Below, in pieces: positions 1-64,000 of a stretch of DNA of 64,000 nucleotides. Each line of letters starts with the position of its first letter. Within the stretch, counting starts at the first letter, position 1. The notes below the pieces were generated by a model. The model saw only the letters and a list, made by a program, of their open reading frames with translations, had not been told where the DNA came from and made no database searches. Source of the DNA: Spirochaetales bacterium (GTDB lineage: Bacteria > Spirochaetota > Spirochaetia > Treponematales > Treponemataceae); NCBI GenBank assembly GCA_003246765.1, contig QKDA01000231.1:25-64024 (forward strand). Direction: 5' to 3'. The position numbers were made by a program, and so were the translations under genes.

Positions 1-1020
1 CGCTGGGATGATCCCGGAGGGGAGGGGACGGAGAGCTTCCGCGTTACCCCCCCCCGGTATGTAGTCGAGTGCTACGCGTGCGGCCGCCCTTCCTGGCTCG
101 AGGAAATCCTCTTTGACTCAGGCGGCGGGGAGCCCCGGTTCCTGGTGGACCTGGAATACCTCACCGCCGAAAGCTGGTCCGCGGAGTACCATTTGCTTCC
201 GTCCCTTACCCGTTCTAGCGGCGTTAAGAAAACCATATTTATGCCCGGATTCCTGAAGGGCACCGGCGGACTCATCCTGGACAGGCCCTTTATGGACGCC
301 CTGGAGGCCTTCTCGAATCCGGATAGGAGGGCAGGCGAGCGCTCTTCCCTGCTTCGGGAGCTCGGTGCGGTAAAGTCCCTTCCCCCGGAAGCCGATCCTC
401 CCGGGACCTCGGCGTTTTGGTTCCTGCTTTTCAGCTACGAGCACGATTTTTCCGGTCTAGTGAAGGATCTCGCGGCCTTCGCCCGTGATCGGGAGGTGGT
501 CGTCTTTGCCGCGTCGGGACGAAGCGCAGAGCCCTTGAAGCGGGCCTTGGCCGACGCCTTCGCCCGGGAGGAGACCGTGCCCTTCACGGCGGTATTCCTC
601 CCCATGCTGGCCCAGGAAACCTGGGACCGGCTGCTGGCGGCTTCGGATTTTGCGGTGGTTCGGGGGGAGGAAAGCCTTTCCCGGGCGGTGCTGGCGGGCA
701 AACCCTTCCTGTGGGAATGTTATCCCTTCAAAGACGGGGATGGGGAGCGCTCTGGGCATTTTCCCAAGGTACTGGCCCTGCACGACCTCCTCAGGAAGGA
801 GGCGGCCCTTCTCAACGGGGCCTGTCTCGGGGAGGACTATCTGCGCTGGGAAGCCCTGTCCCTGGATTTTAACGGCATGGAAGGGGGCCGCGGCGATCTT
901 CTCGGCGTCCTCAGGTCTCTGCCCGCCGTGGAACCCGCGTTCCGAAATTTGTCCCAAAAGGTCCTTGAAAACGGGAATCTCGCGGTCAACCTGATGACAT
1001 TCCTCGGTATTTCAGGATAG
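1..1020 (+). CDS. earP: EF-P Arg32 rhamnosyltransferase EarP, 5' end outside window
   Basis: Frame 1 is open from nt 1 to the stop at 1018-1020. The product carries blocks I recognise from proteobacterial EarP (DLEYLTAESWSAEYHLLPSL, FMPGF, VVRGEESLSRA). It lies directly upstream of an Arg32-type efp. Confidence 0.8.
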   Translation, partial: RWDDPGGEGTESFRVTPPRYVVECYACGRPSWLEEILFDSGGGEPRFLVDLEYLTAESWSAEYHLLPSLTRSSGVKKTIFMPGFLKGTGGLILDRPFMDALEAFSNPDRRAGERSSLLRELGAVKSLPPEADPPGTSAFWFLLFSYEHDFSGLVKDLAAFARDREVVVFAASGRSAEPLKRALADAFAREETVPFTAVFLPMLAQETWDRLLAASDFAVVRGEESLSRAVLAGKPFLWECYPFKDGDGERSGHFPKVLALHDLLRKEAALLNGACLGEDYLRWEALSLDFNGMEGGRGDLLGVLRSLPAVEPAFRNLSQKVLENGNLAVNLMTFLGISG

Positions 1021-1083
1021 AATGGAAAAACTCGCCGTCTTTGCGCGGCGTGAACCCTAATCCTTTTTTTGAGAGAAGATATC

Positions 1084-1650
1084 ATGTTAGCAGCTTCACA
1101 ATTGCGCGTCGGCACCGTTTTCATGAACGGCAACGACCCGATGATCGTCCAGCGCATGCTCGGCAACAAGAGCGGCCGCGGTTCCATGGTGTACCGGCTC
1201 CGCATCAAGAACATCGTTACCGGCCAGACCATGGACGTCGGTTTCGATTCCAGCGAGAAGTTCCAGGAAGCGGAACTCGATTTCCACAAGGTTAAGCTTT
1301 CCTACATCGACGGCGACACCTACGTTTTCATGGAAGAAGAGACCTACGAGCAGTTCGAGATTTCCAAGGAAGACCTCGGGGACAACACGAACTACATCAC
1401 CGACGGAGATGAATTCGTGCTGGAGCTCACCTTCTATAACGGCAAGCCCGTGGGCGTGACCCTCCCTATCCTTATCGAGCGGGAAATCACCTACTGCGAG
1501 CCCGGCCTCAAGGGCGACACCTCGGGAAAAGCCACCAAGTCCGCCACCCTCGACACGGGTTTCGAGCTTCAGGTACCGCTTTTCTGCGAGATCGGCACCC
1601 GCATCATGGTCGATACCCGGGACGGCTCCTTCTCCGAGCGGGCAAAGTAA
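1084..1650 (+). CDS. efp: Elongation factor P, Arg32 (EarP-dependent) type
   Basis: Full-length EF-P-like sequence (LRVGTVF..., KPVGVTLP, YCEPGLKGDT). With ATG 1084 as start, the loop KSGRGS places Arg at residue 32 in place of the Lys of KPGKG-type EF-P. The ORF-track TTG at 1069 is a less likely start. Confidence 0.95.
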   Translation: MLAASQLRVGTVFMNGNDPMIVQRMLGNKSGRGSMVYRLRIKNIVTGQTMDVGFDSSEKFQEAELDFHKVKLSYIDGDTYVFMEEETYEQFEISKEDLGDNTNYITDGDEFVLELTFYNGKPVGVTLPILIEREITYCEPGLKGDTSGKATKSATLDTGFELQVPLFCEIGTRIMVDTRDGSFSERAK

Positions 1651-1692
1651 GCCCGTTCCCCAAGCGCCGAAACGAAGGTTTTAGTGCCGCAT

Positions 1693-1724
1693 GACCCCGG
1701 TCTCGAACCGGGGTCTTTTTTTTT
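1693..1724 (+). terminator. Rho-independent terminator of efp
   Basis: GACCCCGG-tctcgaa-CCGGGGTC hairpin followed by a run of nine T, about 40 nt after the efp stop. Confidence 0.8.
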
Positions 1725-1844
1725 CTTGGACCCCCGGAACCTGAAACCCTTGCCTCCCTTGACAGCTCCCGGGACCGCCTTTATGCTTGAGTACGGAAGT
1801 CATTGTCGGGAAACGTTTTATTTCCCGCTGAAAAGAAGGTATCT

Positions 1845-3431
1845 ATGCTGCCCACTCGGTTTTTCAACAATTCGGGACCAGTCAACGACCGGGATCACTT
1901 TTGCGTCCCTCCCATTCAGCGTCTTGACGTACGCAAAATTTGGCAGCTTATCCTCCAGAAGAAATATTTCCTAATCCGCGGTCCCAAGCAGTGCGGCAAG
2001 ACGTCCTTTTTGCTCGCCTTCGCTGAAATGCTCAATAGGGACGGCAAGGCCAAGTGCCTGTACATGAACGTGGAGTCGCTTCGGGGCGTTCAGGAAGACG
2101 TGGAGGAATGCATCCGCAGCATCCTATTCGAAATTTCCTCCCGGGCGCGGGATACCTTCGACGACGATTACCTGGAAGACCTGGTTCCCGAAATTCTCGC
2201 GAAGCGGGGTCCCTACCAGGCCTTAAACGAGTTTCTTACCCAATGGTCAAAGCGCTCAGACAAGCCCGTGGTCCTCTTCATAGACGAGATCGACACCCTG
2301 GACGGCTCGGTGCTGACCCCGATCTTGAGCCAAATTCGGGCGGGTTACGACAAACGGCCCGCCTTCTTTCCCCAGAGCATCGTTTTTTGCGCTACCCATG
2401 ACGTGATCGACAAGCAGTTCAACATCAAGGACGCCAGCATCCAGATCGGATTCTTTAAGCGGGACGAGCTGGACGCCATGTTCTCTTCCTACGCCGATGA
2501 ATTCGGACTCAAGCTGACCCGGGAGGCCCTGGACAGGGTTTGGGACTATACCTCCGGTCAGCCGTGGATCGTGAGCAGCCTGGCGGAGGAAATTTTCTCC
2601 GTCATCGTCCCCGCGAAGAAAATTACCCGGATCATGGCGCGCCCCGTGGATGAGGCCTTTCAGAATCTGCTGGCCCGCCGGGGCAACCACCTGGACTTTC
2701 TGACCACCCAGCTCCGGGACGAGCGGGTAATGCGTTGCCTCATGCCCATTCTCACGGGGGGACTCCTGGCGGATCAGGTATCCGAGACGGATATCGAATA
2801 TACCCGGGAACTGGGCATTATCGCCCCGAACAGGAAAACCTTCGACAATATGCTTTATACCCAGGTACTTCCCGGGGTCCTGTTCGGTTCCGTCACCTAC
2901 ATGATCAACCTTTCGGCGGAACGGTTTCTCAGGAGCGACCAGAGCATCGATTCGGGAAAGCTGGTGAAGTCCTTCCAGTTGTTCTACCAAAACCACATAG
3001 ACCGGCTCGTGGAAAGGATTAATTACGGTCCCGCAGGCTACGTACTGGTTTTCCAGGCGCTCCTCAAGAAGCTGGAGGACGGAAACTGCACTATAACCAG
3101 GGATTTCTCCGCCGAAAGGGGATTTACCGAGGTTACCGTCAATTGGCATTTCCCCGCCGAGCAGAGCGTGATCTTTCTCATCAAGCTGGTCAGGGTTCAA
3201 TCCATCGACCGCTACAAGCAGATGGTCCCCTCCCTGGCGGAGTGTTTCCAGATCTGGAGCTCTTCGCACCCCAACCTGTCCGGAGGCATGGGAACCGAAA
3301 CCTCCCCGGGGACGACTCCGGAAGTCCATGTCATCGCCATCAACACGAACCCGAAGTTTCAGTGGGAGGACCGAATGCCCCATGAGAAGCGGATCGTCGG
3401 CGGGGTCCCGGTTCACGTGTGGGGCTTTTAG
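1845..3431 (+). CDS. AAA-family ATPase of unknown role
   Basis: Walker A GPKQCGKTS and Walker B VVLFIDEID. ATG 1845 is preceded by GAAGG; the ORF-track start at 1803 is an alternative. The C-terminal about 250 aa is unassigned. Confidence 0.7.
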   Translation: MLPTRFFNNSGPVNDRDHFCVPPIQRLDVRKIWQLILQKKYFLIRGPKQCGKTSFLLAFAEMLNRDGKAKCLYMNVESLRGVQEDVEECIRSILFEISSRARDTFDDDYLEDLVPEILAKRGPYQALNEFLTQWSKRSDKPVVLFIDEIDTLDGSVLTPILSQIRAGYDKRPAFFPQSIVFCATHDVIDKQFNIKDASIQIGFFKRDELDAMFSSYADEFGLKLTREALDRVWDYTSGQPWIVSSLAEEIFSVIVPAKKITRIMARPVDEAFQNLLARRGNHLDFLTTQLRDERVMRCLMPILTGGLLADQVSETDIEYTRELGIIAPNRKTFDNMLYTQVLPGVLFGSVTYMINLSAERFLRSDQSIDSGKLVKSFQLFYQNHIDRLVERINYGPAGYVLVFQALLKKLEDGNCTITRDFSAERGFTEVTVNWHFPAEQSVIFLIKLVRVQSIDRYKQMVPSLAECFQIWSSSHPNLSGGMGTETSPGTTPEVHVIAINTNPKFQWEDRMPHEKRIVGGVPVHVWGF

Positions 3432-3518
3432 GGGGGATTCTCCAAAATTCCCCTTATTTGTCTGAATTCCGCGCCACCCCGTGATAAACTTGACCGTAAA
3501 AAGTCGAGGTAAGGGTTT

Positions 3519-4196
3519 TTGACAAACGAACAAGTCGATGCGAGAAATTGCAATATTTTCATAATCGGCCCCCAGAACCTTCAAAACGAATTCTTCACCT
3601 ATGTTATCCAGAAGGAGCTTTCGTTTCCCTGTTATCTTTATGACAAGGAATTGAACCCCCTACGGTCCGGAACGGCGGCGAAGGCCGAGGAAGCCGTCGG
3701 TAAAACGCTCCTTTTGATTGACGTGGAATTTCATTGCTTTGAGGAAATTATCGAGGCGGCTTCGGCCAAGCCCCTTTTTACGGATTCCTACGTGGCGTTG
3801 ATAAATCTTAAGGAAAACACCGGAATCGAAAAAAAGGCCCTCTCGAAAAACGTTCGCGGTTTTTTCTATAAAGACGATCATTTCGAGCTGTTCCTCAAGG
3901 GAGTGCGCAATATTCTCAACGGCGAGGTTTGGATTTCCCGGTCGGTATTGCTCCAATGCGTGTACGATGGCTTACGGGATAAACAGGGCGAACCGGAAGC
4001 CCGGAGTTGCCTGACTACCCGGGAAGTCGAAATCCTTTCCCTCGTTAGCCAGGGCGCCAGCAACGACGAAATTGCCCGAAAGATGTTCATCAGCACGAAT
4101 ACCGTGAAGACCCATCTCTATAACATATTTAAAAAAATCAACGTAACCAACCGTCTCCAGGCATCCCAGTGGGCTACCTTAAACATACTTGCGTAG
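3519..4196 (+). CDS. VpsT/CsgD-family LuxR-type transcriptional regulator
   Basis: C-terminal HTH TTREVEILSLVSQGASNDEIARKMFISTNTVKTHLYNIFKKINVTNRLQASQWA is nearly colinear with E. coli CsgD as I remember it. It has a receiver-like N-domain and a W-I-S-R motif at the position of the VpsT c-di-GMP motif. TTG start, with no in-frame ATG near the 5' end. Confidence 0.8.
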   Translation: MTNEQVDARNCNIFIIGPQNLQNEFFTYVIQKELSFPCYLYDKELNPLRSGTAAKAEEAVGKTLLLIDVEFHCFEEIIEAASAKPLFTDSYVALINLKENTGIEKKALSKNVRGFFYKDDHFELFLKGVRNILNGEVWISRSVLLQCVYDGLRDKQGEPEARSCLTTREVEILSLVSQGASNDEIARKMFISTNTVKTHLYNIFKKINVTNRLQASQWATLNILA

Positions 4197-4295
4197 GCGA
4201 TTTCACGATCACCGACCGGCGTAACGACTGAGTCGTAAAACAATCCGTCATAATCCAGGTCTATCGAAATATAAAAAGCGAAAAAACGGCTTTCG

Positions 4296-4324
4296 TTGAA
4301 AGTTGAGTATTCCCGTCCTATACT
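4296..4324 (+). promoter_or_regulatory. Candidate sigma-70 promoter for the repeat lipoprotein gene
   Basis: TTGAAA (4296-4301), 17-nt spacer, TATACT (4319-4324), about 130 nt upstream of ATG 4456. Confidence 0.4.
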
Positions 4325-4455
4325 CTTAACCATAAAGTTTATTCGCACGTATAAAAATCGTGAAATGCTCCCTTCTTCGGCCGATTATTTAAATTAATCC
4401 TGTTATCGGGAATGAAATCGAGTTTTTTACGAATTCTCCAACTAAGGAGTGAATA

Positions 4456-6432
4456 ATGAAACGTTTCCTGATTTTCGCAATGGCAAGTTCCGTTGCGTTT
4501 ATGCTTGCATCGTGCGTTGATTTCAACGCGAACGCTAATAACGCTAATTTGTCTGAATTGGTTCTTTCAAGCGGGGAACTAACGCCTGCATTTAAACCGG
4601 ATGTTACGAAGTATACGGTCTCCGTAGATTATACGGTTACGGAAATAACGGCGACGGGAACGGCCGAAAGCGCCGCCGCGACGGTCGGCGGGCAATCTGG
4701 CCAAAGCGTATCCCTGGCGGTAGGAGACACGGATATCGCCATCGAAGTGACTGCCGAGGACGGCGTAACGGTAAAAACCTACACCGTTACCGTGACCCGC
4801 GAAGAAGCGGGCCTGCCTTCTACAAACGCGAATCTTTCCGAAATACTATTGAGCGCGGGAAGCCTGACGCCCGCCTTCGCGCCGAACGTTACCGCGTATG
4901 CCGTATCCGTACCTTACGGGGTGACGGAAATAACGGCGACGGGAACGGCCGTAAGCGCCGCCGCAGCGGTCGGCGGGCAATCGGGGCAAAGCGTTCCCCT
5001 GGCGGTAGGGGAGACGGATATCGCCATCGAAGTGACTGCCGAGGACGGCGTAACGGTAAAAACCTACACCGTTACCGTGACCCGCGAAGAAGCGGTCCTG
5101 CCTTCCACTAACGCGAATCTATCCGAAATAGTATTGAGCGCGGGAAGCCTGACGCCCGCCTTCGCGTCTAACGTGACCGCGTATGCCGTATCCGTACCTT
5201 ACGGGGTGACGGAAATAACGGCGACGGGAACGGCAGAAAGCGCCGCCGCGACGGTCGGCGGGCAATCGGGGCAAAGCGTATCCCTGGCGGTAGGGGATAC
5301 GGATATCGCCATCGAAGTGACTGCCGAGGACGGCGTGACGGTAAAAACCTATACCGTCACCGTGACCCGCGAAGAAGCGGTCCTGCCTTCCGCAAACGCA
5401 AATCTTTCCAAAATAGAATTGAGCGCGGGAAGCCTGACGCCCGCCTTCGCGCCTAACGTGACCGCGTATGCCGTATCCGTACCTTACGGGGTGACGGAAA
5501 TAACGGCGACGGGAACGGCCGAAAGCGCCGCCGCGGCGGTCGGCGGGCAATCGGGACAAAGCGTTTCCCTGGCGGTAGGAGACACGGATATCGCGATCGA
5601 TGTGACGGCCGAGGACGGAGTGACGGTAAAAACCTACACCGTTACCGTGACCCGAGCGAATATCGTCAAGGTAATCAACGCAAACAATTACGATCCTTCC
5701 GCCTTGTCCGACGGTGAAATCCTGGCAGCAGCTTCGCTTGACGTCTATCTCGAACACGCTTCCGTCGGGGGCTATATCACCGGCGGCGCGCCGATCGGAG
5801 ACTGGCCCTTCGATGGATTGGGGGCGCTTGCGGCCGCGGACTCTCGATACGCTTGCGGCCGAGCATCGTGGGAAAGCCCCTCAACGTCTTCTTGGAACGG
5901 GGTAGCGAACGCGGCATGGTTCGACACAAATAACGGGTTGGGAGATCTTTTCAGGGGGAATCCTTCCGCCGCGACCAAGGTGTCTGGGTTTGAGGCTGCC
6001 ATGAACTATTCCGCCGGGGTTTTAGGCGCCGCCGTAGACGTTGCCATGTTTAAATTCTGCTACATCGATTCGCCCGCCTCCTCAACCGTTCAGTTCGATA
6101 CCGCCCGCGCGGCCATAGAGCGGCTGGAAGCAAGTTATCCAAACGTGACCTTCGTGTGGTGGACGATGCCGATCGAGGAAACCGGTAACGCGGCCCGCCA
6201 GGGGTATAACGATCTCGTGCGTACCTACTGCAACGATAACGACAAGTGGCTTTACGATATAGCTGATTTGGAAAGCCATGACGATTCGGGTATGGCCTAT
6301 ACGGATTCTTTCGGCCATGAGGTTCTGTACGCCGGATACAGCCATGACGGGGGACATCCCAACGGCCCGGGTGTTTTTAAACTCGCGAAAGCGTACTGGA
6401 AACTGATCGCCGAAATCGCGAAAACTCGTTGA
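4456..6432 (+). CDS. Secreted lipoprotein: four cadherin-like beta-sandwich repeats plus a C-terminal SGNH-like domain
   Basis: RBS AAGGAG and lipobox MLASC. Four 95-aa repeats (NANLSE..LS.G.LTPAF.P.VT.Y.VSV...VTEITATGTA) resemble the Cadherin-like (PF12733-type) repeat. The C-terminal about 250 aa is paralogous to the product of 12442-13257 (F/MKFCY.D, YPNVTFV, D.GH.NG). Confidence 0.75.
   Translation: MKRFLIFAMASSVAFMLASCVDFNANANNANLSELVLSSGELTPAFKPDVTKYTVSVDYTVTEITATGTAESAAATVGGQSGQSVSLAVGDTDIAIEVTAEDGVTVKTYTVTVTREEAGLPSTNANLSEILLSAGSLTPAFAPNVTAYAVSVPYGVTEITATGTAVSAAAAVGGQSGQSVPLAVGETDIAIEVTAEDGVTVKTYTVTVTREEAVLPSTNANLSEIVLSAGSLTPAFASNVTAYAVSVPYGVTEITATGTAESAAATVGGQSGQSVSLAVGDTDIAIEVTAEDGVTVKTYTVTVTREEAVLPSANANLSKIELSAGSLTPAFAPNVTAYAVSVPYGVTEITATGTAESAAAAVGGQSGQSVSLAVGDTDIAIDVTAEDGVTVKTYTVTVTRANIVKVINANNYDPSALSDGEILAAASLDVYLEHASVGGYITGGAPIGDWPFDGLGALAAADSRYACGRASWESPSTSSWNGVANAAWFDTNNGLGDLFRGNPSAATKVSGFEAAMNYSAGVLGAAVDVAMFKFCYIDSPASSTVQFDTARAAIERLEASYPNVTFVWWTMPIEETGNAARQGYNDLVRTYCNDNDKWLYDIADLESHDDSGMAYTDSFGHEVLYAGYSHDGGHPNGPGVFKLAKAYWKLIAEIAKTR
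4540..5654 (+). repeat. Four in-frame tandem repeats of 285 bp inside the lipoprotein CDS
   Basis: The unit start motif aacgc(g/t/a)aat recurs at 4540, 4825, 5110 and 5395, exactly 285 nt apart. Units 2-4 are near-identical at the DNA level. Confidence 0.9.
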
Positions 6433-6942
6433 CGAAATCCCGTTTCGAGACTGCTCCTGACGGGGGTGGCGAGTCTCTTGATTCAAACATTCGATTACAT
6501 GCGTTCGGTGTCCATTGAGTATCAGGTTTGAATTTAAATAATACCTCAAGGTTCCTTCATAGCCTTTAAGACTGGCGACGAATGCATTCGCAATATTCTG
6601 TGTAGTGATGAATATCAAAATGGATCACTGTTAAAAGTGCGAAGTTAAGCCCCGAGTGTATACCTATGTTTGCGATATGCATTCTCGATACTCATCAACG
6701 TAATGCTTTTTGCGTCAAAAGTATTAGTTGCTTGTAATGGTGTTCGATGGTAACCGATTCAACGTCTCATGTTCGCTACTACTTTAGTAGTAGGACCAGG
6801 GTAGTGATTATTACCGAAAAAAATCTATCAAAATCATACCGCAGGTTCATGGAATGTTATAGAAATTGGAGATATCTTAAGTAAAGTGCATTTTGATTCG
6901 AGTTTTTCTCAAAAGGTTTGATGTTAAGAAGGAGAAGGTATA

Positions 6943-8109
6943 ATGAAAACCTCTAGAAAACGATATCGGATGCCTGGCCTCATTCAAGTTCAACTTTCGA
7001 CCAAAAACAATATTTTTTCCGCTTCTGAATTCGAGTCCCTGGTACGTTACGAGAGAATTCGATCCGACAGGAACGGAAATCATTTTTCAGTCGCGGTTTT
7101 TAGCATGCCCGATATGACCCAGATTATTCCCCAACGGGTTATTTCCGAACTGGCAAACCTATCAAGGGCGATAGATTGCATCGGGTGGAGCGAGTCGAGC
7201 CAGGTAAGCGTTTTATTGCCGGATACGAGCAAAGACGGAGCGGAGGTATTCTCGAAAAAAGTCGTCGAGGGTGTCCTTGAGACCTGTTCGATTTGCATGG
7301 ACGTTTCCCTGTATTCATACCCCGAGCACTGGCTCGCAAATTCGACCGAGTTCGCGTATATCCCGGAGGCTGAACATCAGGAGTTGCGATCCTTTCGCGA
7401 ACGGCTCGAGGTTTTGTTCGTCAAGAAAATACCCGGTTGGAAGCGGGTTACCGACATCACATTCTCGCTCATGCTTGTCGTGCTATGTTTGCCTATTCTT
7501 GCCATAACGGCGATATATATCAAATTGGTGTCTCCCGGACCGGTCATATTCAAGCAAACCAGAATCGGCTACAAGGGACTTCCGTTCACGCTCTATAAGT
7601 TCAGGTCCATGCATGTGGCAAACAACCAGGGCTTTCACGGTAAGCATGCCCAGCAGTTCATCAAGGACGGCGACGTGCCGATGGAAAAACTCGATGGCCA
7701 CGATTCGCGCATCATTTTTGGCGGGAAGATTTTGCGAAAGTCTTGCATCGATGAATTGCCCCAATTATTGAACGTGCTGCGCGGCGACATGAGCTTAGTC
7801 GGCCCGAGGCCTTGCATTCCCTACGAGGCAAAGGAATATTTGCGGTGGCATACGCACCGGTTCGACGTTCTCCCCGGGCTTTCTGGATTATGGCAGGTCA
7901 GCGGAAAAAACAAGCTGACGTTCAAGCAAATGATCAGACTCGATATCACCTATTGCCAAACGATATCCTTCTTTAGGGATATGGCAATCATATTTATGAC
8001 CCCGATATCAATCGTTAAAATGATCGTCGAGGCTATCCTTTCCCGCGAAAGCTTCAAGGCAGACGGAAGCGGCGGATCGGGCCAGAACGGCATGGTCATC
8101 AACCTGTAG
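6943..8109 (+). CDS. Priming polyprenyl-phosphate sugar-phosphate transferase (bacterial sugar transferase, WbaP/EpsB type) with an N-terminal degenerate GGDEF-like domain
   Basis: RBS AAGGAG. C-terminal PGT blocks: KLVSPGPVIFKQTRIGYKGLPFTLYKFRSM, DELPQLLNVLRGDMSLVGPRP, PGLSGLWQVSG. The N-terminal about 130 aa aligns to the GGDEF fold (see finding). Confidence 0.85.
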   Translation: MKTSRKRYRMPGLIQVQLSTKNNIFSASEFESLVRYERIRSDRNGNHFSVAVFSMPDMTQIIPQRVISELANLSRAIDCIGWSESSQVSVLLPDTSKDGAEVFSKKVVEGVLETCSICMDVSLYSYPEHWLANSTEFAYIPEAEHQELRSFRERLEVLFVKKIPGWKRVTDITFSLMLVVLCLPILAITAIYIKLVSPGPVIFKQTRIGYKGLPFTLYKFRSMHVANNQGFHGKHAQQFIKDGDVPMEKLDGHDSRIIFGGKILRKSCIDELPQLLNVLRGDMSLVGPRPCIPYEAKEYLRWHTHRFDVLPGLSGLWQVSGKNKLTFKQMIRLDITYCQTISFFRDMAIIFMTPISIVKMIVEAILSRESFKADGSGGSGQNGMVINL

Positions 8110-8192
8110 GAAGTTATATTAACAGCGAAACGATGCGGCATAGATGTCGCGGAGATTCGCCGGTAATAAATATTGTGAGAAGGAGGTCGAAG

Positions 8193-8333
8193 ATGAAAAA
8201 AACGTACAATGCCCCCCAGCTGAAAACCGAAAAGCTTGAAATCGGCGTATTCGGTGATTACACTGGCGAGTCCCACCACAACTGGAATCCCATCGGAATT
8301 TTGCATCCTCTCTTCGGTTTGTGCTGTAGTTGA
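8193..8333 (+). CDS. 46-aa peptide MKKTYNAPQLKTEKLEIGVFGDYTGESHHNWNPIGILHPLFGLCCS, a candidate RiPP precursor
   Basis: AGGAGG (8181-8186) lies 6 nt before ATG 8193, and an 11-bp-stem hairpin follows the stop. It is shorter than the 66-aa ORF-track entry (8133-8333) in the same frame. Confidence 0.55.
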   Translation: MKKTYNAPQLKTEKLEIGVFGDYTGESHHNWNPIGILHPLFGLCCS

Positions 8334-8345
8334 ATAAGGGATTTG

Positions 8346-8382
8346 GGAACAATCGGGTATTCTGTTATCCGATTGTTCCTTT
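8346..8382 (+). terminator. Hairpin after the 46-aa ORF
   Basis: GGAACAATCGG (8346-8356) pairs with CCGATTGTTCC (8369-8379) around a 12-nt loop. It is followed only by TTT, so it is a weak intrinsic terminator. Confidence 0.4.
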
Positions 8383-8407
8383 GCGCTTAAGGACGAATTT
8401 TCGGGGC

Positions 8408-9772
8408 TTAACGAATTTCGTGTATCTTTAGCTTGTACGAAAGGACCCTCTCGGATATCCCCAAAAGTTTCGCTGCTGATTTTTGATTGCCCGACGTCCT
8501 GGTCATCGCTTGGGTTATAAGGCGGTATTCCGCATCCTTCAGCTTAATTCCCTCAGGCGGCAGCTTAATGTACTCGTTATCCGCGGGAATCGGGGCAAAT
8601 CCATCAGCTTGATCGAAAAGCAAATCCAGGTCGTTGATCTGTATCACCGGGCCATCAGACAATAACACGGCCCGGTCCAGGGTGTTTTCCATCTCGCGGA
8701 TATTTCCGGGCCAACGGTAATTCGTCAGCCTCTGTATCGCTTCCGGGGAGAATCCCTTGATCTTCTTTTTCATTTTCGTATTAGAGAGCTTGAGGAAATA
8801 CATGAGGAGCAGGCTTACGTCTCCTTCCCGTTCCCTCAGGGCTGGCAGCCGTATGGTTATCACGTTAAGCCGGTAGAAAAGGTCTTCGCGAAAATGACCG
8901 CTCGCGATCATGGACGTCAGGTTCTTGTTGGTCGCCGACAGGATTCGCACGTCGGTCTTTTTTGTCTCGTTCGACCCGAGTCGCTCGAACTCCTTTTGTT
9001 GGAGCACGCGAAGCAGTTTCGCCTGCGTGACGAGCGAGAGATCGGCAACCTCGTCGAGAAACAGGGTCCCTCCGTCCGCGTATTCGAATCGGCCTACCCT
9101 GGTCCGGTCCGCCCCCGTGAAGGCGCCGCGTTCGTAACCGAACAACTCGCTTTCCAGAAGCTGTTCCGGAAGCGCTGCGCAATTGACCTTAACGTACGGT
9201 CCTTCGGACCGTAAGCTTTTTTCGTGTATTATCTGGGCTATCAGGTCTTTGCCCGTGCCGGTTTCGCCTAGGAGAAGGACGCTAACGTCGGTTCGGCTTA
9301 CCCTCTCTACTTTCCTGAATATCTCCGTGACCGCGGCGCTTTGCCCGATGAACTTCCCGTAGTAGGCCATGCCGCGTTCCGACATTTCTTCCTGGTTTAT
9401 TGCCTTTCGTTTGTTCTCGAAAGCCCGCTTAACCTGGAAATAAAGCTCGGCATCGTAATACGGCTTTTGGACCAGGCGAAAAACGTAAGAGGATGCCTGA
9501 TCCAATTCATGGGTGACGTCGATATTGTTCGGGCAAAGGACTATTATCGCGCATTCGGGCATTTTGCGCTTCAGATCCGGAAGCAACGATTTGATATCGA
9601 TGTCGGGAATGGAATAATCGACGATCAAAACGTCGTAGCTGTCAACTTCGACGAGCGATTCAAGCGCGAGAAAATTTGCCGCGTAGTCGACTTGATGGTC
9701 GAGCACGTTAAAGAACTGGCGAATGTGATCGTAGTTTTCTTCGTTGTTATCGATTATCAGTATCTTTCCCAT
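8408..9772 (-). CDS. Sigma-54-dependent response regulator (NtrC family enhancer-binding protein)
   Basis: Receiver domain (VLIVDYSIPD), AAA+ sigma-54 interaction domain (GETGTGKDLIA, ESELFGYERGAFTGA) and a C-terminal Fis-type HTH (SAAKLLGISERVLSYKLK). Confidence 0.9.
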   Translation of the reverse strand: MGKILIIDNNEENYDHIRQFFNVLDHQVDYAANFLALESLVEVDSYDVLIVDYSIPDIDIKSLLPDLKRKMPECAIIVLCPNNIDVTHELDQASSYVFRLVQKPYYDAELYFQVKRAFENKRKAINQEEMSERGMAYYGKFIGQSAAVTEIFRKVERVSRTDVSVLLLGETGTGKDLIAQIIHEKSLRSEGPYVKVNCAALPEQLLESELFGYERGAFTGADRTRVGRFEYADGGTLFLDEVADLSLVTQAKLLRVLQQKEFERLGSNETKKTDVRILSATNKNLTSMIASGHFREDLFYRLNVITIRLPALREREGDVSLLLMYFLKLSNTKMKKKIKGFSPEAIQRLTNYRWPGNIREMENTLDRAVLLSDGPVIQINDLDLLFDQADGFAPIPADNEYIKLPPEGIKLKDAEYRLITQAMTRTSGNQKSAAKLLGISERVLSYKLKIHEIR

Positions 9773-9941
9773 CTTTGCGTCCTTGGGAAAGCATATCTCA
9801 ATTTAAGGAGACAATCCTGAAAAGAGCGGTTAATATGACCGTTTTGGTATAGAATTATAGGGCGGAGGAGACATTACGAAAACGTTAACGCTAGATGACC
9901 TACAGAGAATCAGTTTTTTTTCGAACCTATCGTCGTTTGAT

Positions 9942-12440
9942 TTGCAGCAGATCGCGGAAATAGTGCAGGAACGGGAGTTCGGTCCTGACGAATTGATATT
10001 TGCGGAAAAAACGGAAGCCCATCATTTTTATATAATCGTCAGGGGCAAGGTAGAGATATCGAAGCTTTTTGAGGACGGCGAAAGGGCCGTTTTGTGCATT
10101 TTAAGCGACGGGGCCTTCTTCGGCGAAATCGCCTTACTCGACGAGGGGAAGCGTTCTTCCACCGTCACGGCGATCGAGCCCACGCTCGTCCTCATGATCT
10201 CGAAGGCAGATTTTGAGGGCTTGCTGTTTAGCGCCCCGGTTTTGACCCACCATATAATGCGCGAGCTGGGGTCTAGATTGCGTGAAACCGACGCGTTGCT
10301 GATATCGCACCTGACGCACAGGAATAAACAGTTATATCGCGCGTACATCGACACCATGACCCTTATCATCGATACGATAGAGTCGAGGAATATGCTTCCC
10401 GCGAGACAGAGCGCCAGGGTTACCGCGCTGGCGCTGGAATTGGGGAGGCAATTAGGCCTTGGCGAGATGGATCTTTTCCTCCTCGAGCTCAGCGCCCTTC
10501 TTCATGATCTCGGCATGTACACTATCCCTGACGAAACGCTGAACGCGAAATCAGTCTTGTCCGACGACGAGTTATCGACGATCCAGGCGCACAGCACAGA
10601 AAGCGCCAATATGGTTTCCTCGATTCCGATGCTACAGAAAATAATCCCTTTGATACGGCATCACCATGAGTGGTACAATGGGGGCGGTTATCCGGGCAAA
10701 ATCGGGGGGCGCGCCATACCGCGCGTAAGCCGGATCCTGGCGATCGCCGACGCCTACGTATCGATGACGGGGAATAGGCCGTACAGGGATAAAATGTCGA
10801 GAAATGAGGCGCTTGACGAAATACGCCGGCTTTCGGGGTCGCAGTTCGATCCCGAGTTTTCGGAGGTCTTCCTGAAGATGATGGGCACGAATATCCTGGA
10901 CCCGTTGAGCGGGATCGATGAATTGCAAAAAAAATTTACGGAGAAAGAAATGAATTTGGCTGACTACCTCTTGGTAAACGGGAAGGATGGCGATATCGCG
11001 GTCATTGACGGCGATCATCGGGTAACTTACGCTGAATTGAGGGACAAGGCAGGCTTGATCGCCGCTCAATTGAGCGAACGCGGATTGAAACCCGGGGATG
11101 CCGTGGGTATTCTCGGCCAGAACTCGGTGTTCTGGGTCGCCTCTTACCTCGCCGTACTGAAACTTTCCCTCATCGCGGTTCCTTTCTCGATTCTGTTGAC
11201 TCCCGAGGAGATATCGAGAAACGCGGAATGGGCCAAGTGCAAGGGCGTGCTGATGGATCGGCGCCAACAGAAAAAGTTCGACGGCGCGTTTCCCCCCGCG
11301 CTACCCCGGTTGCTTGACGATATCCTTGACGGGCCCGGGAAACCGCTTTGGCCCCATGCCTCGTCCTCCTTCGACACCCAAGCCGCCGCCGCCTACATGT
11401 TCACTTCGGGTACCACATCGAGGCCCAAGGCCGTCAGGATAACCCACGCCAATATCCAAAGCAATACGGCCAGCATAATCGAGTATCTCAGTCTCGCCAA
11501 AAGCGATCGCATGCTGGTTATTTTACCGTTCTTCTACTGTTTCGGCACGTCGCTCCTGCATACGCACCTGAGGGTCGGGGGGAGCGTGGTTATATGCAAT
11601 AGCTTCACCTTCCCCGAAATGGCGCTCGACCTGATGCAGCGTGAAGAGTGCACCGGTTTTGCCGGAGTTCCCTCCTCGTACCAGCTCCTCTTGAGGATAA
11701 GCACCTTTAAAACCCGGGAATTCCCGAAGTTGCGCCTGTTACAGCAAGCGGGGGGGAAATTGCATTCGGTATTGCTCGAGGAGTTGATGGAAAGCAAGCC
11801 AAACGTAAGGATCTTCGTGATGTACGGACAAACCGAGGCAACGGCGCGCTTGTCCTATTTACCGCCCGAAATGCTGCGGGATAAAATCGGTTCCATCGGC
11901 AGGGGAATCCCGGGCGTAACGCTCAGGGTTATGGGCGAGAACGGCGAGCCCGTGAAGCCGGGAGCGATTGGCGAAATTTATGCCCGCGGCGGGAATATAT
12001 CGCCCGGGTATTTAAACGATCCCGAGAGTACTGCCGCGAAATTCGTGGATGGGGAGCTTCATACGGGCGATTTGGCGATGCAGGACGAACAGGGATACAT
12101 CTTCGTGGTCGACCGAAAGGAAGACTTCATCAAGTCCTGGGGTTATCGGGTCAGCAGCCAGGAAGTCGAAAGCTGCGTGCTCGGCTTGCCGAACGTGGTT
12201 TCCGCCGCCGCGGTGGGCATTCCGGACTTGAGCGCCGGGGAATCGATCCACGTGTTCATCACGGTCAAACCGGGAACGGCCGTGAACGAAGAAACGGTAA
12301 TCGCAAGATGCCGCTCCCGCCTTGGAAAGCACATGATTCCGCAAAAGGTTCACGTAATAAAGGCGATGCCGCTAAATTCCAACGGGAAGGTGATGAAAAC
12401 CGCCTTAAGGCAAATGGCCAACGATGCCGGGGAGGGCTGA
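9942..12440 (+). CDS. Triple-domain fusion: cNMP-binding, HD-GYP, and AMP-forming acyl/aminoacyl ligase
   Basis: cNMP block FGEIALLDEGKRSSTVTA. HD-GYP blocks LLHDLGMY and HHHEWYNGGGYPGK. Adenylate-forming blocks MFTSGTTSRPKAV, YGQTEA and GDLAMQDEQGYIFVVDRKEDFIKSWGYRVS. TTG 9942 is the first canonical start, but the domain appears to begin upstream (frame open from 9861; see finding). Confidence 0.85.
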   Translation: MQQIAEIVQEREFGPDELIFAEKTEAHHFYIIVRGKVEISKLFEDGERAVLCILSDGAFFGEIALLDEGKRSSTVTAIEPTLVLMISKADFEGLLFSAPVLTHHIMRELGSRLRETDALLISHLTHRNKQLYRAYIDTMTLIIDTIESRNMLPARQSARVTALALELGRQLGLGEMDLFLLELSALLHDLGMYTIPDETLNAKSVLSDDELSTIQAHSTESANMVSSIPMLQKIIPLIRHHHEWYNGGGYPGKIGGRAIPRVSRILAIADAYVSMTGNRPYRDKMSRNEALDEIRRLSGSQFDPEFSEVFLKMMGTNILDPLSGIDELQKKFTEKEMNLADYLLVNGKDGDIAVIDGDHRVTYAELRDKAGLIAAQLSERGLKPGDAVGILGQNSVFWVASYLAVLKLSLIAVPFSILLTPEEISRNAEWAKCKGVLMDRRQQKKFDGAFPPALPRLLDDILDGPGKPLWPHASSSFDTQAAAAYMFTSGTTSRPKAVRITHANIQSNTASIIEYLSLAKSDRMLVILPFFYCFGTSLLHTHLRVGGSVVICNSFTFPEMALDLMQREECTGFAGVPSSYQLLLRISTFKTREFPKLRLLQQAGGKLHSVLLEELMESKPNVRIFVMYGQTEATARLSYLPPEMLRDKIGSIGRGIPGVTLRVMGENGEPVKPGAIGEIYARGGNISPGYLNDPESTAAKFVDGELHTGDLAMQDEQGYIFVVDRKEDFIKSWGYRVSSQEVESCVLGLPNVVSAAAVGIPDLSAGESIHVFITVKPGTAVNEETVIARCRSRLGKHMIPQKVHVIKAMPLNSNGKVMKTALRQMANDAGEG

Positions 12441-12441
12441 C

Positions 12442-13257
12442 ATGTCGTTCGCGCGAGGTAACCTAATAAAGACAGTCGTCATGATCTGCATGTCCGTATC
12501 GCTTACGGCATGCAAGGCGGATATTACGGGGGATGATTCGATGTTAAGCACCGTTCTCGGCAAGCTTCAGGATAGGGCCGTTTTTTTTGGGCATCAATCG
12601 GTCGGGCTGAATATTCTCGACGGGCTACGTGAGACATCAAAAAGGCTCGGGGCCGCCGAACCGGAGATCATCGAGACGCGGTCGCCTCCCGCTCAACGGG
12701 TACCGGGCGTCTACCACGCGATGATAGGCCAGAACGAAAGACCGCTCGAAAAAATAGCCGATTACGAATCGATCATGAGGGGCGGCATGGCCGAAGTTGT
12801 GGACGTTTCCTTCATGAAATTCTGCTATGTCGATTTTAACGAGAAAACCGATACGGAGTCCCTCTTTGAGGCGTATCGGAGTGTCATGTCCGGACTCGAG
12901 CGGGATTATCCGAATGTAACGTTCGTTTACCTGACGGTTCCCCTTCGGGCGGAGAGCCTCAAGGATCGTGTCAAGAATATCCTCGGCAGGTCGACTGACT
13001 CGCGCGAGGCAAACCTGAACCGGGAACGCTTCAACAGGCTGGTGAGGGCCGAGTACGCGGGAAAAAACCCGTTCTTCGACCTGGCCCTGGCGGAAGCCTC
13101 CTCGCGGAACGGAAACGTTATCGCGAGGAGATTCTCCGGGGAAACCTATTACTTGCTGCGGCGCGAATATACCGAAGATTTTGGCCACCTGAACGGTGAG
13201 GGTCGCTCTCGGGTAGTCGCCGCCATGTTGAGCGCTTTCTCGGGCTTCCTGGATTGA
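12442..13257 (+). CDS. Lipoprotein with an SGNH-like hydrolase/acyltransferase fold (tentative)
   Basis: ATG lies 1 nt after the ligase stop. Lipobox SLTAC. Blocks FFGHQSVG, IGQN and DFGHLNG are in the order of SGNH blocks I, III and V. It is paralogous to the C-terminus of the 4456-6432 product. Confidence 0.55.
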   Translation: MSFARGNLIKTVVMICMSVSLTACKADITGDDSMLSTVLGKLQDRAVFFGHQSVGLNILDGLRETSKRLGAAEPEIIETRSPPAQRVPGVYHAMIGQNERPLEKIADYESIMRGGMAEVVDVSFMKFCYVDFNEKTDTESLFEAYRSVMSGLERDYPNVTFVYLTVPLRAESLKDRVKNILGRSTDSREANLNRERFNRLVRAEYAGKNPFFDLALAEASSRNGNVIARRFSGETYYLLRREYTEDFGHLNGEGRSRVVAAMLSAFSGFLD

Positions 13258-13268
13258 TTCATCCGCGT

Positions 13269-14801
13269 TTACCGCGCGAGAACGAAGAACGTAAGCAGCG
13301 TTATCGAGAGGGATACCACCGAAGCAAGGACGGGAACCCTTCGCTCGAGACCGTATAGCAAACTGTTCTCCTTGACGTGAATTTGGTCACCTGCCTGGAT
13401 AGGCTCTCCTTTTTTCCGCCTGTTCCCGTTTTGATCGTAAACGATGCAGGAACGGAAGTCGTTTCTCCACGGGTCAACGCCGCCGGCGAGGATCAAGTAA
13501 TAATTAGCCGGGGCGTTTGGCCGATACGGAACCATACCCGGCGCGTACACCGCTCCGGAAACCAGGACGGTGGTACTCACTTCCGGAATAACGATGCGGT
13601 ATCCCTCGGAAAGCTGCACGTCCGTTGACATATCGGTTCCGCTGAGGAGGGACGTGATGTCCACTCGGGAGCCCACCAGGGAATTGGGATGAAAGAGCAC
13701 CGCGGAAGAGAGATCGGCCATGGGGAGAAACCCTCCCCGAATTTCCTGCAATACGTCGGAGAGCAGCTGGCCTTCCCTGATCGGGTAGGAAAACCGCCCT
13801 CCGGTACCGGATGCGGGGGCATCCTGTCCCGTCGCGGCGCCCGTAACCCCGGACCCCTGCATGCGAACCGGTTCGTCGCCAGCGGCGTTTTCCCTCGCCG
13901 GGGCCGTAACGGAACCCTCGAACCAGATGCGTGAAAATTGATCGGACTTTGCCCTGACGATCACGCGGTCTCCGTCCTCCAGGACGATCCTGCTTTGATA
14001 GGCGTCGGGAATCGAAACGTAAACGCTTTCCGCGGTCGAGCCGGCGGACCGGTCAATACGAACTCGTTTTCCGTCAGCCTGACTCGTCAGGCCGCCGGCG
14101 AATACCTCGACCAATTGGTATATTCCTTCGGAGCCGAGAATCTCGTAATTTCCGGGTTTTCTGACTTCTCCCTGAATCTCCACCGTTTTGGCCGGAGGGT
14201 GGAGAATAACGGTGTCGCCCGGATGCATCAACGGATCGAGCCCGGGGTCTTGCAGAAGCTTGGCGTTAACCAGATCGTATAAGCTTGAATGGCCTTCCTG
14301 CGTGAGAATTTCTATCCTGCGCGACGAGTAGGAGGTGGATTCCAGCTGGGATACGATATCCCCGAGCCGCGAAAGGCCCCAGGCCTGGACGTACTGTACA
14401 GGCGAAGTTCCCTCCGAAACCTTTACGCGAAAGGTTCCTGGCATGATGATCGAGAGATACGGCTGGCTGAACGGGTATTTCTTCACGATTAGCGCCTCTA
14501 CCTCCCTTTTGGTTTCGATGAACGTCTTGCCGTTTGACTCGTATTTGCCGAAAGAACCCAGATCCAGCACGAGGCTTTCGTCCACCAACAAGTCCGAATT
14601 TACCACCGTCCCGCCGGTTTGGCGGTAGCTAAGGCGGTATTGGTCTCCGAAGGTCACCGGATAATCAAGGCTCGTCAGGGCGATGCTCAGATGATCCTCG
14701 GTGTTCGAGGCCGGTTGCGGTGCCGTCTGTTGGGCGGCCGCACTGAACGGGTTACTGAGGGCGAGTATGAGTAAGGCGTAAACTATATTTTTGGTGCGCA
14801 T
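13269..14801 (-). CDS. Polysaccharide export protein (Wza/SLBB type)
   Basis: Signal peptide MRTKNIVYALLILALSNPFSAAAQ after RBS AAAGGAG. Recurrent xGDxIxV blocks typical of Poly_export/SLBB domains (HPGDTVIL, EDGDRVIV, QAGDQIHV). C-terminal TM helix. Confidence 0.7.
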   Translation of the reverse strand: MRTKNIVYALLILALSNPFSAAAQQTAPQPASNTEDHLSIALTSLDYPVTFGDQYRLSYRQTGGTVVNSDLLVDESLVLDLGSFGKYESNGKTFIETKREVEALIVKKYPFSQPYLSIIMPGTFRVKVSEGTSPVQYVQAWGLSRLGDIVSQLESTSYSSRRIEILTQEGHSSLYDLVNAKLLQDPGLDPLMHPGDTVILHPPAKTVEIQGEVRKPGNYEILGSEGIYQLVEVFAGGLTSQADGKRVRIDRSAGSTAESVYVSIPDAYQSRIVLEDGDRVIVRAKSDQFSRIWFEGSVTAPARENAAGDEPVRMQGSGVTGAATGQDAPASGTGGRFSYPIREGQLLSDVLQEIRGGFLPMADLSSAVLFHPNSLVGSRVDITSLLSGTDMSTDVQLSEGYRIVIPEVSTTVLVSGAVYAPGMVPYRPNAPANYYLILAGGVDPWRNDFRSCIVYDQNGNRRKKGEPIQAGDQIHVKENSLLYGLERRVPVLASVVSLSITLLTFFVLAR

Positions 14802-14894
14802 CGCGGAATTCCTTTCTCCTTTACGGTCCAAGGCCGACGGTAACTGGTACGCCAGTTATCTTTCTGGTATCTTGTATCAATTCGAGGATACTAC

Positions 14895-15302
14895 ATGATT
14901 ATTGGAACAGGAACGGACATTTTGTCTACCCTTCGGGTGAAAGAATTGATGGATACAGCGGGGAGCTCCTTTATAGAACGCTGTTTCACCGCCTCGGAAC
15001 GGGAATACTGTTCCGGGAAACTGAAGCCCTGGCTCCATTTCGCGGCGAGGCTTGCCGCGAAGGAAGCCGTTATCAAAACCTTGAGGCTGCCTGCCTCGGA
15101 CGGAGTCCGACTCCGCGAGGCCGAGATCGTCCTGGACGGGAATCACGCTCCCGGCGTGATCCTTCACGGGAAGTTGCTCGCGCGGGCAAGGGAGCTTAAC
15201 GTGGGGACCATGCACGTATCCCTCTCGCATTCCGATGAATACGCCACCGCCACGGCGCTAGCCGAGGCGGCGGAACCGGGCAAGACTGTCAATGGACGGT
15301 GA
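14895..15302 (+). CDS. acpS: Holo-ACP synthase (4'-phosphopantetheinyl transferase)
   Basis: MIIGTGTDIL..., FTASEREYC, FAARLAAKEAVIKTL and HVSLSHSDEYATA match the AcpS family pattern over about 125 aa. Confidence 0.85.
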   Translation: MIIGTGTDILSTLRVKELMDTAGSSFIERCFTASEREYCSGKLKPWLHFAARLAAKEAVIKTLRLPASDGVRLREAEIVLDGNHAPGVILHGKLLARARELNVGTMHVSLSHSDEYATATALAEAAEPGKTVNGR

Positions 15303-16284
15303 TTTCCGGAACCTTGCCGAATAACACCGGTTGCCGGTGAAGGTATTCGGTCGTTTTGCGTTTCTGTTCGATGTCCCGGTACACGCGCAAAAGTTGTTCC
15401 TCGGAGATACCGACCGCCGCCGCCACCTCGTTGACGGGAACCCCGTTGTTCTTTCCGAGAAGGCAAAGGTCCATCAAGGAATTCGGGAGGGAGAAGTAAA
15501 ACTCTTCCTGGGATTGAGACAGCGAGTAGGTGTCGGTCGTCGAGGGCCGCTTCCTGATTTCCTCAGGCACGCCCAGGTATTCCGCGAGCTGGTACACCTG
15601 CGTTTTATAGAGATGGGCAATCGGCTTGAAATCCGCCGAACCGTCGCCGAGTTTTACGAAAAAGCCCTGATCGTATTCAAGCCGGTTCGGGGTGCCGATT
15701 ACGGCGTAATTAAGCCTGTCGGCATGATAGTATTCCATCATTTTGCGCGTGCGCTGCTTGAAGTTCGTCGCCGCGACGATACCCAAATAGGCCTCTGTAC
15801 TCAGGCGGACCTTGGTCTGTTTCCCGCTCGGGTCCTGGACGATGATCGAGTAGATGCGGAACGAATCGGAATCGATAACGCTCGGCAGGACGATTTTCAT
15901 CTTGTAGCCCGGCCCGAATTCGGGATAAACGAGGCGAATCGCATCGTCGCGCCGGCGGTAACAGCCGCATGCCTCGAGAAGCGGCGAAATTTCCTCTACC
16001 GCCGAATCGATGCCGAGGGAATTGGCCAAAAGGCGGCTGAGCGGGAGGGTTTCGGATGACGATTCCTTTTCCGGCATGTGCAAGCCGAAGACTTTATCCT
16101 TGCCGAGGGCACGAACGGCCAAGGCTCCCGAAACGCTGGAGTCTATGCCCCCCGACATGGCGATTATCGCGCCCTTTCTCTTGTTCTCGAGAAGATAGTC
16201 CCTGATTCCGTCGCAGATGCGTTTGGTTTCCTTCTCGGCGTCCAATCTCAGTGATTCCGGACCAAACTTTACTTTATCGCTCAT
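15289..16284 (-). CDS. NAD synthetase-like PP-loop ATP pyrophosphatase
   Basis: PP-loop AIIAMSGGIDSSV, NadE-like length and C-terminal blocks. Its 3' end overlaps acpS convergently by 14 nt. Confidence 0.7.
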   Translation of the reverse strand: MSDKVKFGPESLRLDAEKETKRICDGIRDYLLENKRKGAIIAMSGGIDSSVSGALAVRALGKDKVFGLHMPEKESSSETLPLSRLLANSLGIDSAVEEISPLLEACGCYRRRDDAIRLVYPEFGPGYKMKIVLPSVIDSDSFRIYSIIVQDPSGKQTKVRLSTEAYLGIVAATNFKQRTRKMMEYYHADRLNYAVIGTPNRLEYDQGFFVKLGDGSADFKPIAHLYKTQVYQLAEYLGVPEEIRKRPSTTDTYSLSQSQEEFYFSLPNSLMDLCLLGKNNGVPVNEVAAAVGISEEQLLRVYRDIEQKRKTTEYLHRQPVLFGKVPEITVH

Positions 16285-16324
16285 TTTGTTTCTCCTTACA
16301 GTATGGCTTTATCTGTTGAAGCTC

Positions 16325-18316
16325 TTATTTCTTGGATGTCCTGTCGAAGACGGCAAGATCGCCCTGGGGGTTCCCGAAACGTTCAGCGGAACCGCCGCGC
16401 ACGATGAATTGCTCATGCAGCAATTGCGTGGATAGCACGGCGACGACCCGCATGTTGTCCGTGTTGCTCATCTTCGATCCGCCCACCTTGGAGCATTTCT
16501 CGAACAGGCTCCGGACCATCGCGGGATTGAAGATGCCCGCGTCCTTTACCGACGTCCCGAAAACCAGGTCGGTGATCCAATCCGGCGCCCCCGGCGCGAA
16601 GAATGCCGCGGCGTCCGGAGCCCGATAGGGTTGTTTTGGCCTCCGAAGGATGGTTTCCGGGACTAGGTCCGCGAAAGTCTTCTTGAGGATGTGCTTTTCG
16701 TCGAGGGCGAGCAGTTTTTGCCAATGGGGCAATCCGTGCGCGAAATTCGCGAAATCCGGGTCGAGAAACGGGAAACGGCCTTCCACGGAATTTCCCATAA
16801 GCATCCTGTCGCCCTGGGACGAGAGAATATATCCCGGCAGTATCGTATTCAGCTCAAGCCATTGCGCCCTCGCGAGCGGGGACCATTCCGCGCAATCGGC
16901 GGGCATGCGTGACACGAGGGCCTCGTCCACACGCGTATTCCCCTCCGCCAGCCTGAATTCCTCGGTAAGCATACCCTTGAGAGCAGCCGTGGAATCCCAA
17001 CGAGGCCTGTGCGAGAGCGCGGGGTCCTGAGGATCCAGGTTTCGGCCGAAGAATGCCTGAGCGAAGGCGGGGGCCTTCCCGGGCGACCTATCCATCCAGG
17101 GATACAGGAGCTCGGCGGCCCTTGCCCGTTGCGCGGAGGAAGGATCCCGCGCCCAAAACCGCCGGATCATCGCTTCCCGAAAGATGTCGTACCCGCCGAG
17201 CATTTCGTCCGAACCCTCGCCGGTCACGACGACTTTATAGCCCGAAGAGCGCACGAATTTCGAAAGAAGGAACATCGGGGCGGGACCCGCCCGGAGGATG
17301 GGCCGTTCCGCGTGCCACACGACCTCGGGAAATACATTGGCTATGTCGGAGGAGGAAACCCTGACGTCGGTATGCTCGGTTCCGAGGCGGGTCGCCATTT
17401 CGTTCTGGAATGCCCCCTCGTCGAATTCCCCTTCCTCGAAACGGAGGGAGAACGTGCGCAACGGCGCATCCGTGTAGGTGCAGATGATCGCCGCGGTCAC
17501 GGAGGAATCGATTCCCCCTGAAAGGTATGCCCCGACCGGAACGTCGCTCCGAAGAAATCGAAGCTTGGTCGCTTCGATGAGCAGCCTTCTCAGCTCGGCT
17601 CCGTTTTCCTCGATAGAAAGGTTTGTCTCGGGTACTGTCGGCGGGAATTGGTGTCGGTGGTATTGCTCGATCCGGAGCCGTCCGTTGGATAGCAGGGCCC
17701 AGTGGCCCGGAGGCAACTCGGATATGCCCCTATAGGGAGTGCGCGGGGCGACGGGGATCCAGAAGGTGAGTATTTCGTCCAAACCCTCTGGGTCAAAACC
17801 CCTCCCGAGAGTCGGGTCGGCGAAAAGAGCCTTGACTTCCGAGGCGAATATGAATTTCCCGTCGGCGAACGCGTAGTGCAGGGGAACTATTCCCGATGGA
17901 TCGCGGGAGAGCGCGAGTTCTCCGGTTCTTCGATCCCAAAGGGCGAAAGCCCATTGTCCGTTGAACCGGCCGAGGCATTTATGCCCCCACTCTTCCCAGG
18001 CATGAATGATTACCTCGGTATCGGACGAGGTGCTGAAACGGTGGCCCAGGGCTTTCAGTTCCGCCGTGAGCTCGACATAATTGAAAATCTCGCCGTTAAA
18101 GGTGATCCAAATGCTTTCGTTCTCGTTCGCTAAGGGTTGCGTGCCGCCGGCCCGGTCGATGATCGCCAGCCGGGTATGTCCGAGCAGGGCCCGCTCGTCG
18201 CGGAAATATCCCCGGCCGTCGGGTCCCCGGTGGTGCAGACGGTTCATCATAGCGAGAATCAATTCGGGATCCGGCGGGCCGTTACGCGCGGTAACCGCCC
18301 CGCAAATGCCACACAT
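16325..18316 (-). CDS. Asparagine synthase-like glutamine amidotransferase (class II, AsnB family)
   Basis: N-terminal nucleophile MCGICG and PP-loop YLSGGIDSSV. 663 aa. Confidence 0.9.
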   Translation of the reverse strand: MCGICGAVTARNGPPDPELILAMMNRLHHRGPDGRGYFRDERALLGHTRLAIIDRAGGTQPLANENESIWITFNGEIFNYVELTAELKALGHRFSTSSDTEVIIHAWEEWGHKCLGRFNGQWAFALWDRRTGELALSRDPSGIVPLHYAFADGKFIFASEVKALFADPTLGRGFDPEGLDEILTFWIPVAPRTPYRGISELPPGHWALLSNGRLRIEQYHRHQFPPTVPETNLSIEENGAELRRLLIEATKLRFLRSDVPVGAYLSGGIDSSVTAAIICTYTDAPLRTFSLRFEEGEFDEGAFQNEMATRLGTEHTDVRVSSSDIANVFPEVVWHAERPILRAGPAPMFLLSKFVRSSGYKVVVTGEGSDEMLGGYDIFREAMIRRFWARDPSSAQRARAAELLYPWMDRSPGKAPAFAQAFFGRNLDPQDPALSHRPRWDSTAALKGMLTEEFRLAEGNTRVDEALVSRMPADCAEWSPLARAQWLELNTILPGYILSSQGDRMLMGNSVEGRFPFLDPDFANFAHGLPHWQKLLALDEKHILKKTFADLVPETILRRPKQPYRAPDAAAFFAPGAPDWITDLVFGTSVKDAGIFNPAMVRSLFEKCSKVGGSKMSNTDNMRVVAVLSTQLLHEQFIVRGGSAERFGNPQGDLAVFDRTSKK

Positions 18317-18318
18317 CG

Positions 18319-18540
18319 CTATACCCCCAATTTATCAAGTGCTATATCGCGAAGGGCTTCCCGCGAACCCAGGTCGCGCGACGCGATATCCGAGTCTGTA
18401 AGCGTTAGCGAGAGGCATTCCTCCAGGAATAATGCCGCCTCCAGCGCGGATAAGGCCGGGTCGCGCAAAGGCAGCCGCGACGCGTAAAATTCGTCGATGA
18501 TCGAATCGATATCGTTAGCGGTCATTATTAGTTCCCTCAT
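18319..18540 (-). CDS. 73-aa protein, possibly carrier-protein-like
   Basis: LSALEAALFLEECLSLTLTDSDI resembles the ACP helix II region (DSLxxVELxxxLEExFxxxIxDxD), with Ser in LSAL as a possible attachment site. It abuts the asnB-like start (3-nt gap). Confidence 0.35.
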   Translation of the reverse strand: MRELIMTANDIDSIIDEFYASRLPLRDPALSALEAALFLEECLSLTLTDSDIASRDLGSREALRDIALDKLGV

Positions 18541-18555
18541 GTTATGGCAGCCCGA

Positions 18556-19548
18556 TCAAAAGCTTGCTTTCTTTTTCAGCCGTATGGCGCGTAAAACGCT
18601 CAGGAGTACCGCCAGGATGGAGCTTCCCACAAAGCTTCCGCCGAATGCCATCATGACGAATACCGATCTGCGCGGTCCCGATTTTTCGTCGGGGGTTTCG
18701 GCCAATTCAAAGATTTGAAAGATCTGTTCGTATTCCGACGAAAGCTTCGCGGCCTCGAATTGGGGTGAGAGGGTATTGTAGATGCGCTGCTGCACCTCAA
18801 GCTCGTTCGTCAGTTGATTGAATTCTTCCGCGACCGAATACAAACCGGCGCCGAGCTCATTCCCGCTCATGACGCCGTATCTTGTCCGGAGGCTTTGAAG
18901 CCGTTTCTGGATCGTTATGATTTGACCGTCGACCTCGGTGAGCTTTTTTTCAAGCAATTCCCGTTTGCGCTGCTTGTCGAGGTTGTAATTATCCTTTACC
19001 CACCGGTCCAGCAGCTCGACGAGGCGGTTTACGATATCCCGGGCCATGACGGGATCGGTATCGGTATACATGATGCTGAGCATTCCCGTAGTCGGGCTGA
19101 AGTAATACCTCAGATGGCCCATCACCACGTTTCGGGCCTGACCTTTCGCCGATTCGGGTATACCGTACCGGTCATTCAGGCTGAATTCCTTGATCAGGGA
19201 GTCGATCAGCGTCCTGCTCCGTAAGACCTCCATGAGCATGGCGCTGCTGTTGAAGGAATTGGTACCGACTGCCGCGGATGCGCCCATCGCCTCCAGTATC
19301 GTGTCGGCGATGTTGTTCTGGTCGTTTTGCTGCACGATGATGATCGCGTTCGCCGAGTATTGATTCGGCATCGGGCTTTGATCCGGGGGAAGCATTACGC
19401 TGACGTAGCAGTAAACCACGACCGCGGCCGTTACTACGAACGTGACGCTCATTATCAGCCATTTATAGGCCAACAGGATATTCAGGAAATAAATCAATCC
19501 GTCGAGCAGGCTTCGCTCTCCCGGATCCTTAAGGTCTTCTATTACCAC
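18556..19548 (-). CDS. Wzz/GumC-like polysaccharide chain-length determinant, no kinase domain
   Basis: N-terminal TM, then a long coiled periplasmic region and a C-terminal TM (FVMMAFGGSFVGSSILAVLL). This is Wzz-type topology and length. Confidence 0.65.
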   Translation of the reverse strand: MVIEDLKDPGERSLLDGLIYFLNILLAYKWLIMSVTFVVTAAVVVYCYVSVMLPPDQSPMPNQYSANAIIIVQQNDQNNIADTILEAMGASAAVGTNSFNSSAMLMEVLRSRTLIDSLIKEFSLNDRYGIPESAKGQARNVVMGHLRYYFSPTTGMLSIMYTDTDPVMARDIVNRLVELLDRWVKDNYNLDKQRKRELLEKKLTEVDGQIITIQKRLQSLRTRYGVMSGNELGAGLYSVAEEFNQLTNELEVQQRIYNTLSPQFEAAKLSSEYEQIFQIFELAETPDEKSGPRRSVFVMMAFGGSFVGSSILAVLLSVLRAIRLKKKASF

Positions 19549-19626
19549 TTTTTGGCTCTCCCGCGCTCTGATCGCGTATGCTCAAGGCTTTAATTTCTTA
19601 TAATGCGTACTATATCTCAATTTTGA

Positions 19627-19655
19627 TTGAAAACAATAAAACCGCGAGATATCAT
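19627..19655 (+). promoter_or_regulatory. Candidate sigma-70 promoter for the + strand glycosyltransferase operon
   Basis: TTGAAA (19627-19632), 17-nt spacer, TATCAT (19650-19655), in the AT-rich divergent region between wzz and the GT2 gene. Confidence 0.3.
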
Positions 19656-19732
19656 ACTTTTTATACGGAATTTCGATTTCTTCGACATTTCATATAGCGT
19701 TTCGGTTTTTTAACGAGGATGAAAAGTAAGCG

Positions 19733-20731
19733 ATGAGCCAGCATATAATCGATCCGGACGTAACGATAGTAATCGTTTCCTGGAATACTATGGAACTGCT
19801 TCGGCAATGTATCGAATCCGTGGTGCGGGAAACGAAAATAGCCTCATACGAGATCATAGTCGTTGACAACGCCTCCTCGGACGGTAGCGTCGGGATGCTT
19901 CATGTTTCGTTTTCGTCGGTTATCGTGATAGAGAACGCCGAGAATATTGGCTTCGTCGCCGCCAACAACATCGCCTTCGAGCGGGCTCGCGGGCGCTACG
20001 TGCTTCTCCTGAACTCGGATACCCTTCTCCTCGACGACGCCGTGTCTAAAACGATAAAGCGGGCGGATTCCATCCCGGACGGGGCGGTTTTCGGCTGTAA
20101 GGTGTTGAACGCCGACCGGACGATTCAGCGAAACTGCTTTATGTATCCTTCGCCGCTGAATATGCTGATCCAATCGACCTATTTATATAAGCTTTTCCCG
20201 AAAAGCAGGTTTTTCGGCCGCGAATTCATGACGTGGTGGGACTATTCCGTGGAGCGGGACGTCGAGACCATATCGGGATGCTTTTCGCTGGTTCGTCGGG
20301 AAGCCCTGGCCCAGGTTGGACCGATGGACCCGGTTTATTTCTTTTATGGCGACGATCCGGATTGGTGTTTCCGTTTCAGGAAGGCCGGCTGGCGGGTGGT
20401 ATTCGTGCCGGACGGTTCGATCATCCATTACGGCGGGCAGTCGTCCAAGATAAAGAAGCGGGCTTTCCGCCTTCAGCTTTCCGGCAGCCAATTGATATTC
20501 GGCAGGCTGCACAGAAACAGGGCGGCTTTCATGGCCATGAGGCTGCTTACGGCGAATTTTTTCCTCGCCCGCGTACCTTTTTGGGCCATCAAATACATTG
20601 TCGATCGCGGGCACCGGGCCGTGCATGCCGAGACGCTTGGAACGTACCTGCGCGGCGCCTGGTATTCCCTCTTCGATTGGAAGGGCCTGGTAATGAACAG
20701 GAATTATCTGGAACGAAGGTTAACCAGCTGA
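19733..20731 (+). CDS. Family 2 glycosyltransferase
   Basis: VTIVIVSWNTMELLRQCIESV, IIVVDNASSDGS, LLNSD. Confidence 0.85.
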   Translation: MSQHIIDPDVTIVIVSWNTMELLRQCIESVVRETKIASYEIIVVDNASSDGSVGMLHVSFSSVIVIENAENIGFVAANNIAFERARGRYVLLLNSDTLLLDDAVSKTIKRADSIPDGAVFGCKVLNADRTIQRNCFMYPSPLNMLIQSTYLYKLFPKSRFFGREFMTWWDYSVERDVETISGCFSLVRREALAQVGPMDPVYFFYGDDPDWCFRFRKAGWRVVFVPDGSIIHYGGQSSKIKKRAFRLQLSGSQLIFGRLHRNRAAFMAMRLLTANFFLARVPFWAIKYIVDRGHRAVHAETLGTYLRGAWYSLFDWKGLVMNRNYLERRLTS

Positions 20732-20767
20732 TAATAAATACTTTTAAGATTAAAGGAAGTAACGGAA

Positions 20768-21022
20768 ATGAATGGTGTAAAAGAACAGGTACGAGATTTC
20801 ATCGTGGCGAACTTTTTGTTCGGAGACGCCTTCCGCATGCCCGGCGAGGCAGAATCCCTGATAGAGAAGGGGATCATCGACTCCACGGGTATCCTCGAAT
20901 TGATAGGATTTCTTGAATCGACCTTCGATTTCCACGTAGAAGACGCCGAGACGGTCCCCCAGAACCTGGATAGCGTGTCGAATCTCGCTCGGTACATCTC
21001 CGAGAAAAAAAGCGCCGGTTAA
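20768..21022 (+). CDS. Acyl/aminoacyl carrier protein
   Basis: 84 aa with the GIIDSTGILELIGFLESTF phosphopantetheine-attachment pattern (DS motif). Confidence 0.8.
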   Translation: MNGVKEQVRDFIVANFLFGDAFRMPGEAESLIEKGIIDSTGILELIGFLESTFDFHVEDAETVPQNLDSVSNLARYISEKKSAG

Positions 21023-21025
21023 CCC

Positions 21026-21499
21026 GTGAAGTCCCTCGGAAAACGGGCGGATCGACCCCGGACCTTATTGGCCGTCGCCTCGGGCGGAGGCCACTGGACG
21101 CAGTTGCTCAGGCTCCGCCCCGCATTCGAGGGGCTTAACGTGGAATACGTCACGACGAATCCCGATTATCGGGCGGAAGTCGAGGGGAAACTGCACGTGG
21201 TCCAGGACGCGAATATGTGGGACAAGCTGAAATTATTCAGGATGTTCCTGCAGGTCGCCGGAATCGTCCTCTCCGTGAGGCCCGATTTCGTGATCAGTAC
21301 CGGAGCCGCCCCGGGATTCGCGGCGTTGCTCTTCGGCAGGATCGTCGGCGCGAAGACCGTATGGATCGACAGCGTCGCGAATTCAGAGCAATTATCCTCC
21401 TCGGGAAGTAAGGTCGGACCGTTCGCGAACGTATGGCTTACCCAGTGGCGGCATTTGCAGCGGGAGGGCGGTCCCTCCCATAAAGGCAGCGTCTTATGA
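21026..21499 (+). CDS. Alg14-like (PssD-type) glycosyltransferase membrane-anchoring subunit
   Basis: ASGGGHWTQLL, VISTGAAPG, SVANSEQLSSSGSK and TQWRHL fit the Alg14/PssD pattern. GTG start. Confidence 0.7.
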   Translation: MKSLGKRADRPRTLLAVASGGGHWTQLLRLRPAFEGLNVEYVTTNPDYRAEVEGKLHVVQDANMWDKLKLFRMFLQVAGIVLSVRPDFVISTGAAPGFAALLFGRIVGAKTVWIDSVANSEQLSSSGSKVGPFANVWLTQWRHLQREGGPSHKGSVL

Positions 21500-21975
21500 T
21501 TTTCGTGACCGTGGGGACCCAGCTCGCGTTCGATCGACTCGTGACAGCCATGGATACGTGGGCTCGCGAGCATCCCGAGGAGAAAATATTCGCCCAAATT
21601 GGCCCCTCAAAACTCAAGGATTTGGCGTTCCCGAGCGAACCCTTCGTCTCGCCGTCACGGGCGGACGCGCTTTTTCGCGATGCCGACCTTATCGTCTCGC
21701 ACGCGGGAATGGGTTCCATCCTGGCGGCGCTCAAATACAGGAAGCCCCTGATCGTCCTTCCGAGAAGGGCGGATCTCGGCGAGCACCGGAACGATCACCA
21801 GGCTGCGACGGTGAAATGGCTGGGCGACAGGCCCGGGATTCACGGCGCTTCGACGGAACGGGAACTTTTCGGGCTTTTGAACAGCCGCGGCGATTTGACG
21901 GAGGGGCCGGGAATCTCCGATTCCGCCGCCCCGGAATTAATTCACTTTTTGAGAAATTACTTTGACACAAACTGA
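21496..21975 (+). CDS. Alg13-like (PssE-type, GT28 C-terminal domain) glycosyltransferase catalytic subunit
   Basis: MIFVTVGTQLAFDRLV, VSHAGMGSILAAL, EHRNDHQ. Its start overlaps the upstream stop (ATGA). Confidence 0.75.
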   Translation: MIFVTVGTQLAFDRLVTAMDTWAREHPEEKIFAQIGPSKLKDLAFPSEPFVSPSRADALFRDADLIVSHAGMGSILAALKYRKPLIVLPRRADLGEHRNDHQAATVKWLGDRPGIHGASTERELFGLLNSRGDLTEGPGISDSAAPELIHFLRNYFDTN

Positions 21976-23515
21976 TATCGCGTTGACAGACGAAACACCG
22001 ACGGGTGCCGGAACGCCCATGGCGGAGTCCCGGGCGACGGAATCCCCGCCATCGCCGAACGCGGCGCCCTCGACCCTGAACCGGTTGATCCGGGGAACGC
22101 TTTGGAACGGGCTGTCACAGTTCGGTACCCAGGCGTTCAATATGCTCATCACCATTTTACTGGCGCACCGGCTCGTGCCCGACGACTTCGGCCTCTTCGG
22201 CATGGTCGTGGTATTCACCGCGTTCATCGGCTATCTTTCCGAATTCGGGCTTACCGCCGCGCTGATCCAAAGGAAAGACGCGGACCAGCTCGATATCGAT
22301 ACGGTCTTCTGGAGCTCGTTGATACTTTCCGCGGTCCTTTACCTGGCCGTGTACCTTGCCGCTCCCGCGATAGCGTTTTTTTATAAAGAGCCCCGATTAA
22401 CCCTGGTGACGCGGGTGATATTCCTGACTTTTTTGGTCATGCCCCTCAACTACATACCTGAGGTCATACAGACGAAGAAACTGCAGTACGGGATCATCAC
22501 CGCGGCGGAAATAACGAGCGTGATCGTCTCGGGCCTGATCGCGGTCGCGATGGCGTACGCCGGGATGGGGCCATGGAGCCTCGTCGGGCAAGCCCTCTCG
22601 AAAACGGCGGTTCGCGCGGCCGTTCTCGTCGTCCTGACGAGATGGACGCCCAGGTTGGCGTTCTCGATGAAACGGCTCGCCAATCTTGCCGACATGGGCG
22701 TGCACGTTACGCTCAACAACCTGATGATGTTCGCGGCGGATAACGTCGATTACCTCCTCGTCGGCAAATTGCTCGGCCAGAACGCCCTCGGCCTCTACAC
22801 GATGGCCTTTCGCGTCTCCAAATACCCGATACAAAAAATCGTGGGCATTTTCGGGAAGATGCTCTTTCCCGTCTTTTCCACGTTCAACGACGAACCGGAA
22901 CGGGTCAACCGCAATTTTCTCAGGCTGCTGGTTTTCTTTCTCTCCTGGGTAACGCCGGCGCTCATTTTCGGCTTCTTCGCCGCCGAACCGTTGGTGCTCA
23001 TCGTGCTCGGCTACAAGTGGGTGAATATCGTGCCCTTGGTGAAGATATTCATGGTTTACCTGGTCATCAACAGCTTTTGCCTGCAAAACCAGCCGATTTT
23101 CGTCGCCCTCGCCCGCGTCAAGATTTGGAACCTCGTTCAGTTTCTGTCGACGGTCCTCCTTGCGCTGTGCGGTTTTGCGGGCATACGCTTCCTCGGTTTG
23201 CGGGGAATGGCTATCGCCTTTACCGCCGTTACGAGTCTTTCCTTGATAGTGATTTCCGGCATTCTCATCAAAATATTGAAAATGCCCTTCGCTTCCTTTA
23301 TCGTAACGGTAAGGATGCACTTTCTGAATAATATACTGCTCGTTGGGGTGCTTGCGGCCCTGGTCCCCTTCGTCGGGGGTTATTCCCAAAACGAATGGGT
23401 AAGGCTCGCGATACCCGCGATCGCCCTGTGCGCCTGGATGGGCATAGTCAACAGGCGGGATTTGGCCGCGCTGGCGGGAAGACTGGCGGCAAGGCGCCGG
23501 ACGAAAGGAGAATAG
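21962..23515 (+). CDS. Wzx-type (MOP family) polysaccharide flippase
   Basis: About 12-14 predicted TM segments, with an N-terminal block LIRGTLWNGLSQFGTQAFNMLITILLAHRLVPDDFGLFG typical of polysaccharide biosynthesis proteins. The start is uncertain (TTG 21962 or ATG 22019). Confidence 0.75.
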   Translation: MTQTDIALTDETPTGAGTPMAESRATESPPSPNAAPSTLNRLIRGTLWNGLSQFGTQAFNMLITILLAHRLVPDDFGLFGMVVVFTAFIGYLSEFGLTAALIQRKDADQLDIDTVFWSSLILSAVLYLAVYLAAPAIAFFYKEPRLTLVTRVIFLTFLVMPLNYIPEVIQTKKLQYGIITAAEITSVIVSGLIAVAMAYAGMGPWSLVGQALSKTAVRAAVLVVLTRWTPRLAFSMKRLANLADMGVHVTLNNLMMFAADNVDYLLVGKLLGQNALGLYTMAFRVSKYPIQKIVGIFGKMLFPVFSTFNDEPERVNRNFLRLLVFFLSWVTPALIFGFFAAEPLVLIVLGYKWVNIVPLVKIFMVYLVINSFCLQNQPIFVALARVKIWNLVQFLSTVLLALCGFAGIRFLGLRGMAIAFTAVTSLSLIVISGILIKILKMPFASFIVTVRMHFLNNILLVGVLAALVPFVGGYSQNEWVRLAIPAIALCAWMGIVNRRDLAALAGRLAARRRTKGE

Positions 23516-23519
23516 GAAT

Positions 23520-24122
23520 ATGTTCGATACCGGGGCATTCGGGGACGACATGGCGCGATTCTGGAAGATTCGGGATTATCAGGGCAAGTCCGGCCGGCAA
23601 AAATGGAAGCTTTTCTGGCGCACGCCCGGCATGCGGTTCGTAGCCCTGTATCGTTTCCGGTACGCGGCCTGGAGGCTCTATAAACGGAATAAGCTCCTTT
23701 TTTTCCCGCTCCGCGCCTTCTCGGAATGGGCGTATAAACGGGCTGAACGCCGAAGCAATATCCATATCGAAAGTTATTCCGAATTTGGGCCCGGCCTTTT
23801 CATCGCGCACCCGTCCGGTCTTTTTATCGGCGGCACTATCGGCGAAAACTGTTTCCTTCACCAGTTCACCACGATCGGGTGGGGGTATACCGACGGAAAG
23901 CACGGTACCCCCGACATCGGGAAGAACGTGTGGATAGGGCCGAACGTGGTTATCACCGGCAAGATAAGCATCGGCGACAACGCGACGGTCGCGGCAGGGG
24001 CCATCGTCTCGAAAGACGTGCCCCCGAACGCGCTCGTCGCGGGGAATCCCGCCCGGGTCATCGCGATGGATTACCGCAACCCGTATCTTGGCGGCTTGGA
24101 AGAGAACAAGGATGAATCATGA
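23520..24122 (+). CDS. Hexapeptide-repeat O-acetyltransferase (serine acetyltransferase-like)
   Basis: Left-handed beta-helix repeats IGKNVWIGPNVVITGKISIGDNATVAAGAIVSKDVPPNALVAGNPARVI. Confidence 0.8.
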   Translation: MFDTGAFGDDMARFWKIRDYQGKSGRQKWKLFWRTPGMRFVALYRFRYAAWRLYKRNKLLFFPLRAFSEWAYKRAERRSNIHIESYSEFGPGLFIAHPSGLFIGGTIGENCFLHQFTTIGWGYTDGKHGTPDIGKNVWIGPNVVITGKISIGDNATVAAGAIVSKDVPPNALVAGNPARVIAMDYRNPYLGGLEENKDES

Positions 24123-25909
24123 AAGCGTTGCCGGTTCGGACAGTTAGACTAACGGGAATCGCTCTCGCGGCGTTTTTGTTTGCCGGCTGCGATTTCCTGA
24201 TCGAGCGGGCGGAAATATACGCCGGGGTCCGCGATAAGGACTCCGGATCGGGCAATACGTACGTCGGCGTCCAGGGAATAACCCTCGACGCCTACGCGCT
24301 CCAGTTATATGTCGGGGATACGGCGGCCCTGACCGCGACGGCGTCGCCCCAGAACGCGACGGACAAGGCCATCTCGTGGTCAAGCAATTATCCGGGCGTG
24401 GCCGCGGTGGACGCGGCCGGTGCCATAAGCGCGATATCGGCTGGCACGGCGACCATTACCGCGCGGAATCCCTCGAGCGGCCGTTCGGCTAACTGCGTCG
24501 TAACCGTGACCGTCCGCCCGATTCCCGTGACGGGCGTGAGCGTGAATCCGGCCGCGATTACGCTTTCGGTCGGGGACACGACGACCCTGACGGCAGAGAT
24601 CTCCCCCGATAACGCCAGCGATCCGTCTTGCGAATGGGATACCGACGAACGGGGAATCGCGCTCGTCGACGCCAATGGCCGCGTCACCGCGGTTTCCCCC
24701 GGCGATGCCCGCATAAGCGTGAGGGCAACCGACGGAGGTCACGTCGACTATTGCGACGTGACCGTCGTGGACGCGAATCTCGCCTCCCTGTCATTGACCG
24801 GAAGCGTCCATCTGGTGCCGGCTTTCGATCCGGCCCTCGATCGCTATTGCGTCGTAGCCGATGGCGATACCGGCGGAACTTCGGCGATTTTTGCCGTTTC
24901 GGCAACTGCCGTCTCGGCGGCGGCCGGGGTCTCGATCGCCGGCTCAGTCCCGACCGCGGGGGTCGACACGAAAAATCTCTCATTCGATACTACGCTCGAC
25001 GGTTTTACGGTCTCGGTCACCGCGGGTTCGCTCACCAAGACCTACCGCTTTGAGACCATGGCCATTCCCTCGATCGTTTCCCATTGGCCCCTAAGGACTG
25101 GCTTTACCGACGTTCTCGGCAGGCATAACGCAGCCTGGAGGGGCCATCCAACGGATAATTCGGGGCTCGACCCGAATCCCGAATTCTGGACCGGCGACGG
25201 CAGGTCGGGCATACATCTGAGGTACGCATGCAACCCCGCGACCGAAGCCCTCGCCCCGCGGCCGCCTTATTCCGGCGATTGGATCGACGCGGAACCGGAG
25301 GGCCTCACCGAAATAACCGCCATGCAAACCCTTACGGTGTCGTTATGGGTGTATCTCGACGACGAAATGACCGTATATTTCGACGGCTCAGGGCCGGTTC
25401 CCGATCCGATGTCCATTCCTGAGGCTGAACGCACGGCCTACGACGAGGAAACTGCCCACATGAACCTCATCAACAAGGCGGTATACCTGCAATACGGCTG
25501 GCAACTCCGTTACAACTACTATAACGACGACGTTACGCTCCTTTTGCACCATATGCCCGTCGATTACGAGCTGGTTTTGTTCCCGGATTTCAGGGCGACT
25601 TACGCGGGCAAATGGACTCAGCTCACGGTGTGTATCGATAATTCGCCCGGAGACGGGGCGAGGGCGACGGGTTATGTCAACGGCGAAAAAATCGGGGACG
25701 CGTTCTTCGCGGGACAGCATTTCCTTCCCGTTCCCGACGCATTCCCGACCTCGAGGTCCTTTACCGGCCATATGTCGATAGGCGCGTTCTCCCATCCGTG
25801 GGGCGGGCTCGTGACGAACGGCAAGATATCCGACGTGAGGCTGTTCAACGCGCTTATTACCGACGCGGACGCTTCGTATCTATACGGACTTGGGCAGGGC
25901 GCCGAATGA
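24119..25909 (+). CDS. Secreted lipoprotein with two Big_2 Ig-like domains, a cadherin-like repeat and a LamG/concanavalin-like C-terminal domain
   Basis: Lipobox LFAGC. Two VxGI/VxV...L.VGDT..LTA...P.NA.D....W.S repeats, ANLASLSLTG..LVPAFDP, and a C-terminal LTVSLWVY...GxxxNGK lectin-like pattern. Confidence 0.6.
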   Translation: MKALPVRTVRLTGIALAAFLFAGCDFLIERAEIYAGVRDKDSGSGNTYVGVQGITLDAYALQLYVGDTAALTATASPQNATDKAISWSSNYPGVAAVDAAGAISAISAGTATITARNPSSGRSANCVVTVTVRPIPVTGVSVNPAAITLSVGDTTTLTAEISPDNASDPSCEWDTDERGIALVDANGRVTAVSPGDARISVRATDGGHVDYCDVTVVDANLASLSLTGSVHLVPAFDPALDRYCVVADGDTGGTSAIFAVSATAVSAAAGVSIAGSVPTAGVDTKNLSFDTTLDGFTVSVTAGSLTKTYRFETMAIPSIVSHWPLRTGFTDVLGRHNAAWRGHPTDNSGLDPNPEFWTGDGRSGIHLRYACNPATEALAPRPPYSGDWIDAEPEGLTEITAMQTLTVSLWVYLDDEMTVYFDGSGPVPDPMSIPEAERTAYDEETAHMNLINKAVYLQYGWQLRYNYYNDDVTLLLHHMPVDYELVLFPDFRATYAGKWTQLTVCIDNSPGDGARATGYVNGEKIGDAFFAGQHFLPVPDAFPTSRSFTGHMSIGAFSHPWGGLVTNGKISDVRLFNALITDADASYLYGLGQGAE

Positions 25910-26862
25910 ACCGGATCAGCGTGGTAATCCCGACCTTCAACCGGGCGGACGTGCTGCCCCGCGCGGTGGAAAGCGTGCTCGCGCAGACGGTACCGCCTTT
26001 CGAGATCATAGTGATAGACGACGGCTCGACCGACGGCACCGTTGACGCGCTTCGGCCGTTTACCGAAAAAATCAGATACATCAAGACCGAAAACCGTGGA
26101 GTGAGCGCCGCCCGGAACCGCGGCGTCGAGGAATCCCTGGGCGATTTTATAGCCTTCCTCGACTCGGACGACACGTGGCATCGGGAAAAACTGGAAATAC
26201 AGTCTGCCTGCGTGGAAAGAACCGGCGCCGGTGTTTGTTTTTGCGCGAGCGCGGACGAGGACGGCAACGCCCTCGACGATATCGCCCTCATGAACCGTGC
26301 GCCCGGGGCTGCGGAGACCGCGGATTATCCTGCCGGGGACAGCCGTTTTTTCCGCTTTCAGCGGCATCCCTTCGTCCAGGCCATGCTCGTGCGGAAGGAT
26401 ATATTCCGAAAAGAGGGTCCGTTCGACGAGACCCTGCGAGTCGCGGAGGACACGAAACTCATACATCGAATCGCCCTCGATACGGGCTGCGCGGTTATCA
26501 ATCGCGTCCTGGTCACAATAACGAGAAACCGAAAGGAACCGGGTTTGTCCGACTCCCCCGACCCGGAGAAAGCCGCCGTCCGGTACGACTGTTATCTGCG
26601 CGTCCAGGGGGAGGTTTACTGGCGATTGGTTCCCTCCGATCCCGCCGCCGCGGCGGTAGTGCGCAAGAATTTACTGTATTTCGCATCGCGAAGGGCCGAG
26701 ATCGCCTGCGCCCTTGGGGACAAACCCACCGCGGTCAGGCTCGCGAGGCAAGGCTCGTCCCCCGGCGCGGGGGCGCGAAACCTGTTGAGAAACGCCTACA
26801 TAGCTTTCGCGTATCCCCTGGCGGAGCGCGCGTACTCGCGGAAGTGGGGAACCGGCCTCTGA
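25906..26862 (+). CDS. Family 2 glycosyltransferase
   Basis: The ATG overlaps the upstream stop (ATGA). ISVVIPTFNRADVLPRAVESVLAQT, IIVIDDGSTDGT, FLDSDD. Confidence 0.85.
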   Translation: MNRISVVIPTFNRADVLPRAVESVLAQTVPPFEIIVIDDGSTDGTVDALRPFTEKIRYIKTENRGVSAARNRGVEESLGDFIAFLDSDDTWHREKLEIQSACVERTGAGVCFCASADEDGNALDDIALMNRAPGAAETADYPAGDSRFFRFQRHPFVQAMLVRKDIFRKEGPFDETLRVAEDTKLIHRIALDTGCAVINRVLVTITRNRKEPGLSDSPDPEKAAVRYDCYLRVQGEVYWRLVPSDPAAAAVVRKNLLYFASRRAEIACALGDKPTAVRLARQGSSPGAGARNLLRNAYIAFAYPLAERAYSRKWGTGL

Positions 26863-26872
26863 CCGGCCCGGG

Positions 26873-27784
26873 TCAGCCTTCCGCGTATTCCGCCACGCGC
26901 ATGTGGCCGCCGAGCAGGTTTCTCTTCCCGTCGAGACCGAGGATTCTCGCGTTTTTTGACTGCAGATAGGTCATCAATAACCGCTCGTTGAGCATCGCCA
27001 CAGTCTTTCCCCGCAGGATCGGCCAGGTATCGGGACCGACCGATCGCTTGAATTTCCAGACGCTGGTCAGATGGCGTATTATGTCATCCTTCATTTCTTC
27101 GTTGATGAGGGCCGATTCCGTGAACCATTTCCCATCCCATTCCAGGGGGAGAAGCCCGTTGGCTTCCGCGTCCTTCACGAAGGGCATGGCGAGTTCGCGG
27201 CAAAGCTCTACACCGAGGGCGAAGAAATGCGTCTGAAGGTAGTAGGGTACCGGGATGCCCCTGATTCGGTGCGGCCCCTCGGATTTCCAGATACGTCCCA
27301 ACGCGGATAGGGGAGTGACTCGGTCGAGCATGATCGTATTATAGGAATGGGCGTACCAATCGAAATCGTAGCCGTCCGCCGTTTTGTTCAGGAAAGAATC
27401 GTTCACGAAAAGAACGACATCGCAATCGAAGCCTCGCCGCCTGATAAAGTCAAGCCCGACCTGCCAGCCGGAAAATTCCCATTGGGTATTGTCGCCTCCC
27501 ATCTCGAAACACGTTGGCGAAATTTGTTCGGCCGGCCGGCCTTCCCCGAAGTTGTCGATCGCGATGAGGGTTACGTCGTATCCCGGCATTCGCCGGATCA
27601 GTCGCTCGACCGCGTCCCTCGCGTGGGGGTATTTTTTCCGGTCCGCGAAGAGATACAGAACGTACGCGCGTTTGCGGGGCCTCCGGTTCTCGATGTTGAG
27701 GGTACGCAGGCCGAAGGCGAGGTCCACGAAAGCGTTACGGGTAGATTGCATCAGCGGTTTTAGTGATATCATCGGGCTTATCAT
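26873..27784 (-). CDS. Hypothetical protein within the glycosyltransferase block
   Basis: Long ORF with coding-like composition and no motif I can assign. The start is uncertain (ATG 27784 or 27772); the ORF-track start 27871 would overlap the divergent GT2 gene. Confidence 0.45.
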   Translation of the reverse strand: MISPMISLKPLMQSTRNAFVDLAFGLRTLNIENRRPRKRAYVLYLFADRKKYPHARDAVERLIRRMPGYDVTLIAIDNFGEGRPAEQISPTCFEMGGDNTQWEFSGWQVGLDFIRRRGFDCDVVLFVNDSFLNKTADGYDFDWYAHSYNTIMLDRVTPLSALGRIWKSEGPHRIRGIPVPYYLQTHFFALGVELCRELAMPFVKDAEANGLLPLEWDGKWFTESALINEEMKDDIIRHLTSVWKFKRSVGPDTWPILRGKTVAMLNERLLMTYLQSKNARILGLDGKRNLLGGHMRVAEYAEG

Positions 27785-27842
27785 CCTTAACTTGCATGAA
27801 ATGTGGTATATACTATATACCATAATCCGGAGCGATAAAAGT

Positions 27843-28817
27843 ATGGACCAGAACGAATTGGTCTCGGTCATTATTTGCGTTTACAACGCCGGCGAGTATT
27901 TTCTGCCTTCCCTTGAGAGCGTCGTAAACCAGACCTACCGAAACCTCGAGATAATGATCATAGACGACGGTAGCACCGACGGCTGCCTCGATACGGCCAG
28001 GCATTTGCTGGACGGGGACCCGCGCATACGGCTTTTCAACCGCGCCAACGGGGGAAAATCGTCGGCGCTCAATTTCGCTCTCGAACGGATCACAGGCGAG
28101 TATTTCGCGATACACGACGCCGACGATATCTCATACCCGAATCGGATAGAGACGCAAGCCGGTTACCTACGGGCGAAACCCGACGTCGCTGGGGTTTTTT
28201 GTGGCTACGATCTCATCATCGGTAAGCGGCGGATCGCGCCCCATTGCGAGGAAAAGGACGCGGCGAGGTGCGATCTCGATATCAGGAATTTCGCCATGCC
28301 GGGTCATGACCCGACCGCCATGTATCGCTCCTCCATGGTTCGCGGCTTTCGGTTCAGCGAGGAGCTGACTAACGCCGAAGGCCTCGATTTTATCCTCCGG
28401 GTGGGGGAACGGTTCAAATTCGGGCGCGTCGCACACTGTCTTTACGGGTACCGAATCCACCCGACGTCCATCACGAAACGGAATCCCGTGGACCGGGAAG
28501 CCAATATCAGCGAGGTATTTCGCCGGGCATGCGCCAGGCGCGGACTCGACTTCGGCAAGGTATTCCCCGAACACGAAACCTGGCTCGCCAAGCCTAAAAA
28601 AGACAACGGTTTAATGAACCATTTCGTAGGGAGCGCGCAGTCCCTGAAGGAAAACGGGCACCCGTTCGCCGCCCTGCGAACCGCCCTGTACGGAATCGGG
28701 TTGCGCCCCGGAAACGGCCAGTCCTGGAAGGCCCTCGCCTACGCGTTGATGCCCCGCGCCCTGGTGCCCTTTTTCAGGAAAAAATCGCCTCGGGCCGCTT
28801 TCGCGGAAGGGGAATAG
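27843..28817 (+). CDS. Family 2 glycosyltransferase
   Basis: Internal ATG 27843 gives MDQNELVSVIICVYNAGEYFLPSLESVVNQTY, IMIIDDGSTDG and HDADD. The 5' part of the ORF-track entry (27384-) is antisense to the neighbouring gene. Confidence 0.85.
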   Translation: MDQNELVSVIICVYNAGEYFLPSLESVVNQTYRNLEIMIIDDGSTDGCLDTARHLLDGDPRIRLFNRANGGKSSALNFALERITGEYFAIHDADDISYPNRIETQAGYLRAKPDVAGVFCGYDLIIGKRRIAPHCEEKDAARCDLDIRNFAMPGHDPTAMYRSSMVRGFRFSEELTNAEGLDFILRVGERFKFGRVAHCLYGYRIHPTSITKRNPVDREANISEVFRRACARRGLDFGKVFPEHETWLAKPKKDNGLMNHFVGSAQSLKENGHPFAALRTALYGIGLRPGNGQSWKALAYALMPRALVPFFRKKSPRAAFAEGE

Positions 28818-28820
28818 CCC

Positions 28821-30161
28821 ATGGGCGAGAACCTCAGGATTGCCAACGAGTACGCGAACTCGTCGTACCTTCATCCCCTGGTGGCGCTCCTTCTCGCGGT
28901 CATCATACCGATGATCCTGGTACGATCCCGAAAAGCCGTATTGGTTTCCATGCTTATCGTGATGAACTTCGTAACGTCCGCGCAAAGGATATCCCTCGCG
29001 GGAGTGGACCTTCCGATCATGCGCATCGTTATAATTCTGGCGGTTTTCCGCATAATCATGACCAGGGAATACCTGTGGATCAAGCCGCTGAACCTGGACG
29101 TCGTAATCGTCATCCAGATGGTGATTTCCGCGATCGACGGTTTTTTACGAACCCCGAGCTTTTCCGAGATGGTTTACGACGTTTCAACCCTGATCGATTC
29201 GCTCGGCGGCTATCTGATCGTGAGGACGATGATTCGGGATCGGGAGGACTTTCTAGCGATGGTCCGCGCGTTAATGTGGATCAGCTTCCCGATCGTGCTG
29301 TTATTCATCGCGGAACGGCTTACCGGCCGGAACCCGATGGCGTCTTTCGGCGGCGTCGCCGCGTATACTTGGATACGGGAGGGGAAGATGCGCGTTCAGG
29401 GCCCCTATCCCCACGTGATTCTCGCCGGCGCCCTTTGGGCGACGGTCGTACCGCTTTTCCTCGCGTCCGCCTTTCGAGGCGGCAAGAAAAATCCCGGTAT
29501 GATCGCCGCGGCTATCGCGGGACTGATCATCATCGTGCTATGCGCGTCGAGCACGCCGCTCATGTCCGTGCTGGCGGGATTGGGGGCCATAACCCTCTTT
29601 TGGCAACGCAACCTGATAGTGCGCCTGCAGTCCGCGGCGCTCATCGGCCTCGTCGGGCTCGCGGCGGTATGGGATCATCCCATCTGGTATATCGTCGCGA
29701 AAATCGACTTTACCGGCGGCTCTACCGGATGGTTCCGGTTCAATCTCATCGATCAGTACATTCGGAGATGGCCTGAATGGTTCGCTATCGGGGTTCGGTC
29801 GACGGCCGGTTGGGGTTATGGATTGATCGACGTGTGCAATCAATACGTTTCGGCGGGGACGAATGGCGGGATAATCGGACTGGCGTGTTTTCTCGCGTCG
29901 ATCGCGATTTCCTTTTCCTACGTCGGCACGCTCGCCCTGGTCGCAGACGACAATGACGTAAAGCGGGATTATTGGTTCCTGGGAGCCTCGTTGCTCGTCC
30001 ACTTGATGAACTTCGTCGGCGTCTCGTACTTTTCCCACATCACCTTTTGCTGGTGGCTCACCCTCGGCTTTATCGGCAGCCTCTACCAGGCGAAGTTCGG
30101 CCAACGAGAGCCCCGCGCGATAATGCGCCTCCCCCTGGAGGCGAAGGCCGCGTTCAATTAA
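28821..30161 (+). CDS. Polytopic membrane protein, Wzy/O-antigen-ligase-like polymerase (tentative)
   Basis: About 10-12 hydrophobic segments with a larger loop, positioned inside the GT cluster. No diagnostic motif was verified. Confidence 0.5.
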   Translation: MGENLRIANEYANSSYLHPLVALLLAVIIPMILVRSRKAVLVSMLIVMNFVTSAQRISLAGVDLPIMRIVIILAVFRIIMTREYLWIKPLNLDVVIVIQMVISAIDGFLRTPSFSEMVYDVSTLIDSLGGYLIVRTMIRDREDFLAMVRALMWISFPIVLLFIAERLTGRNPMASFGGVAAYTWIREGKMRVQGPYPHVILAGALWATVVPLFLASAFRGGKKNPGMIAAAIAGLIIIVLCASSTPLMSVLAGLGAITLFWQRNLIVRLQSAALIGLVGLAAVWDHPIWYIVAKIDFTGGSTGWFRFNLIDQYIRRWPEWFAIGVRSTAGWGYGLIDVCNQYVSAGTNGGIIGLACFLASIAISFSYVGTLALVADDNDVKRDYWFLGASLLVHLMNFVGVSYFSHITFCWWLTLGFIGSLYQAKFGQREPRAIMRLPLEAKAAFN

Positions 30162-31299
30162 CGCCCAGGATATCCCGGAAGCTCTCGGCCCGCCGGGCCG
30201 CTACCCTGTCCCAGCTGAATTCCAGCGATCTTTCGCGGGCCGAACGGCCGAGACGGAGACGTAAATCGGGGTTCGCCCGCAGTTTTCGGAAGGTTTCCAC
30301 CCAGGCCTCCGTATCGTACGGATCGAGGATGATGCCGTCTATGCCGTCCCGAACGATTCTGCCCGCGCCTGCCGGGGTAGTCACGATCGCGAGCCCCCGG
30401 GAAGCGGCCTCGTAGGTGACCTGGGGATCCCCTTCTTCCACCGTGGCGAAGGCGAAAACCTCGGCCCGATCGAGCCGTTTACCAATTTCGGCGGGCTTTA
30501 CCGGTCCGGCCAACTCGACGTTCGGGCCGGACAGGAGCGACTGCCTGCCGTTCTTGAAGTCGTCTCCGATCCATCCGACGATTTCCAGCCTGCCCGGTAC
30601 GGAAGCCGCGTTCCATGCCCGCACGAGATTATGCTGGCCCTTGCGCACGCAGACCGTGCCGACCGTTATCACGTTGAGCCCTTCTGCGTCCGCGACGGTC
30701 CGTTCGGTATACTCCGGCATTATGGCCGGGTTCCAGCCATACGACGTCTCGATGATTTTATCCGCGTCGACGCCGTTTTCAAGCAAAGAGGCCGTGACGT
30801 TCGGGCTGGGGGAAAATATACGATCGGCTAGGCGGTAGAATTCGTTCTCGTCGGCTATGCGCGAATCAGTAAGCCCGTGCGCCGCCGGAAGGCCCGCCCG
30901 CCCGTACGCCCCGTCGAGAACCATGCGCGCTGACGCCTGATGGGTGTTGATGACTTCCGCCACGATCGGGATGCCTCTATTCTTCATTTCCCTCGCCGCG
31001 GGAACCACCCGTCCCGGCCACATCCAGGCTAAGTCTCCCGGTGCCGTTTCGTCCCGATACAGCCTTTCCAGACGTCCTTGCAGTCCTAGCAATCCCTTCA
31101 CGTATCGATACCCCGTTTTGGTCAGGCTCGGGTTAATCGAGGGCGTTATCAGGGGGTTCTTGTAGCCCCTCACGAGGGCCTTGGCGAAAATGCGGACGGG
31201 TATCTGCCGGGAAATCGGCTCGGCGAGGGATATACAGGTATAGCTTACCTGCACGTTTGCCATGGAGCCCGGAAAGAAGACACTAATCATTTTTTTCAT
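30154..31299 (-). CDS. Family 4 (GT-B, group 1) glycosyltransferase
   Basis: C-terminal EX7E-type region VFAFATVEEGDPQVTYEAASRGLAIVTTPAGAG and GT-B length. Confidence 0.75.
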   Translation of the reverse strand: MKKMISVFFPGSMANVQVSYTCISLAEPISRQIPVRIFAKALVRGYKNPLITPSINPSLTKTGYRYVKGLLGLQGRLERLYRDETAPGDLAWMWPGRVVPAAREMKNRGIPIVAEVINTHQASARMVLDGAYGRAGLPAAHGLTDSRIADENEFYRLADRIFSPSPNVTASLLENGVDADKIIETSYGWNPAIMPEYTERTVADAEGLNVITVGTVCVRKGQHNLVRAWNAASVPGRLEIVGWIGDDFKNGRQSLLSGPNVELAGPVKPAEIGKRLDRAEVFAFATVEEGDPQVTYEAASRGLAIVTTPAGAGRIVRDGIDGIILDPYDTEAWVETFRKLRANPDLRLRLGRSARERSLEFSWDRVAARRAESFRDILGVN

Positions 31300-31313
31300 C
31301 CTTGTTTACGAAA

Positions 31314-32198
31314 TTACCGTATTAATTCGCCCGTTAGATAATCGGAGCATTTGCTGAAGTACGGCATGCCAGCGCCGCCCTTGTTCGGGTAAAGGTATCC
31401 CGCTAGGCCTTTCGCCACGCGGCAATTCCTGAAAAGCACCGATTCTCCCTTGGAGTAGATCGCGTAATAGAACGCGTTTTCAGAAAGGAACTCGCAGGAA
31501 TCGAAAAGGGTATTCTCGGAACCGTTGTTCACCGACGATGTTTGGCCGCTTTGCCCCTTCACGTAGGGTCCCGGGGTTGTGAAACGGACGCGCACGAATC
31601 GCAATCCGTTCCCCCCGAGGGACTGCATCGTATCGACGTGGTTTTCCGGCGTGCCCGTGAACGTGATGGACAGTATCGAATCCTCCACTGAGCAGGGGGT
31701 CGGCGTGGCCATATCGTTTTGACCCTTCGCTCCGGCAGGCCGGAAGGCTTTTCTCCAGCCGGTGATCCTGGTCCACCGGACGGTCCAGCCCGTTTGGCCG
31801 CCGTACTCGAAAAAGAGTCCCTCGTCGAGGGCGCTATGGTCGATCAACACGGTCCGGTCGGTCACGCCGCGGCCGTCGACCGCCGCGAATCCCTTTCGGA
31901 AAAGGCAGTCCACGAAAAGGTATTTGCCCGACTTGCCGAGGGAAACCGGCTCCGCGAACCCTAGCCCGCGGTATTCCCCGGGCTCAAGGAAGTTACCGGG
32001 ATGTTCCGCGAGGGCGATCCGCGGCCCTACCTCCGAAAGGGCGGGGGGAGACCCGCCTGCGGCAGGCGGAAAGCCGAGGGAGTCAGCGCAGAGCCTGGCC
32101 GGGCCCGACAGGACCAGGAGGATCGGGAGGAGGGCATGATACCTTTTTGACCGAACCTTGCCGGAGGGCAGGAGCCCGGTAGGCCGGCGACCGTTCAT
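31314..32198 (-). CDS. Secreted protein, paralog 1 of an unassigned conserved domain of about 230 aa
   Basis: The ATG 32198 overlaps the stop of paralog 2 (ATGA). It shares the blocks YFEYGGQ..WT..WTRI.G.RKAFRP, TPTPC.VED..SIT..GTP.NHVDT.Q.LGGN...F.RVRFTTPGPY and DSCEFL with the two upstream genes. Confidence 0.7.
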   Translation of the reverse strand: MNGRRPTGLLPSGKVRSKRYHALLPILLVLSGPARLCADSLGFPPAAGGSPPALSEVGPRIALAEHPGNFLEPGEYRGLGFAEPVSLGKSGKYLFVDCLFRKGFAAVDGRGVTDRTVLIDHSALDEGLFFEYGGQTGWTVRWTRITGWRKAFRPAGAKGQNDMATPTPCSVEDSILSITFTGTPENHVDTMQSLGGNGLRFVRVRFTTPGPYVKGQSGQTSSVNNGSENTLFDSCEFLSENAFYYAIYSKGESVLFRNCRVAKGLAGYLYPNKGGAGMPYFSKCSDYLTGELIR

Positions 32199-33049
32199 GG
32201 CGCGGGCACTCCGGTCGTATAGTCGGTACAACCCACGAAAGTCGCTTTATAGGGATTATCGGGATACACGTAATTCGCGATGCCCTTAATGATCCTGCAA
32301 TTCCGGAAGAGCACGTTCGGAGCGTTAGAATAAACCGGATAATAGAATGCACCTGATTCGAGGAATTCGCAGCCATCGAAAAGGGTATCCCCCGCGTTGG
32401 CGTTTACGGATGAGGTTTGCCCGGTAACCCCGTTATTGTAGGGGCCGGGTGTCGTGAACCTGACTCGCACAAAGCTTAACTCATTCCCGCCGAGGGCCTG
32501 CATGGTGTCGACATGGTTGGACGGGGTACCCAGAAGGGTTATCGAAAAAACGCAATCCTCAACCAGGCAGGGCGTTGGGGTAGTGACATCCTGTTGGCTT
32601 TCTACGCCGGCCGGGCGGAAAGCCTTCCTGTCGCCCACGATCCGGGTCCACCGCATGGTCCAGTCTTTTTGACCGCCGTATTCGAAGTATACTCCGCCGG
32701 TAATATAGCAATGATCCACGAGCACCGTCCTGCCGGACAAGCCGCGGCCGTCGATCGTGCCGAGACCTGCCGTGAATTGGCAATCGGTGAAGCTGTAGGC
32801 TCCCGTTTTGCTTTGGAGGGATACTGAGGTGGTAAAGTTGTAACGGGCATAATCTCCGGCGGGCAAACTGCCCCCTAATCGATCGGTGAGCGCGTATCGG
32901 GGTCCTACCGCGCTTTCGGCGGGGGGGAAAACATAGGGCTTTGCCGTGTATTTCGTGCCTTCCGTGATTGAAATCAAATCCATGCGGCAGCCCGTGAAGA
33001 GCGCGGCCGTAAATAAAAGCGCCGTAAGGGCGCGGTACTTTTTCTTCAT
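32195..33049 (-). CDS. Lipoprotein, paralog 2 of the same unassigned domain
   Basis: Lipobox LFTGC, with the same conserved blocks as paralogs 1 and 3. Confidence 0.75.
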   Translation of the reverse strand: MKKKYRALTALLFTAALFTGCRMDLISITEGTKYTAKPYVFPPAESAVGPRYALTDRLGGSLPAGDYARYNFTTSVSLQSKTGAYSFTDCQFTAGLGTIDGRGLSGRTVLVDHCYITGGVYFEYGGQKDWTMRWTRIVGDRKAFRPAGVESQQDVTTPTPCLVEDCVFSITLLGTPSNHVDTMQALGGNELSFVRVRFTTPGPYNNGVTGQTSSVNANAGDTLFDGCEFLESGAFYYPVYSNAPNVLFRNCRIIKGIANYVYPDNPYKATFVGCTDYTTGVPAP

Positions 33050-33086
33050 TTCTTCGCCTCTCGAAAACTTGCATTACTTACCGTAT

Positions 33087-33115
33087 ACTTTAGTTCACCT
33101 AACGGCCCTTTTCAA
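33087..33115 (-). promoter_or_regulatory. Candidate sigma-70 promoter for paralogs 2 and 1
   Basis: On the minus strand: TTGAAA (33115-33110), 17-nt spacer, TAAAGT (33092-33087), about 35 nt upstream of the start at 33049. Confidence 0.35.
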
Positions 33116-33116
33116 T

Positions 33117-33146
33117 GAAAAAAGCCCCGTTCTGCCGAACGGGGCT
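33117..33146 (-). terminator. Rho-independent terminator after paralog 3
   Basis: Minus strand AGCCCCGTTC-ggca-GAACGGGGCT followed by TTTTTT, 30 nt after the stop at 33179. Confidence 0.7.
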
Positions 33147-33178
33147 TTCCTTTCGTCCTTCAGGCTTTTTGCCCAAAG

Positions 33179-34957
33179 TTATTGCTGTATCAAGGCTCCG
33201 GTTTCATAGTCCACGCAGTTCTCGAACGCGGCCTTGTTCGGATTCGAGGGATACACGTACCCCGCCAAGCCCCCGATTATTCTGCAATCCTTGAACCGCA
33301 CGTTCGCCGCATTCGAATACACGGTGTAGTAGAACGCGCCCTTTTCCAGGAACTCGCAGGAATCCAGCAGGGTGTTTCCCGCGTTTACGTTCACCGCGGA
33401 AGTCTGTCCCGTTACTCCGGCCTCGTAGGGCCCGGGGGTCGTGAAACGTACCCGGGTGAAAGTCATACCGTTGCCGCCCAGGGCCTGAAGGGTGTCGACA
33501 TGGTTCGACGGGGTCCCCAGCAGCGTGATCGAGAAGATGCTATCCTCTACGACGCAGGGCGTAGGGCTGGTGGTATCCTGCTGGCCGGTCAAACCGGTCG
33601 GGCGGAACGCCTTGCGGTCGCCGACGATTCTGGTCCACTTCACGGTCCAGTTGGTCTGTCCGCCGTATTCGAAGTAGATGCCGCCGAATACGTAGGTATG
33701 ATCAAGGAGAACCGTTCTCGAAACGCCGCTTCTGCCGTCAAAGACCCCGAAACCCGCGTCAAAACTGCAATCCCGGAATACGTAGGCGCCGGTATTGTTC
33801 TGTAACGACACGGAGGTGGTAAACCGGTATCCTTCGTAGGTTCCGGCGGGCAGGCTGCCGCCGGTCCTTGAGGTAAGGGCAACGCGGGGTCCAACCTGGC
33901 TTTCGGAAGGCGGACCGGCATAGGTAGAGGGCGCGGCCGCGGTTACGGTAAAGGTGGCGGTTGCGGACCCGGCGCGGGCTCCGTCGAGGGTCATGGCGGT
34001 TACGTCGACCCGGTAGGAACCGGCGGTCAGGGGCGAAGCGGAACCGTTCAGGGGAAGGGCGGCGCCTGAACCCGCGGAGGAGCCGTTAAGGAACCAGGAA
34101 TAGCTTACGTTCGAGGCGTTTGCGTCGCTGGACGCGGTGAGGGTGATAGCCGTTCCCGACGCGACGCTGCTGCTTACGTTGCCGATGGTTACGGTAAGGG
34201 GATCGGAGAGCGAAGGCGAAACCTCGATATCCACGCCGCCGGAGGGAACCATGAGATCCGGGAACGATACGGTTCCGCTGGAGGTTTCACCCGCCACTAT
34301 ACGGACGATGTCTACAGCGCTCGCCACGGATTCGCTTCCGTCAAGCAGGTTGACGCTGAGGGTATAGTAACCGGCCTCGACCTGATCGTCGACGGTGGCC
34401 TTGTTTACCCCTATCGCGGCGGTCAGGGGAATATGCACGTTGCCGGCGTTAATGAGTTCGACGATTGCCGATGGGTTTATAACGGCCCCGGGGGTCCAAT
34501 CTATCGTAAGATCCAAGGTACCCGGTCCCGTATACGGCTTAACGCTGATGTCGAGGGTGACGGTAGCCCCGCCGGTTACCGTAGTGACGCCGGTTCCAAG
34601 GCCGATCGATTTACCCTGCGCGTTTTTGGCGACGGTGGTGACCGTCCAGGTTCCCGCCGACAGGTTGGGAATGGTGACGGAAGAACCCAAAGAGGTCGTC
34701 GTAAAGGTATCTGAATTGGAACCCGTTCCCGATATCTCGTAGCTCGCCGGGGTCATGCTTATGGTCGGGGCTATCGTTCGCGACGCGTTGTCGATGAACG
34801 AAACGACCAACACGCCTTTTGCCGGTTCCGGGGCAGGCGCTTCCGGTTCGAGGGCGGGTTGCATTGAGCAGCCCATTTCGAGTAGCGCAGCAAGACCAGA
34901 CACTAATATCGCAAAAAGCATTTTACTTTTAATATTTGTGGGATGACGAGTAGCCAT
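33179..34957 (-). CDS. Large lipoprotein: Ig-like/beta-sandwich N-terminal region plus paralog 3 of the unassigned domain
   Basis: RBS AAGGAG lies 7 nt before ATG 34957. Lipobox LEMGC. About 330 aa of Thr/Ser/Val-rich beta-strand repeats, then the shared C-terminal domain. Confidence 0.75.
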   Translation of the reverse strand: MATRHPTNIKSKMLFAILVSGLAALLEMGCSMQPALEPEAPAPEPAKGVLVVSFIDNASRTIAPTISMTPASYEISGTGSNSDTFTTTSLGSSVTIPNLSAGTWTVTTVAKNAQGKSIGLGTGVTTVTGGATVTLDISVKPYTGPGTLDLTIDWTPGAVINPSAIVELINAGNVHIPLTAAIGVNKATVDDQVEAGYYTLSVNLLDGSESVASAVDIVRIVAGETSSGTVSFPDLMVPSGGVDIEVSPSLSDPLTVTIGNVSSSVASGTAITLTASSDANASNVSYSWFLNGSSAGSGAALPLNGSASPLTAGSYRVDVTAMTLDGARAGSATATFTVTAAAPSTYAGPPSESQVGPRVALTSRTGGSLPAGTYEGYRFTTSVSLQNNTGAYVFRDCSFDAGFGVFDGRSGVSRTVLLDHTYVFGGIYFEYGGQTNWTVKWTRIVGDRKAFRPTGLTGQQDTTSPTPCVVEDSIFSITLLGTPSNHVDTLQALGGNGMTFTRVRFTTPGPYEAGVTGQTSAVNVNAGNTLLDSCEFLEKGAFYYTVYSNAANVRFKDCRIIGGLAGYVYPSNPNKAAFENCVDYETGALIQQ

Positions 34958-35157
34958 AAAGAACTCCTTGGCGCCGGAAATTAATTTCGTGTGTCCGACG
35001 CACTGGAGATATAGCAATGAATGTGCCAACTGACAATTTTTTTTAAAGCGGTTATTTCTTTGCGGGATAAAGAAATAATTAAATGGCCATTTTAGGCGAT
35101 TTAAGAAATAAGTCCATTCTGATAATTACAATTTTGGAGAGAGATACGAATTTGTAA

Positions 35158-36162
35158 TCAGTACGTAAACTTGTCTTTATTCAGCGCTTCCTTCAAGAAC
35201 CCGATTCCCCAGTAAAACAGCCCAACCATGAAAAAAGGCATGATGAGCAGGCTGCGGGCGATATGTTTCGGTCCGGCCTTAATCAGGCGCGGAAAAATCT
35301 TGTAGCATTTGAACGCAAGAAATAGGGGGAACAGCACTACGGGGAGTATTCCGCGGAACGCGATGCTTTCGGTTTCGGTACGTTTGTACCGAGCGACGAA
35401 TTTGCCAAGCACGATTTCGTACCTGAAAAAGCCCTTCCAGCTTTCCCGGAAAATATGGTCTACTGTCATGTCGGGAAAGAAATATATCGGGGTGAATTCC
35501 CTCAATCTCATGCCCAGGATCACGTCTTCGGCTGCCCGAAGGTCGGGATAGCCCCCGATACGGTCGAAGAGCTCCTTTTCCATATAGTTGCTGCACCCGA
35601 TGACATAGGGCTTCTCTTGGGGCGAGCCGACGGGAAGATATTCGTTGAGCTGGAGGTAATACTGCGATAGGGCTACGAGTTTCCGCCGCTGGAACGGGGG
35701 AAGCGCGACGCTTCCGAATCCTACCTTATAACCCTCGCGGTAATGACCCACCAACTTCTCTATGTATCCGTCTTCGAGTATAACGTCGGCGTCGAAGAAC
35801 ACGAGAACCGAGCCTTTCGCTTCCCTGGCGCCGATATTTCGCTGGGTTGCGGGTTGAACCCGTATCCCCGAATTGACGAAACGGACTCCCTTCGTCTCGA
35901 ACTCGGCGATGAGATCGGGCATCAATCCGTCGTCCGAAGAGTCAACGACGATGATATCGGCTATGTAGTCCTGTTCCTGGGACAAAATGGAGGGGAGCGT
36001 GTGCCGTAACGTTTTTGCGGAGTTATACGCCGGTATCACGATCGATACCAGATTTCGGTCGGAATCGGGCACGAATTCGCTCGTTTTAGGGCAGGTAGCT
36101 TCCAGTAATTCCGTATTCAAGATTTTCCTCAATTTGTTGATCGTTACCGTACAGAATAGCAC
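35158..36162 (-). CDS. Family 2 glycosyltransferase
   Basis: VSIVIPAYNSAKTLRHTLPSILSQ, IIVVDSSDDG, FFDADV, and C-terminal TM segments. GTG start, uncertain. Confidence 0.8.
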   Translation of the reverse strand: MLFCTVTINKLRKILNTELLEATCPKTSEFVPDSDRNLVSIVIPAYNSAKTLRHTLPSILSQEQDYIADIIVVDSSDDGLMPDLIAEFETKGVRFVNSGIRVQPATQRNIGAREAKGSVLVFFDADVILEDGYIEKLVGHYREGYKVGFGSVALPPFQRRKLVALSQYYLQLNEYLPVGSPQEKPYVIGCSNYMEKELFDRIGGYPDLRAAEDVILGMRLREFTPIYFFPDMTVDHIFRESWKGFFRYEIVLGKFVARYKRTETESIAFRGILPVVLFPLFLAFKCYKIFPRLIKAGPKHIARSLLIMPFFMVGLFYWGIGFLKEALNKDKFTY

Positions 36163-36201
36163 CCGGTTTTATCGCGAACCAATAAATCCCCAAAAAAAAC
36201 T

Positions 36202-37005
36202 TTAAAATTGCACTAGGCTGCCCTCTTTCTTCGCGCGGAAAACGGCCGCCCGGAGGCTCGCGAGCCCGCAAGGAAAAAGAACGAGGGCGAAACACGCAAG
36301 ATACCCGATAGTCGCCAGCCAGTGACCTTGGCCGTTCGGCACCAGAAGTATTTCCCTTATTGCCGTGGCAGCGTGGGTGATCGGCAACAATTGGGACAGC
36401 TTTTGCAGCGGGACGGGCAGCACTTCAATCGGAAATATGATTCCTCCGAGAAAATAACTGGACATGCCGAACGCGACGTTTACCGGGTTTCCCTGCTTGA
36501 AAAGCAGGATGAAAGCGGCCGATACCATTCCGAGGGAGAGAAAGCAGATGAACGTGAGGAATAGGACAAGCAGGACGAGCCCTATGGCGATCAAGGAAAC
36601 GCCGATTTTCCCTATCACGACGGTCAGCGCTAGATAGATCAGGCTCAACACGAAGGAAGAGGCGAAAGACCACAGCGAATTGCCGAAGAGCACCACGTTC
36701 GGGGAAGTCGGTGTTGCCAGGAGGATTTCGAGGGTTCCCTGCATCTGGGCCCCTCGTACTTCCTGTGAGAGAGATTGCAATCCCGTTGAAACGAAGGTGC
36801 TTACGCACATGCCCAATAAAACGAAGGAAAAATAATCGTTCCCGTAACGGGCAAGCGAAACCGAAATGCCCGATTGGAAAATCTTGCTGACGAAGAAGAA
36901 CATGAAAACGGTCAGGAAGATCCCGCCGAAACCCATGAAAAAGCGGAAACGATAGCTGATCTGGACCAAAAAATCCCTTTTGATGAATTGCAGTAGTTTA
37001 TACAC
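36202..37005 (-). CDS. ABC-2 type transporter permease
   Basis: Six hydrophobic segments and an N-terminal LLQFIKRDFLVQISYRFRF typical of ABC-2 permeases. GTG 37005 lies 1 nt after the ATPase stop; the ORF-track start 37050 would overlap the ATPase gene. Confidence 0.75.
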   Translation of the reverse strand: MYKLLQFIKRDFLVQISYRFRFFMGFGGIFLTVFMFFFVSKIFQSGISVSLARYGNDYFSFVLLGMCVSTFVSTGLQSLSQEVRGAQMQGTLEILLATPTSPNVVLFGNSLWSFASSFVLSLIYLALTVVIGKIGVSLIAIGLVLLVLFLTFICFLSLGMVSAAFILLFKQGNPVNVAFGMSSYFLGGIIFPIEVLPVPLQKLSQLLPITHAATAIREILLVPNGQGHWLATIGYLACFALVLFPCGLASLRAAVFRAKKEGSLVQF

Positions 37006-37006
37006 G

Positions 37007-37993
37007 CTAGCCCCCCGCGGTCCTATGCAGCAGTTCCCTGAGGTCGCCATCGTTCGCGACGGCGGAGAGGAGCCTTCCCCCCTGGCTTACGAAGGAACGC
37101 AACATCGCTTCCTGGGTTTCCCGGTTCCCGTCGTAACTGACGCTGAGCGACCCGTCGCTCTCGAGCCTTGTCGACCCTTCATGTTCCGCCAGCCATGACG
37201 CGGGTATTTCGCCCGCAAAGGTCAATATGAGCCTTGCCAGGCCGCCGGTAAGCCTTCCCAGCTCGCCGATCGTCCCCCTCGCCTTAACGCTTCCCTTGTC
37301 GAGAACGACCACGGAATCGGCGAGTATGCGCGCTTCCTCAAGATCGTGGGTACACAGGAAAACGGTTCGACCCTGACGTTCCACCAGGTTACGCCGCACG
37401 AAGGCCCAGAATTCCTCCCGGGCGAAGGGATCAAGATGCGATGCGGGCTCGTCGAGCAGGTATAGTTCGGGTCGCCCTATGGCCGCCCGCGCGATGTTCA
37501 GTTTTTGTTTCATTCCTGCGGAATACAGGCGATACGGTTTATCGGCCGCGTCGGTCAAGCCGGTATCGGACAGGACCTCCGACACCCGCTCGTCGAGCGT
37601 TCGTCCCCGAAGGTTATAGAGGGAACCGAAAAAGCGAAGGTTTTGGCGGCCCGTGAGGCGCCAGTAGAACGAACGCTCATTCGGCGTCACGATCCCAATG
37701 TGGCCGTTCATGGCCCGCGCGGAGTCGCTCGGGGATTGGCCCCGGTATCGAATGTCCCCGTGGTCGGCAACGATCAGGGACGCGAGTATCTTCAGGAGGG
37801 TCGTTTTGCCGGCGCCGTTCGGGCCCAACAAACAGGTGATTTCCCCTTCGGCGATATCGATATCGACCGATTTTAAGACTTCAATCGCGTTTTTTTTCGC
37901 GAAAGGATTCACTTGGGCTACCTTGAATCCTTTCGATACGCCCGCCAGGGCTACCAAGGGTACTTTTTTATCGCTTGACATTGCCTGTATCAT
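37007..37993 (-). CDS. ABC transporter ATP-binding protein (ABC-2/DrrA-like, with a C-terminal extension of about 100 aa)
   Basis: Walker A GPNGAGKTT, signature YSAGMKQK, Walker B LYLLDEPASHLD. The start is probably ATG 37993 (AGGGGGG upstream) or 37981. Confidence 0.9.
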   Translation of the reverse strand: MIQAMSSDKKVPLVALAGVSKGFKVAQVNPFAKKNAIEVLKSVDIDIAEGEITCLLGPNGAGKTTLLKILASLIVADHGDIRYRGQSPSDSARAMNGHIGIVTPNERSFYWRLTGRQNLRFFGSLYNLRGRTLDERVSEVLSDTGLTDAADKPYRLYSAGMKQKLNIARAAIGRPELYLLDEPASHLDPFAREEFWAFVRRNLVERQGRTVFLCTHDLEEARILADSVVVLDKGSVKARGTIGELGRLTGGLARLILTFAGEIPASWLAEHEGSTRLESDGSLSVSYDGNRETQEAMLRSFVSQGGRLLSAVANDGDLRELLHRTAGG

Positions 37994-38026
37994 ACCGCCC
38001 CCCTTGTTACCTGACAAGCATTTACC

Positions 38027-38055
38027 TTGACAGTAGCTCCAGATGCATAATAATC
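38027..38055 (+). promoter_or_regulatory. Candidate sigma-70 promoter of the maturation-like cassette
   Basis: TTGACA (38027-38032), followed at 15-17 nt by the overlapping TAATAA/AATAAT/ATAATC. About 30 nt upstream of ATG 38086. Confidence 0.35.
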
Positions 38056-38085
38056 TTTAATATCTCAATAAGTTATTGTAAGGGA

Positions 38086-39195
38086 ATGATGGACACGACC
38101 ACAGAGGCCTCGCTTATCTTGGCCTGTCTCAAGGATGATACGGATTATGCCCAGAATCTGATCGATAGCGGGACCGTTCGACAAAGGGTACTTTATTCAC
38201 TCGCCGAAAAAAACTTGGTTCGGGCCTATTTAAGCGAATTCCTGCTCAAGTTGCGACTGCCCGATTCCTATCCCCTCAAGCTTTTCGCCACCGTGCTCCA
38301 GCAAAACGCCCTCGTCGTGGACATTCTCAGGCAACAGGCCCGACACTGCGAACGGGCGCTCGCTGAACGCGGGATTCCAATGCTCGTCTTGAAGGGGCTG
38401 ACGATCCCCTGCGATTATCCCAGGGATATCAACGACCTGGACATCATGATCCGGGAAAAGGACTTGGTGGCCGCCGCGGAAACCCTTACGAAAGCCGGCT
38501 ATCGCTACGTCGGCGACGATCTCAGCCGTATCGTTCCCTCTTCCCAGAAGGGGAATATAGTCCGCCAGTCGTTGTGGAACAATGAATACCTCTTCAAACA
38601 CGGTCAATCCGGCTTGCTTATCGAGCTTCACACGAATTTATTCCCGCGCACGCGCGTTTTTCCCCAGAACCTGAACGTCTACCTGGATTCCGTAGAGGAC
38701 CTATGGTCTCGTGCCGTGGATTATCCCGATATCGGCCTGAAAGGGCTTTGCCGCGAGGATCTCTTTCTTCTCCTGTGCGTTCACGGTTCCGTAAAGCGCT
38801 GCCCCGGCAAGAACCGCTTCGCGATCAGGACTTGTCTCGATCTCGCGGCGGTTATAGGGAAGGGCCTGGACTGGGAAACGGTAATCATGCTCGCGCGCCG
38901 TTACAGGATCGCGGAACACCTCTTTCTGGGTTTCGCGATTCTCTCGGCGTACTTCCCTGCCTCCGTCCCGGACGGGTTGCGTAAAAGGGTTTGGCAGGCG
39001 ATGCCCCGCAGGTTTCGCTTCCTTGAACGGATACATTTCGCGGCTTTCGACGGCCTGGGGGAAAGCAAGCCGTTCTTCGCCTATGTTTACCGCCTGATCG
39101 TCCCGTTCTTCTACGGTGGCACCCCGGGATCCCGCCTTTCCTTCGCTTACTCGGCCGCGATACATCCCTTGAGGAAAATCAAGCATGGCGACTGA
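38086..39195 (+). CDS. Nucleotidyltransferase-family protein (NTP_transf_5-like)
   Basis: VLKGLTIPCDYPRDINDLDIMIREKDLVAAAETLTKAGYRY matches the pattern I recall for the uncharacterised nucleotidyltransferase family. Start taken at the ATG-ATG at 38086, not the ORF-track 37975. Confidence 0.65.
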   Translation: MMDTTTEASLILACLKDDTDYAQNLIDSGTVRQRVLYSLAEKNLVRAYLSEFLLKLRLPDSYPLKLFATVLQQNALVVDILRQQARHCERALAERGIPMLVLKGLTIPCDYPRDINDLDIMIREKDLVAAAETLTKAGYRYVGDDLSRIVPSSQKGNIVRQSLWNNEYLFKHGQSGLLIELHTNLFPRTRVFPQNLNVYLDSVEDLWSRAVDYPDIGLKGLCREDLFLLLCVHGSVKRCPGKNRFAIRTCLDLAAVIGKGLDWETVIMLARRYRIAEHLFLGFAILSAYFPASVPDGLRKRVWQAMPRRFRFLERIHFAAFDGLGESKPFFAYVYRLIVPFFYGGTPGSRLSFAYSAAIHPLRKIKHGD

Positions 39196-39655
39196 AGGCG
39201 CCTTTACGGAGAGCGAGGGTTTCGCCTCTCTCCTGGCCGGCGGCCTGGAGGGCATGGTCAGCCTGCGCGTGCTTTCCGGCAGCATGAGTCCCGCTATCGA
39301 AACGGGCGACTTGGTGAGTATCGCGCCTTGTTCCTGGAAGGAATGCAGAACGGGTGATATCATTGTCTTCAAGAGGGGCTATACGTTGGTGTCCCATCGA
39401 TTGCTGCTGAAAATTCGATTCGGGGGACGGGCGTTTCTCTTCCAGGCAGGGGACGCGATGTCCAGGGGCGAACTGATCGAGCCGGAATCGATCGTTGGAC
39501 GTTGCACCGAAGTCAGGAAAAAGAACGCAAGCGTATCGCTCGAGAACGCCCGCGTGAACGCTAAATGGGCCCGCCGCGGGCGTCAACGAATCATGACCAG
39601 GCTCGTAAAGGATATTGTCAAATGTGCGCTGAAAAAAACGGTTACTTCTCGTTAA
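39185..39655 (+). CDS. S26B (SipW/Sec11-type) signal-peptidase-like serine peptidase
   Basis: SGSMSPAIETGDLV (nucleophile block), GDIIVFKRG and LVSHRLL (His block). It overlaps the upstream gene by 11 nt. Confidence 0.6.
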   Translation: MATEGAFTESEGFASLLAGGLEGMVSLRVLSGSMSPAIETGDLVSIAPCSWKECRTGDIIVFKRGYTLVSHRLLLKIRFGGRAFLFQAGDAMSRGELIEPESIVGRCTEVRKKNASVSLENARVNAKWARRGRQRIMTRLVKDIVKCALKKTVTSR

Positions 39656-40479
39656 GCCTTGGAATTTGCGATCTGGGACTGCGCTTCGAGTCGGAAATGG
39701 AAACCCGCAAATTGGCGGAGTATTTCGAGGGCCATGAAGGCTCCGGAAAACCGAAGGTTTTCATCAATTTCAAGACCGCGCCCTACGAAAGCGTCGGGAC
39801 GATTCCCCAAAGCCTAGTCCAGGAAAAAAGGTGGGAGAACGGCTCGTTCAGCATTGCCGACGGCATGATCGCCGGGAAATTCGATCCCATACTCAATTTA
39901 TGGACGGTAACCGTTAAGTATTACCTCTTGAAGGGCCAAACGACCCGCGTCTTCGAGCAATTCCTCTATCAGGCGTTTTATACGGCGGTCTCCAAGGAAA
40001 GATTGAATGCCTTCATGATCCACTCTTGCGGCGTTTCCGCCGGCGGATCGGGTTTCCTGTTCATCGGGGCCTCCGGCATGGGGAAGAGTACCGTAGCTTC
40101 GCATAGCCGGGAATACGGCGTATTCAACGACGAGATGAACGTCGTTTCCCTCGGCGAAACCGGTTATTTTCTCGAGTCCAGCCCGTTCAACGCCTATTTC
40201 AAGGGTAAATGCAAGGAGAGGGCGAAACTTCGCGCGATTTTCATATTGCATCACGCCAAGGAATTCCGCCTCGCGCCCGTTTCACCCGCAATGGCCGTAT
40301 CCGTCATCGCGGGGCAAATCGTTCCCCCCATCGGGCTTGAGGACGCCTTTGACCCCGGTACCGCCAACGCGATGATGGAACGGGCCATGGAACTCGTTTC
40401 AAGGATTCCCGTTTACCGCATGTCTTTCACCGTAGAAGGGGGCTACTGGCCCCAAATACTCGAGACCTTCGCCGAATAA
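39622..40479 (+). CDS. HPr-kinase-related P-loop protein (HprK-like kinase)
   Basis: IHSCGVSAGGSGFLFIGASGMGKSTVA equals the HprK C-terminal-domain pattern (H.s.v...g.g.l..G.SG.GKS). ATG 39622 overlaps the peptidase gene by 34 nt. Confidence 0.7.
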   Translation: MCAEKNGYFSLSLGICDLGLRFESEMETRKLAEYFEGHEGSGKPKVFINFKTAPYESVGTIPQSLVQEKRWENGSFSIADGMIAGKFDPILNLWTVTVKYYLLKGQTTRVFEQFLYQAFYTAVSKERLNAFMIHSCGVSAGGSGFLFIGASGMGKSTVASHSREYGVFNDEMNVVSLGETGYFLESSPFNAYFKGKCKERAKLRAIFILHHAKEFRLAPVSPAMAVSVIAGQIVPPIGLEDAFDPGTANAMMERAMELVSRIPVYRMSFTVEGGYWPQILETFAE

Positions 40480-40524
40480 GCAATCATAAAACGAAAAAGT
40501 TAGAAACACGAAAGGAGTGCCGAA

Positions 40525-40800
40525 ATGAATCGCGGGAGTGTCCTTAAAACGAAAGAGGGATTTACGGTCAGAAAAATGGGCGAGGAAACCCTTTTCCTTA
40601 ACGCCAACGGGTCCGCCATCCATGTTGCCGACGAGCTTGGCAGTTTTATCTATTCCCGGATAGACGGAGTGCGGACCATTGCCCAGATACTCTCGGATAT
40701 ACTTTCCGAATACGAGGTTGATAAGTCCGTCGCGGAGAAAGACCTTTTGTCCTATCTAGATTCCCTCATTACCCAGGAAATCGTGGAAACGCTTCAATGA
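40525..40800 (+). CDS. PqqD-family peptide chaperone (RiPP recognition element)
   Basis: 91 aa with the typical layout: beta-strands (FTVRKMGEETLFLNANGSAIHVADELGSFIY) followed by helices (TIAQILSDILSEYEVDKSVAEKDLLSYLDSL). Confidence 0.75.
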   Translation: MNRGSVLKTKEGFTVRKMGEETLFLNANGSAIHVADELGSFIYSRIDGVRTIAQILSDILSEYEVDKSVAEKDLLSYLDSLITQEIVETLQ

Positions 40801-41804
40801 AGGAGCTTCTCGAGCGTATATACCGGGACTATCGCTCAAACAATCGCATATACGCCGCGATGCTCGAATTAACGTGGCGTTGCGTCGCCAATTGCGTTCA
40901 TTGCTACCTATTGGACGAAAATCCCCCCGAGCTCGATACAGCGCAGGTACTCGACCTGTTGGAGCAGCTGCGGGAGGAAGGGACGATCGACCTGGGGCTC
41001 ACCGGCGGCGAGGTCATGATACGGAAGGATTTTCCCGTCATACTCGAGGCGGCCCACAAGGCCGGGTTCAAGATATCGGTATTGACGACGGGAATTCTGA
41101 TCGACGAGCGGATGGCCGACTTGTTGCGAGACTGCCGCGTGCATCACGTCGAGATGTCCATCCTCGGCGGAAACGCCGAAACCCACGATCGATTGATGCG
41201 GCATCCCGGGGCTTTCGATAAGATGATCAGGGGCATGCGGATGCTTCGCGACCGCAAAATACCGGGCGTGATGAAAGCGACGGTTCTCAGGGAAAACGCG
41301 GGCGAGCTCGAGGCAATGCGCGGGGTAGCCGACTCCCTGAAGGTGATGTTCAGCGCGAACGCGACCCTTTTACCGACGGTTGACGGGGGCAGCAAGCCCC
41401 AGGAACTGGGGCTTGATTCCGCGGCCGCCGCGTCGCTCGACCCGAAACTGCTGACAGGCGGCTTTATCGAGGACGGAGAATTATCCGGCGGAGCCGTACT
41501 CACCTGCAACGCGGGCAAAATAAACTGTTGCGTATCCCCCGACGGTTCGGTATACCCCTGCCTTATCTGGAGACGCCCGGTCGGTTCCGTGCTCGAGAAC
41601 AGGATTTACGATATTTGGCACGCGAAGCCCGATCCGTATCTCGTCAAGATCCGCGAAGCCACCCCCCAGGATAGCGGCATATGCCACGCGTGCCCGAAGA
41701 AAGACAGTTGCAAGCGATGTCCCGGCAGCGCCTTTTCCGAAACGGGCGATTTTCAGGCGCCGATACCCTCGGCCTGCAGGCTATCGGGACTCGGCGGCCA
41801 CTGA
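40797..41804 (+). CDS. Radical SAM / SPASM-domain maturase
   Basis: CVANCVHC (CX3CX2C), the GGE block LTGGEVM, and a C-terminal Cys-rich SPASM region (CNAGKINCCVSPDGSVYPC, CHACPKKDSCKRCPG). The start overlaps the pqqD-like stop (ATGA). Confidence 0.85.
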   Translation: MKELLERIYRDYRSNNRIYAAMLELTWRCVANCVHCYLLDENPPELDTAQVLDLLEQLREEGTIDLGLTGGEVMIRKDFPVILEAAHKAGFKISVLTTGILIDERMADLLRDCRVHHVEMSILGGNAETHDRLMRHPGAFDKMIRGMRMLRDRKIPGVMKATVLRENAGELEAMRGVADSLKVMFSANATLLPTVDGGSKPQELGLDSAAAASLDPKLLTGGFIEDGELSGGAVLTCNAGKINCCVSPDGSVYPCLIWRRPVGSVLENRIYDIWHAKPDPYLVKIREATPQDSGICHACPKKDSCKRCPGSAFSETGDFQAPIPSACRLSGLGGH

Positions 41805-41843
41805 CCGCTCGCGCGACGGGCCGATTCCCGGGCCGCTCCACCC

Positions 41844-42785
41844 TCAGCTTTCCTCGTCCATGGTCTTGAGGAGCAGCGCATACTGCTCCTTGACCGAATC
41901 GGCGGAGGCGTGAAGGGCTTGCCTGTCGCGTTCGGACAGCGGAAGCTCGACGATGCGCGAAAGCCCCGCGGGACCCAAAACGCAGGGAACCCCGCAATAG
42001 ACACCGTCAAGCCCGTATTCGCCTTCCAGGTACGCGGTGCAGGGGAGGGGCCGGCCGTGGTCCTTGACCATCGCCTCCACCATCTCGGCGATGGACTCCC
42101 CGGGGGCGTAATAGGCCGAGCCGGTTTTAAGCAGGTTCACGATCTCGGCGCCGCCGTCGCGGGTGCGCTTCACGAGCGCGTCGATCGTTTCGGCGGGGAG
42201 AAGCCCTGACAGGGGCTTGCCCCGCGCGGAGGCCAGGGAGACGCAGGGAACCATGAGGTCCCCGTGCCCGCCCAGGACGAGGGCGTCGACCTCGCGGGGA
42301 TTGATGCCCAGTTCCCGGGCGATAAAAAGCTTGAATCGCGACGTGTCGAGCAATCCGGCCATGCCGATGATCCGTTCCCTGGGGAAGCCCGTTTCCCTGA
42401 GCGCCACGTGGGCCATCACGTCCAGGGGATTCGTTACCATGAGAACGACGCATCCGGGTGAATGCCTGACCGCCTCGGTCACGGCGGAGCGGACGATTTT
42501 CGCGTTGCAGTGGGCCAGGTCGTTCCGGCTCATGCCCGGCTTTCTGGCCATGCCGGCGGTAACGATGACGAGGTCCGAGCCGGCGGTGTCACCGTAGTCG
42601 GCGGAACCGTAGAGGACCGTATCGAATCCCGCGATAGAAGCGCTCTGCGCGATATCGAGGGCCTTTCCCCGCGCGACACCCTCGATGACGTCGAGGAGCG
42701 CGATTTCGTTAACCAGGTTTCGGTCGGCTATGGTTTTCGCCGCGGTAGCCCCGACGTTGCCCGCGCCGATTATCGATATTTTCAT
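41844..42785 (-). CDS. mdh: Malate dehydrogenase (LDH-like family)
   Basis: RBS AAGGAGG before ATG 42785. MKISIIGAGNVGATAA, VIVTAGMARKPGMSRNDL, LVLGGHGD. Confidence 0.85.
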   Translation of the reverse strand: MKISIIGAGNVGATAAKTIADRNLVNEIALLDVIEGVARGKALDIAQSASIAGFDTVLYGSADYGDTAGSDLVIVTAGMARKPGMSRNDLAHCNAKIVRSAVTEAVRHSPGCVVLMVTNPLDVMAHVALRETGFPRERIIGMAGLLDTSRFKLFIARELGINPREVDALVLGGHGDLMVPCVSLASARGKPLSGLLPAETIDALVKRTRDGGAEIVNLLKTGSAYYAPGESIAEMVEAMVKDHGRPLPCTAYLEGEYGLDGVYCGVPCVLGPAGLSRIVELPLSERDRQALHASADSVKEQYALLLKTMDEES

Positions 42786-42917
42786 GAGCCTCCTTGAGTT
42801 GACGCTCAAAATCGTTTGCGTATTGGCTTGAGGAATACCTTATATCATTTTCAAGCGGAGTCACGCCCCCGGCCCGCATTCCCGAGGATTTTCCCCGCGC
42901 GGGGTTCCCGGGGCGCG

Positions 42918-43448
42918 TCACCATCCCCCCGTTCCCTTTCCGCTTCCGCTCGCGAATTTCCTGAAAAGTTCCGAGAAACCGTATTTTGAGTCGAGGGCCT
43001 TGAATCGCGCGATGTCCTCGCCGGTGAGACTTATGTCATCGGGCGACGCGGCCCGGGTAATGCGGGCGTCGAGGATGGTTTTTACGGTCAGGTAGTCGGC
43101 GTCTTCTATGCGGAGCCGGTTTTTGACCTTGAGGAGGGTTTCTTCGGAAATTCGGGGCCAGGTATCGTGGACAAAGGCCTTCCATTCGGTTTCGGGGGTA
43201 TCCCGGCCCGCCATGGTAAAGGCTCGCTTCAGGAGGGGGGCTTCGGGGGCGGTTTTCAATACCTGGTACAGGTTGACGATGTCTGTCAATTGTCCCGCTT
43301 CCCTGTCGTTCAGGCCTTGGGCCTTGGCGATCGAGGCGACGATGGGGGTCGGGACGGGGTACCAGCCCAAATACAGGCCGCCCAGGGCGGCGGCGGAGGC
43401 GAGGAGGACGACGACGAGGACGATGGCGATTGTCTTGAGGATTTTCAC
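42918..43448 (-). CDS. Hypothetical membrane-anchored protein
   Basis: N-terminal TM MKILKTIAIVLVVVLLASAAALGGLYL and a soluble C-terminal domain. The overlapping ORFs in other frames look like GC-driven artefacts. Confidence 0.5.
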   Translation of the reverse strand: MKILKTIAIVLVVVLLASAAALGGLYLGWYPVPTPIVASIAKAQGLNDREAGQLTDIVNLYQVLKTAPEAPLLKRAFTMAGRDTPETEWKAFVHDTWPRISEETLLKVKNRLRIEDADYLTVKTILDARITRAASPDDISLTGEDIARFKALDSKYGFSELFRKFASGSGKGTGGW

Positions 43449-43624
43449 GGTTTTGCTCTCCCTGTTCGCGCGTTTGCTTCTTCAGGAGAGTATAGCGCGC
43501 CTTCGCGGCCCGTTCTTGCCGGGGGCTCCGGCGGTGGCCCCTTCGACCCGCGACCCTCGGGGTGCCTCGGCCCCGGTCTCGGGCGGATTGACGCGACGCG
43601 GGGCTTCGCGCGAGAATCGTGGGC

Positions 43625-44125
43625 ATGAATGACGATCCGGTGCGCATTATCATTACGGGCGGGACTTTTGACAAGCATTATGACGAGCTTCGGGGCGAGC
43701 TGACCTTCAAGGACAGCCACCTGCCGGAGATTATAGCGAAGGCGAGGATCGTGTCGCCGGTGGCGTTGGAGATCGTGCAGCTGATCGACAGCCTGCACAT
43801 GACGGACGAGCACCGGGAGCTGGTTCGCGCGGCCTGCGAGCGGGCCGCGGAACGGCGGATCGTGATTACCCACGGGACGGACCGCATGGCGGAGACGGCG
43901 CGTTTTTTGGGGCCCCTGGGCATCAACAAGACGATCGTTCTGACCGGCGCGATGGTTCCTTACCAGATATTCGGCTCCGACGCGCTTTTCAATCTGGGTT
44001 CGGCCTTTATGGCTTCGCGCCTGTTGCCGCCCGGGGTCTACGTGGCGATGAATGGGCGGACCTTCCCCTGGCAAGACGTGCGGAAGGACTATGAGCGCGG
44101 GGTGTTTCGGCCCGCGGAGGAGTAA
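43625..44125 (+). CDS. Short asparaginase-family (N-terminal domain) protein
   Basis: ITGGTFDK (TGGT nucleophile block) and THGTDRM (HGTD block). Confidence 0.65.
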   Translation: MNDDPVRIIITGGTFDKHYDELRGELTFKDSHLPEIIAKARIVSPVALEIVQLIDSLHMTDEHRELVRAACERAAERRIVITHGTDRMAETARFLGPLGINKTIVLTGAMVPYQIFGSDALFNLGSAFMASRLLPPGVYVAMNGRTFPWQDVRKDYERGVFRPAEE

Positions 44126-44274
44126 CGCCCGCCCGGGTTTACGCCCGGGGCCGGGCCCGACGGCTTTTTTTCGTTCCCCGATAATTCTTTCCCCTCCTCA
44201 CGGTTTTCAAAACCCGGCCGTCCGCGAGCCATGGTATACTTTTATCCGTTCGATACCGCGGACGGAGGCCCCAT

Positions 44275-46307
44275 ATGTTTCGCGATTCAGTAGGTTCCCT
44301 GACCCTCGAGGAGAAGGCTTCGCTCTGCGCGGGCGAGAGTTTTTGACATACCAGGGCCGTCGAGCGGCTCGGCATTCCGTCCTGGATGATGACCGAAGGG
44401 CCCCACGGACTGAGGAAGCAAAAGCCGGCGGGGGAGGGAACCGGCCTCTTCGACAGCGTCGAGGCCACCTGCTTTCCCCCGGCGGTGAATCTCGCGGCGA
44501 CGTGGAACCGGGAATGCGCGAGAAAGGTCGGTGCGGCGGTGGCCAGGGAATGCAGGGCGGAGGACGTCGGGGTGCTGCTCGGCCCCGGGGTGAACATGAA
44601 GCGGAGCCCCCTGTGCGGGCGGAATTTCGAGTATTTTTCCGAGGACCCCCTGCTTGCCGGCGAACTCGCGGCCTCGCTTATCGAGGGGGACCAGGGCGAG
44701 GGCGTGGGCACGTCGCTGAAGCACTTCGCGGCGAACAACCAGGAAGGATACCGCCTTTTGTCCGATTCGGTCCTCGATGAGTGGACCCTGCGCGAGATAT
44801 ACTTGAGGGCCTTCGAGATCGCGGTAAGGAAGGCGAAACCCTGGACGGGGCGGTTTTGGACCGAACCGTGGCGCGGCTCCTTGACCTGACGTCCAAGGTG
44901 GCGGAAAGCGGGCGGAGCCGGGAACCGGCGGACCTTGGGGCCCATCACGCGCTCGCCCGGGAAATCGCGGAAGAGTCCATCGTGCTATTGAAGAATGAAG
45001 GCGGGTTTTTGCCCCTGAAACCGGAGGGAACGATCGCGTTCATCGGGGAGTTTGCCCGAAAACCCCGGTTTCAGGGCGGCGGCAGTTCCCATATCCAGCC
45101 GACCCGGGTGGACGATCCGTACGGGGAAGCGGGCCGCCTCGGCGGTTTCAGGCTGACCTACGCGCCGGGGTATTCCGCCGCGTCCGACGGGAGCGACCCC
45201 GCGCTCATCGAGGAAGCCCGGCGCGTCGCGGCGGCGACGGACAGGATCGAATCGGAGGGATACGACAGGACCAGTCTCGATTTGCCCGAGGCCCATAGGG
45301 CCCTGATCGACGCGGTCACGTCGGTAAACCCGAACGCGGCGGTGGTTTTGATCAACGGCGCTCCCGTCGCGATGCCCTGGCTTGACCGGGTTCCCGCGGT
45401 CCTCGAGGCCTATCTCGGCGGGCAGGCCGCGGGCGGCGCGATAGTCGACACGTTATTTGGTAGGGTGAATCCCTCGGGCCATCTCGCGGAGACCTTTCCC
45501 GCGCGGCTTGAGGACTCGCCGGCCTATCCCTGGTATCCCGGCGGCAGGGAGAAGGCCGAATACCGGGAAGGGGTTTACGTCGGGTACCGCTACTACCGTG
45601 CGAAACGGCTGAGGCCGCTGTTCCCCTTCGGCCACGGGCTTTCCTACACGACCTTCGGCTTCAGCAACCTGAGGGCGCCTTCGGGAAGGATTGACGGGAC
45701 AAAGGACGTATCGATATCGGTGGACGTGACCAACGAGGGGAAAGTGCCCGGTAAAATAGCGGTGCAGCTTTACGTGCGGGACCGGGAATCCTCGGTTCAC
45801 CGCCTGGAACGGGAATTGAGGGCCTTCGAGAAGGTTTCCCTGGAGCCGCACGAGACCAAGACGGTCCGGTTCGTTTTGGACCCCCGCGCGTGGTCCTTCT
45901 GGGACGAGGGGCAAAGCGGCTGGCGGTTCGAGAGCGGGATTTTCGACGTGATGGCGGGCGCCTCAAGCGAGGATATCCGCCTGGAGGCGGCGCTGGACGT
46001 GCATAATCCCTCCGCCGGGATTCCCTTTCCCGACATGCACTCGACCCTGGCCGATTTCAGGGCCTATCCGGCGGGACGGCGCTTGGCGGATACCCTCGCG
46101 AAACCCTTTCTCGACTCTTTGGGCAAGTTGGAACCCGCTTCGGCCGAGGCGCGCATGGCCGCGAGCAAGACCGAGGAGATGCCCCTGCGGGCCTTCCTGA
46201 ATTGCTCGGGCGATCGAGCGTCCCGGGAGCTGGCGGAACTGACGAAAGCGGTCATACGGGGCGAACGACCCGAGGCGGACCTGGAGGGAAAGTTCGGGGG
46301 AGCCTGA
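44275..46307 (+). pseudogene. GH3 beta-glucosidase (BglX-like) pseudogene: premature TGA plus an internal out-of-frame deletion
   Basis: GGAGG RBS and ATG 44275. [30 protein letters not shown], where family members have Trp (44344-44346). GH3 blocks continue ([36 protein letters not shown]), then jump frame at about 44838 straight to [16 protein letters not shown]. The segment that should hold the SDW nucleophile is missing. Confidence 0.8.
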
Positions 46308-46397
46308 GCCTTTCGGCCGGGCCCCTTTCGATACCGCGGCAACGGCGGTTTTCAGCGGCCTGCGGGCGCGCGGGTCAAGCGAAACAGAGGATGAAGG

Positions 46398-46796
46398 ATG
46401 CATACGATTGACGATCTCGAGGACGATTTAGACGACGCGAAACTCGCCCATGAACTCAGGCAATTCAAGAGGGAGCGGGACAAGATCAAGAAGGTCCTGA
46501 AGGCCATAAACGAGAACAAGCGGACGCCGCTTGAAAAGTACATCGACGCGATTTTCGTCGCCCTCCTGGTACTCTTATTCTCGGCGCGCGTTTTGACCCA
46601 TTGGATCGGCGATTTCGTCTCCCTGGAGATCGGAACCCTTTTAGTCTCGATAAAGATCATATTCCTGATGCGGCGCCAGGATAATTACAATCACTTCATG
46701 TTCATGATCGTGCATACGATCGACTACCGGCAGAACGTCATACTGAAGCGGCTTAACGAGATCGAGGCACGGAGGGACGGGGACGGGAAACGGTAG
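46398..46796 (+). CDS. Hypothetical small membrane protein
   Basis: Acidic/coiled N-terminus, then two hydrophobic helices (AIFVALLVLLFSARVL, IGTLLVSIKIIFL). GAGG-like RBS. Confidence 0.45.
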   Translation: MHTIDDLEDDLDDAKLAHELRQFKRERDKIKKVLKAINENKRTPLEKYIDAIFVALLVLLFSARVLTHWIGDFVSLEIGTLLVSIKIIFLMRRQDNYNHFMFMIVHTIDYRQNVILKRLNEIEARRDGDGKR

Positions 46797-46826
46797 GAAG
46801 GCCGGGAGGCGCCGCGGCCCGCCCGT

Positions 46827-47619
46827 TCAGGCGTTCCCGCGGGGCAGGGGTATCCCGCGGAATTCGTCGGGTCCGAGGGTAGCGTCCCTGACCGAAACCA
46901 CCGCCCCGGCGACCCGGTTCGCGTATTCAAGGGCTTCGCGGTAGGGAAGCCCGAGCTTTCTGCAAGCGATGACCGCGCCGATATGGGAATTCCCGGCGCC
47001 GATGGTATCGACGACGGCCATGTGAACCGTGGGCACGCGATGGAACCCGCCTTCGTGAAGCCGAGAAGCTCTTCCCCGTTCAGGTGAAGTACCGGGCGAG
47101 CGCGAATAGCGCCTCCATTTTATCGAGCCCGATATGGTTGATCCGGGGCCCCGGGGCGAAGTAAACGGTCGGCGAACGGGAGGCGGTCAGGTTCCGCAGG
47201 TAGGAGATGATCTCGGTCCCGGTCGGCTTCTCGATCTCGATCCCGCAAACGTAGACGCCGTCGATCTCGTCGGGGGGAACGGCGCCCATCCAGCTTTCGC
47301 GGAAGGTAAACTCGGCCCAGTGGTAGGAGACGAAGGTCCTCTCGCCGTCGGGTTCCACGTAGCAGTAGCAGTAGCCGTTGTCGCGGTCGGCGACGCGCAG
47401 GAAGGGCTCGATGCCGAGGGCCGCCAGTTCCTTGTACACGTAATCGCCGAAAAGTCCGGTCCCGACGGGGGAGCACAGCACGTGGGGGAGCCCCGCGAGG
47501 CGGAGGACGTTCTGCACGTTGTAGGCGCACCCGCCGAGGGTGACGGTCTGGGACCGAATGTTCACGTCGTCATTTCTCGAGGGCAGGGCCGGTACGCCGA
47601 TGATGACGGTCTTTTTCAT
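46827..47619 (-). pseudogene. PfkB-family carbohydrate kinase pseudogene (frameshifts and an internal deletion)
   Basis: N-terminal 180 aa are intact (GGCAYNV, PfkB-like). At LFALAR the frame shifts (PVLHLNGEELLGF is in another frame), and a third frame carries the C-terminal VVDTIGAGNSHIGA motif. About 30-40 codons expected between them are absent. Confidence 0.7.
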
Positions 47620-47911
47620 GGAGAGTCTGCCTTTGAATCGCGGTTTCGGCGTAGTGTAACCCAAAGAGCGATAAAAAAGAACCGTCCCGGTAAGTTCGCC
47701 CAGGGTCTTCCTTCTGGACTGGGTATAAATAAAGAGGACCACCGTGAGGCGATCCTCTTTTGTTAGTATACGGAAGAAGACTTGCCCTCCAAACCTCGGC
47801 CTCGTGCCTCAGTTTTCCGGGACGCCTCCGTAGCCTGTCGCGGCCCTCCATGGCTGCTAATCCTCGCATGGTCATTTCCATGACCCTCGCTCGGCCGCCC
47901 CCGCTCGAAAG

Positions 47912-47945
47912 ACAAAAAAAAACACGCCAATCGGCGTGTTTTTTG
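47912..47945. terminator. Bidirectional hairpin terminator downstream of tRNA-Leu
   Basis: A-run, AACACGCC-aatc-GGCGTGTT, T-run. On the minus strand it directly follows the tRNA 3' end. Confidence 0.7.
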
Positions 47946-48029
47946 TCCCCGGAAGAAGACTTGAACTTCCATGCCCGTAAGAGCACTAGTACCTGAAACT
48001 AGCGTGTCTACCAATTCCACCATCCGGGG
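47946..48029 (-). tRNA. tRNA-Leu (anticodon CAG)
   Basis: 84-nt type II cloverleaf folded by hand. Acceptor CCCCGGA/TCCGGGG plus discriminator A, D-arm GTGGAATTGGTAGACAC, anticodon stem CTAGT/ACTAG with loop TTCAGGT, a 15-nt variable arm, and a T-arm GGAAG-TTCAAGT-CTTCT. CCA is not encoded. Confidence 0.9.
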
Positions 48030-48102
48030 ATTGCCTTCCCTCGCGGGACGCAGGAATAAAACTAACGGAAAGAGCCCTTTCTGTCAAGGGAGCAGGGTTC
48101 GC

Positions 48103-49260
48103 TCAGGGGGTCTTTTTCTCCTCCTCCCGGGGCAACGGAAAAAGTAGGGTACAGCTGGACTTTTTGCGGTTCCGCAAGTCCCAGACCACGGTCACAGCGC
48201 AAATTCGAGCGATTTTCTCGGCTAGGAAGATTTCGCTCATGAGCCCCGCCGCGGCAAGATCCTGAATCACGGCATTTCCAAGATCCGCGGCGGTGGCGAC
48301 GATTCCCTGGTTTTGCCGTTCCCCGGACCAGGACAGCGCCAAGGAAAGTTCCCCGGGAACGTCGTCGAGGGTTATGCCTATCGGTGTACCGTAATCCGCG
48401 AAGAGGGCCGCCATGCGCACCAGGGGCTGCAGCATCTGCGCCAGGAGTTCGCTCCGGATGCGAACGGGATGGGTTTCGGGGGAATAACGCATCGTAAGGC
48501 TCAAGCCGCGTTCCTCGAGGCGTTTCCTCTCCAGGTCCGCGACCGCCGCCAGGACAGGAACCAGCTCTATGGGGCTGCTGTCCCTCAAGGCGGAGGCGTG
48601 TTTCAGGGTTCCCAGGTGCTCCGCGTTGGCCAGGAGCGTGTCCATAGCCTCCACGTTTCGGTTGAGCAGGGCCGTGAGCCGCTCCCTCTTTTCGGGGTCA
48701 GGCTCGTCCAGGAGGGCAAGCCGGGCAATACCCGCGATCCCGGTGGCGGGAGCCGAAATTTCCCTGACGATGATCTTTAAGGTAAGGTCTTTGCTGTCGT
48801 TGATAAGTTCAAGCCGCCGGTGTAACGCGGCCAGCTCGACCCCCCTTCGGGTGACGGCGGCTTCCAGGGACTCGATGCGGCTGTCTTGAAGGCGCAGCGT
48901 TTCCTGGGACTTCAGCAGTACGCGGATCTTGTGCATGGCGACGTTTACGTTGACGGGTTTGCGCAGGAAGTCCGACGCCCCGGCCTCAAGGCAGCGGTGT
49001 TCGTCCTCCTGGGCCGTCAGGAACAGTACCGGCGTATCTCGGGCTTCGGGAATTTCGCATATTCTCCTAAGAATCCGGGCTCCGTCCTCCCGGCATAGGG
49101 CGCAGTCCAGAAGCACCAGGTCCGGCGGGTTTTCCGAGATAAGCGCGAGGGCCTCCCGGCTCGAGGCGCGGGTCTCCACCGCGTGCCCCTCCGAGGCGAG
49201 GTCCTTCGCGAGGGTCTCAAGGGATTCCGGCTCGGCGTCTACCAGCAGAATACGGCTCAT
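48103..49260 (-). CDS. Response-regulator receiver fused to a degenerate histidine-kinase-like module
   Basis: REC blocks ILLVDAE, PDLVLLDCAL and SDFLRKP. A coiled linker follows, then the HisKA-like helix IIVREISAPATGIAGIARLAL, where the phospho-accepting His position reads Arg. The C-terminal part lacks recognisable N/G1/G2 boxes. Confidence 0.65.
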   Translation of the reverse strand: MSRILLVDAEPESLETLAKDLASEGHAVETRASSREALALISENPPDLVLLDCALCREDGARILRRICEIPEARDTPVLFLTAQEDEHRCLEAGASDFLRKPVNVNVAMHKIRVLLKSQETLRLQDSRIESLEAAVTRRGVELAALHRRLELINDSKDLTLKIIVREISAPATGIAGIARLALLDEPDPEKRERLTALLNRNVEAMDTLLANAEHLGTLKHASALRDSSPIELVPVLAAVADLERKRLEERGLSLTMRYSPETHPVRIRSELLAQMLQPLVRMAALFADYGTPIGITLDDVPGELSLALSWSGERQNQGIVATAADLGNAVIQDLAAAGLMSEIFLAEKIARICAVTVVWDLRNRKKSSCTLLFPLPREEEKKTP

Positions 49261-50307
49261 GAGTCCCTATACTGGGTATGGATTTCCGTTATCTCCCGGG
49301 ACACCGAAAGGAAGAGATCCACGAGATCCGGGTCAAAATGGGTTCCCCGTTCGTCGTTGAGGAGCACAAAGGCCTCGATGATGGTCTGGGCGGGCTTGTA
49401 CACGCGCTTCATGGTAATTGCGTCGAAGACGTCGGCTATGGCCACGATCCGGGCAGAAAGGGGAATGCCGTTTCCCGAGAGCCCCGCGGGATACCCCGCA
49501 CCGTCCCACCGTTCATGGTGATGAAGGATAATGTCCCGCGCCGTGGACAGGTAATGATAGGCGGGAAAGGATTCCTGGAGCCGCACGATGGTCTCGGCGC
49601 CCTTGGTGGTATGGGTTTTCATCACCTCGAATTCCTCAGGCGTGAGGCGGCCCGGCTTATGGAGGATGTGGTCGGGGATGCTGACCTTGCCGATGTCGTG
49701 CAGCCTGGCGAGGGAGGTAACGGTTTCAGCGAAGAGGGGCTCGATATCGTTGCGGTACCGGGGCGACTTGAAGGCCTGGACGGCCAGAATCTCTACGTAC
49801 TTTTCCATGCGAAGGAGATGCTGTCCGGTCTCGTTGTCCCTGGTGCCCGCCAAGTCCGCCAGGGACTGGATCATGAGCTGCTGGGAGGAGAGGTCCTCCG
49901 CGGGGGCAACCGCCCTGACCGCGGCCTGTCGGATCAAGTTGAGGGTCCTCTGGATGCGTAGGTCCAGTTCCTCGGGGTCGTAGGGCTTATGGATGAAGTC
50001 CATGGCTCCCCGGCGGAAGGTTTCCTTGATGCGCTCGGGGTCATGGTCGGCGGACACCATCATGACCGGTATGTGCTTGAACCTCGGGGTATAGCGCAGG
50101 ATGTCCAGGAATTCCAGCCCGTCGATGCCCGGCATATTCATGTCCAGGAGGATAAGGTCGGGGATGTTCACCGAGAGCTGGGCGATGGATTCCTCGTAGT
50201 TGCATGCCCCGGACACGGCATAGGACGCGGAGAGTTCCGCCTTGAAAAGGGCGAGCTGGGTCTATACAGAGGATCTTCGGTTTCTTCGTTGCGCTGGATT
50301 CCTGCAT
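49257..50307 (-). pseudogene. REC-HD-GYP response regulator (RpfG-like) with a frameshift in the receiver domain
   Basis: ATG 50307 gives MQESSATKKPKILCID. The frame then slips at about 50258-50263 (run of C), and the rest (QLALFKAELS...PDLILLDMNMPGIDG, HDIGK, HHERWDGAGYPAGL) is in the ORF-track frame 49257-50216. Confidence 0.7.
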
Positions 50308-50384
50308 CGGTATGCCCATATACCAGTGTAAGGCACTGATCCGGCGCTGCGCAACGAGTCACTCGTCTTTTTTCCGGGTTGCCC

Positions 50385-51833
50385 CTACACGCTGTAGGTT
50401 CCCGAGGTCGTGCTTCCGCCGCGGCCGGTCCAGTCGGTATGAAAGCTCTCTCCCCGGGGGCGGTCGGTCCGCTCGTAGGTATGGGCCCCGAAATAATCCC
50501 TTTGCGCCTGGATCATGTTCGCGGGGAGGCGTTCGCTGCGGAAGCCGTCGAACCACGAAAGGGCCGAGGCGAGGGCCGGAATCGGCAGGGCCGCTCCCAT
50601 GGCCTCGGTCACCACGGAACGCCAGCCCTCCTCGGCGGAGAGGAGCTCCTTCGCGAAATAGGGGGAGAGCACCAGGTTCGGCAAGGATCCTTCTGAGGCG
50701 AAGGCCTCGGCGATGCGGTCGAGGAAGGCGGACCGGATGATGCAGCCGCCCCGCCAGATTCGGGCGATGGAGGCGAAATCGAGGTCCCAGCCGTGGGTTT
50801 CCGACGCGATTCGAAGGAGCTCAAAGCCCTGGGCGTAGGATACGATCTTTGCGGCGTATAGGGCGTCGTGCAGGCGGCCGAGAAAGGTCTCGACGTCGCC
50901 GGTAAAGCGGCGGCGTTCCCGCGGAAACCGGCGGGACGCGAGGCGGCGGGTATCCTTTTGGGCGGAAAGACAGCGGGCGAAGACCGATTCCACGATGAGG
51001 GTAAGGGGGGTGCCCTCGTCAAGGGCGGCGATCCCGGTCCATTTGCCGGTTCCTTTCTGGCCCGCCGCGTCGAGAATCCTCTCCAGCAGGGGCTCTCCGT
51101 CGGCGTCCTGATAGCCGAGGATATCCGCGGTGATCCCTATGAGATAGGAATCGAGTTTTCCCCGGTTCCAACGGGTGAAGATTTCCCGCATCCTGTGGTG
51201 GGAGAGGCCGAGGTACTCCTGCATGATCCAGTAGATTTCGGAAACGATCTGCATGTCCCCGTACTCAATGCCGTTGTGGACCATCTTTACGAAGTGCCCC
51301 GCCCCGCCGCCGCCTACCCAGGCGCTGCAGGGAGCCCCGTCGGGGGCTTTCGCGGATATGGCCGTGAAAATCGGCTCCAGGGCGGGCCAGGCCTCCTTGC
51401 TCCCCCCGGGCATGAGGGACGGCCCGTTGAGGGCCCCTTCCTCGCCCCCGGATATCCCGGTGCCGATAAAGCGTATTCCCCGTCCCGCCAGGTAGTCCTG
51501 GCGCCGGGAGGTATCGTTGAAATTGGAGTTGCCCCCGTCGATTATGGTATCCCCCCGGTCGAGATGGGGCAGGAGCTGCTCGATCACCTGATCTACGGCG
51601 CTTCCCGCCTTGATCATCATCATTACCATACGGGGTGCAGGGAGGAGCGCCGCGAGTTCAGCGAGGGTAGCGGCCCGGACGAACCGCTTGCCCTTGCCGC
51701 GTCCCTCAAGAAAGCGGTCCAGGGTGGCGGTGGTTTTATTGTGAACCGCTACGGTAAACCCGTTCCGTTCCATGTTGAGCGCCAAATTCTCGCCCATGAC
51801 GGCGAGTCCGATAAATCCGATGTCCGGTTTCAT
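50385..51833 (-). CDS. gnd: 6-phosphogluconate dehydrogenase, decarboxylating
   Basis: IGFIGLAVMGENLALNMERNGF, GAGHFVKMVHNGIEYGDMQ, and full-length colinearity with Gnd. Confidence 0.95.
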   Translation of the reverse strand: MKPDIGFIGLAVMGENLALNMERNGFTVAVHNKTTATLDRFLEGRGKGKRFVRAATLAELAALLPAPRMVMMMIKAGSAVDQVIEQLLPHLDRGDTIIDGGNSNFNDTSRRQDYLAGRGIRFIGTGISGGEEGALNGPSLMPGGSKEAWPALEPIFTAISAKAPDGAPCSAWVGGGGAGHFVKMVHNGIEYGDMQIVSEIYWIMQEYLGLSHHRMREIFTRWNRGKLDSYLIGITADILGYQDADGEPLLERILDAAGQKGTGKWTGIAALDEGTPLTLIVESVFARCLSAQKDTRRLASRRFPRERRRFTGDVETFLGRLHDALYAAKIVSYAQGFELLRIASETHGWDLDFASIARIWRGGCIIRSAFLDRIAEAFASEGSLPNLVLSPYFAKELLSAEEGWRSVVTEAMGAALPIPALASALSWFDGFRSERLPANMIQAQRDYFGAHTYERTDRPRGESFHTDWTGRGGSTTSGTYSV

Positions 51834-51865
51834 GGAACCTCCCGGGATTGCGTGCGGTTCCCGCC

Positions 51866-52066
51866 TTATTCGTCGGCGGGGAGGGTGGAGGGTTCAAGAA
51901 TGGCGGGATCGGAGGAGGCCCGATGCGCCAGGAGCAGGGTGAGACCCGCTGCCAGGAGGAGAAAAAGCGCCGCGCCTACGGCGGCGGCGATCTTCTTCGC
52001 CGAGCTGGAGCCTCGTTCCCGTCCCCTTTTCCTGAACTCGATTTCCGTTGGCTGGAGTTCAGTCAT
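51866..52066 (-). CDS. Small single-pass membrane protein (hypothetical)
   Basis: ATG 52066 lies just after the deoD stop. MTELQPTEIEFRKRG..., then TM AAAVGAALFLLLAAGLTLLLA. Confidence 0.35.
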   Translation of the reverse strand: MTELQPTEIEFRKRGRERGSSSAKKIAAAVGAALFLLLAAGLTLLLAHRASSDPAILEPSTLPADE

Positions 52067-52071
52067 TCCGC

Positions 52072-52776
52072 TCAGGATCCCGCCACTGCCTCGAGGGCGA
52101 TCTCGATCATGGAGCGGAAGGTGCTCTGCCTCTCTTCCGCGGTCGTCCCGGTACCCTTGGCGATGTGGTCCGATACCGTGAGGATCGCGAGGGCTTCCCG
52201 GCCGAACTGGGCAGCCAGGGTATAGAGCTCCGCCGCCTCCATCTCGATGCCGAGGACTCCCCATTTGGCCCAGAGTTTCCAGGCTTCCTGATCGTCGTAA
52301 AAGCTGTCCGAGGAGGTGACGGAACCCACCAGGGGCGCGATGTTCCTCTTGAGGGCGGCGTCGTAGGCCTTCCTCACGAGGTCAAAGCTGGCGGTGGGAG
52401 CGAAGAAGCGCCCGCCGAACCGGTGGGCGTTGAGGGCGGAGTCGGTGCAGGCGCTCATGGCGATGATAACGTCCCTGAGGTTGGTCGATTCCTGCACCGC
52501 CCCGGCGGTGCCGACCCGTACGGCCTTCTGCACGCCGTAAAAGCGGAAGAGCTCGTTGACGTAAATGGAGAGGGAGGGCTGGCCCATGCCGGTGCCCTGA
52601 ACGGATACCCTCTTGCCCTTGTAGGTTCCAGTGAAGCCGTACATTCCTCGTATTTCGTTATAGCAAACGGGATTCTCAAGAAAGGTTTCCGCAATGAATT
52701 TCGCGCGGAGGGGGTCTCCGGGCAGGAGGATCGACTCGGCGATCTCTCCGGGCTTTGCGCCGATATGTGTACTCAT
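52072..52776 (-). CDS. deoD: Purine nucleoside phosphorylase, DeoD type
   Basis: [58 protein letters not shown]. Confidence 0.95.
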
Positions 52777-52834
52777 GCCTCGTATACTAACAGGGATTTG
52801 CTTCTTTTGCAAATCCTGCGGTATACTGCCGTTT

Positions 52835-55030
52835 ATGAGTGAAATTTCCCTCTTTCCGGCCGAAAAGTTCGGCTATGGTTTCGTTTCTCCCGAGTTCCTG
52901 CCCGAAGGCCGGGACGAGTACTGGTGCCGCGACATTCAGAGCAACGCCGCGGACCACTCGTGGCGCCCCCTCAATCCCGAGGAGATAGAGGCCCTGGTAA
53001 GGAACGGCAACACCTGCACCAACTGGGGAAATCTCCTGGTGGAAGAACCCTTCGACCCAAATCTCGTCAAGAACTCGATGTTCGCGGGCTTGGTGCGCAT
53101 AGGGGCCCTGGAAAACCATTACCTGAAGTACCACGATTTCATGGTGCCCGCGGGGATAACGAACAGCAGGGTCATTTCCTGCGATATCGGGGACAACTGC
53201 GCCATTCACGACTGCGCCCACCTTTCCCACTATATACTCGGCGACCGGGTTATCCTCAGCCGCATCGACGAGATGGCCTCCACGGATCACGCCAAATTCG
53301 GCGAGGGAATACTGAAAGAGGGTGAACCGGAGTCGGTACGGGTCTGGATTGACCCCATTAACGAGGCCGGGGGCCGCTCCATTCTCCCCTTCGCCGAGAT
53401 GATCTGCGCCGACGCCTACCTGTGGTCGGTGTACCGGGACGACCGGGAACTCATGGCAAAGCTCCAGGAGATCACCCAAAAGGGGGCGGATCCTCGACGG
53501 GGATGGTACGGCACCGTGGGCAACGGGAGCGTCATCAAGAGCTGCAGGATCATCAAGGACGTCCGCTTCGGACCGGCCTCCTACGTGAAGGGAGCCAATA
53601 AACTCAAGAACCTCACGATCAAGTCGAGCCTATCCGAGCCGAGTCAGATAGGGGAGGGCGTGGAGCTCGTGAACGGCATCGTGGGCTACGGCTGCCACAT
53701 ATTCTACGGGGTGAAGGCGGTGCGTTTCGTGCTCGGGAACAACTCGAGCCTCAAGTACGGCGCCCGGCTCATTCACTCGGTGCTCGGAGACAATTCGACC
53801 ATCTCCTGCTGCGAGGTTCTCAATAACCTGGTTTTTCCCGCCCATGAACAGCATCACAACAACTCCTTCCTCATTGCCTCCATGGTGATGGGACAGTCCA
53901 ACATGGCCGCGGGGGCCACCGTGGGGTCCAACCACAACAGCCGCGGGAACGACGGGGAGATCATCGCGGGCCGGGGCTTTTGGCCGGGGCTTTCCACCAC
54001 CCTCAAGCATAACTGCCGATTCGCGAGCTATACCCTGCTTACCAAGGGGAACTACCCCTCGGAGCTAAACATACCCCTCCCGTTCAGCCTGCTGATCGAC
54101 AACGAACAGCAGAACCGCCTCGAGGTGATGCCCGCCTACTGGTGGCTGTACAACATGTACGCCCTGGAGCGGAACAGCTGGAAGTACCGTACCCGGGACA
54201 AGCGAAAGACCGTGGTCCAGCATATCGAGGCGGACCATCTTGCCCCGGACACGGCAAGGGAGATACTCGAGGCCATGGACCTCCTGGAATACTGGACCGG
54301 GAAGGCCCTGGCGGTTTCCAAGGGGGAGGATCCAGGGCGAACGGATAGGGCAGCCCTCGCGGCCCAGGGCCGGGACCTGTTGCGAAACAAACCCGAGACG
54401 GCCCGGGACCTTTTCGTCGCCGGGGAGATGATGGAGCGCTCCAAGCGTCCGGTACGCATCCTTAAGCCCGCCCAGGCCTGGAACGCCTATCGGGAAATGC
54501 TCCTTTTCTACGGGGTTCGCTCCATCGCGGCCTATCTTCACCGCTTCGGCATCCATTACGGCTATTTCGCCGCCCAGGTGCCCCGCGAGGTGTCCCTGGA
54601 CTGGGTTAACCTCGGGGGACAGCTCGTGAGCGGGTCCAAGGTAGACGGCTTGAGGGCCGGAATCCGTACGGGCCTTTTCACGAGCTGGGCTGAGATTCAT
54701 GAGCAATACGAGTCGTGGTGGACGGTCTACCCGAAGGAGAGGGCCGAGAACGCCTACGAGGTTCTTCGCCGGCTAACGGGGCTTTCCGACATCGACGCCG
54801 CCGCCTGGAATTCCCTTTTGGATGAGGCCCTCCGCATCCGCCGGTTCGTGGAGGAGCAGGTGTACGTCACCAAGGCGAAGGATTATTCCAACCCCTTCCG
54901 CAGCATAACCTACCGGAACGACGCGGAACGGGACGCCGTGCTCGGCCGGGTTGAGGACAACTCCTTCATCAAGACCGCGAAAAAGGAGACCGAGGAGTTC
55001 ACGGCCATGATTGAAGCGGTGAGGGCCTAA
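52835..55030 (+). CDS. DUF4954-like protein with left-handed beta-helix repeats
   Basis: ATG 52835. The N-terminal block [48 protein letters not shown] and the hexapeptide-like repeats match my recollection of DUF4954 proteins. Confidence 0.55.
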
Positions 55031-55032
55031 CC

Positions 55033-55932
55033 GTGTCCTTGACGCTGAAGAAGGGTGATCTCCGGCTTTCAGTCGAGGAGGCCGGAGAAAAATACCGGGG
55101 TACCCGTTTTGACCGCAACGGGACGGTGGTTTCCGCCCGTTTCAGGGGTAAGGAGCTGCTTTCCGACGAAAAGCCCCGGTTTCAGCGGGATCGTCGGCGG
55201 TTTGGGCGGGGACTTCACAATGAGTTCGGAATTCTCCGGGCGGTAGGGTACGACGAAATACCTACGGGCGGCTGGTTTCCGAAAATCGGCGTCGGCTGGC
55301 TCCAGAAGGACGCCCTTCCCTATGCCTTTCACCGCGAGTACGCCCTTGACCCCATATCCTTTGAGGTAGCCGAGCTGGAGCCTCATCGGGCCTTGTTCCG
55401 CTGCGTTTCGGGGGAGCGAAACGGTTATGCCTACGAGTATGACAAGGAGATCGAGGCGGGGGAGGGGGAGTTCACCGTCCGCTACAGGCTTGAAAACCGC
55501 GGCTCCAAGAGGATCGTGACGGACGAGTATTCCCATAATTTTGTCCTTCCCGGCGGCGGCCCCGTGGGATCCCGCTATCGCCTGGAGTTTCCCTGGTCCC
55601 CGCGGACGGACTGTTTTGACGAATTCGTGGATCCCGAGGGCCTTCTTTCGCTTACGGGAGGAACCCTAGGCTTTACCGGCTCCGTCGGCCGGGTGTTCTT
55701 CATCGGGGGGCTCGCGAACGGCGTTGGCGAACGGGACGGGCTCGCGGCTTCCTGGACCCTCCGGGACCTCAAAACCGGCCTGTGCCTGCGCGAGTCCGGT
55801 TCCTTTATTCCCACGGGGGTTAACCTCTGGGGACACCGGGGGGTCATAAGCCCGGAGCTGTTCTTTTCCCTCGCGGTTGAGGGAGGCAATATCGTTTCCT
55901 GGGAGCGCCGCTTTCAGGTGTGGCAGGACTAA
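55033..55932 (+). CDS. Hypothetical protein, possibly with a mutarotase-like fold
   Basis: GTG start 3 nt after the upstream stop, with coding-like composition. No diagnostic motif. Confidence 0.45.
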   Translation: MSLTLKKGDLRLSVEEAGEKYRGTRFDRNGTVVSARFRGKELLSDEKPRFQRDRRRFGRGLHNEFGILRAVGYDEIPTGGWFPKIGVGWLQKDALPYAFHREYALDPISFEVAELEPHRALFRCVSGERNGYAYEYDKEIEAGEGEFTVRYRLENRGSKRIVTDEYSHNFVLPGGGPVGSRYRLEFPWSPRTDCFDEFVDPEGLLSLTGGTLGFTGSVGRVFFIGGLANGVGERDGLAASWTLRDLKTGLCLRESGSFIPTGVNLWGHRGVISPELFFSLAVEGGNIVSWERRFQVWQD

Positions 55933-55975
55933 AGGCCAAACCGGGCATGGAACGCCCTAACGGGCATGGAACGCC

Positions 55976-57136
55976 CTAACGGGCGTTCTCGCCGTCGTAA
56001 ACCCGGGGTACCCGCTTGTTGATGCCGCAAGTAACCTCGTAGGGAATGGTACCGAGGATTTCCGCCAGGGTTTCCGCCGTAGGGGAGGGAACCTCGGGAA
56101 TCTTCTCTTCCGCGGGGTTTCCCGTGGGCCCGAAGACTACCACCCTGTCCCATCGCTGTACCCAGGGGTCGGCGCCGAGATCCACCATGCACTGATCCAT
56201 GCAAATTTTACCCACGATCGGAAACAGACCGTCGCCGATGCGTACTCGAAGCCCCGGCGACAGCTTTCGGGGAAGGCCGTCGGCGTACCCGATCGGCAGG
56301 GTCCCGATCCAGGTGTCTTCCGGGGCGCACCAGGATCTTCCGTAGGATACCGGGCATCCGGCCATGATTTTTTTCATCGCCACTACCCTGGTCTCTAGTT
56401 CCATGACGGGCACCACCGGGATGCGGCCCTCCAGGTCCGCCGAGGGGGCGTATCCGTAGGTGAGGATTCCCGGCCGCACCATGTCGTAGTGGGACTCGGG
56501 AAACTGCACGATGGCGCCGGAGTTCGCGGCGTGGAGGATTCCCGGGTCGACTCCGGCCTGCCTGATCGTTTCCACCGCGGCGTCGAACCGGTTCAGTTGT
56601 TCCCGGGTATATTCAATGTCTTCTTGGGCGGCGGAATCCGCCACGGAAAGGTGGGTGGCGGTGCCGGCGAGCTCCAGGTTCCGGTGCCTGCCGATGAGGC
56701 GGGCCAGTTCCGCGGCGTTTTCCGGGGAACAGCCGATCCGGTTCATGCCAGTGTCGATCTTCAGGTGCACGGGAACCTGGCGCCCCTTCATCTTCGCCAC
56801 CCGGGCGAGATCCTCAATAAACTCCGAGTCCACTACCAGGGGGGAGAGCTCGTAATCGATTATGGAGGGAATTTCCTCGGGGATGGGAAGGCTCAGGGAA
56901 AGGATGGGCGTGACGATTCCCGCCTCCCTTAGGTCTATGCCTTCCTGCACCGAGGCCACGGCGAGATGGGTCGCCCCGGCGCGGATGGCCGCAATGGCGA
57001 CCCGAATGGCCCCGTGCCCGTAGGCATCGGCCTTTACGGGCACGCACAGCCTGGTTCCGGGAGAAAGAAAGCGCCGGATGGAGGCAATGTTGCTTTGTAA
57101 ATTTCCGAGGTGTATGATTGCTCTGGTTGCGCGCAT
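55976..57136 (-). CDS. alr: Alanine racemase
   Basis: ATG 57136 gives MRATRAIIHLGNLQSNI. PLP-lysine block VPVKADAYGHGA, plus YGYAPS and GKICMDQCMVD. Confidence 0.9.
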   Translation of the reverse strand: MRATRAIIHLGNLQSNIASIRRFLSPGTRLCVPVKADAYGHGAIRVAIAAIRAGATHLAVASVQEGIDLREAGIVTPILSLSLPIPEEIPSIIDYELSPLVVDSEFIEDLARVAKMKGRQVPVHLKIDTGMNRIGCSPENAAELARLIGRHRNLELAGTATHLSVADSAAQEDIEYTREQLNRFDAAVETIRQAGVDPGILHAANSGAIVQFPESHYDMVRPGILTYGYAPSADLEGRIPVVPVMELETRVVAMKKIMAGCPVSYGRSWCAPEDTWIGTLPIGYADGLPRKLSPGLRVRIGDGLFPIVGKICMDQCMVDLGADPWVQRWDRVVVFGPTGNPAEEKIPEVPSPTAETLAEILGTIPYEVTCGINKRVPRVYDGENAR

Positions 57137-57245
57137 GGGGTATTGTACTCCGCGGGGATTTTCTTCGCAAGAAGCGGACGGAGGGGGTAATAAAGCCTTT
57201 TTCGTGCTATCATCTTCCCCATCAACAATAGTTCGAGGTTTTCCG

Positions 57246-58367
57246 ATGTACCGCATGCTTGCTCTCTTTATTTCACTGTCCCTTTTCGTGTGTTCCTGCG
57301 CCAGCGCCTCTCCCGCCCCCGGGACCTCCGCCGCGTCGGGAAGGTCCGCTTCCGGCAAGAGCCCCCAGGCGGAAAAAATCCAGTCGCTGCCTTCAGGCTT
57401 TGAGTCCGCCGTGTCGGACCTGCTCGCGCGCCGGGATTTTCTCGGCGCCGTGGAGGCTTACGAGTCCGCCGTCGGGGGCCTTCCCCCGAATGCCGCCGCC
57501 CAGGCCCCGGGAACCGCGGAGACCCTTGAGAGGGTCCGCGCCTCCATTGGCGACGCAGTCCGGGGCATAAGCCTCACCCCGGTCTCCAGCCCTCCCGCCA
57601 CGGTGTCGGGAAGTCCCTTCAAGGCCCCCTTCTCGGCGGAACTGACCGGGAGCGAGGGTACGGCCCTGCCGGGCATGCCCGTGGAGGCGGAGGTTCCCTC
57701 CTTCGGCGAGGACGGCACCGTCGGAACCGAGGCGCTTTCCCTGACTACCGGCGAAGACGGCAGGGTTTCCTGGACCCCGCCGGTACCGCCCCGCTCCGTT
57801 GAGGGCGCGGTTCGCTTTTCCCTGGCCCTCCGGTCGAAGGATGCCCTTTTGGACAGCGCCCTGCGGGAGGGTTCCGGAACGGGATCCCTGTCCATGCCCT
57901 TTCTTGCGGGAACCCGCAACAAGAGCGTTCCTACGAGTATTGCCCTTTTGGACTTCGATAAAAACGGGAAACCCCTGGGGGGTATGGGCGTCTCCGCCAC
58001 GGAATGCCTTAAGCCTCTGGTGAAGATGGGCTTTTCCCGCATCGGCATGGCGGACTTTCCGAACCAGCTCGCCTCGGGCGACGAGGACGCCCTCATCGCG
58101 GCGGCGAAAAAGCTCTTCGGCTCGTCGGTGGAGCGTCTGATCTACGGGACTACCAAGGTTTCCTCGACCTCCCAGGGAGAGGACGGCGCCTGGACCGCAG
58201 TCTGCGCGACCGAAGTCTCCGTTTGGAGCTTTAAGCAGGGCGCGAAAACCTGGAGCGGCAGCGTAGAGGCTTCAGGGACGGGCAAGACCGAATCTCAGGC
58301 GATAAGCGCGGCCCGAAGCGCCGCCGCCGGGAAGGCCCTGCCCCTGAAGCTGTACTACAACCTCTAG
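57246..58367 (+). CDS. Hypothetical lipoprotein
   Basis: MYRMLALFISLSLFVCSC lipobox. Ala/Ser/Gly-rich mature protein. Confidence 0.55.
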   Translation: MYRMLALFISLSLFVCSCASASPAPGTSAASGRSASGKSPQAEKIQSLPSGFESAVSDLLARRDFLGAVEAYESAVGGLPPNAAAQAPGTAETLERVRASIGDAVRGISLTPVSSPPATVSGSPFKAPFSAELTGSEGTALPGMPVEAEVPSFGEDGTVGTEALSLTTGEDGRVSWTPPVPPRSVEGAVRFSLALRSKDALLDSALREGSGTGSLSMPFLAGTRNKSVPTSIALLDFDKNGKPLGGMGVSATECLKPLVKMGFSRIGMADFPNQLASGDEDALIAAAKKLFGSSVERLIYGTTKVSSTSQGEDGAWTAVCATEVSVWSFKQGAKTWSGSVEASGTGKTESQAISAARSAAAGKALPLKLYYNL

Positions 58368-58465
58368 AATTCCGTTTCACATTCTCCCGGTTCCCTGCTA
58401 TACTGGGGGCCGGCGAACCGGTGAAATCCGGATCGCCCTACCTCGCGGAACTGGAGAAAAGCACG

Positions 58466-60121
58466 ATGAAAGAAATGGTCCTTCTCGGCGACGAGGCGAT
58501 TGCCCTCGGGGCGATGCATGCGGGTGTGTCCGGATGCTTCGGTTACCCAGGCACGCCCTCCACCGAGATTCTCGAATACCTCGTCGACGCCTTCGAGCGC
58601 GGCGAAGGCCCCGCTGCTCGCTGGTGCGCCAACGAAAAAACCGCCTATGAATCGGCCCTGGGAGTCTCCTTCGCGGGGCGCCGGGCCATCGTCACCATGA
58701 AGCACGTGGGCCTCAACGTGGCGGCGGATCCCTTCATGAACTCGGCCCTCTGCCAGATAAAGGGGGGCCTCGTCTGCGTGGTAGCGGACGATCCCTCCAT
58801 GCACTCCAGCCAGGGAGAGCAGGATACCCGGTTCTACGCCGACTTCGCCATGGTCCCCCTGTTCGAGCCAGTGAACCAGCAGGAGGCCTACGAGATGATG
58901 GCGGAGGCCTTCGAGCTTTCGGAGCGCTTCGCGGTTCCCGTGGTCATGCGCATCGTGACCAGGCTCGCCCACTCCCGGGCGGTGGTCCGGGTCGCCGAAA
59001 AACCCCGAAGCCAGAATCCCCTCGACAAGGGGCTTCCCCAGGACTGGATGCTCCTTCCCGCCCTGGCACGGAAAAATTACGCCAAGCTCATCGACAAACA
59101 GGGACCTTTGGGGGAATGGGCTTCCTCCTGGAGCCGCAACGAGCTTGTCATCAACGAGTCCCGGAAGGACCTGGCGGTGATCACCTCGGGTCTCGGACGC
59201 AATTATTTCCGGGAGAACCTCGGGGACTACCGCGCTTCCTGCGGCGCTAAGGGCCTCCCCTCTACCCTGCACGTGGCTTCCCTTCCCCTTCCCTCGGAGC
59301 TGATCCGCAAGCTCGCGGACAGCGCGGAAACCCTCCTGGTAATCGAGGAGGGCATGCCCTTCCTGGAGAAGCAGCTGCGGGGCATCATACCGGGCAAGAA
59401 CCGGATCCTCGGAAAGTACGACGGAACCCTGCCCAGGGCGGGTGAGCTTAACCCCGATACGGTGCGCAAGGCCCTCGGCCTTCCCCCGAACAAGAGCGTT
59501 CTCGACGGCGCTCCCGCCCCGGAGCTTCCCGCCCGGCCCCCCCAGCTCTGCAAGGGCTGCCCCCATCACGATTCCTACAGTTCCCTCAACCTTGCCGTTT
59601 CCCGGCTCAACGAAAAGGAGGGCAGGGTTTCTACCGTGGTGGCCGCGGATATCGGCTGCTATGCCCTGGGCGCCGTGGCCCCCCTCAAGGCGGTGGAAAG
59701 CATCGTGTGCATGGGCGCTTCCATCGGCATGGCCCGGGGAGCCGCCGAGGCGGGCTACAAGTACGCCTTCGGCGTGATCGGGGACTCCACCTTCCTCCAT
59801 TCGGGGCTCACGGGCCTCGTGGACGCGGTTTCCTCCAAGACCCCGGTGACGGTAATAATCCTGGACAATTCCATCGTCGCCATGACCGGCTGCCAGCCCA
59901 CTATGCTCCCCTCGAGCCAGCTGGAGCAGGCGGTGCTCGGCATCGGCGTTGAAAGGGAACACCTGAAGGTCATTGAGGCCCTTCCCGGCAAGGTGGAGGA
60001 AAACGCCCGGATCCTCCAGGAAGAGGCGGAGTACCCCGGCGTTTCGGTGGTGATCTTCGTGCGGGAATGCCTCGAGGCGGTCCGGCTCCGGAAAAAAAGA
60101 GAGGCCGTAACCCATGGCTGA
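58466..60121 (+). CDS. iorA: Indolepyruvate:ferredoxin oxidoreductase, alpha subunit
   Basis: MKEMVLLGDEAIALGAMHAGVSGCFGYPGTPSTEILEY, CKGCPH and GDSTFLHSG (TPP block). Confidence 0.85.
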   Translation: MKEMVLLGDEAIALGAMHAGVSGCFGYPGTPSTEILEYLVDAFERGEGPAARWCANEKTAYESALGVSFAGRRAIVTMKHVGLNVAADPFMNSALCQIKGGLVCVVADDPSMHSSQGEQDTRFYADFAMVPLFEPVNQQEAYEMMAEAFELSERFAVPVVMRIVTRLAHSRAVVRVAEKPRSQNPLDKGLPQDWMLLPALARKNYAKLIDKQGPLGEWASSWSRNELVINESRKDLAVITSGLGRNYFRENLGDYRASCGAKGLPSTLHVASLPLPSELIRKLADSAETLLVIEEGMPFLEKQLRGIIPGKNRILGKYDGTLPRAGELNPDTVRKALGLPPNKSVLDGAPAPELPARPPQLCKGCPHHDSYSSLNLAVSRLNEKEGRVSTVVAADIGCYALGAVAPLKAVESIVCMGASIGMARGAAEAGYKYAFGVIGDSTFLHSGLTGLVDAVSSKTPVTVIILDNSIVAMTGCQPTMLPSSQLEQAVLGIGVEREHLKVIEALPGKVEENARILQEEAEYPGVSVVIFVRECLEAVRLRKKREAVTHG

Positions 60122-61908
60122 GGCTGAGAAAAAGCCGCCCCGATGGAGCCTCGACTCCGTGTTCCGGGGCTTTGAGGATCCTGCCTACGGGGCGGCGAAG
60201 GAGAATCTTGGGCGTCTCGCCGCGGAATACCTCGCCCATCTTGACCGCGCATCCGGCGGGAAGCTCCCTCCGGAAGGCTTCGCCTCCTGGCTTGCCGGGG
60301 CCCTCTCCCTCCAGGAGAGGCTGTCGACCCTGGCCCGTACCCTGGAGGCCTATTGCGGCGTCGTGTACACCACGGATACCTCCAATCCCAAGGCCATGGC
60401 GGAAATTAACGCCGTGGAGGAAATATCCCTCCCCTTGGCGAAGGCCTCGGTGATCTTCGCGGACATTCTCGCTTCCCGGGAGGCCGAAACCCGTTCCCTC
60501 ATCGAGGGCGACAGCTCGATCGGCCGCTTCGCCTTTCACCTGGAAGACGCCCTCTTCTGGCAAAAAAAGTCCCTTTCCCCCGCCGAGGAAGACCTTGCGG
60601 CGGACCTGGCCCGCTCCGGGGCCGACGCTTGGGGCCGTCTCCAGGAACAGCTTACCTCGTCGGCGGACTGCCTTTGGGACGAGGCCACGGGAGAACGCAA
60701 AACCCTGGTGGAGCTCCGTTCCCTCGCCTTTGACCCGGACCGCTCGGTTCGGGAGAAGGCTTTCCGGAAGGAGCAGGAGGTGTGCCGGTCCGTGGAGCTC
60801 TCCGTGGCGGCCTGCATCAACGGCATCAAGGGCGCGAACCACACCATGAACTCTCGGCGTTCCTGGGAGGCGGACCTCGACAAGGCCGTGGCCCAGGGCC
60901 GGCTTTCAAGGAAGGCACTCTCGGCCCTCATCGGGGCCATGGAAGAAACCCTTCCCCACTGGCGGCGGTACCTAAAGGCCAAGGCCCGGCTCATGGGCCT
61001 TCCGGCCCTGAAGTTTTACGACCTCTTCGCCCCCGTGGGTTCCGCCTCCCCCTCCTATTCCTGGGAAGACGTGGAGCGGACGGTGGTCGAGAACTTTGAA
61101 AGCTTTTCTCCCCGGCTCGCCGGTTTCGCCCGGAGGGCCTTCGATTCCTCCTGGATCGACGCGGAAAGCCGGAACGGGAAGGTGGGAGGCGCCTACTGCA
61201 CCGATATGCCCCTGGTGAAGGAAACCCGGGTCCTGTGCAACTTTGACGGGAGCTTCAACACGGTGACTACCGTGGCCCACGAGCTCGGCCACGCCTTCCA
61301 CTCCTGGGTGCTTAAGGACGAAAGCTCCCTGCACCAGGACTATCCCATGACCCTGGCGGAAACCGCCTCGATCTTCGCGGAGACCATCGTGTTCCACTCG
61401 GTCCTCGAAAAGGCCTCTCCCGAGGAAAAGCTGACCCTTCTGGAAGCCCACCTGCAGGACGGATGCCAGATCCTGGTGGATATCCTGTCGAGGTTCTACT
61501 TCGAGACTTCCCTTCTGGAGTCCCGGGCGAAGGCTGAGGCAAGCGCCGAGGAACTTAAGGAGAAGATGCTCGCCGCCCAGCGGCGGCCTCGCGGAGGACG
61601 GGTACCACCCCTACATGTGGCTGGTGAAGCCCCACTATTACAGCTACGGCCTGGACTTTTACAACTTCCCCTATGCCTTCGGCCAGCTTTTCGGCATGGC
61701 CCTCTACGCCCGGTTCCAACAGGAAGGCCCCTCCTTCGCCTCGGCGTACGAGGACCTGCTCCGGGAAACCGGACGCATGGACGCGGTGGCCCTTACCAGG
61801 CAGGCGGGCTTTGACATTGAGGATCCCGGGTTCTGGAAGGGGGGGATTGACCTCTTTATCCGTGACATCGACGCTTTTGAAAAACTTGTGGAGGAGAAGT
61901 CCAAATGA
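60114..61908 (+). pseudogene. M3B oligoendopeptidase (PepF-like) with a frameshift near the 3' end
   Basis: HELGHAFH zinc motif. At about 61581-61587 the frame changes: ...KEKMLAAQR, then GLAEDGYHPYMWLVKPHYYSYGLDFYNFPYAFG continues in the frame of ORF 61615-61908. Confidence 0.75.
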
Positions 61909-62486
61909 ATTTCGATATAATCCTCGCCGGCGTAGGCGGGCAGGGAGTGCTTTCCATAGCGACGGTGATCGCCCGTTCCGCCATGAAGGACGGCCTTGAA
62001 GTCCGCCAGTCCGAGGTTCACGGCATGAGCCAGCGGGGTGGCGGCGTACAGGCCCACATGCGGATCGCCGACCACAAGATAGACAGCGACCTCATCCCCT
62101 CGGGTGGCGCCGACATGATTTTGGCCATGGAGCCCGTGGAGAGCCTGCGCTACCTTTCATTCCTCAAGGCCGACGGCATCGTGGTGACCGCCGCGGAACC
62201 CTTCGTGAACATACCCGACTATCCCTCGCTTGACTCGATCCTGGAAGCGGTGAAGAAACTCCCCCGAAGCCGGGTGGTGGAGGCGGAGCGTCTCGCCCGG
62301 GAGGCGGGAAACCTCAAGTCGGTGAACATGGTCCTCATCGGGGCGGCCCTGGACGTGCTCCCCGTAAAGGGGGAAACCGTGGAGGCGGGGGTGAGGGAAA
62401 CCTTCGCGAAAAAGGACCCGCGGCTCGTGGAGGTTAACCTCAAGGCCCTGGAGCTCGGCCGTTCCGCCGCCGGGACCGGAAGGTGA
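61905..62486 (+). CDS. iorB: Indolepyruvate:ferredoxin oxidoreductase, beta subunit
   Basis: MNFDIILAGVGGQGVLSIATVIA, VHGMSQRGGGV. The ATG overlaps the pepF-like stop (ATGA). Confidence 0.85.
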   Translation: MNFDIILAGVGGQGVLSIATVIARSAMKDGLEVRQSEVHGMSQRGGGVQAHMRIADHKIDSDLIPSGGADMILAMEPVESLRYLSFLKADGIVVTAAEPFVNIPDYPSLDSILEAVKKLPRSRVVEAERLAREAGNLKSVNMVLIGAALDVLPVKGETVEAGVRETFAKKDPRLVEVNLKALELGRSAAGTGR

Positions 62487-63835
62487 ACGCCGCCATACCA
62501 GCGGGGGACGGGCGGAAGAGGCCGACCCCCTTCAGGGACCGGCCGGTGGAAACCGCTTCCCGCGAAACCATCGAGGCGATTCAGCTCGAGGGCCTCAAGC
62601 GGCAGATAGAGCTGGCCCTGAAGACGCCCTTTTACCGGGACAGGCTCGCTGAGGCGGGAATCGCGGGCCCTGACGACATCGAAAGCCTCGCGGATATCCG
62701 AAAAATACCCTTCACCGCCAAGGGCGACCTGAGGGAGGCGTATCCCTTCGGGCTCCTCGCGGTACCCAGAAAGGACGTCGTGCGGGTGCACGCCTCCTCG
62801 GGCACTACGGGAATTCCCACGGTGATCTACCTCACCCAAAAGGATCTCGACCTCGCCAGCGACACCATGGCCCGCTGCCTCACCGCGGCGGGGGGCTCCA
62901 GCGACGACGTGGTCCAGAATATGATGACCTACGGCCTCTTTACCGGGGGGCTGTGCTTCCATTACGGGGCGGAGCTTATGGGGGCCATGGTGATTCCCAC
63001 CAGCTCCGGCAACACGATCCGGCAGCTGAAGTTCATGCAGGACTTCGGCACTACCATGATCCACGCCACCCCGAGCTATCTTCTCCATCTCCACAAGGCG
63101 ATCGAGGAGGGGGGCATGAACCGGGGCGACCTGAAGCTCCGCCGGGCGGTGACCGGGGCGGAACCCCATTCGGAGGAGCTCCGCCGCAAGATAGAGGAAA
63201 AGCTCGGCATCGAGGTGTACAACTGTTACGGCATGAGCGAGCTTAACGGCCCCGGGGTCGCCTTCGAGTGCGTCTACCGCGACGGCATGCACGCCTGGGA
63301 AGACCGGTACATTCTGGAAATTCTCGATCCCGAAACCTTTGAGCCCGTTCCCGACGGGGAGGAGGGGGAGCTGGTAGTGACCATCCTCTGCCGGGAGGCC
63401 ATGCCCCTGCTCCGGTACCGAACCCGGGACCTCACCCGCTTCATTCCCGGTCAGTGCGCCTGCGGCAGGACCCACCGCCGCCTGGCCCGCTTCACGGGCC
63501 GCACCGACGACATGCTCATCATCAACGGGGTGAACGTGTTCCCGAGCCAGATAGAGGAGGTGCTCCTCCGCACCAAGGGGGTGGGGGCCAACTGGTTCAT
63601 CATCGTCGAGAAGGAGGGGGAGCTCGACCGGCTCACGGTGCAGGTGGAGATTACCGCAGAAACCTTCGCCGACGACGCGAGGGTCATCAACGCCCTGAGG
63701 GAACGCCTCCGGGAGGAGCTCTCGGCCCTCATCACGATCAAGCCCGCGGTGGAGATCAAGCAGCCGGGCTCCCTGCCGGTGTCCGAGGGCAAGGCCAAGC
63801 GGGTGGAGGACCGGCGGGCCCTTAGCGAGCGGTAG
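62483..63835 (+). CDS. paaK: Phenylacetate-CoA ligase family protein
   Basis: IRKIPFTAKGDLREAYPFGLLA, VHASSGTTGIPTV, YGMSELNGPGVA, and a C-terminal ACT-like region. The GTG start overlaps the iorB stop. Confidence 0.85.
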   Translation: MNAAIPAGDGRKRPTPFRDRPVETASRETIEAIQLEGLKRQIELALKTPFYRDRLAEAGIAGPDDIESLADIRKIPFTAKGDLREAYPFGLLAVPRKDVVRVHASSGTTGIPTVIYLTQKDLDLASDTMARCLTAAGGSSDDVVQNMMTYGLFTGGLCFHYGAELMGAMVIPTSSGNTIRQLKFMQDFGTTMIHATPSYLLHLHKAIEEGGMNRGDLKLRRAVTGAEPHSEELRRKIEEKLGIEVYNCYGMSELNGPGVAFECVYRDGMHAWEDRYILEILDPETFEPVPDGEEGELVVTILCREAMPLLRYRTRDLTRFIPGQCACGRTHRRLARFTGRTDDMLIINGVNVFPSQIEEVLLRTKGVGANWFIIVEKEGELDRLTVQVEITAETFADDARVINALRERLREELSALITIKPAVEIKQPGSLPVSEGKAKRVEDRRALSER

Positions 63836-63871
63836 GAAGTCCTCTGTTCGGGCAGCTTACGGTCATGGCAG

Positions 63872-64000
63872 TCACTCCGGCTTGCGGAAAGCGACAACCG
63901 CCGCGTTGAACTCCTTGAGGAACCCCGGGTTAAGGGCGATGAAGCAGCGGGAGAAGTAGACGTACAATGGGTTGGATGACTGGGTAACAATCGTGAACCG
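63872..64000 (-). CDS. 3' end of an unidentified gene running into the window edge
   Basis: The minus-strand frame is open from nt 64000 to the TGA at 63874-63872 (…RFTIVTQSSNPLYVYFSRCFIALNPGFLKEFNAAVVAFRKPE). Too short to assign. Confidence 0.3.
   Translation of the reverse strand, partial: RFTIVTQSSNPLYVYFSRCFIALNPGFLKEFNAAVVAFRKPE

Follow-up and report, generated by a model that had tools for sequence, protein, structure and literature searches.

What does a cassette that combines a kinase-fold protein, a RiPP recognition element and a radical SAM enzyme act on, and where is that substrate encoded? The window (the whole 64,000-nucleotide stretch of Spirochaetales DNA analysed here) contains such a cassette, of five genes, at the edge of a polysaccharide locus. 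The initial annotation read it as an orphan peptide-maturation pathway acting on a peptide or a matrix protein. The peptide-maturation reading and the gene identities are supported by the analysis described here. The cassette does not turn out to be an orphan: it belongs with a conserved precursor family, one member of which lies 30 kb upstream in the window, at 8193-8333. We think it quite probable, from sequence comparison, that this is a so far uncharacterised RiPP biosynthetic cassette with that 46-aa peptide as its substrate.

The cassette and its proteins

The five ORFs are confirmed, all on the + strand and spanning 38086-41804. The TTGACA-type promoter-like site ascribed to them and the divergent ABC-2 exporter pair are both present in the sequence:

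36202-37050, - strand: ABC-2 permease (DrrB-like)
37007-37993, - strand: ABC transporter ATPase (DrrA-like), divergent from the cassette
38017-37989, - strand: promoter-like site for the ABC genes, TTGTCA-17-TATGAT (10/12 consensus matches only)
38027-38054, + strand: sigma-70-type promoter-like site 5' of the cassette, TTGACA-16-AATAAT (11/12 consensus matches only)
38086-39195, + strand: g1, nucleotidyltransferase-fold protein, NTP_transf_5 (PF14907; Pfam E 5.4e-30); ORF opens at 37975
39185-39655, + strand: g2, small soluble clan-SF peptidase, S26B type
39622-40479, + strand: g3, ScmC family (Pfam PF27840), PEPCK/HPr-kinase P-loop fold; ORF opens at 39565
40525-40800, + strand: g4, PqqD-family RiPP recognition element (PF05402, E 3.8e-12)
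40797-41804, + strand: g5, radical SAM (rSAM)/SPASM enzyme (Radical_SAM E 4e-23, SPASM E 3e-7)

The three overlaps first noticed between these genes (39185-39195, 39622-39655 and 40797-40800) follow from the coordinates, the last being an ATGA shared by the g4 stop and the g5 start. The start of g3 is placed at 39622 because it fits the 284-285 aa length of its homologues. HMM searches against Pfam and NCBIfam uphold the family assignments of all five proteins, with the best matches of g2 and g3 falling below cut-off. The g1 gene is an accessory whose position differs from locus to locus: among related loci, homologues were found in L002, L005, L012, L013, L015, L017, L018 and L025, whereas L001, L009 and L011 have none within 10 kb. 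The model closest to g4 is that of a lasso-type PqqD (NF033536 lasso_PqqD_Bac, 6e-11, below cut-off). In g5, the CX3CX2C motif (C29/C33/C36) is joined by a SPASM domain with seven invariant cysteines (237, 255, 296, 299, 305, 308 and 327).

The best models for g2 are archaeal/SipW-type signal peptidase I (3e-12 for TIGR02228, and 6e-7; both below cut-off), with SEC11A/C at E 0.003-0.007. Its predicted structure (AF2, pLDDT 92.8) finds the LexA C-domain, SipA, SpsB and SEC11A in Foldseek, and Ser33, His71 and Asp90 are invariant in 36 sequences. Thus g2 shares with the S26B signal peptidases (SipW, archaeal SPase I, SEC11) the clan-SF fold, the SGSM Ser box, the HR His box and the GD Asp box. 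It departs from them in being only ~155 aa long and below the family cut-offs, in its long basic C-terminal helix (residues 122-155) and in sharing an operon with cytoplasmic RiPP enzymes. The N-terminal membrane anchor is also missing, in all 36 homologues as well as in the AF2 model, as had been suspected from the g2 sequence, so that the enzyme should be cytoplasmic. We propose that it is the leader peptidase.

For g3 the best matches are to ScmC (8e-7) and HprK-related A/B (about 1e-3), both below cut-off; precomputed Pfam assignments place it and all of its relatives in PF27840 (ScmC). Invariant residues are His134, the GASGMGKST stretch (149-157) and N169-D170-E171, and the AF2 model (pLDDT 92) matches ATP-PEPCK (4e-8) and HprK/P (7e-6) in Foldseek. 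Since g3 scores far under cut-off for every HprK-related model, its proposed role as an ATP-dependent kinase acting on the precursor is drawn from fold and motifs only.

The peptide family

In 12 related loci (L001, L002/3, L007/8, L009, L011, L012, L013/14, L015, L021, L022, L023 and L025) the rSAM gene adjoins an ORF of 43-60 aa. These peptides have a lasso-like leader, K-x-Y-x-x-P-x-L...E...GVFG-x-Y-G, joined by a Gly/Asp/Ser linker to an invariant C-terminus, P-x-F-G-L-C-C. Profile searching enlarges the family to 32 members with invariant P(-5), F(-3), C and C, and an HMM of the leader makes exactly one match per locus (E <= 4e-10; next best 0.28). No NCBIfam model matches the precursor, the leader alone matching only the N-terminus of a lasso precursor model (E 0.028); the family and its product are previously undescribed.

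A search for a co-occurring small peptide, which the initial annotation had suggested, thus yields a window member as well. It is the single clean match of the leader HMM in the window and is matched in tblastn by the L001 and L002 peptides (E 2e-15 and 2e-12). It ends in Cys-Cys-Ser; its gene has a strong ribosome-binding site, AGGAGG, 7 nt 5' and begins 84 nt 3' of a Bac_transf gene on the same strand:

3519-4196, + strand: VpsT/CsgD-like LuxR-family regulator
6943-8109, + strand: Bac_transf polyprenyl glycosylphosphotransferase (EPS priming enzyme), directly upstream of the peptide gene
8193-8333, + strand: candidate precursor peptide gene, 46 aa + stop, MKKTYNAPQLKTEKLEIGVFGDYTGESHHNWNPIGILHPLFGLCCS
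8345-8380, + strand: terminator-like 15-bp hairpin, then UUUG, directly 3' of the peptide stop codon (-27.9 kcal/mol, z -6.0, equalled by 0/200 shuffles)

Taken literally, the first observation, of a cassette that neither contains nor adjoins a precursor ORF, is true, but it misleads: the peptide gene sits ~30 kb upstream, at the opposite edge of the same polysaccharide locus. Because of that distance, the link between the two in the window rests on orthology with the other loci, by which the 46-aa peptide is likely to be the substrate of the cassette.

In L015 the five genes stand in exactly the same order as in the window, and the peptide, Bac_transf and VpsT-like genes come after them. Comparison of gene neighbourhoods identifies the peptide family, ScmC, PqqD and the rSAM/SPASM enzyme as the conserved unit, of which the S26-like peptidase (missing in L009), NTP_transf_5 and the ABC-2 exporter are frequent members; the cassette is conserved across genomes in this sense. 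In L017 and L018 the peptidase, ScmC and PqqD are present and the rSAM enzyme is absent, with no recognisable peptide within 8 kb. In L005 and L016 the same leader precedes a Trp-rich, Cys-free core, and neither locus has an rSAM homologue; L005 retains the peptidase, ScmC, PqqD and NTP_transf_5, and L016, on a 6.1-kb contig, has ScmC. The rSAM gene thus tracks the Cys-Cys core and, since the relatives with Cys-free cores lack it, its product probably acts on that core.

This correlation bears on whether the rSAM enzyme is a mere neighbour of a kinase/peptidase/PqqD module, with an AhbD/NirJ-like cofactor step or an anSME-like conversion of Cys to formylglycine in another protein as its real task. 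The module does occur without it (L005, L017, L018), and the models of the heme-pathway enzymes AhbD and NirJ score as well as ScmE on g5 (~110 bits). These matches are, however, all confined to the N-terminal rSAM domain and far below cut-offs of 400-515 bits, as is every NCBIfam match below its own, and the best solved relative of g5 is the sactipeptide enzyme SkfB (3.7e-17). The start codon of g5 overlaps the stop codon of g4 (PqqD), the enzyme adjoins a Cys-Cys peptide in 12 loci and is absent exactly where the core is Cys-free, and heme or sulfatase genes were not found nearby. We regard a non-peptide role as extremely improbable.

A secreted matrix or surface protein might instead be the substrate, for example one of the neighbouring Ig-like (PKD or Cadherin-like) lipoproteins, with g2 acting as SipW does on TasA/TapA and the small peptide incidental. 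Secreted Ig-like-domain proteins (PKD, Cadherin-like, Flg_new, FlgD_ig) do recur near the cassette in most loci, and the nearest sequence models of g2 are SipW/archaeal/SEC11-type signal peptidases. Yet these neighbours differ in family between loci, whereas no gene other than that of the small peptide always adjoins the rSAM gene, and short leader peptides are what PqqD proteins bind. The anchor-less peptidase and the co-occurrence of a small peptide with the cassette everywhere make a matrix-protein substrate unlikely, and we give this explanation little credence.

Relation to known systems and a proposed pathway

NCBIfam's SynChlorMet (SCM) cassette is a relative of the present cassette, which does not, however, belong to it. 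The two share the trio of ScmC-family, PqqD-family and PqqE-like rSAM/SPASM proteins, and ScmC and ScmE are the top-scoring NCBIfam models for g3 and g5. In contrast, the scores against the four SCM models (ScmC, TIGR04249; PqqD-like ScmD, TIGR04248; rSAM-SPASM ScmE/ScmF, TIGR04250/04251) are far under the equivalog cut-offs (28.7 vs 125, 22.3 vs 100, 112.7 vs 400 and 82 vs 400), there is one rSAM enzyme instead of two, and an S26-like peptidase, NTP_transf_5, an ABC-2 exporter and an identifiable precursor family are added. To our knowledge, neither a precursor nor a product has been identified for the SCM cassette. A new RiPP-like class, as first suggested, is plausible, but it falls short of being wholly unseen because the g3 family already bears the Pfam/NCBIfam name ScmC.

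With the sacti- and ranthipeptide pathways (SkfB and the skf operon, AlbA, PapB, SCIFF maturases), of which SkfB is the best solved relative, the cassette has in common an rSAM enzyme whose SPASM domain has the full seven Cys, a core that contains Cys, and genes for ABC transporters. Here, however, the recognition element stands alone as a PqqD protein instead of being fused N-terminally, and the donor Cys pair lies at the very end of the peptide. The core members include a kinase-fold protein and an S26-like peptidase, and the precursor matches no NCBIfam model.

The link to the kinase/NTP-transferase pair of lasso clusters also holds. Like the systems of phosphorylated and glycosylated lasso peptides (paeninodin; pseudomycoidin, psmCAKB1B2ND), the cassette pairs an HPr-kinase-related kinase with an uncharacterised NTP transferase. 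Both kinds of system also have a discrete recognition protein (PqqD/B1), a leader of the Y-x-x-P-x-L type and an ABC exporter, and the window precursor ends in Ser, the residue phosphorylated by PsmK and PadeK. Could this be a divergent lasso pathway, the S26-like enzyme replacing the B2 protease and an Asn-synthase homologue (AsnB, 16325-18316) serving as cyclase? Besides these accessories, the lasso-like leader and the lasso-type PqqD, the window, L002 and L012 have Asn-synthase genes close to the cassette, and the window protein matches a lasso cyclase model (1.5e-63). That match (AsnB residues 1-389) includes the glutamine amidotransferase domain (residues 32-165), however, and AsnB fails the lasso cyclase cut-off (215 vs 525) while passing that of true glutamine-hydrolysing asparagine synthase (482 vs 267 bits). 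No Asn-synthase gene was seen in L007, L009, L013 and L015, many cores offer no Asp/Glu isopeptide acceptor (e.g. L001, P0032, P0036, P0044, P0050), and the rSAM/SPASM enzyme and invariant Cys-Cys would go unexplained. A divergent lasso pathway is accordingly very improbable; lasso-peptide identity is rejected on the lack of a lasso cyclase, a B2 cysteine protease and, in many cores, an acidic acceptor; the cassette has instead an S26-type serine peptidase together with an rSAM/SPASM enzyme.

In the RiPP pathway that we propose, PqqD (g4) would bind the lasso-type Y-x-x-P-x-L motif of the leader, and the rSAM/SPASM enzyme would cross-link the invariant C-terminal P-x-F-G-L-C-C region; thioether bonds from Cys, as in sacti- and ranthipeptides, are the likeliest linkage. 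ScmC, a P-loop enzyme of PEPCK/HPr-kinase fold, would phosphorylate the precursor, and NTP_transf_5 would decorate the phosphate, as PsmK and PsmN do on a lasso peptide; a kinase/NTP-transferase pair acting on a C-terminal Ser has precedent (PMC6993621, PMC8498205). In the window peptide the C-terminal Ser would be the obvious site. Only 10/32 peptides end in Ser, and six cores are wholly devoid of Ser/Thr; family-wide, the candidate is the invariant Tyr of G-x-Y-G (absent from the L025 peptide). The cytoplasmic S26B-type peptidase would remove the leader, probably after V-F-G, with small residues at -3 and -1, and the divergent ABC-2 pair would export the product or confer immunity.

The exopolysaccharide locus

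Beside the cassette in L001, L002, L005, L011, L012, L015 and L025, the DrrA-like ATPase is conserved at 40-56% identity and the permease, which we propose as exporter or immunity partner, at 46-66%. The EPS locus is real: it holds Wzz, a Wzx-like flippase, several GT2/GT1 genes, an acetyltransferase, AsnB and the Bac_transf priming enzyme. The linkage of Bac_transf to the peptide gene is conserved in L001, L002, L011 and L015 (56-63% identity), within a block of ATPase, VpsT/CsgD-like regulator, priming transferase and peptide. The proposed tie to exopolysaccharide stands for one lineage but is not universal, there being no EPS genes near the cassette in L009 and L013. Since the precursor gene lies directly 3' of the priming transferase and near a VpsT/CsgD-like regulator, the peptide and the matrix polysaccharide are probably made together in this lineage.

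The cassette and its proteins

The initial annotation described five same-strand genes with overlapping or abutting ends behind a TTGACA-type promoter, and the ORF coordinates bear this out:

38086-39195, + strand: g1, NTP_transf_5 protein (Pfam E 5.4e-30)
39185-39655, + strand: g2, predicted S26B-type peptidase of 156 aa (ORF and family models)
39622-40479, + strand: g3, ScmC-family protein of 285 aa (precomputed Pfam PF27840 hits)
40525-40800, + strand: g4, PqqD protein (E 3.8e-12)
40797-41804, + strand: g5, radical SAM/SPASM protein, rSAM (Pfam Radical_SAM E 4e-23, SPASM E 3.3e-7)

The predicted promoter, TTGACA-16-AATAAT at 38027, has 11 of 12 consensus matches, and a divergent TTGTCA-17-TATGAT site lies on the opposite strand. 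The divergent ABC-2 exporter pair is likewise there, its genes encoding a DrrA-like ABC ATPase and a DrrB-like ABC-2 permease. The polysaccharide locus (~30 kb around) encodes Wzz, a Wzx-like flippase, a hexapeptide acetyltransferase, several GT2/GT1 glycosyltransferases, an SLBB export protein, AsnB and the EPS priming transferase Bac_transf. An Rfam scan of the window yields one tRNA-Leu and no other families; exact-sequence cluster look-up yields no names for its proteins.

Several neighbours deserve a mention in their own right. A GT2 glycosyltransferase gene at 35158-36162 (-) lies 40 nt downstream of the permease gene on the same strand; in NCBIfam its product comes closest to MftF, the mycofactocin glycosyltransferase (3.7e-21, well short of the cut-off), and it could decorate a peptide instead of the polysaccharide. 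Three consecutive genes on the - strand (31314-32231, 32195-33049 and 33179-35029) have in common a repeated segment at the C-terminus, ..FEYGGQ..W.V.WTRI.G.., that matches nothing in Pfam or NCBIfam. The longest product, of 616 aa, carries a PKD domain too and begins like a lipoprotein, and homologues of it are encoded beside the cassette in two related loci (L012 and L025). A family 3 glycosyl hydrolase is split between overlapping ORFs in different frames, 44386-44889 and 44781-46307 (+), the first covering part of the N-terminal domain, the second its C-terminal domain and an Fn3-like one; the split probably reflects a frameshift, a pseudogene or an error in the assembly.

The best models for g2 are the archaeal and SipW-type signal peptidases I, both below cut-off (46.7 bits against 51.85 for TIGR02228; 29.1 against 190 for SipW), and its best matches among PDB sequences are human SEC11A/C. 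Ser33 (in SGSM), His71 (in HR, replacing Lys) and Asp90 (in GD) are invariant in the 36 aligned sequences of the family, which extends to more than 213 clusters at 90% identity, some of them named 'S24/S26 family peptidase' by NCBI. The AF2 model (pLDDT 92.8) matches the LexA C-domain, SipA, SpsB and SEC11A in Foldseek, that is, the clan-SF fold. No N-terminal hydrophobic helix or anchor is found in the homologue alignment or the model; a long basic C-terminal helix is there in its place. Models, invariant Ser/His/Asp, fold matches and the missing N-terminal anchor thus argue that g2 is a soluble S26B-type serine peptidase; the catalytic boxes and fold are those of the S26B/SipW enzymes, but it lacks their membrane anchor and scores below the family cut-offs. 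In one distant locus (L009, 8867-9871), whose neighbours carry T9SS Por_Secre_tail domains, a second radical SAM gene (334 aa, without SPASM) occupies the usual position of the S26-like peptidase.

Among NCBIfam models, g3, a member of the Pfam ScmC family, scores best with those for ScmC and the HprK-related kinases A/B, and it falls far short of every one of their cut-offs. Its AF2 model (pLDDT 92) matches ATP-dependent PEP carboxykinase (E 4e-8) and HPr kinase/phosphorylase (1knx, E 7e-6) in Foldseek; a PDB sequence search with the ScmC profile had returned generic P-loops only, so that the placement comes from the fold search. His134, the Walker A residues G149, G154 and K155-S156-T157 (GASGMGKST) and N169-D170-E171 are invariant. 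Thus g3 has the PEPCK/HprK P-loop fold and Walker A motif in common with the HPr kinases and HprK-related kinases A/B, although its scores against them (TIGR00679, TIGR04352, TIGR04355) are 15-20 bits, with cut-offs of 200-240. Among 1.84 billion representatives, the ScmC profile finds 79 proteins at E<1e-30 and 3,721 at <1e-10: a rare close family within a large superfamily.

In g5, the CX3CX2C cysteines (C29/33/36) and seven SPASM cysteines (C237/255/296/299/305/308/327) are invariant in nine orthologues. Of its solved relatives, SkfB, a thioether synthase of the sactipeptides, is the closest (3.7e-17), and its best NCBIfam models (ScmE, AhbD and NirJ) reach ~110 bits against cut-offs of 400-515.

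A probable precursor peptide family

The cassette had been read as an orphan, and that part of the reading falls: a short ORF adjoins the rSAM gene in homologous loci, and one member of its family lies in the window. On contigs with g3 homologues, the conserved core consists of small peptidase, ScmC, PqqD and rSAM/SPASM, with an ORF of 45-56 aa directly after the rSAM gene on the opposite strand. Two such peptides, MKKVYKAPQLKTEKIEIGVFGSYGGGAWGTVIGWFNPLFGLCCGG from L001 and MKKVYKSPTLKTETIAIGVFGAYGSDSGDGAWAPVIGWFNPFFGLCCGG from L002, gave one strong tblastn match in the window (E 2e-15), with the sequence MKKTYNAPQLKTEKLEIGVFGDYTGESHHNWNPIGILHPLFGLCCS:

8193-8333, + strand: window peptide gene, AGGAGG 7 nt upstream, followed by a 15-bp hairpin (-27.9 kcal/mol, z -6.0)

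A gene for a sigma-54-dependent response regulator, 8408-9772 (-), is convergent with it; in L012 a homologue (46% identity) lies ~3 kb from the peptide. The 832-aa ORF at 9942-12440 (+) is a cNMP-binding, HD_5 and AMP-binding acyl-CoA ligase fusion, whose cNMP-binding/HD_5 part stands alone in L012 as a gene of 338 aa adjoining a sigma-54 response regulator.

A profile of six peptides retrieved 32 family members from 5.8 billion clusters. Their leader reads K-x-Y-x-x-P-x-[LIV]-[KR]-[ST]-E-x-[LIV]-x-[IV]-G-V-[FY]-G-x-Y-G, a Gly/Asp/Ser-rich linker follows, and the core ends in [IV]-G-x-[FL]-[NQH]-P-[LF]-F-G-L-C-C. P(-5), F(-3) and both cysteines are invariant in all 32; what follows Cys-Cys is Ser in 10, 2-5 Gly in 15, a Gly run continued by other residues in 3, and Asn, Tyr or Pro in 4. 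Y5 and P8 are invariant in peptide alignment A2, and position 10 is L, I or V there and in the wider family. No NCBIfam family was found for the peptides, the scan giving only a weak match to the N-terminus of the lasso_cyano precursor model (E 0.028).

Searching from the peptide recovers the same cassette (L012, L013, L015, L023 and L025). A metagenome scan with the peptide alignment gave at least 7 loci; in a scan of genome contigs with the ScmC alignment, the P-loop pattern swamped the search and 2 loci only were obtained. A leader HMM finds one match per peptide locus (E <= 4e-10; next best 0.28). The peptide sits beside ScmC in every locus with a recognisable peptide, and beside the rSAM gene in all 12 other loci with a Cys-type core; in the window, 30 kb intervene. 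Cassette and peptide thus co-occur. A variant precursor, MNKRKIYKAPKIRSEKVKIGVFGNCNNARDDGYTWHPSKDHAIFGFCG (L025, 5371-5502, +), has Cys in place of the Tyr of G-x-Y and a single Cys at its end; the full cassette, rSAM included, is present there.

Among the loci examined, only the window has its peptide far from the rSAM gene. L015 has the same cassette order (NTP_transf_5, peptidase, ScmC, PqqD, rSAM), continuing with peptide, Bac_transf and VpsT-like regulator. The window peptide ends a conserved block:

1803-3431: ATPase
3519-4196: VpsT/CsgD-like regulator
6943-8109: Bac_transf

Since this block (with the peptide) is the one that abuts the rSAM gene in L001 and L002, at 57-77% identity, comparison of gene order points to a rearrangement that put EPS genes between peptide and rSAM in the window. 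No inverted repeats are found at the breakpoints that synteny implies (8250-8500 against 41700-41950).

The same leader also precedes other cores. In a Spirochaetales MAG (L005, 11294-11425, -) it is joined to a Trp-rich, Cys-free core, ...GVFGSYGHSGFHRPRKPRRPWLWWLW (PWLWWLW), and in a Krumholzibacteriia MAG (L016, 4503-4658, +) to the Cys-free ...WWWWWGWGR; the two leaders have K-x-Y-x-x-P ... GVFGSYG in common, and NCBI names the L016 peptide a 'putative RiPP precursor'. In L005 the rSAM is missing, and ABC pair, NTP_transf_5, peptidase, ScmC and PqqD are all retained; on the 6.1-kb L016 contig ScmC adjoins the peptide, also without rSAM. From this distribution we infer that rSAM/SPASM acts on the Cys-Cys core, and that peptidase, ScmC, PqqD and NTP_transf_5 handle the common leader and the junction; the Trp-rich peptides seem to be a second kind of product made on this platform. 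In two Krumholzibacteria-type loci (L017, 6729-9623; L018, 6599-9627) NTP_transf_5 is divergent from peptidase-ScmC-PqqD; both lack the rSAM, and a search of the surrounding 8 kb turned up no leader-type peptide. Both are syntenic with L013, where rSAM and peptide stand between PqqD and a FlgD_ig gene.

Known pathways and a proposed maturation scheme

That the cassette looks like peptide maturation stands, then, and its isolation does not. We rate it as a probable RiPP system of the rSAM/SPASM plus recognition-element type, whose precursor family is undescribed and whose set of enzymes is unusual. SynChlorMet, with canonical cassettes in Syntrophobacter fumaroxidans, Chlorobium limicola and Methanocella paludicola, is related, but the cassette fails all four of its equivalog cut-offs: ScmC (TIGR04249) at 28.7 bits (E 8e-7) against 125, ScmD at 22.3 against 100, ScmE at 112.7 and ScmF at 82.2, each against 400. 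SynChlorMet has two PqqE-like rSAM/SPASM proteins (ScmE and ScmF) and this cassette one; peptidase, NTP_transf_5 and exporter are additions. The cut-offs of the GeoRSP and HPr-rel-A models, named in the initial annotation for similar neighbourhoods, are not reached either (TIGR04302, TIGR04303 and TIGR04352: geo_PqqD_fam 27.2 of 100, GeoRSP_rSAM 80.7 of 400, HprK_rel_A 18.4 of 200).

A lasso pathway is suggested by g4, which is closest to the lasso-type PqqD (B1; lasso_PqqD_Bac, 6e-11, below cut-off), and by the lasso-typical Y-x-x-P-x-L of the leader. It is ruled out by the lack of cyclase and B2 protease and by several cores without acidic residues. No Asn-synthase-like macrolactam cyclase is encoded in the cassette or in L001, L007, L009, L011, L013 or L015, and the AsnB of the window (16325-18316) scores above the true asparagine synthase cut-off and below that for lasso cyclase. 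No B2 transglutaminase-like Cys protease turned up when the five proteins and those encoded beside them were scanned with Pfam and NCBIfam; the Ser/His/Asp S26-like enzyme is there instead. The cores of L001 and of family members P0032, P0036, P0044 and P0050 contain no Asp or Glu at all, leaving no lasso acceptor at 7-9. The sacti- and ranthipeptide systems resemble this one in an rSAM with CX3CX2C and a 7-Cys SPASM domain and in a short co-encoded Cys precursor, but here PqqD is a protein of its own, one core enzyme has a kinase fold, and the peptidase is S26-like.

In the scheme that we propose, PqqD would bind the leader, and rSAM/SPASM would install cross-links that start at Cys44/Cys45; thioethers, which its closest characterised relatives form, are the simplest possibility. 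The soluble S26B-type peptidase would take off the leader. Signal peptidases have small residues at -3/-1 of the cleavage site, a rule that V-F-G would fit; a cut after GVFG would make Asp22 the first residue of the product. The ABC-2 pair would export the product or protect its producer. Ahead of the peptidase, ScmC would phosphorylate the precursor, and NTP_transf_5 would put a sugar or nucleotide on that phosphate, after the example of PsmK, a homologue of HPr kinase whose target is the C-terminal Ser of its precursor, and PsmN, an uncharacterised NTP transferase needed for a hexose on that phosphate (PMC6993621; PMC8498205). The window peptide ends in Ser, and so the step fits there. A C-terminal Ser cannot be the general phosphorylation site, since most members end in Gly and six cores lack Ser and Thr. 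Apart from the Y-x-x-P motif, a near-invariant hydroxyl is found at one place, the Tyr of G-x-Y-G, and in L025 even this Tyr is replaced. A lanthipeptide-style route (kinase, elimination, Cys addition) is ruled out by the same six cores.

Exopolysaccharide and significance

In the window and in L001, L002, L011 and L015, the peptide gene lies 28-84 nt downstream of Bac_transf on the same strand. A VpsT/CsgD-like regulator is encoded nearby in all but L011, whose contig stops at Bac_transf. The window and L002 both have EPS genes on the side of the ABC pair; in L012, an Asn synthase gene is found past the cassette. L009 and L013 have no EPS genes near the cassette, and the tie is thus lineage-specific, not universal. 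Where the arrangement holds, it may reasonably be supposed that peptide and matrix polysaccharide are expressed together.

Secreted Ig-like-domain proteins (Cadherin-like, Flg_new, PKD, FlgD_ig) of differing families are encoded next to cassette or peptide in almost every locus:

window, 4456-6432 (+)
L001, 5989-7197
L002, 4343-6325
L013, 2538-3992
L017, 9633-11015

A bolder reading, which we think improbable, makes this a new RiPP class. ScmC, a cytoplasmic S26B-type peptidase and PqqD would form a leader-dependent platform for several core types, with rSAM/SPASM plugged in for Cys-Cys cores and the product coupled functionally or even covalently to EPS. A ScmC phosphate and an NTP_transf_5 sugar, for example, would give a phosphoglycosyl-peptide priming, capping or anchoring the matrix polysaccharide, and this would account for a precursor directly 3' of the priming transferase.

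In the literature searched, no paper connects HPr-kinase-like proteins with both PqqD and radical SAM enzymes; searches on HprK-related kinase, SynChlorMet, ScmC with radical SAM and NTP_transf_5/PF14907 gave nothing relevant, and those on RiPPs with PqqD and HPr kinase gave lasso papers only. The enzyme set, with its kinase-fold protein, its anchor-less signal-peptidase-like and likely leader peptidase, and its lasso-type leader without lasso machinery, lies outside every RiPP class in that literature. The ScmC family has a name, but the searches gave no substrate or product for it; the peptide family is a first handle on it and a substrate candidate. An apparently orphan cassette becomes testable, with a defined 46-aa substrate candidate, four or five enzymes and an exporter. 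That the precursor keeps its place behind the EPS priming transferase, with a VpsT/CsgD-like regulator close by, suggests that a modified peptide is produced along with the biofilm matrix, a link between peptide and matrix that is open to genetic testing.
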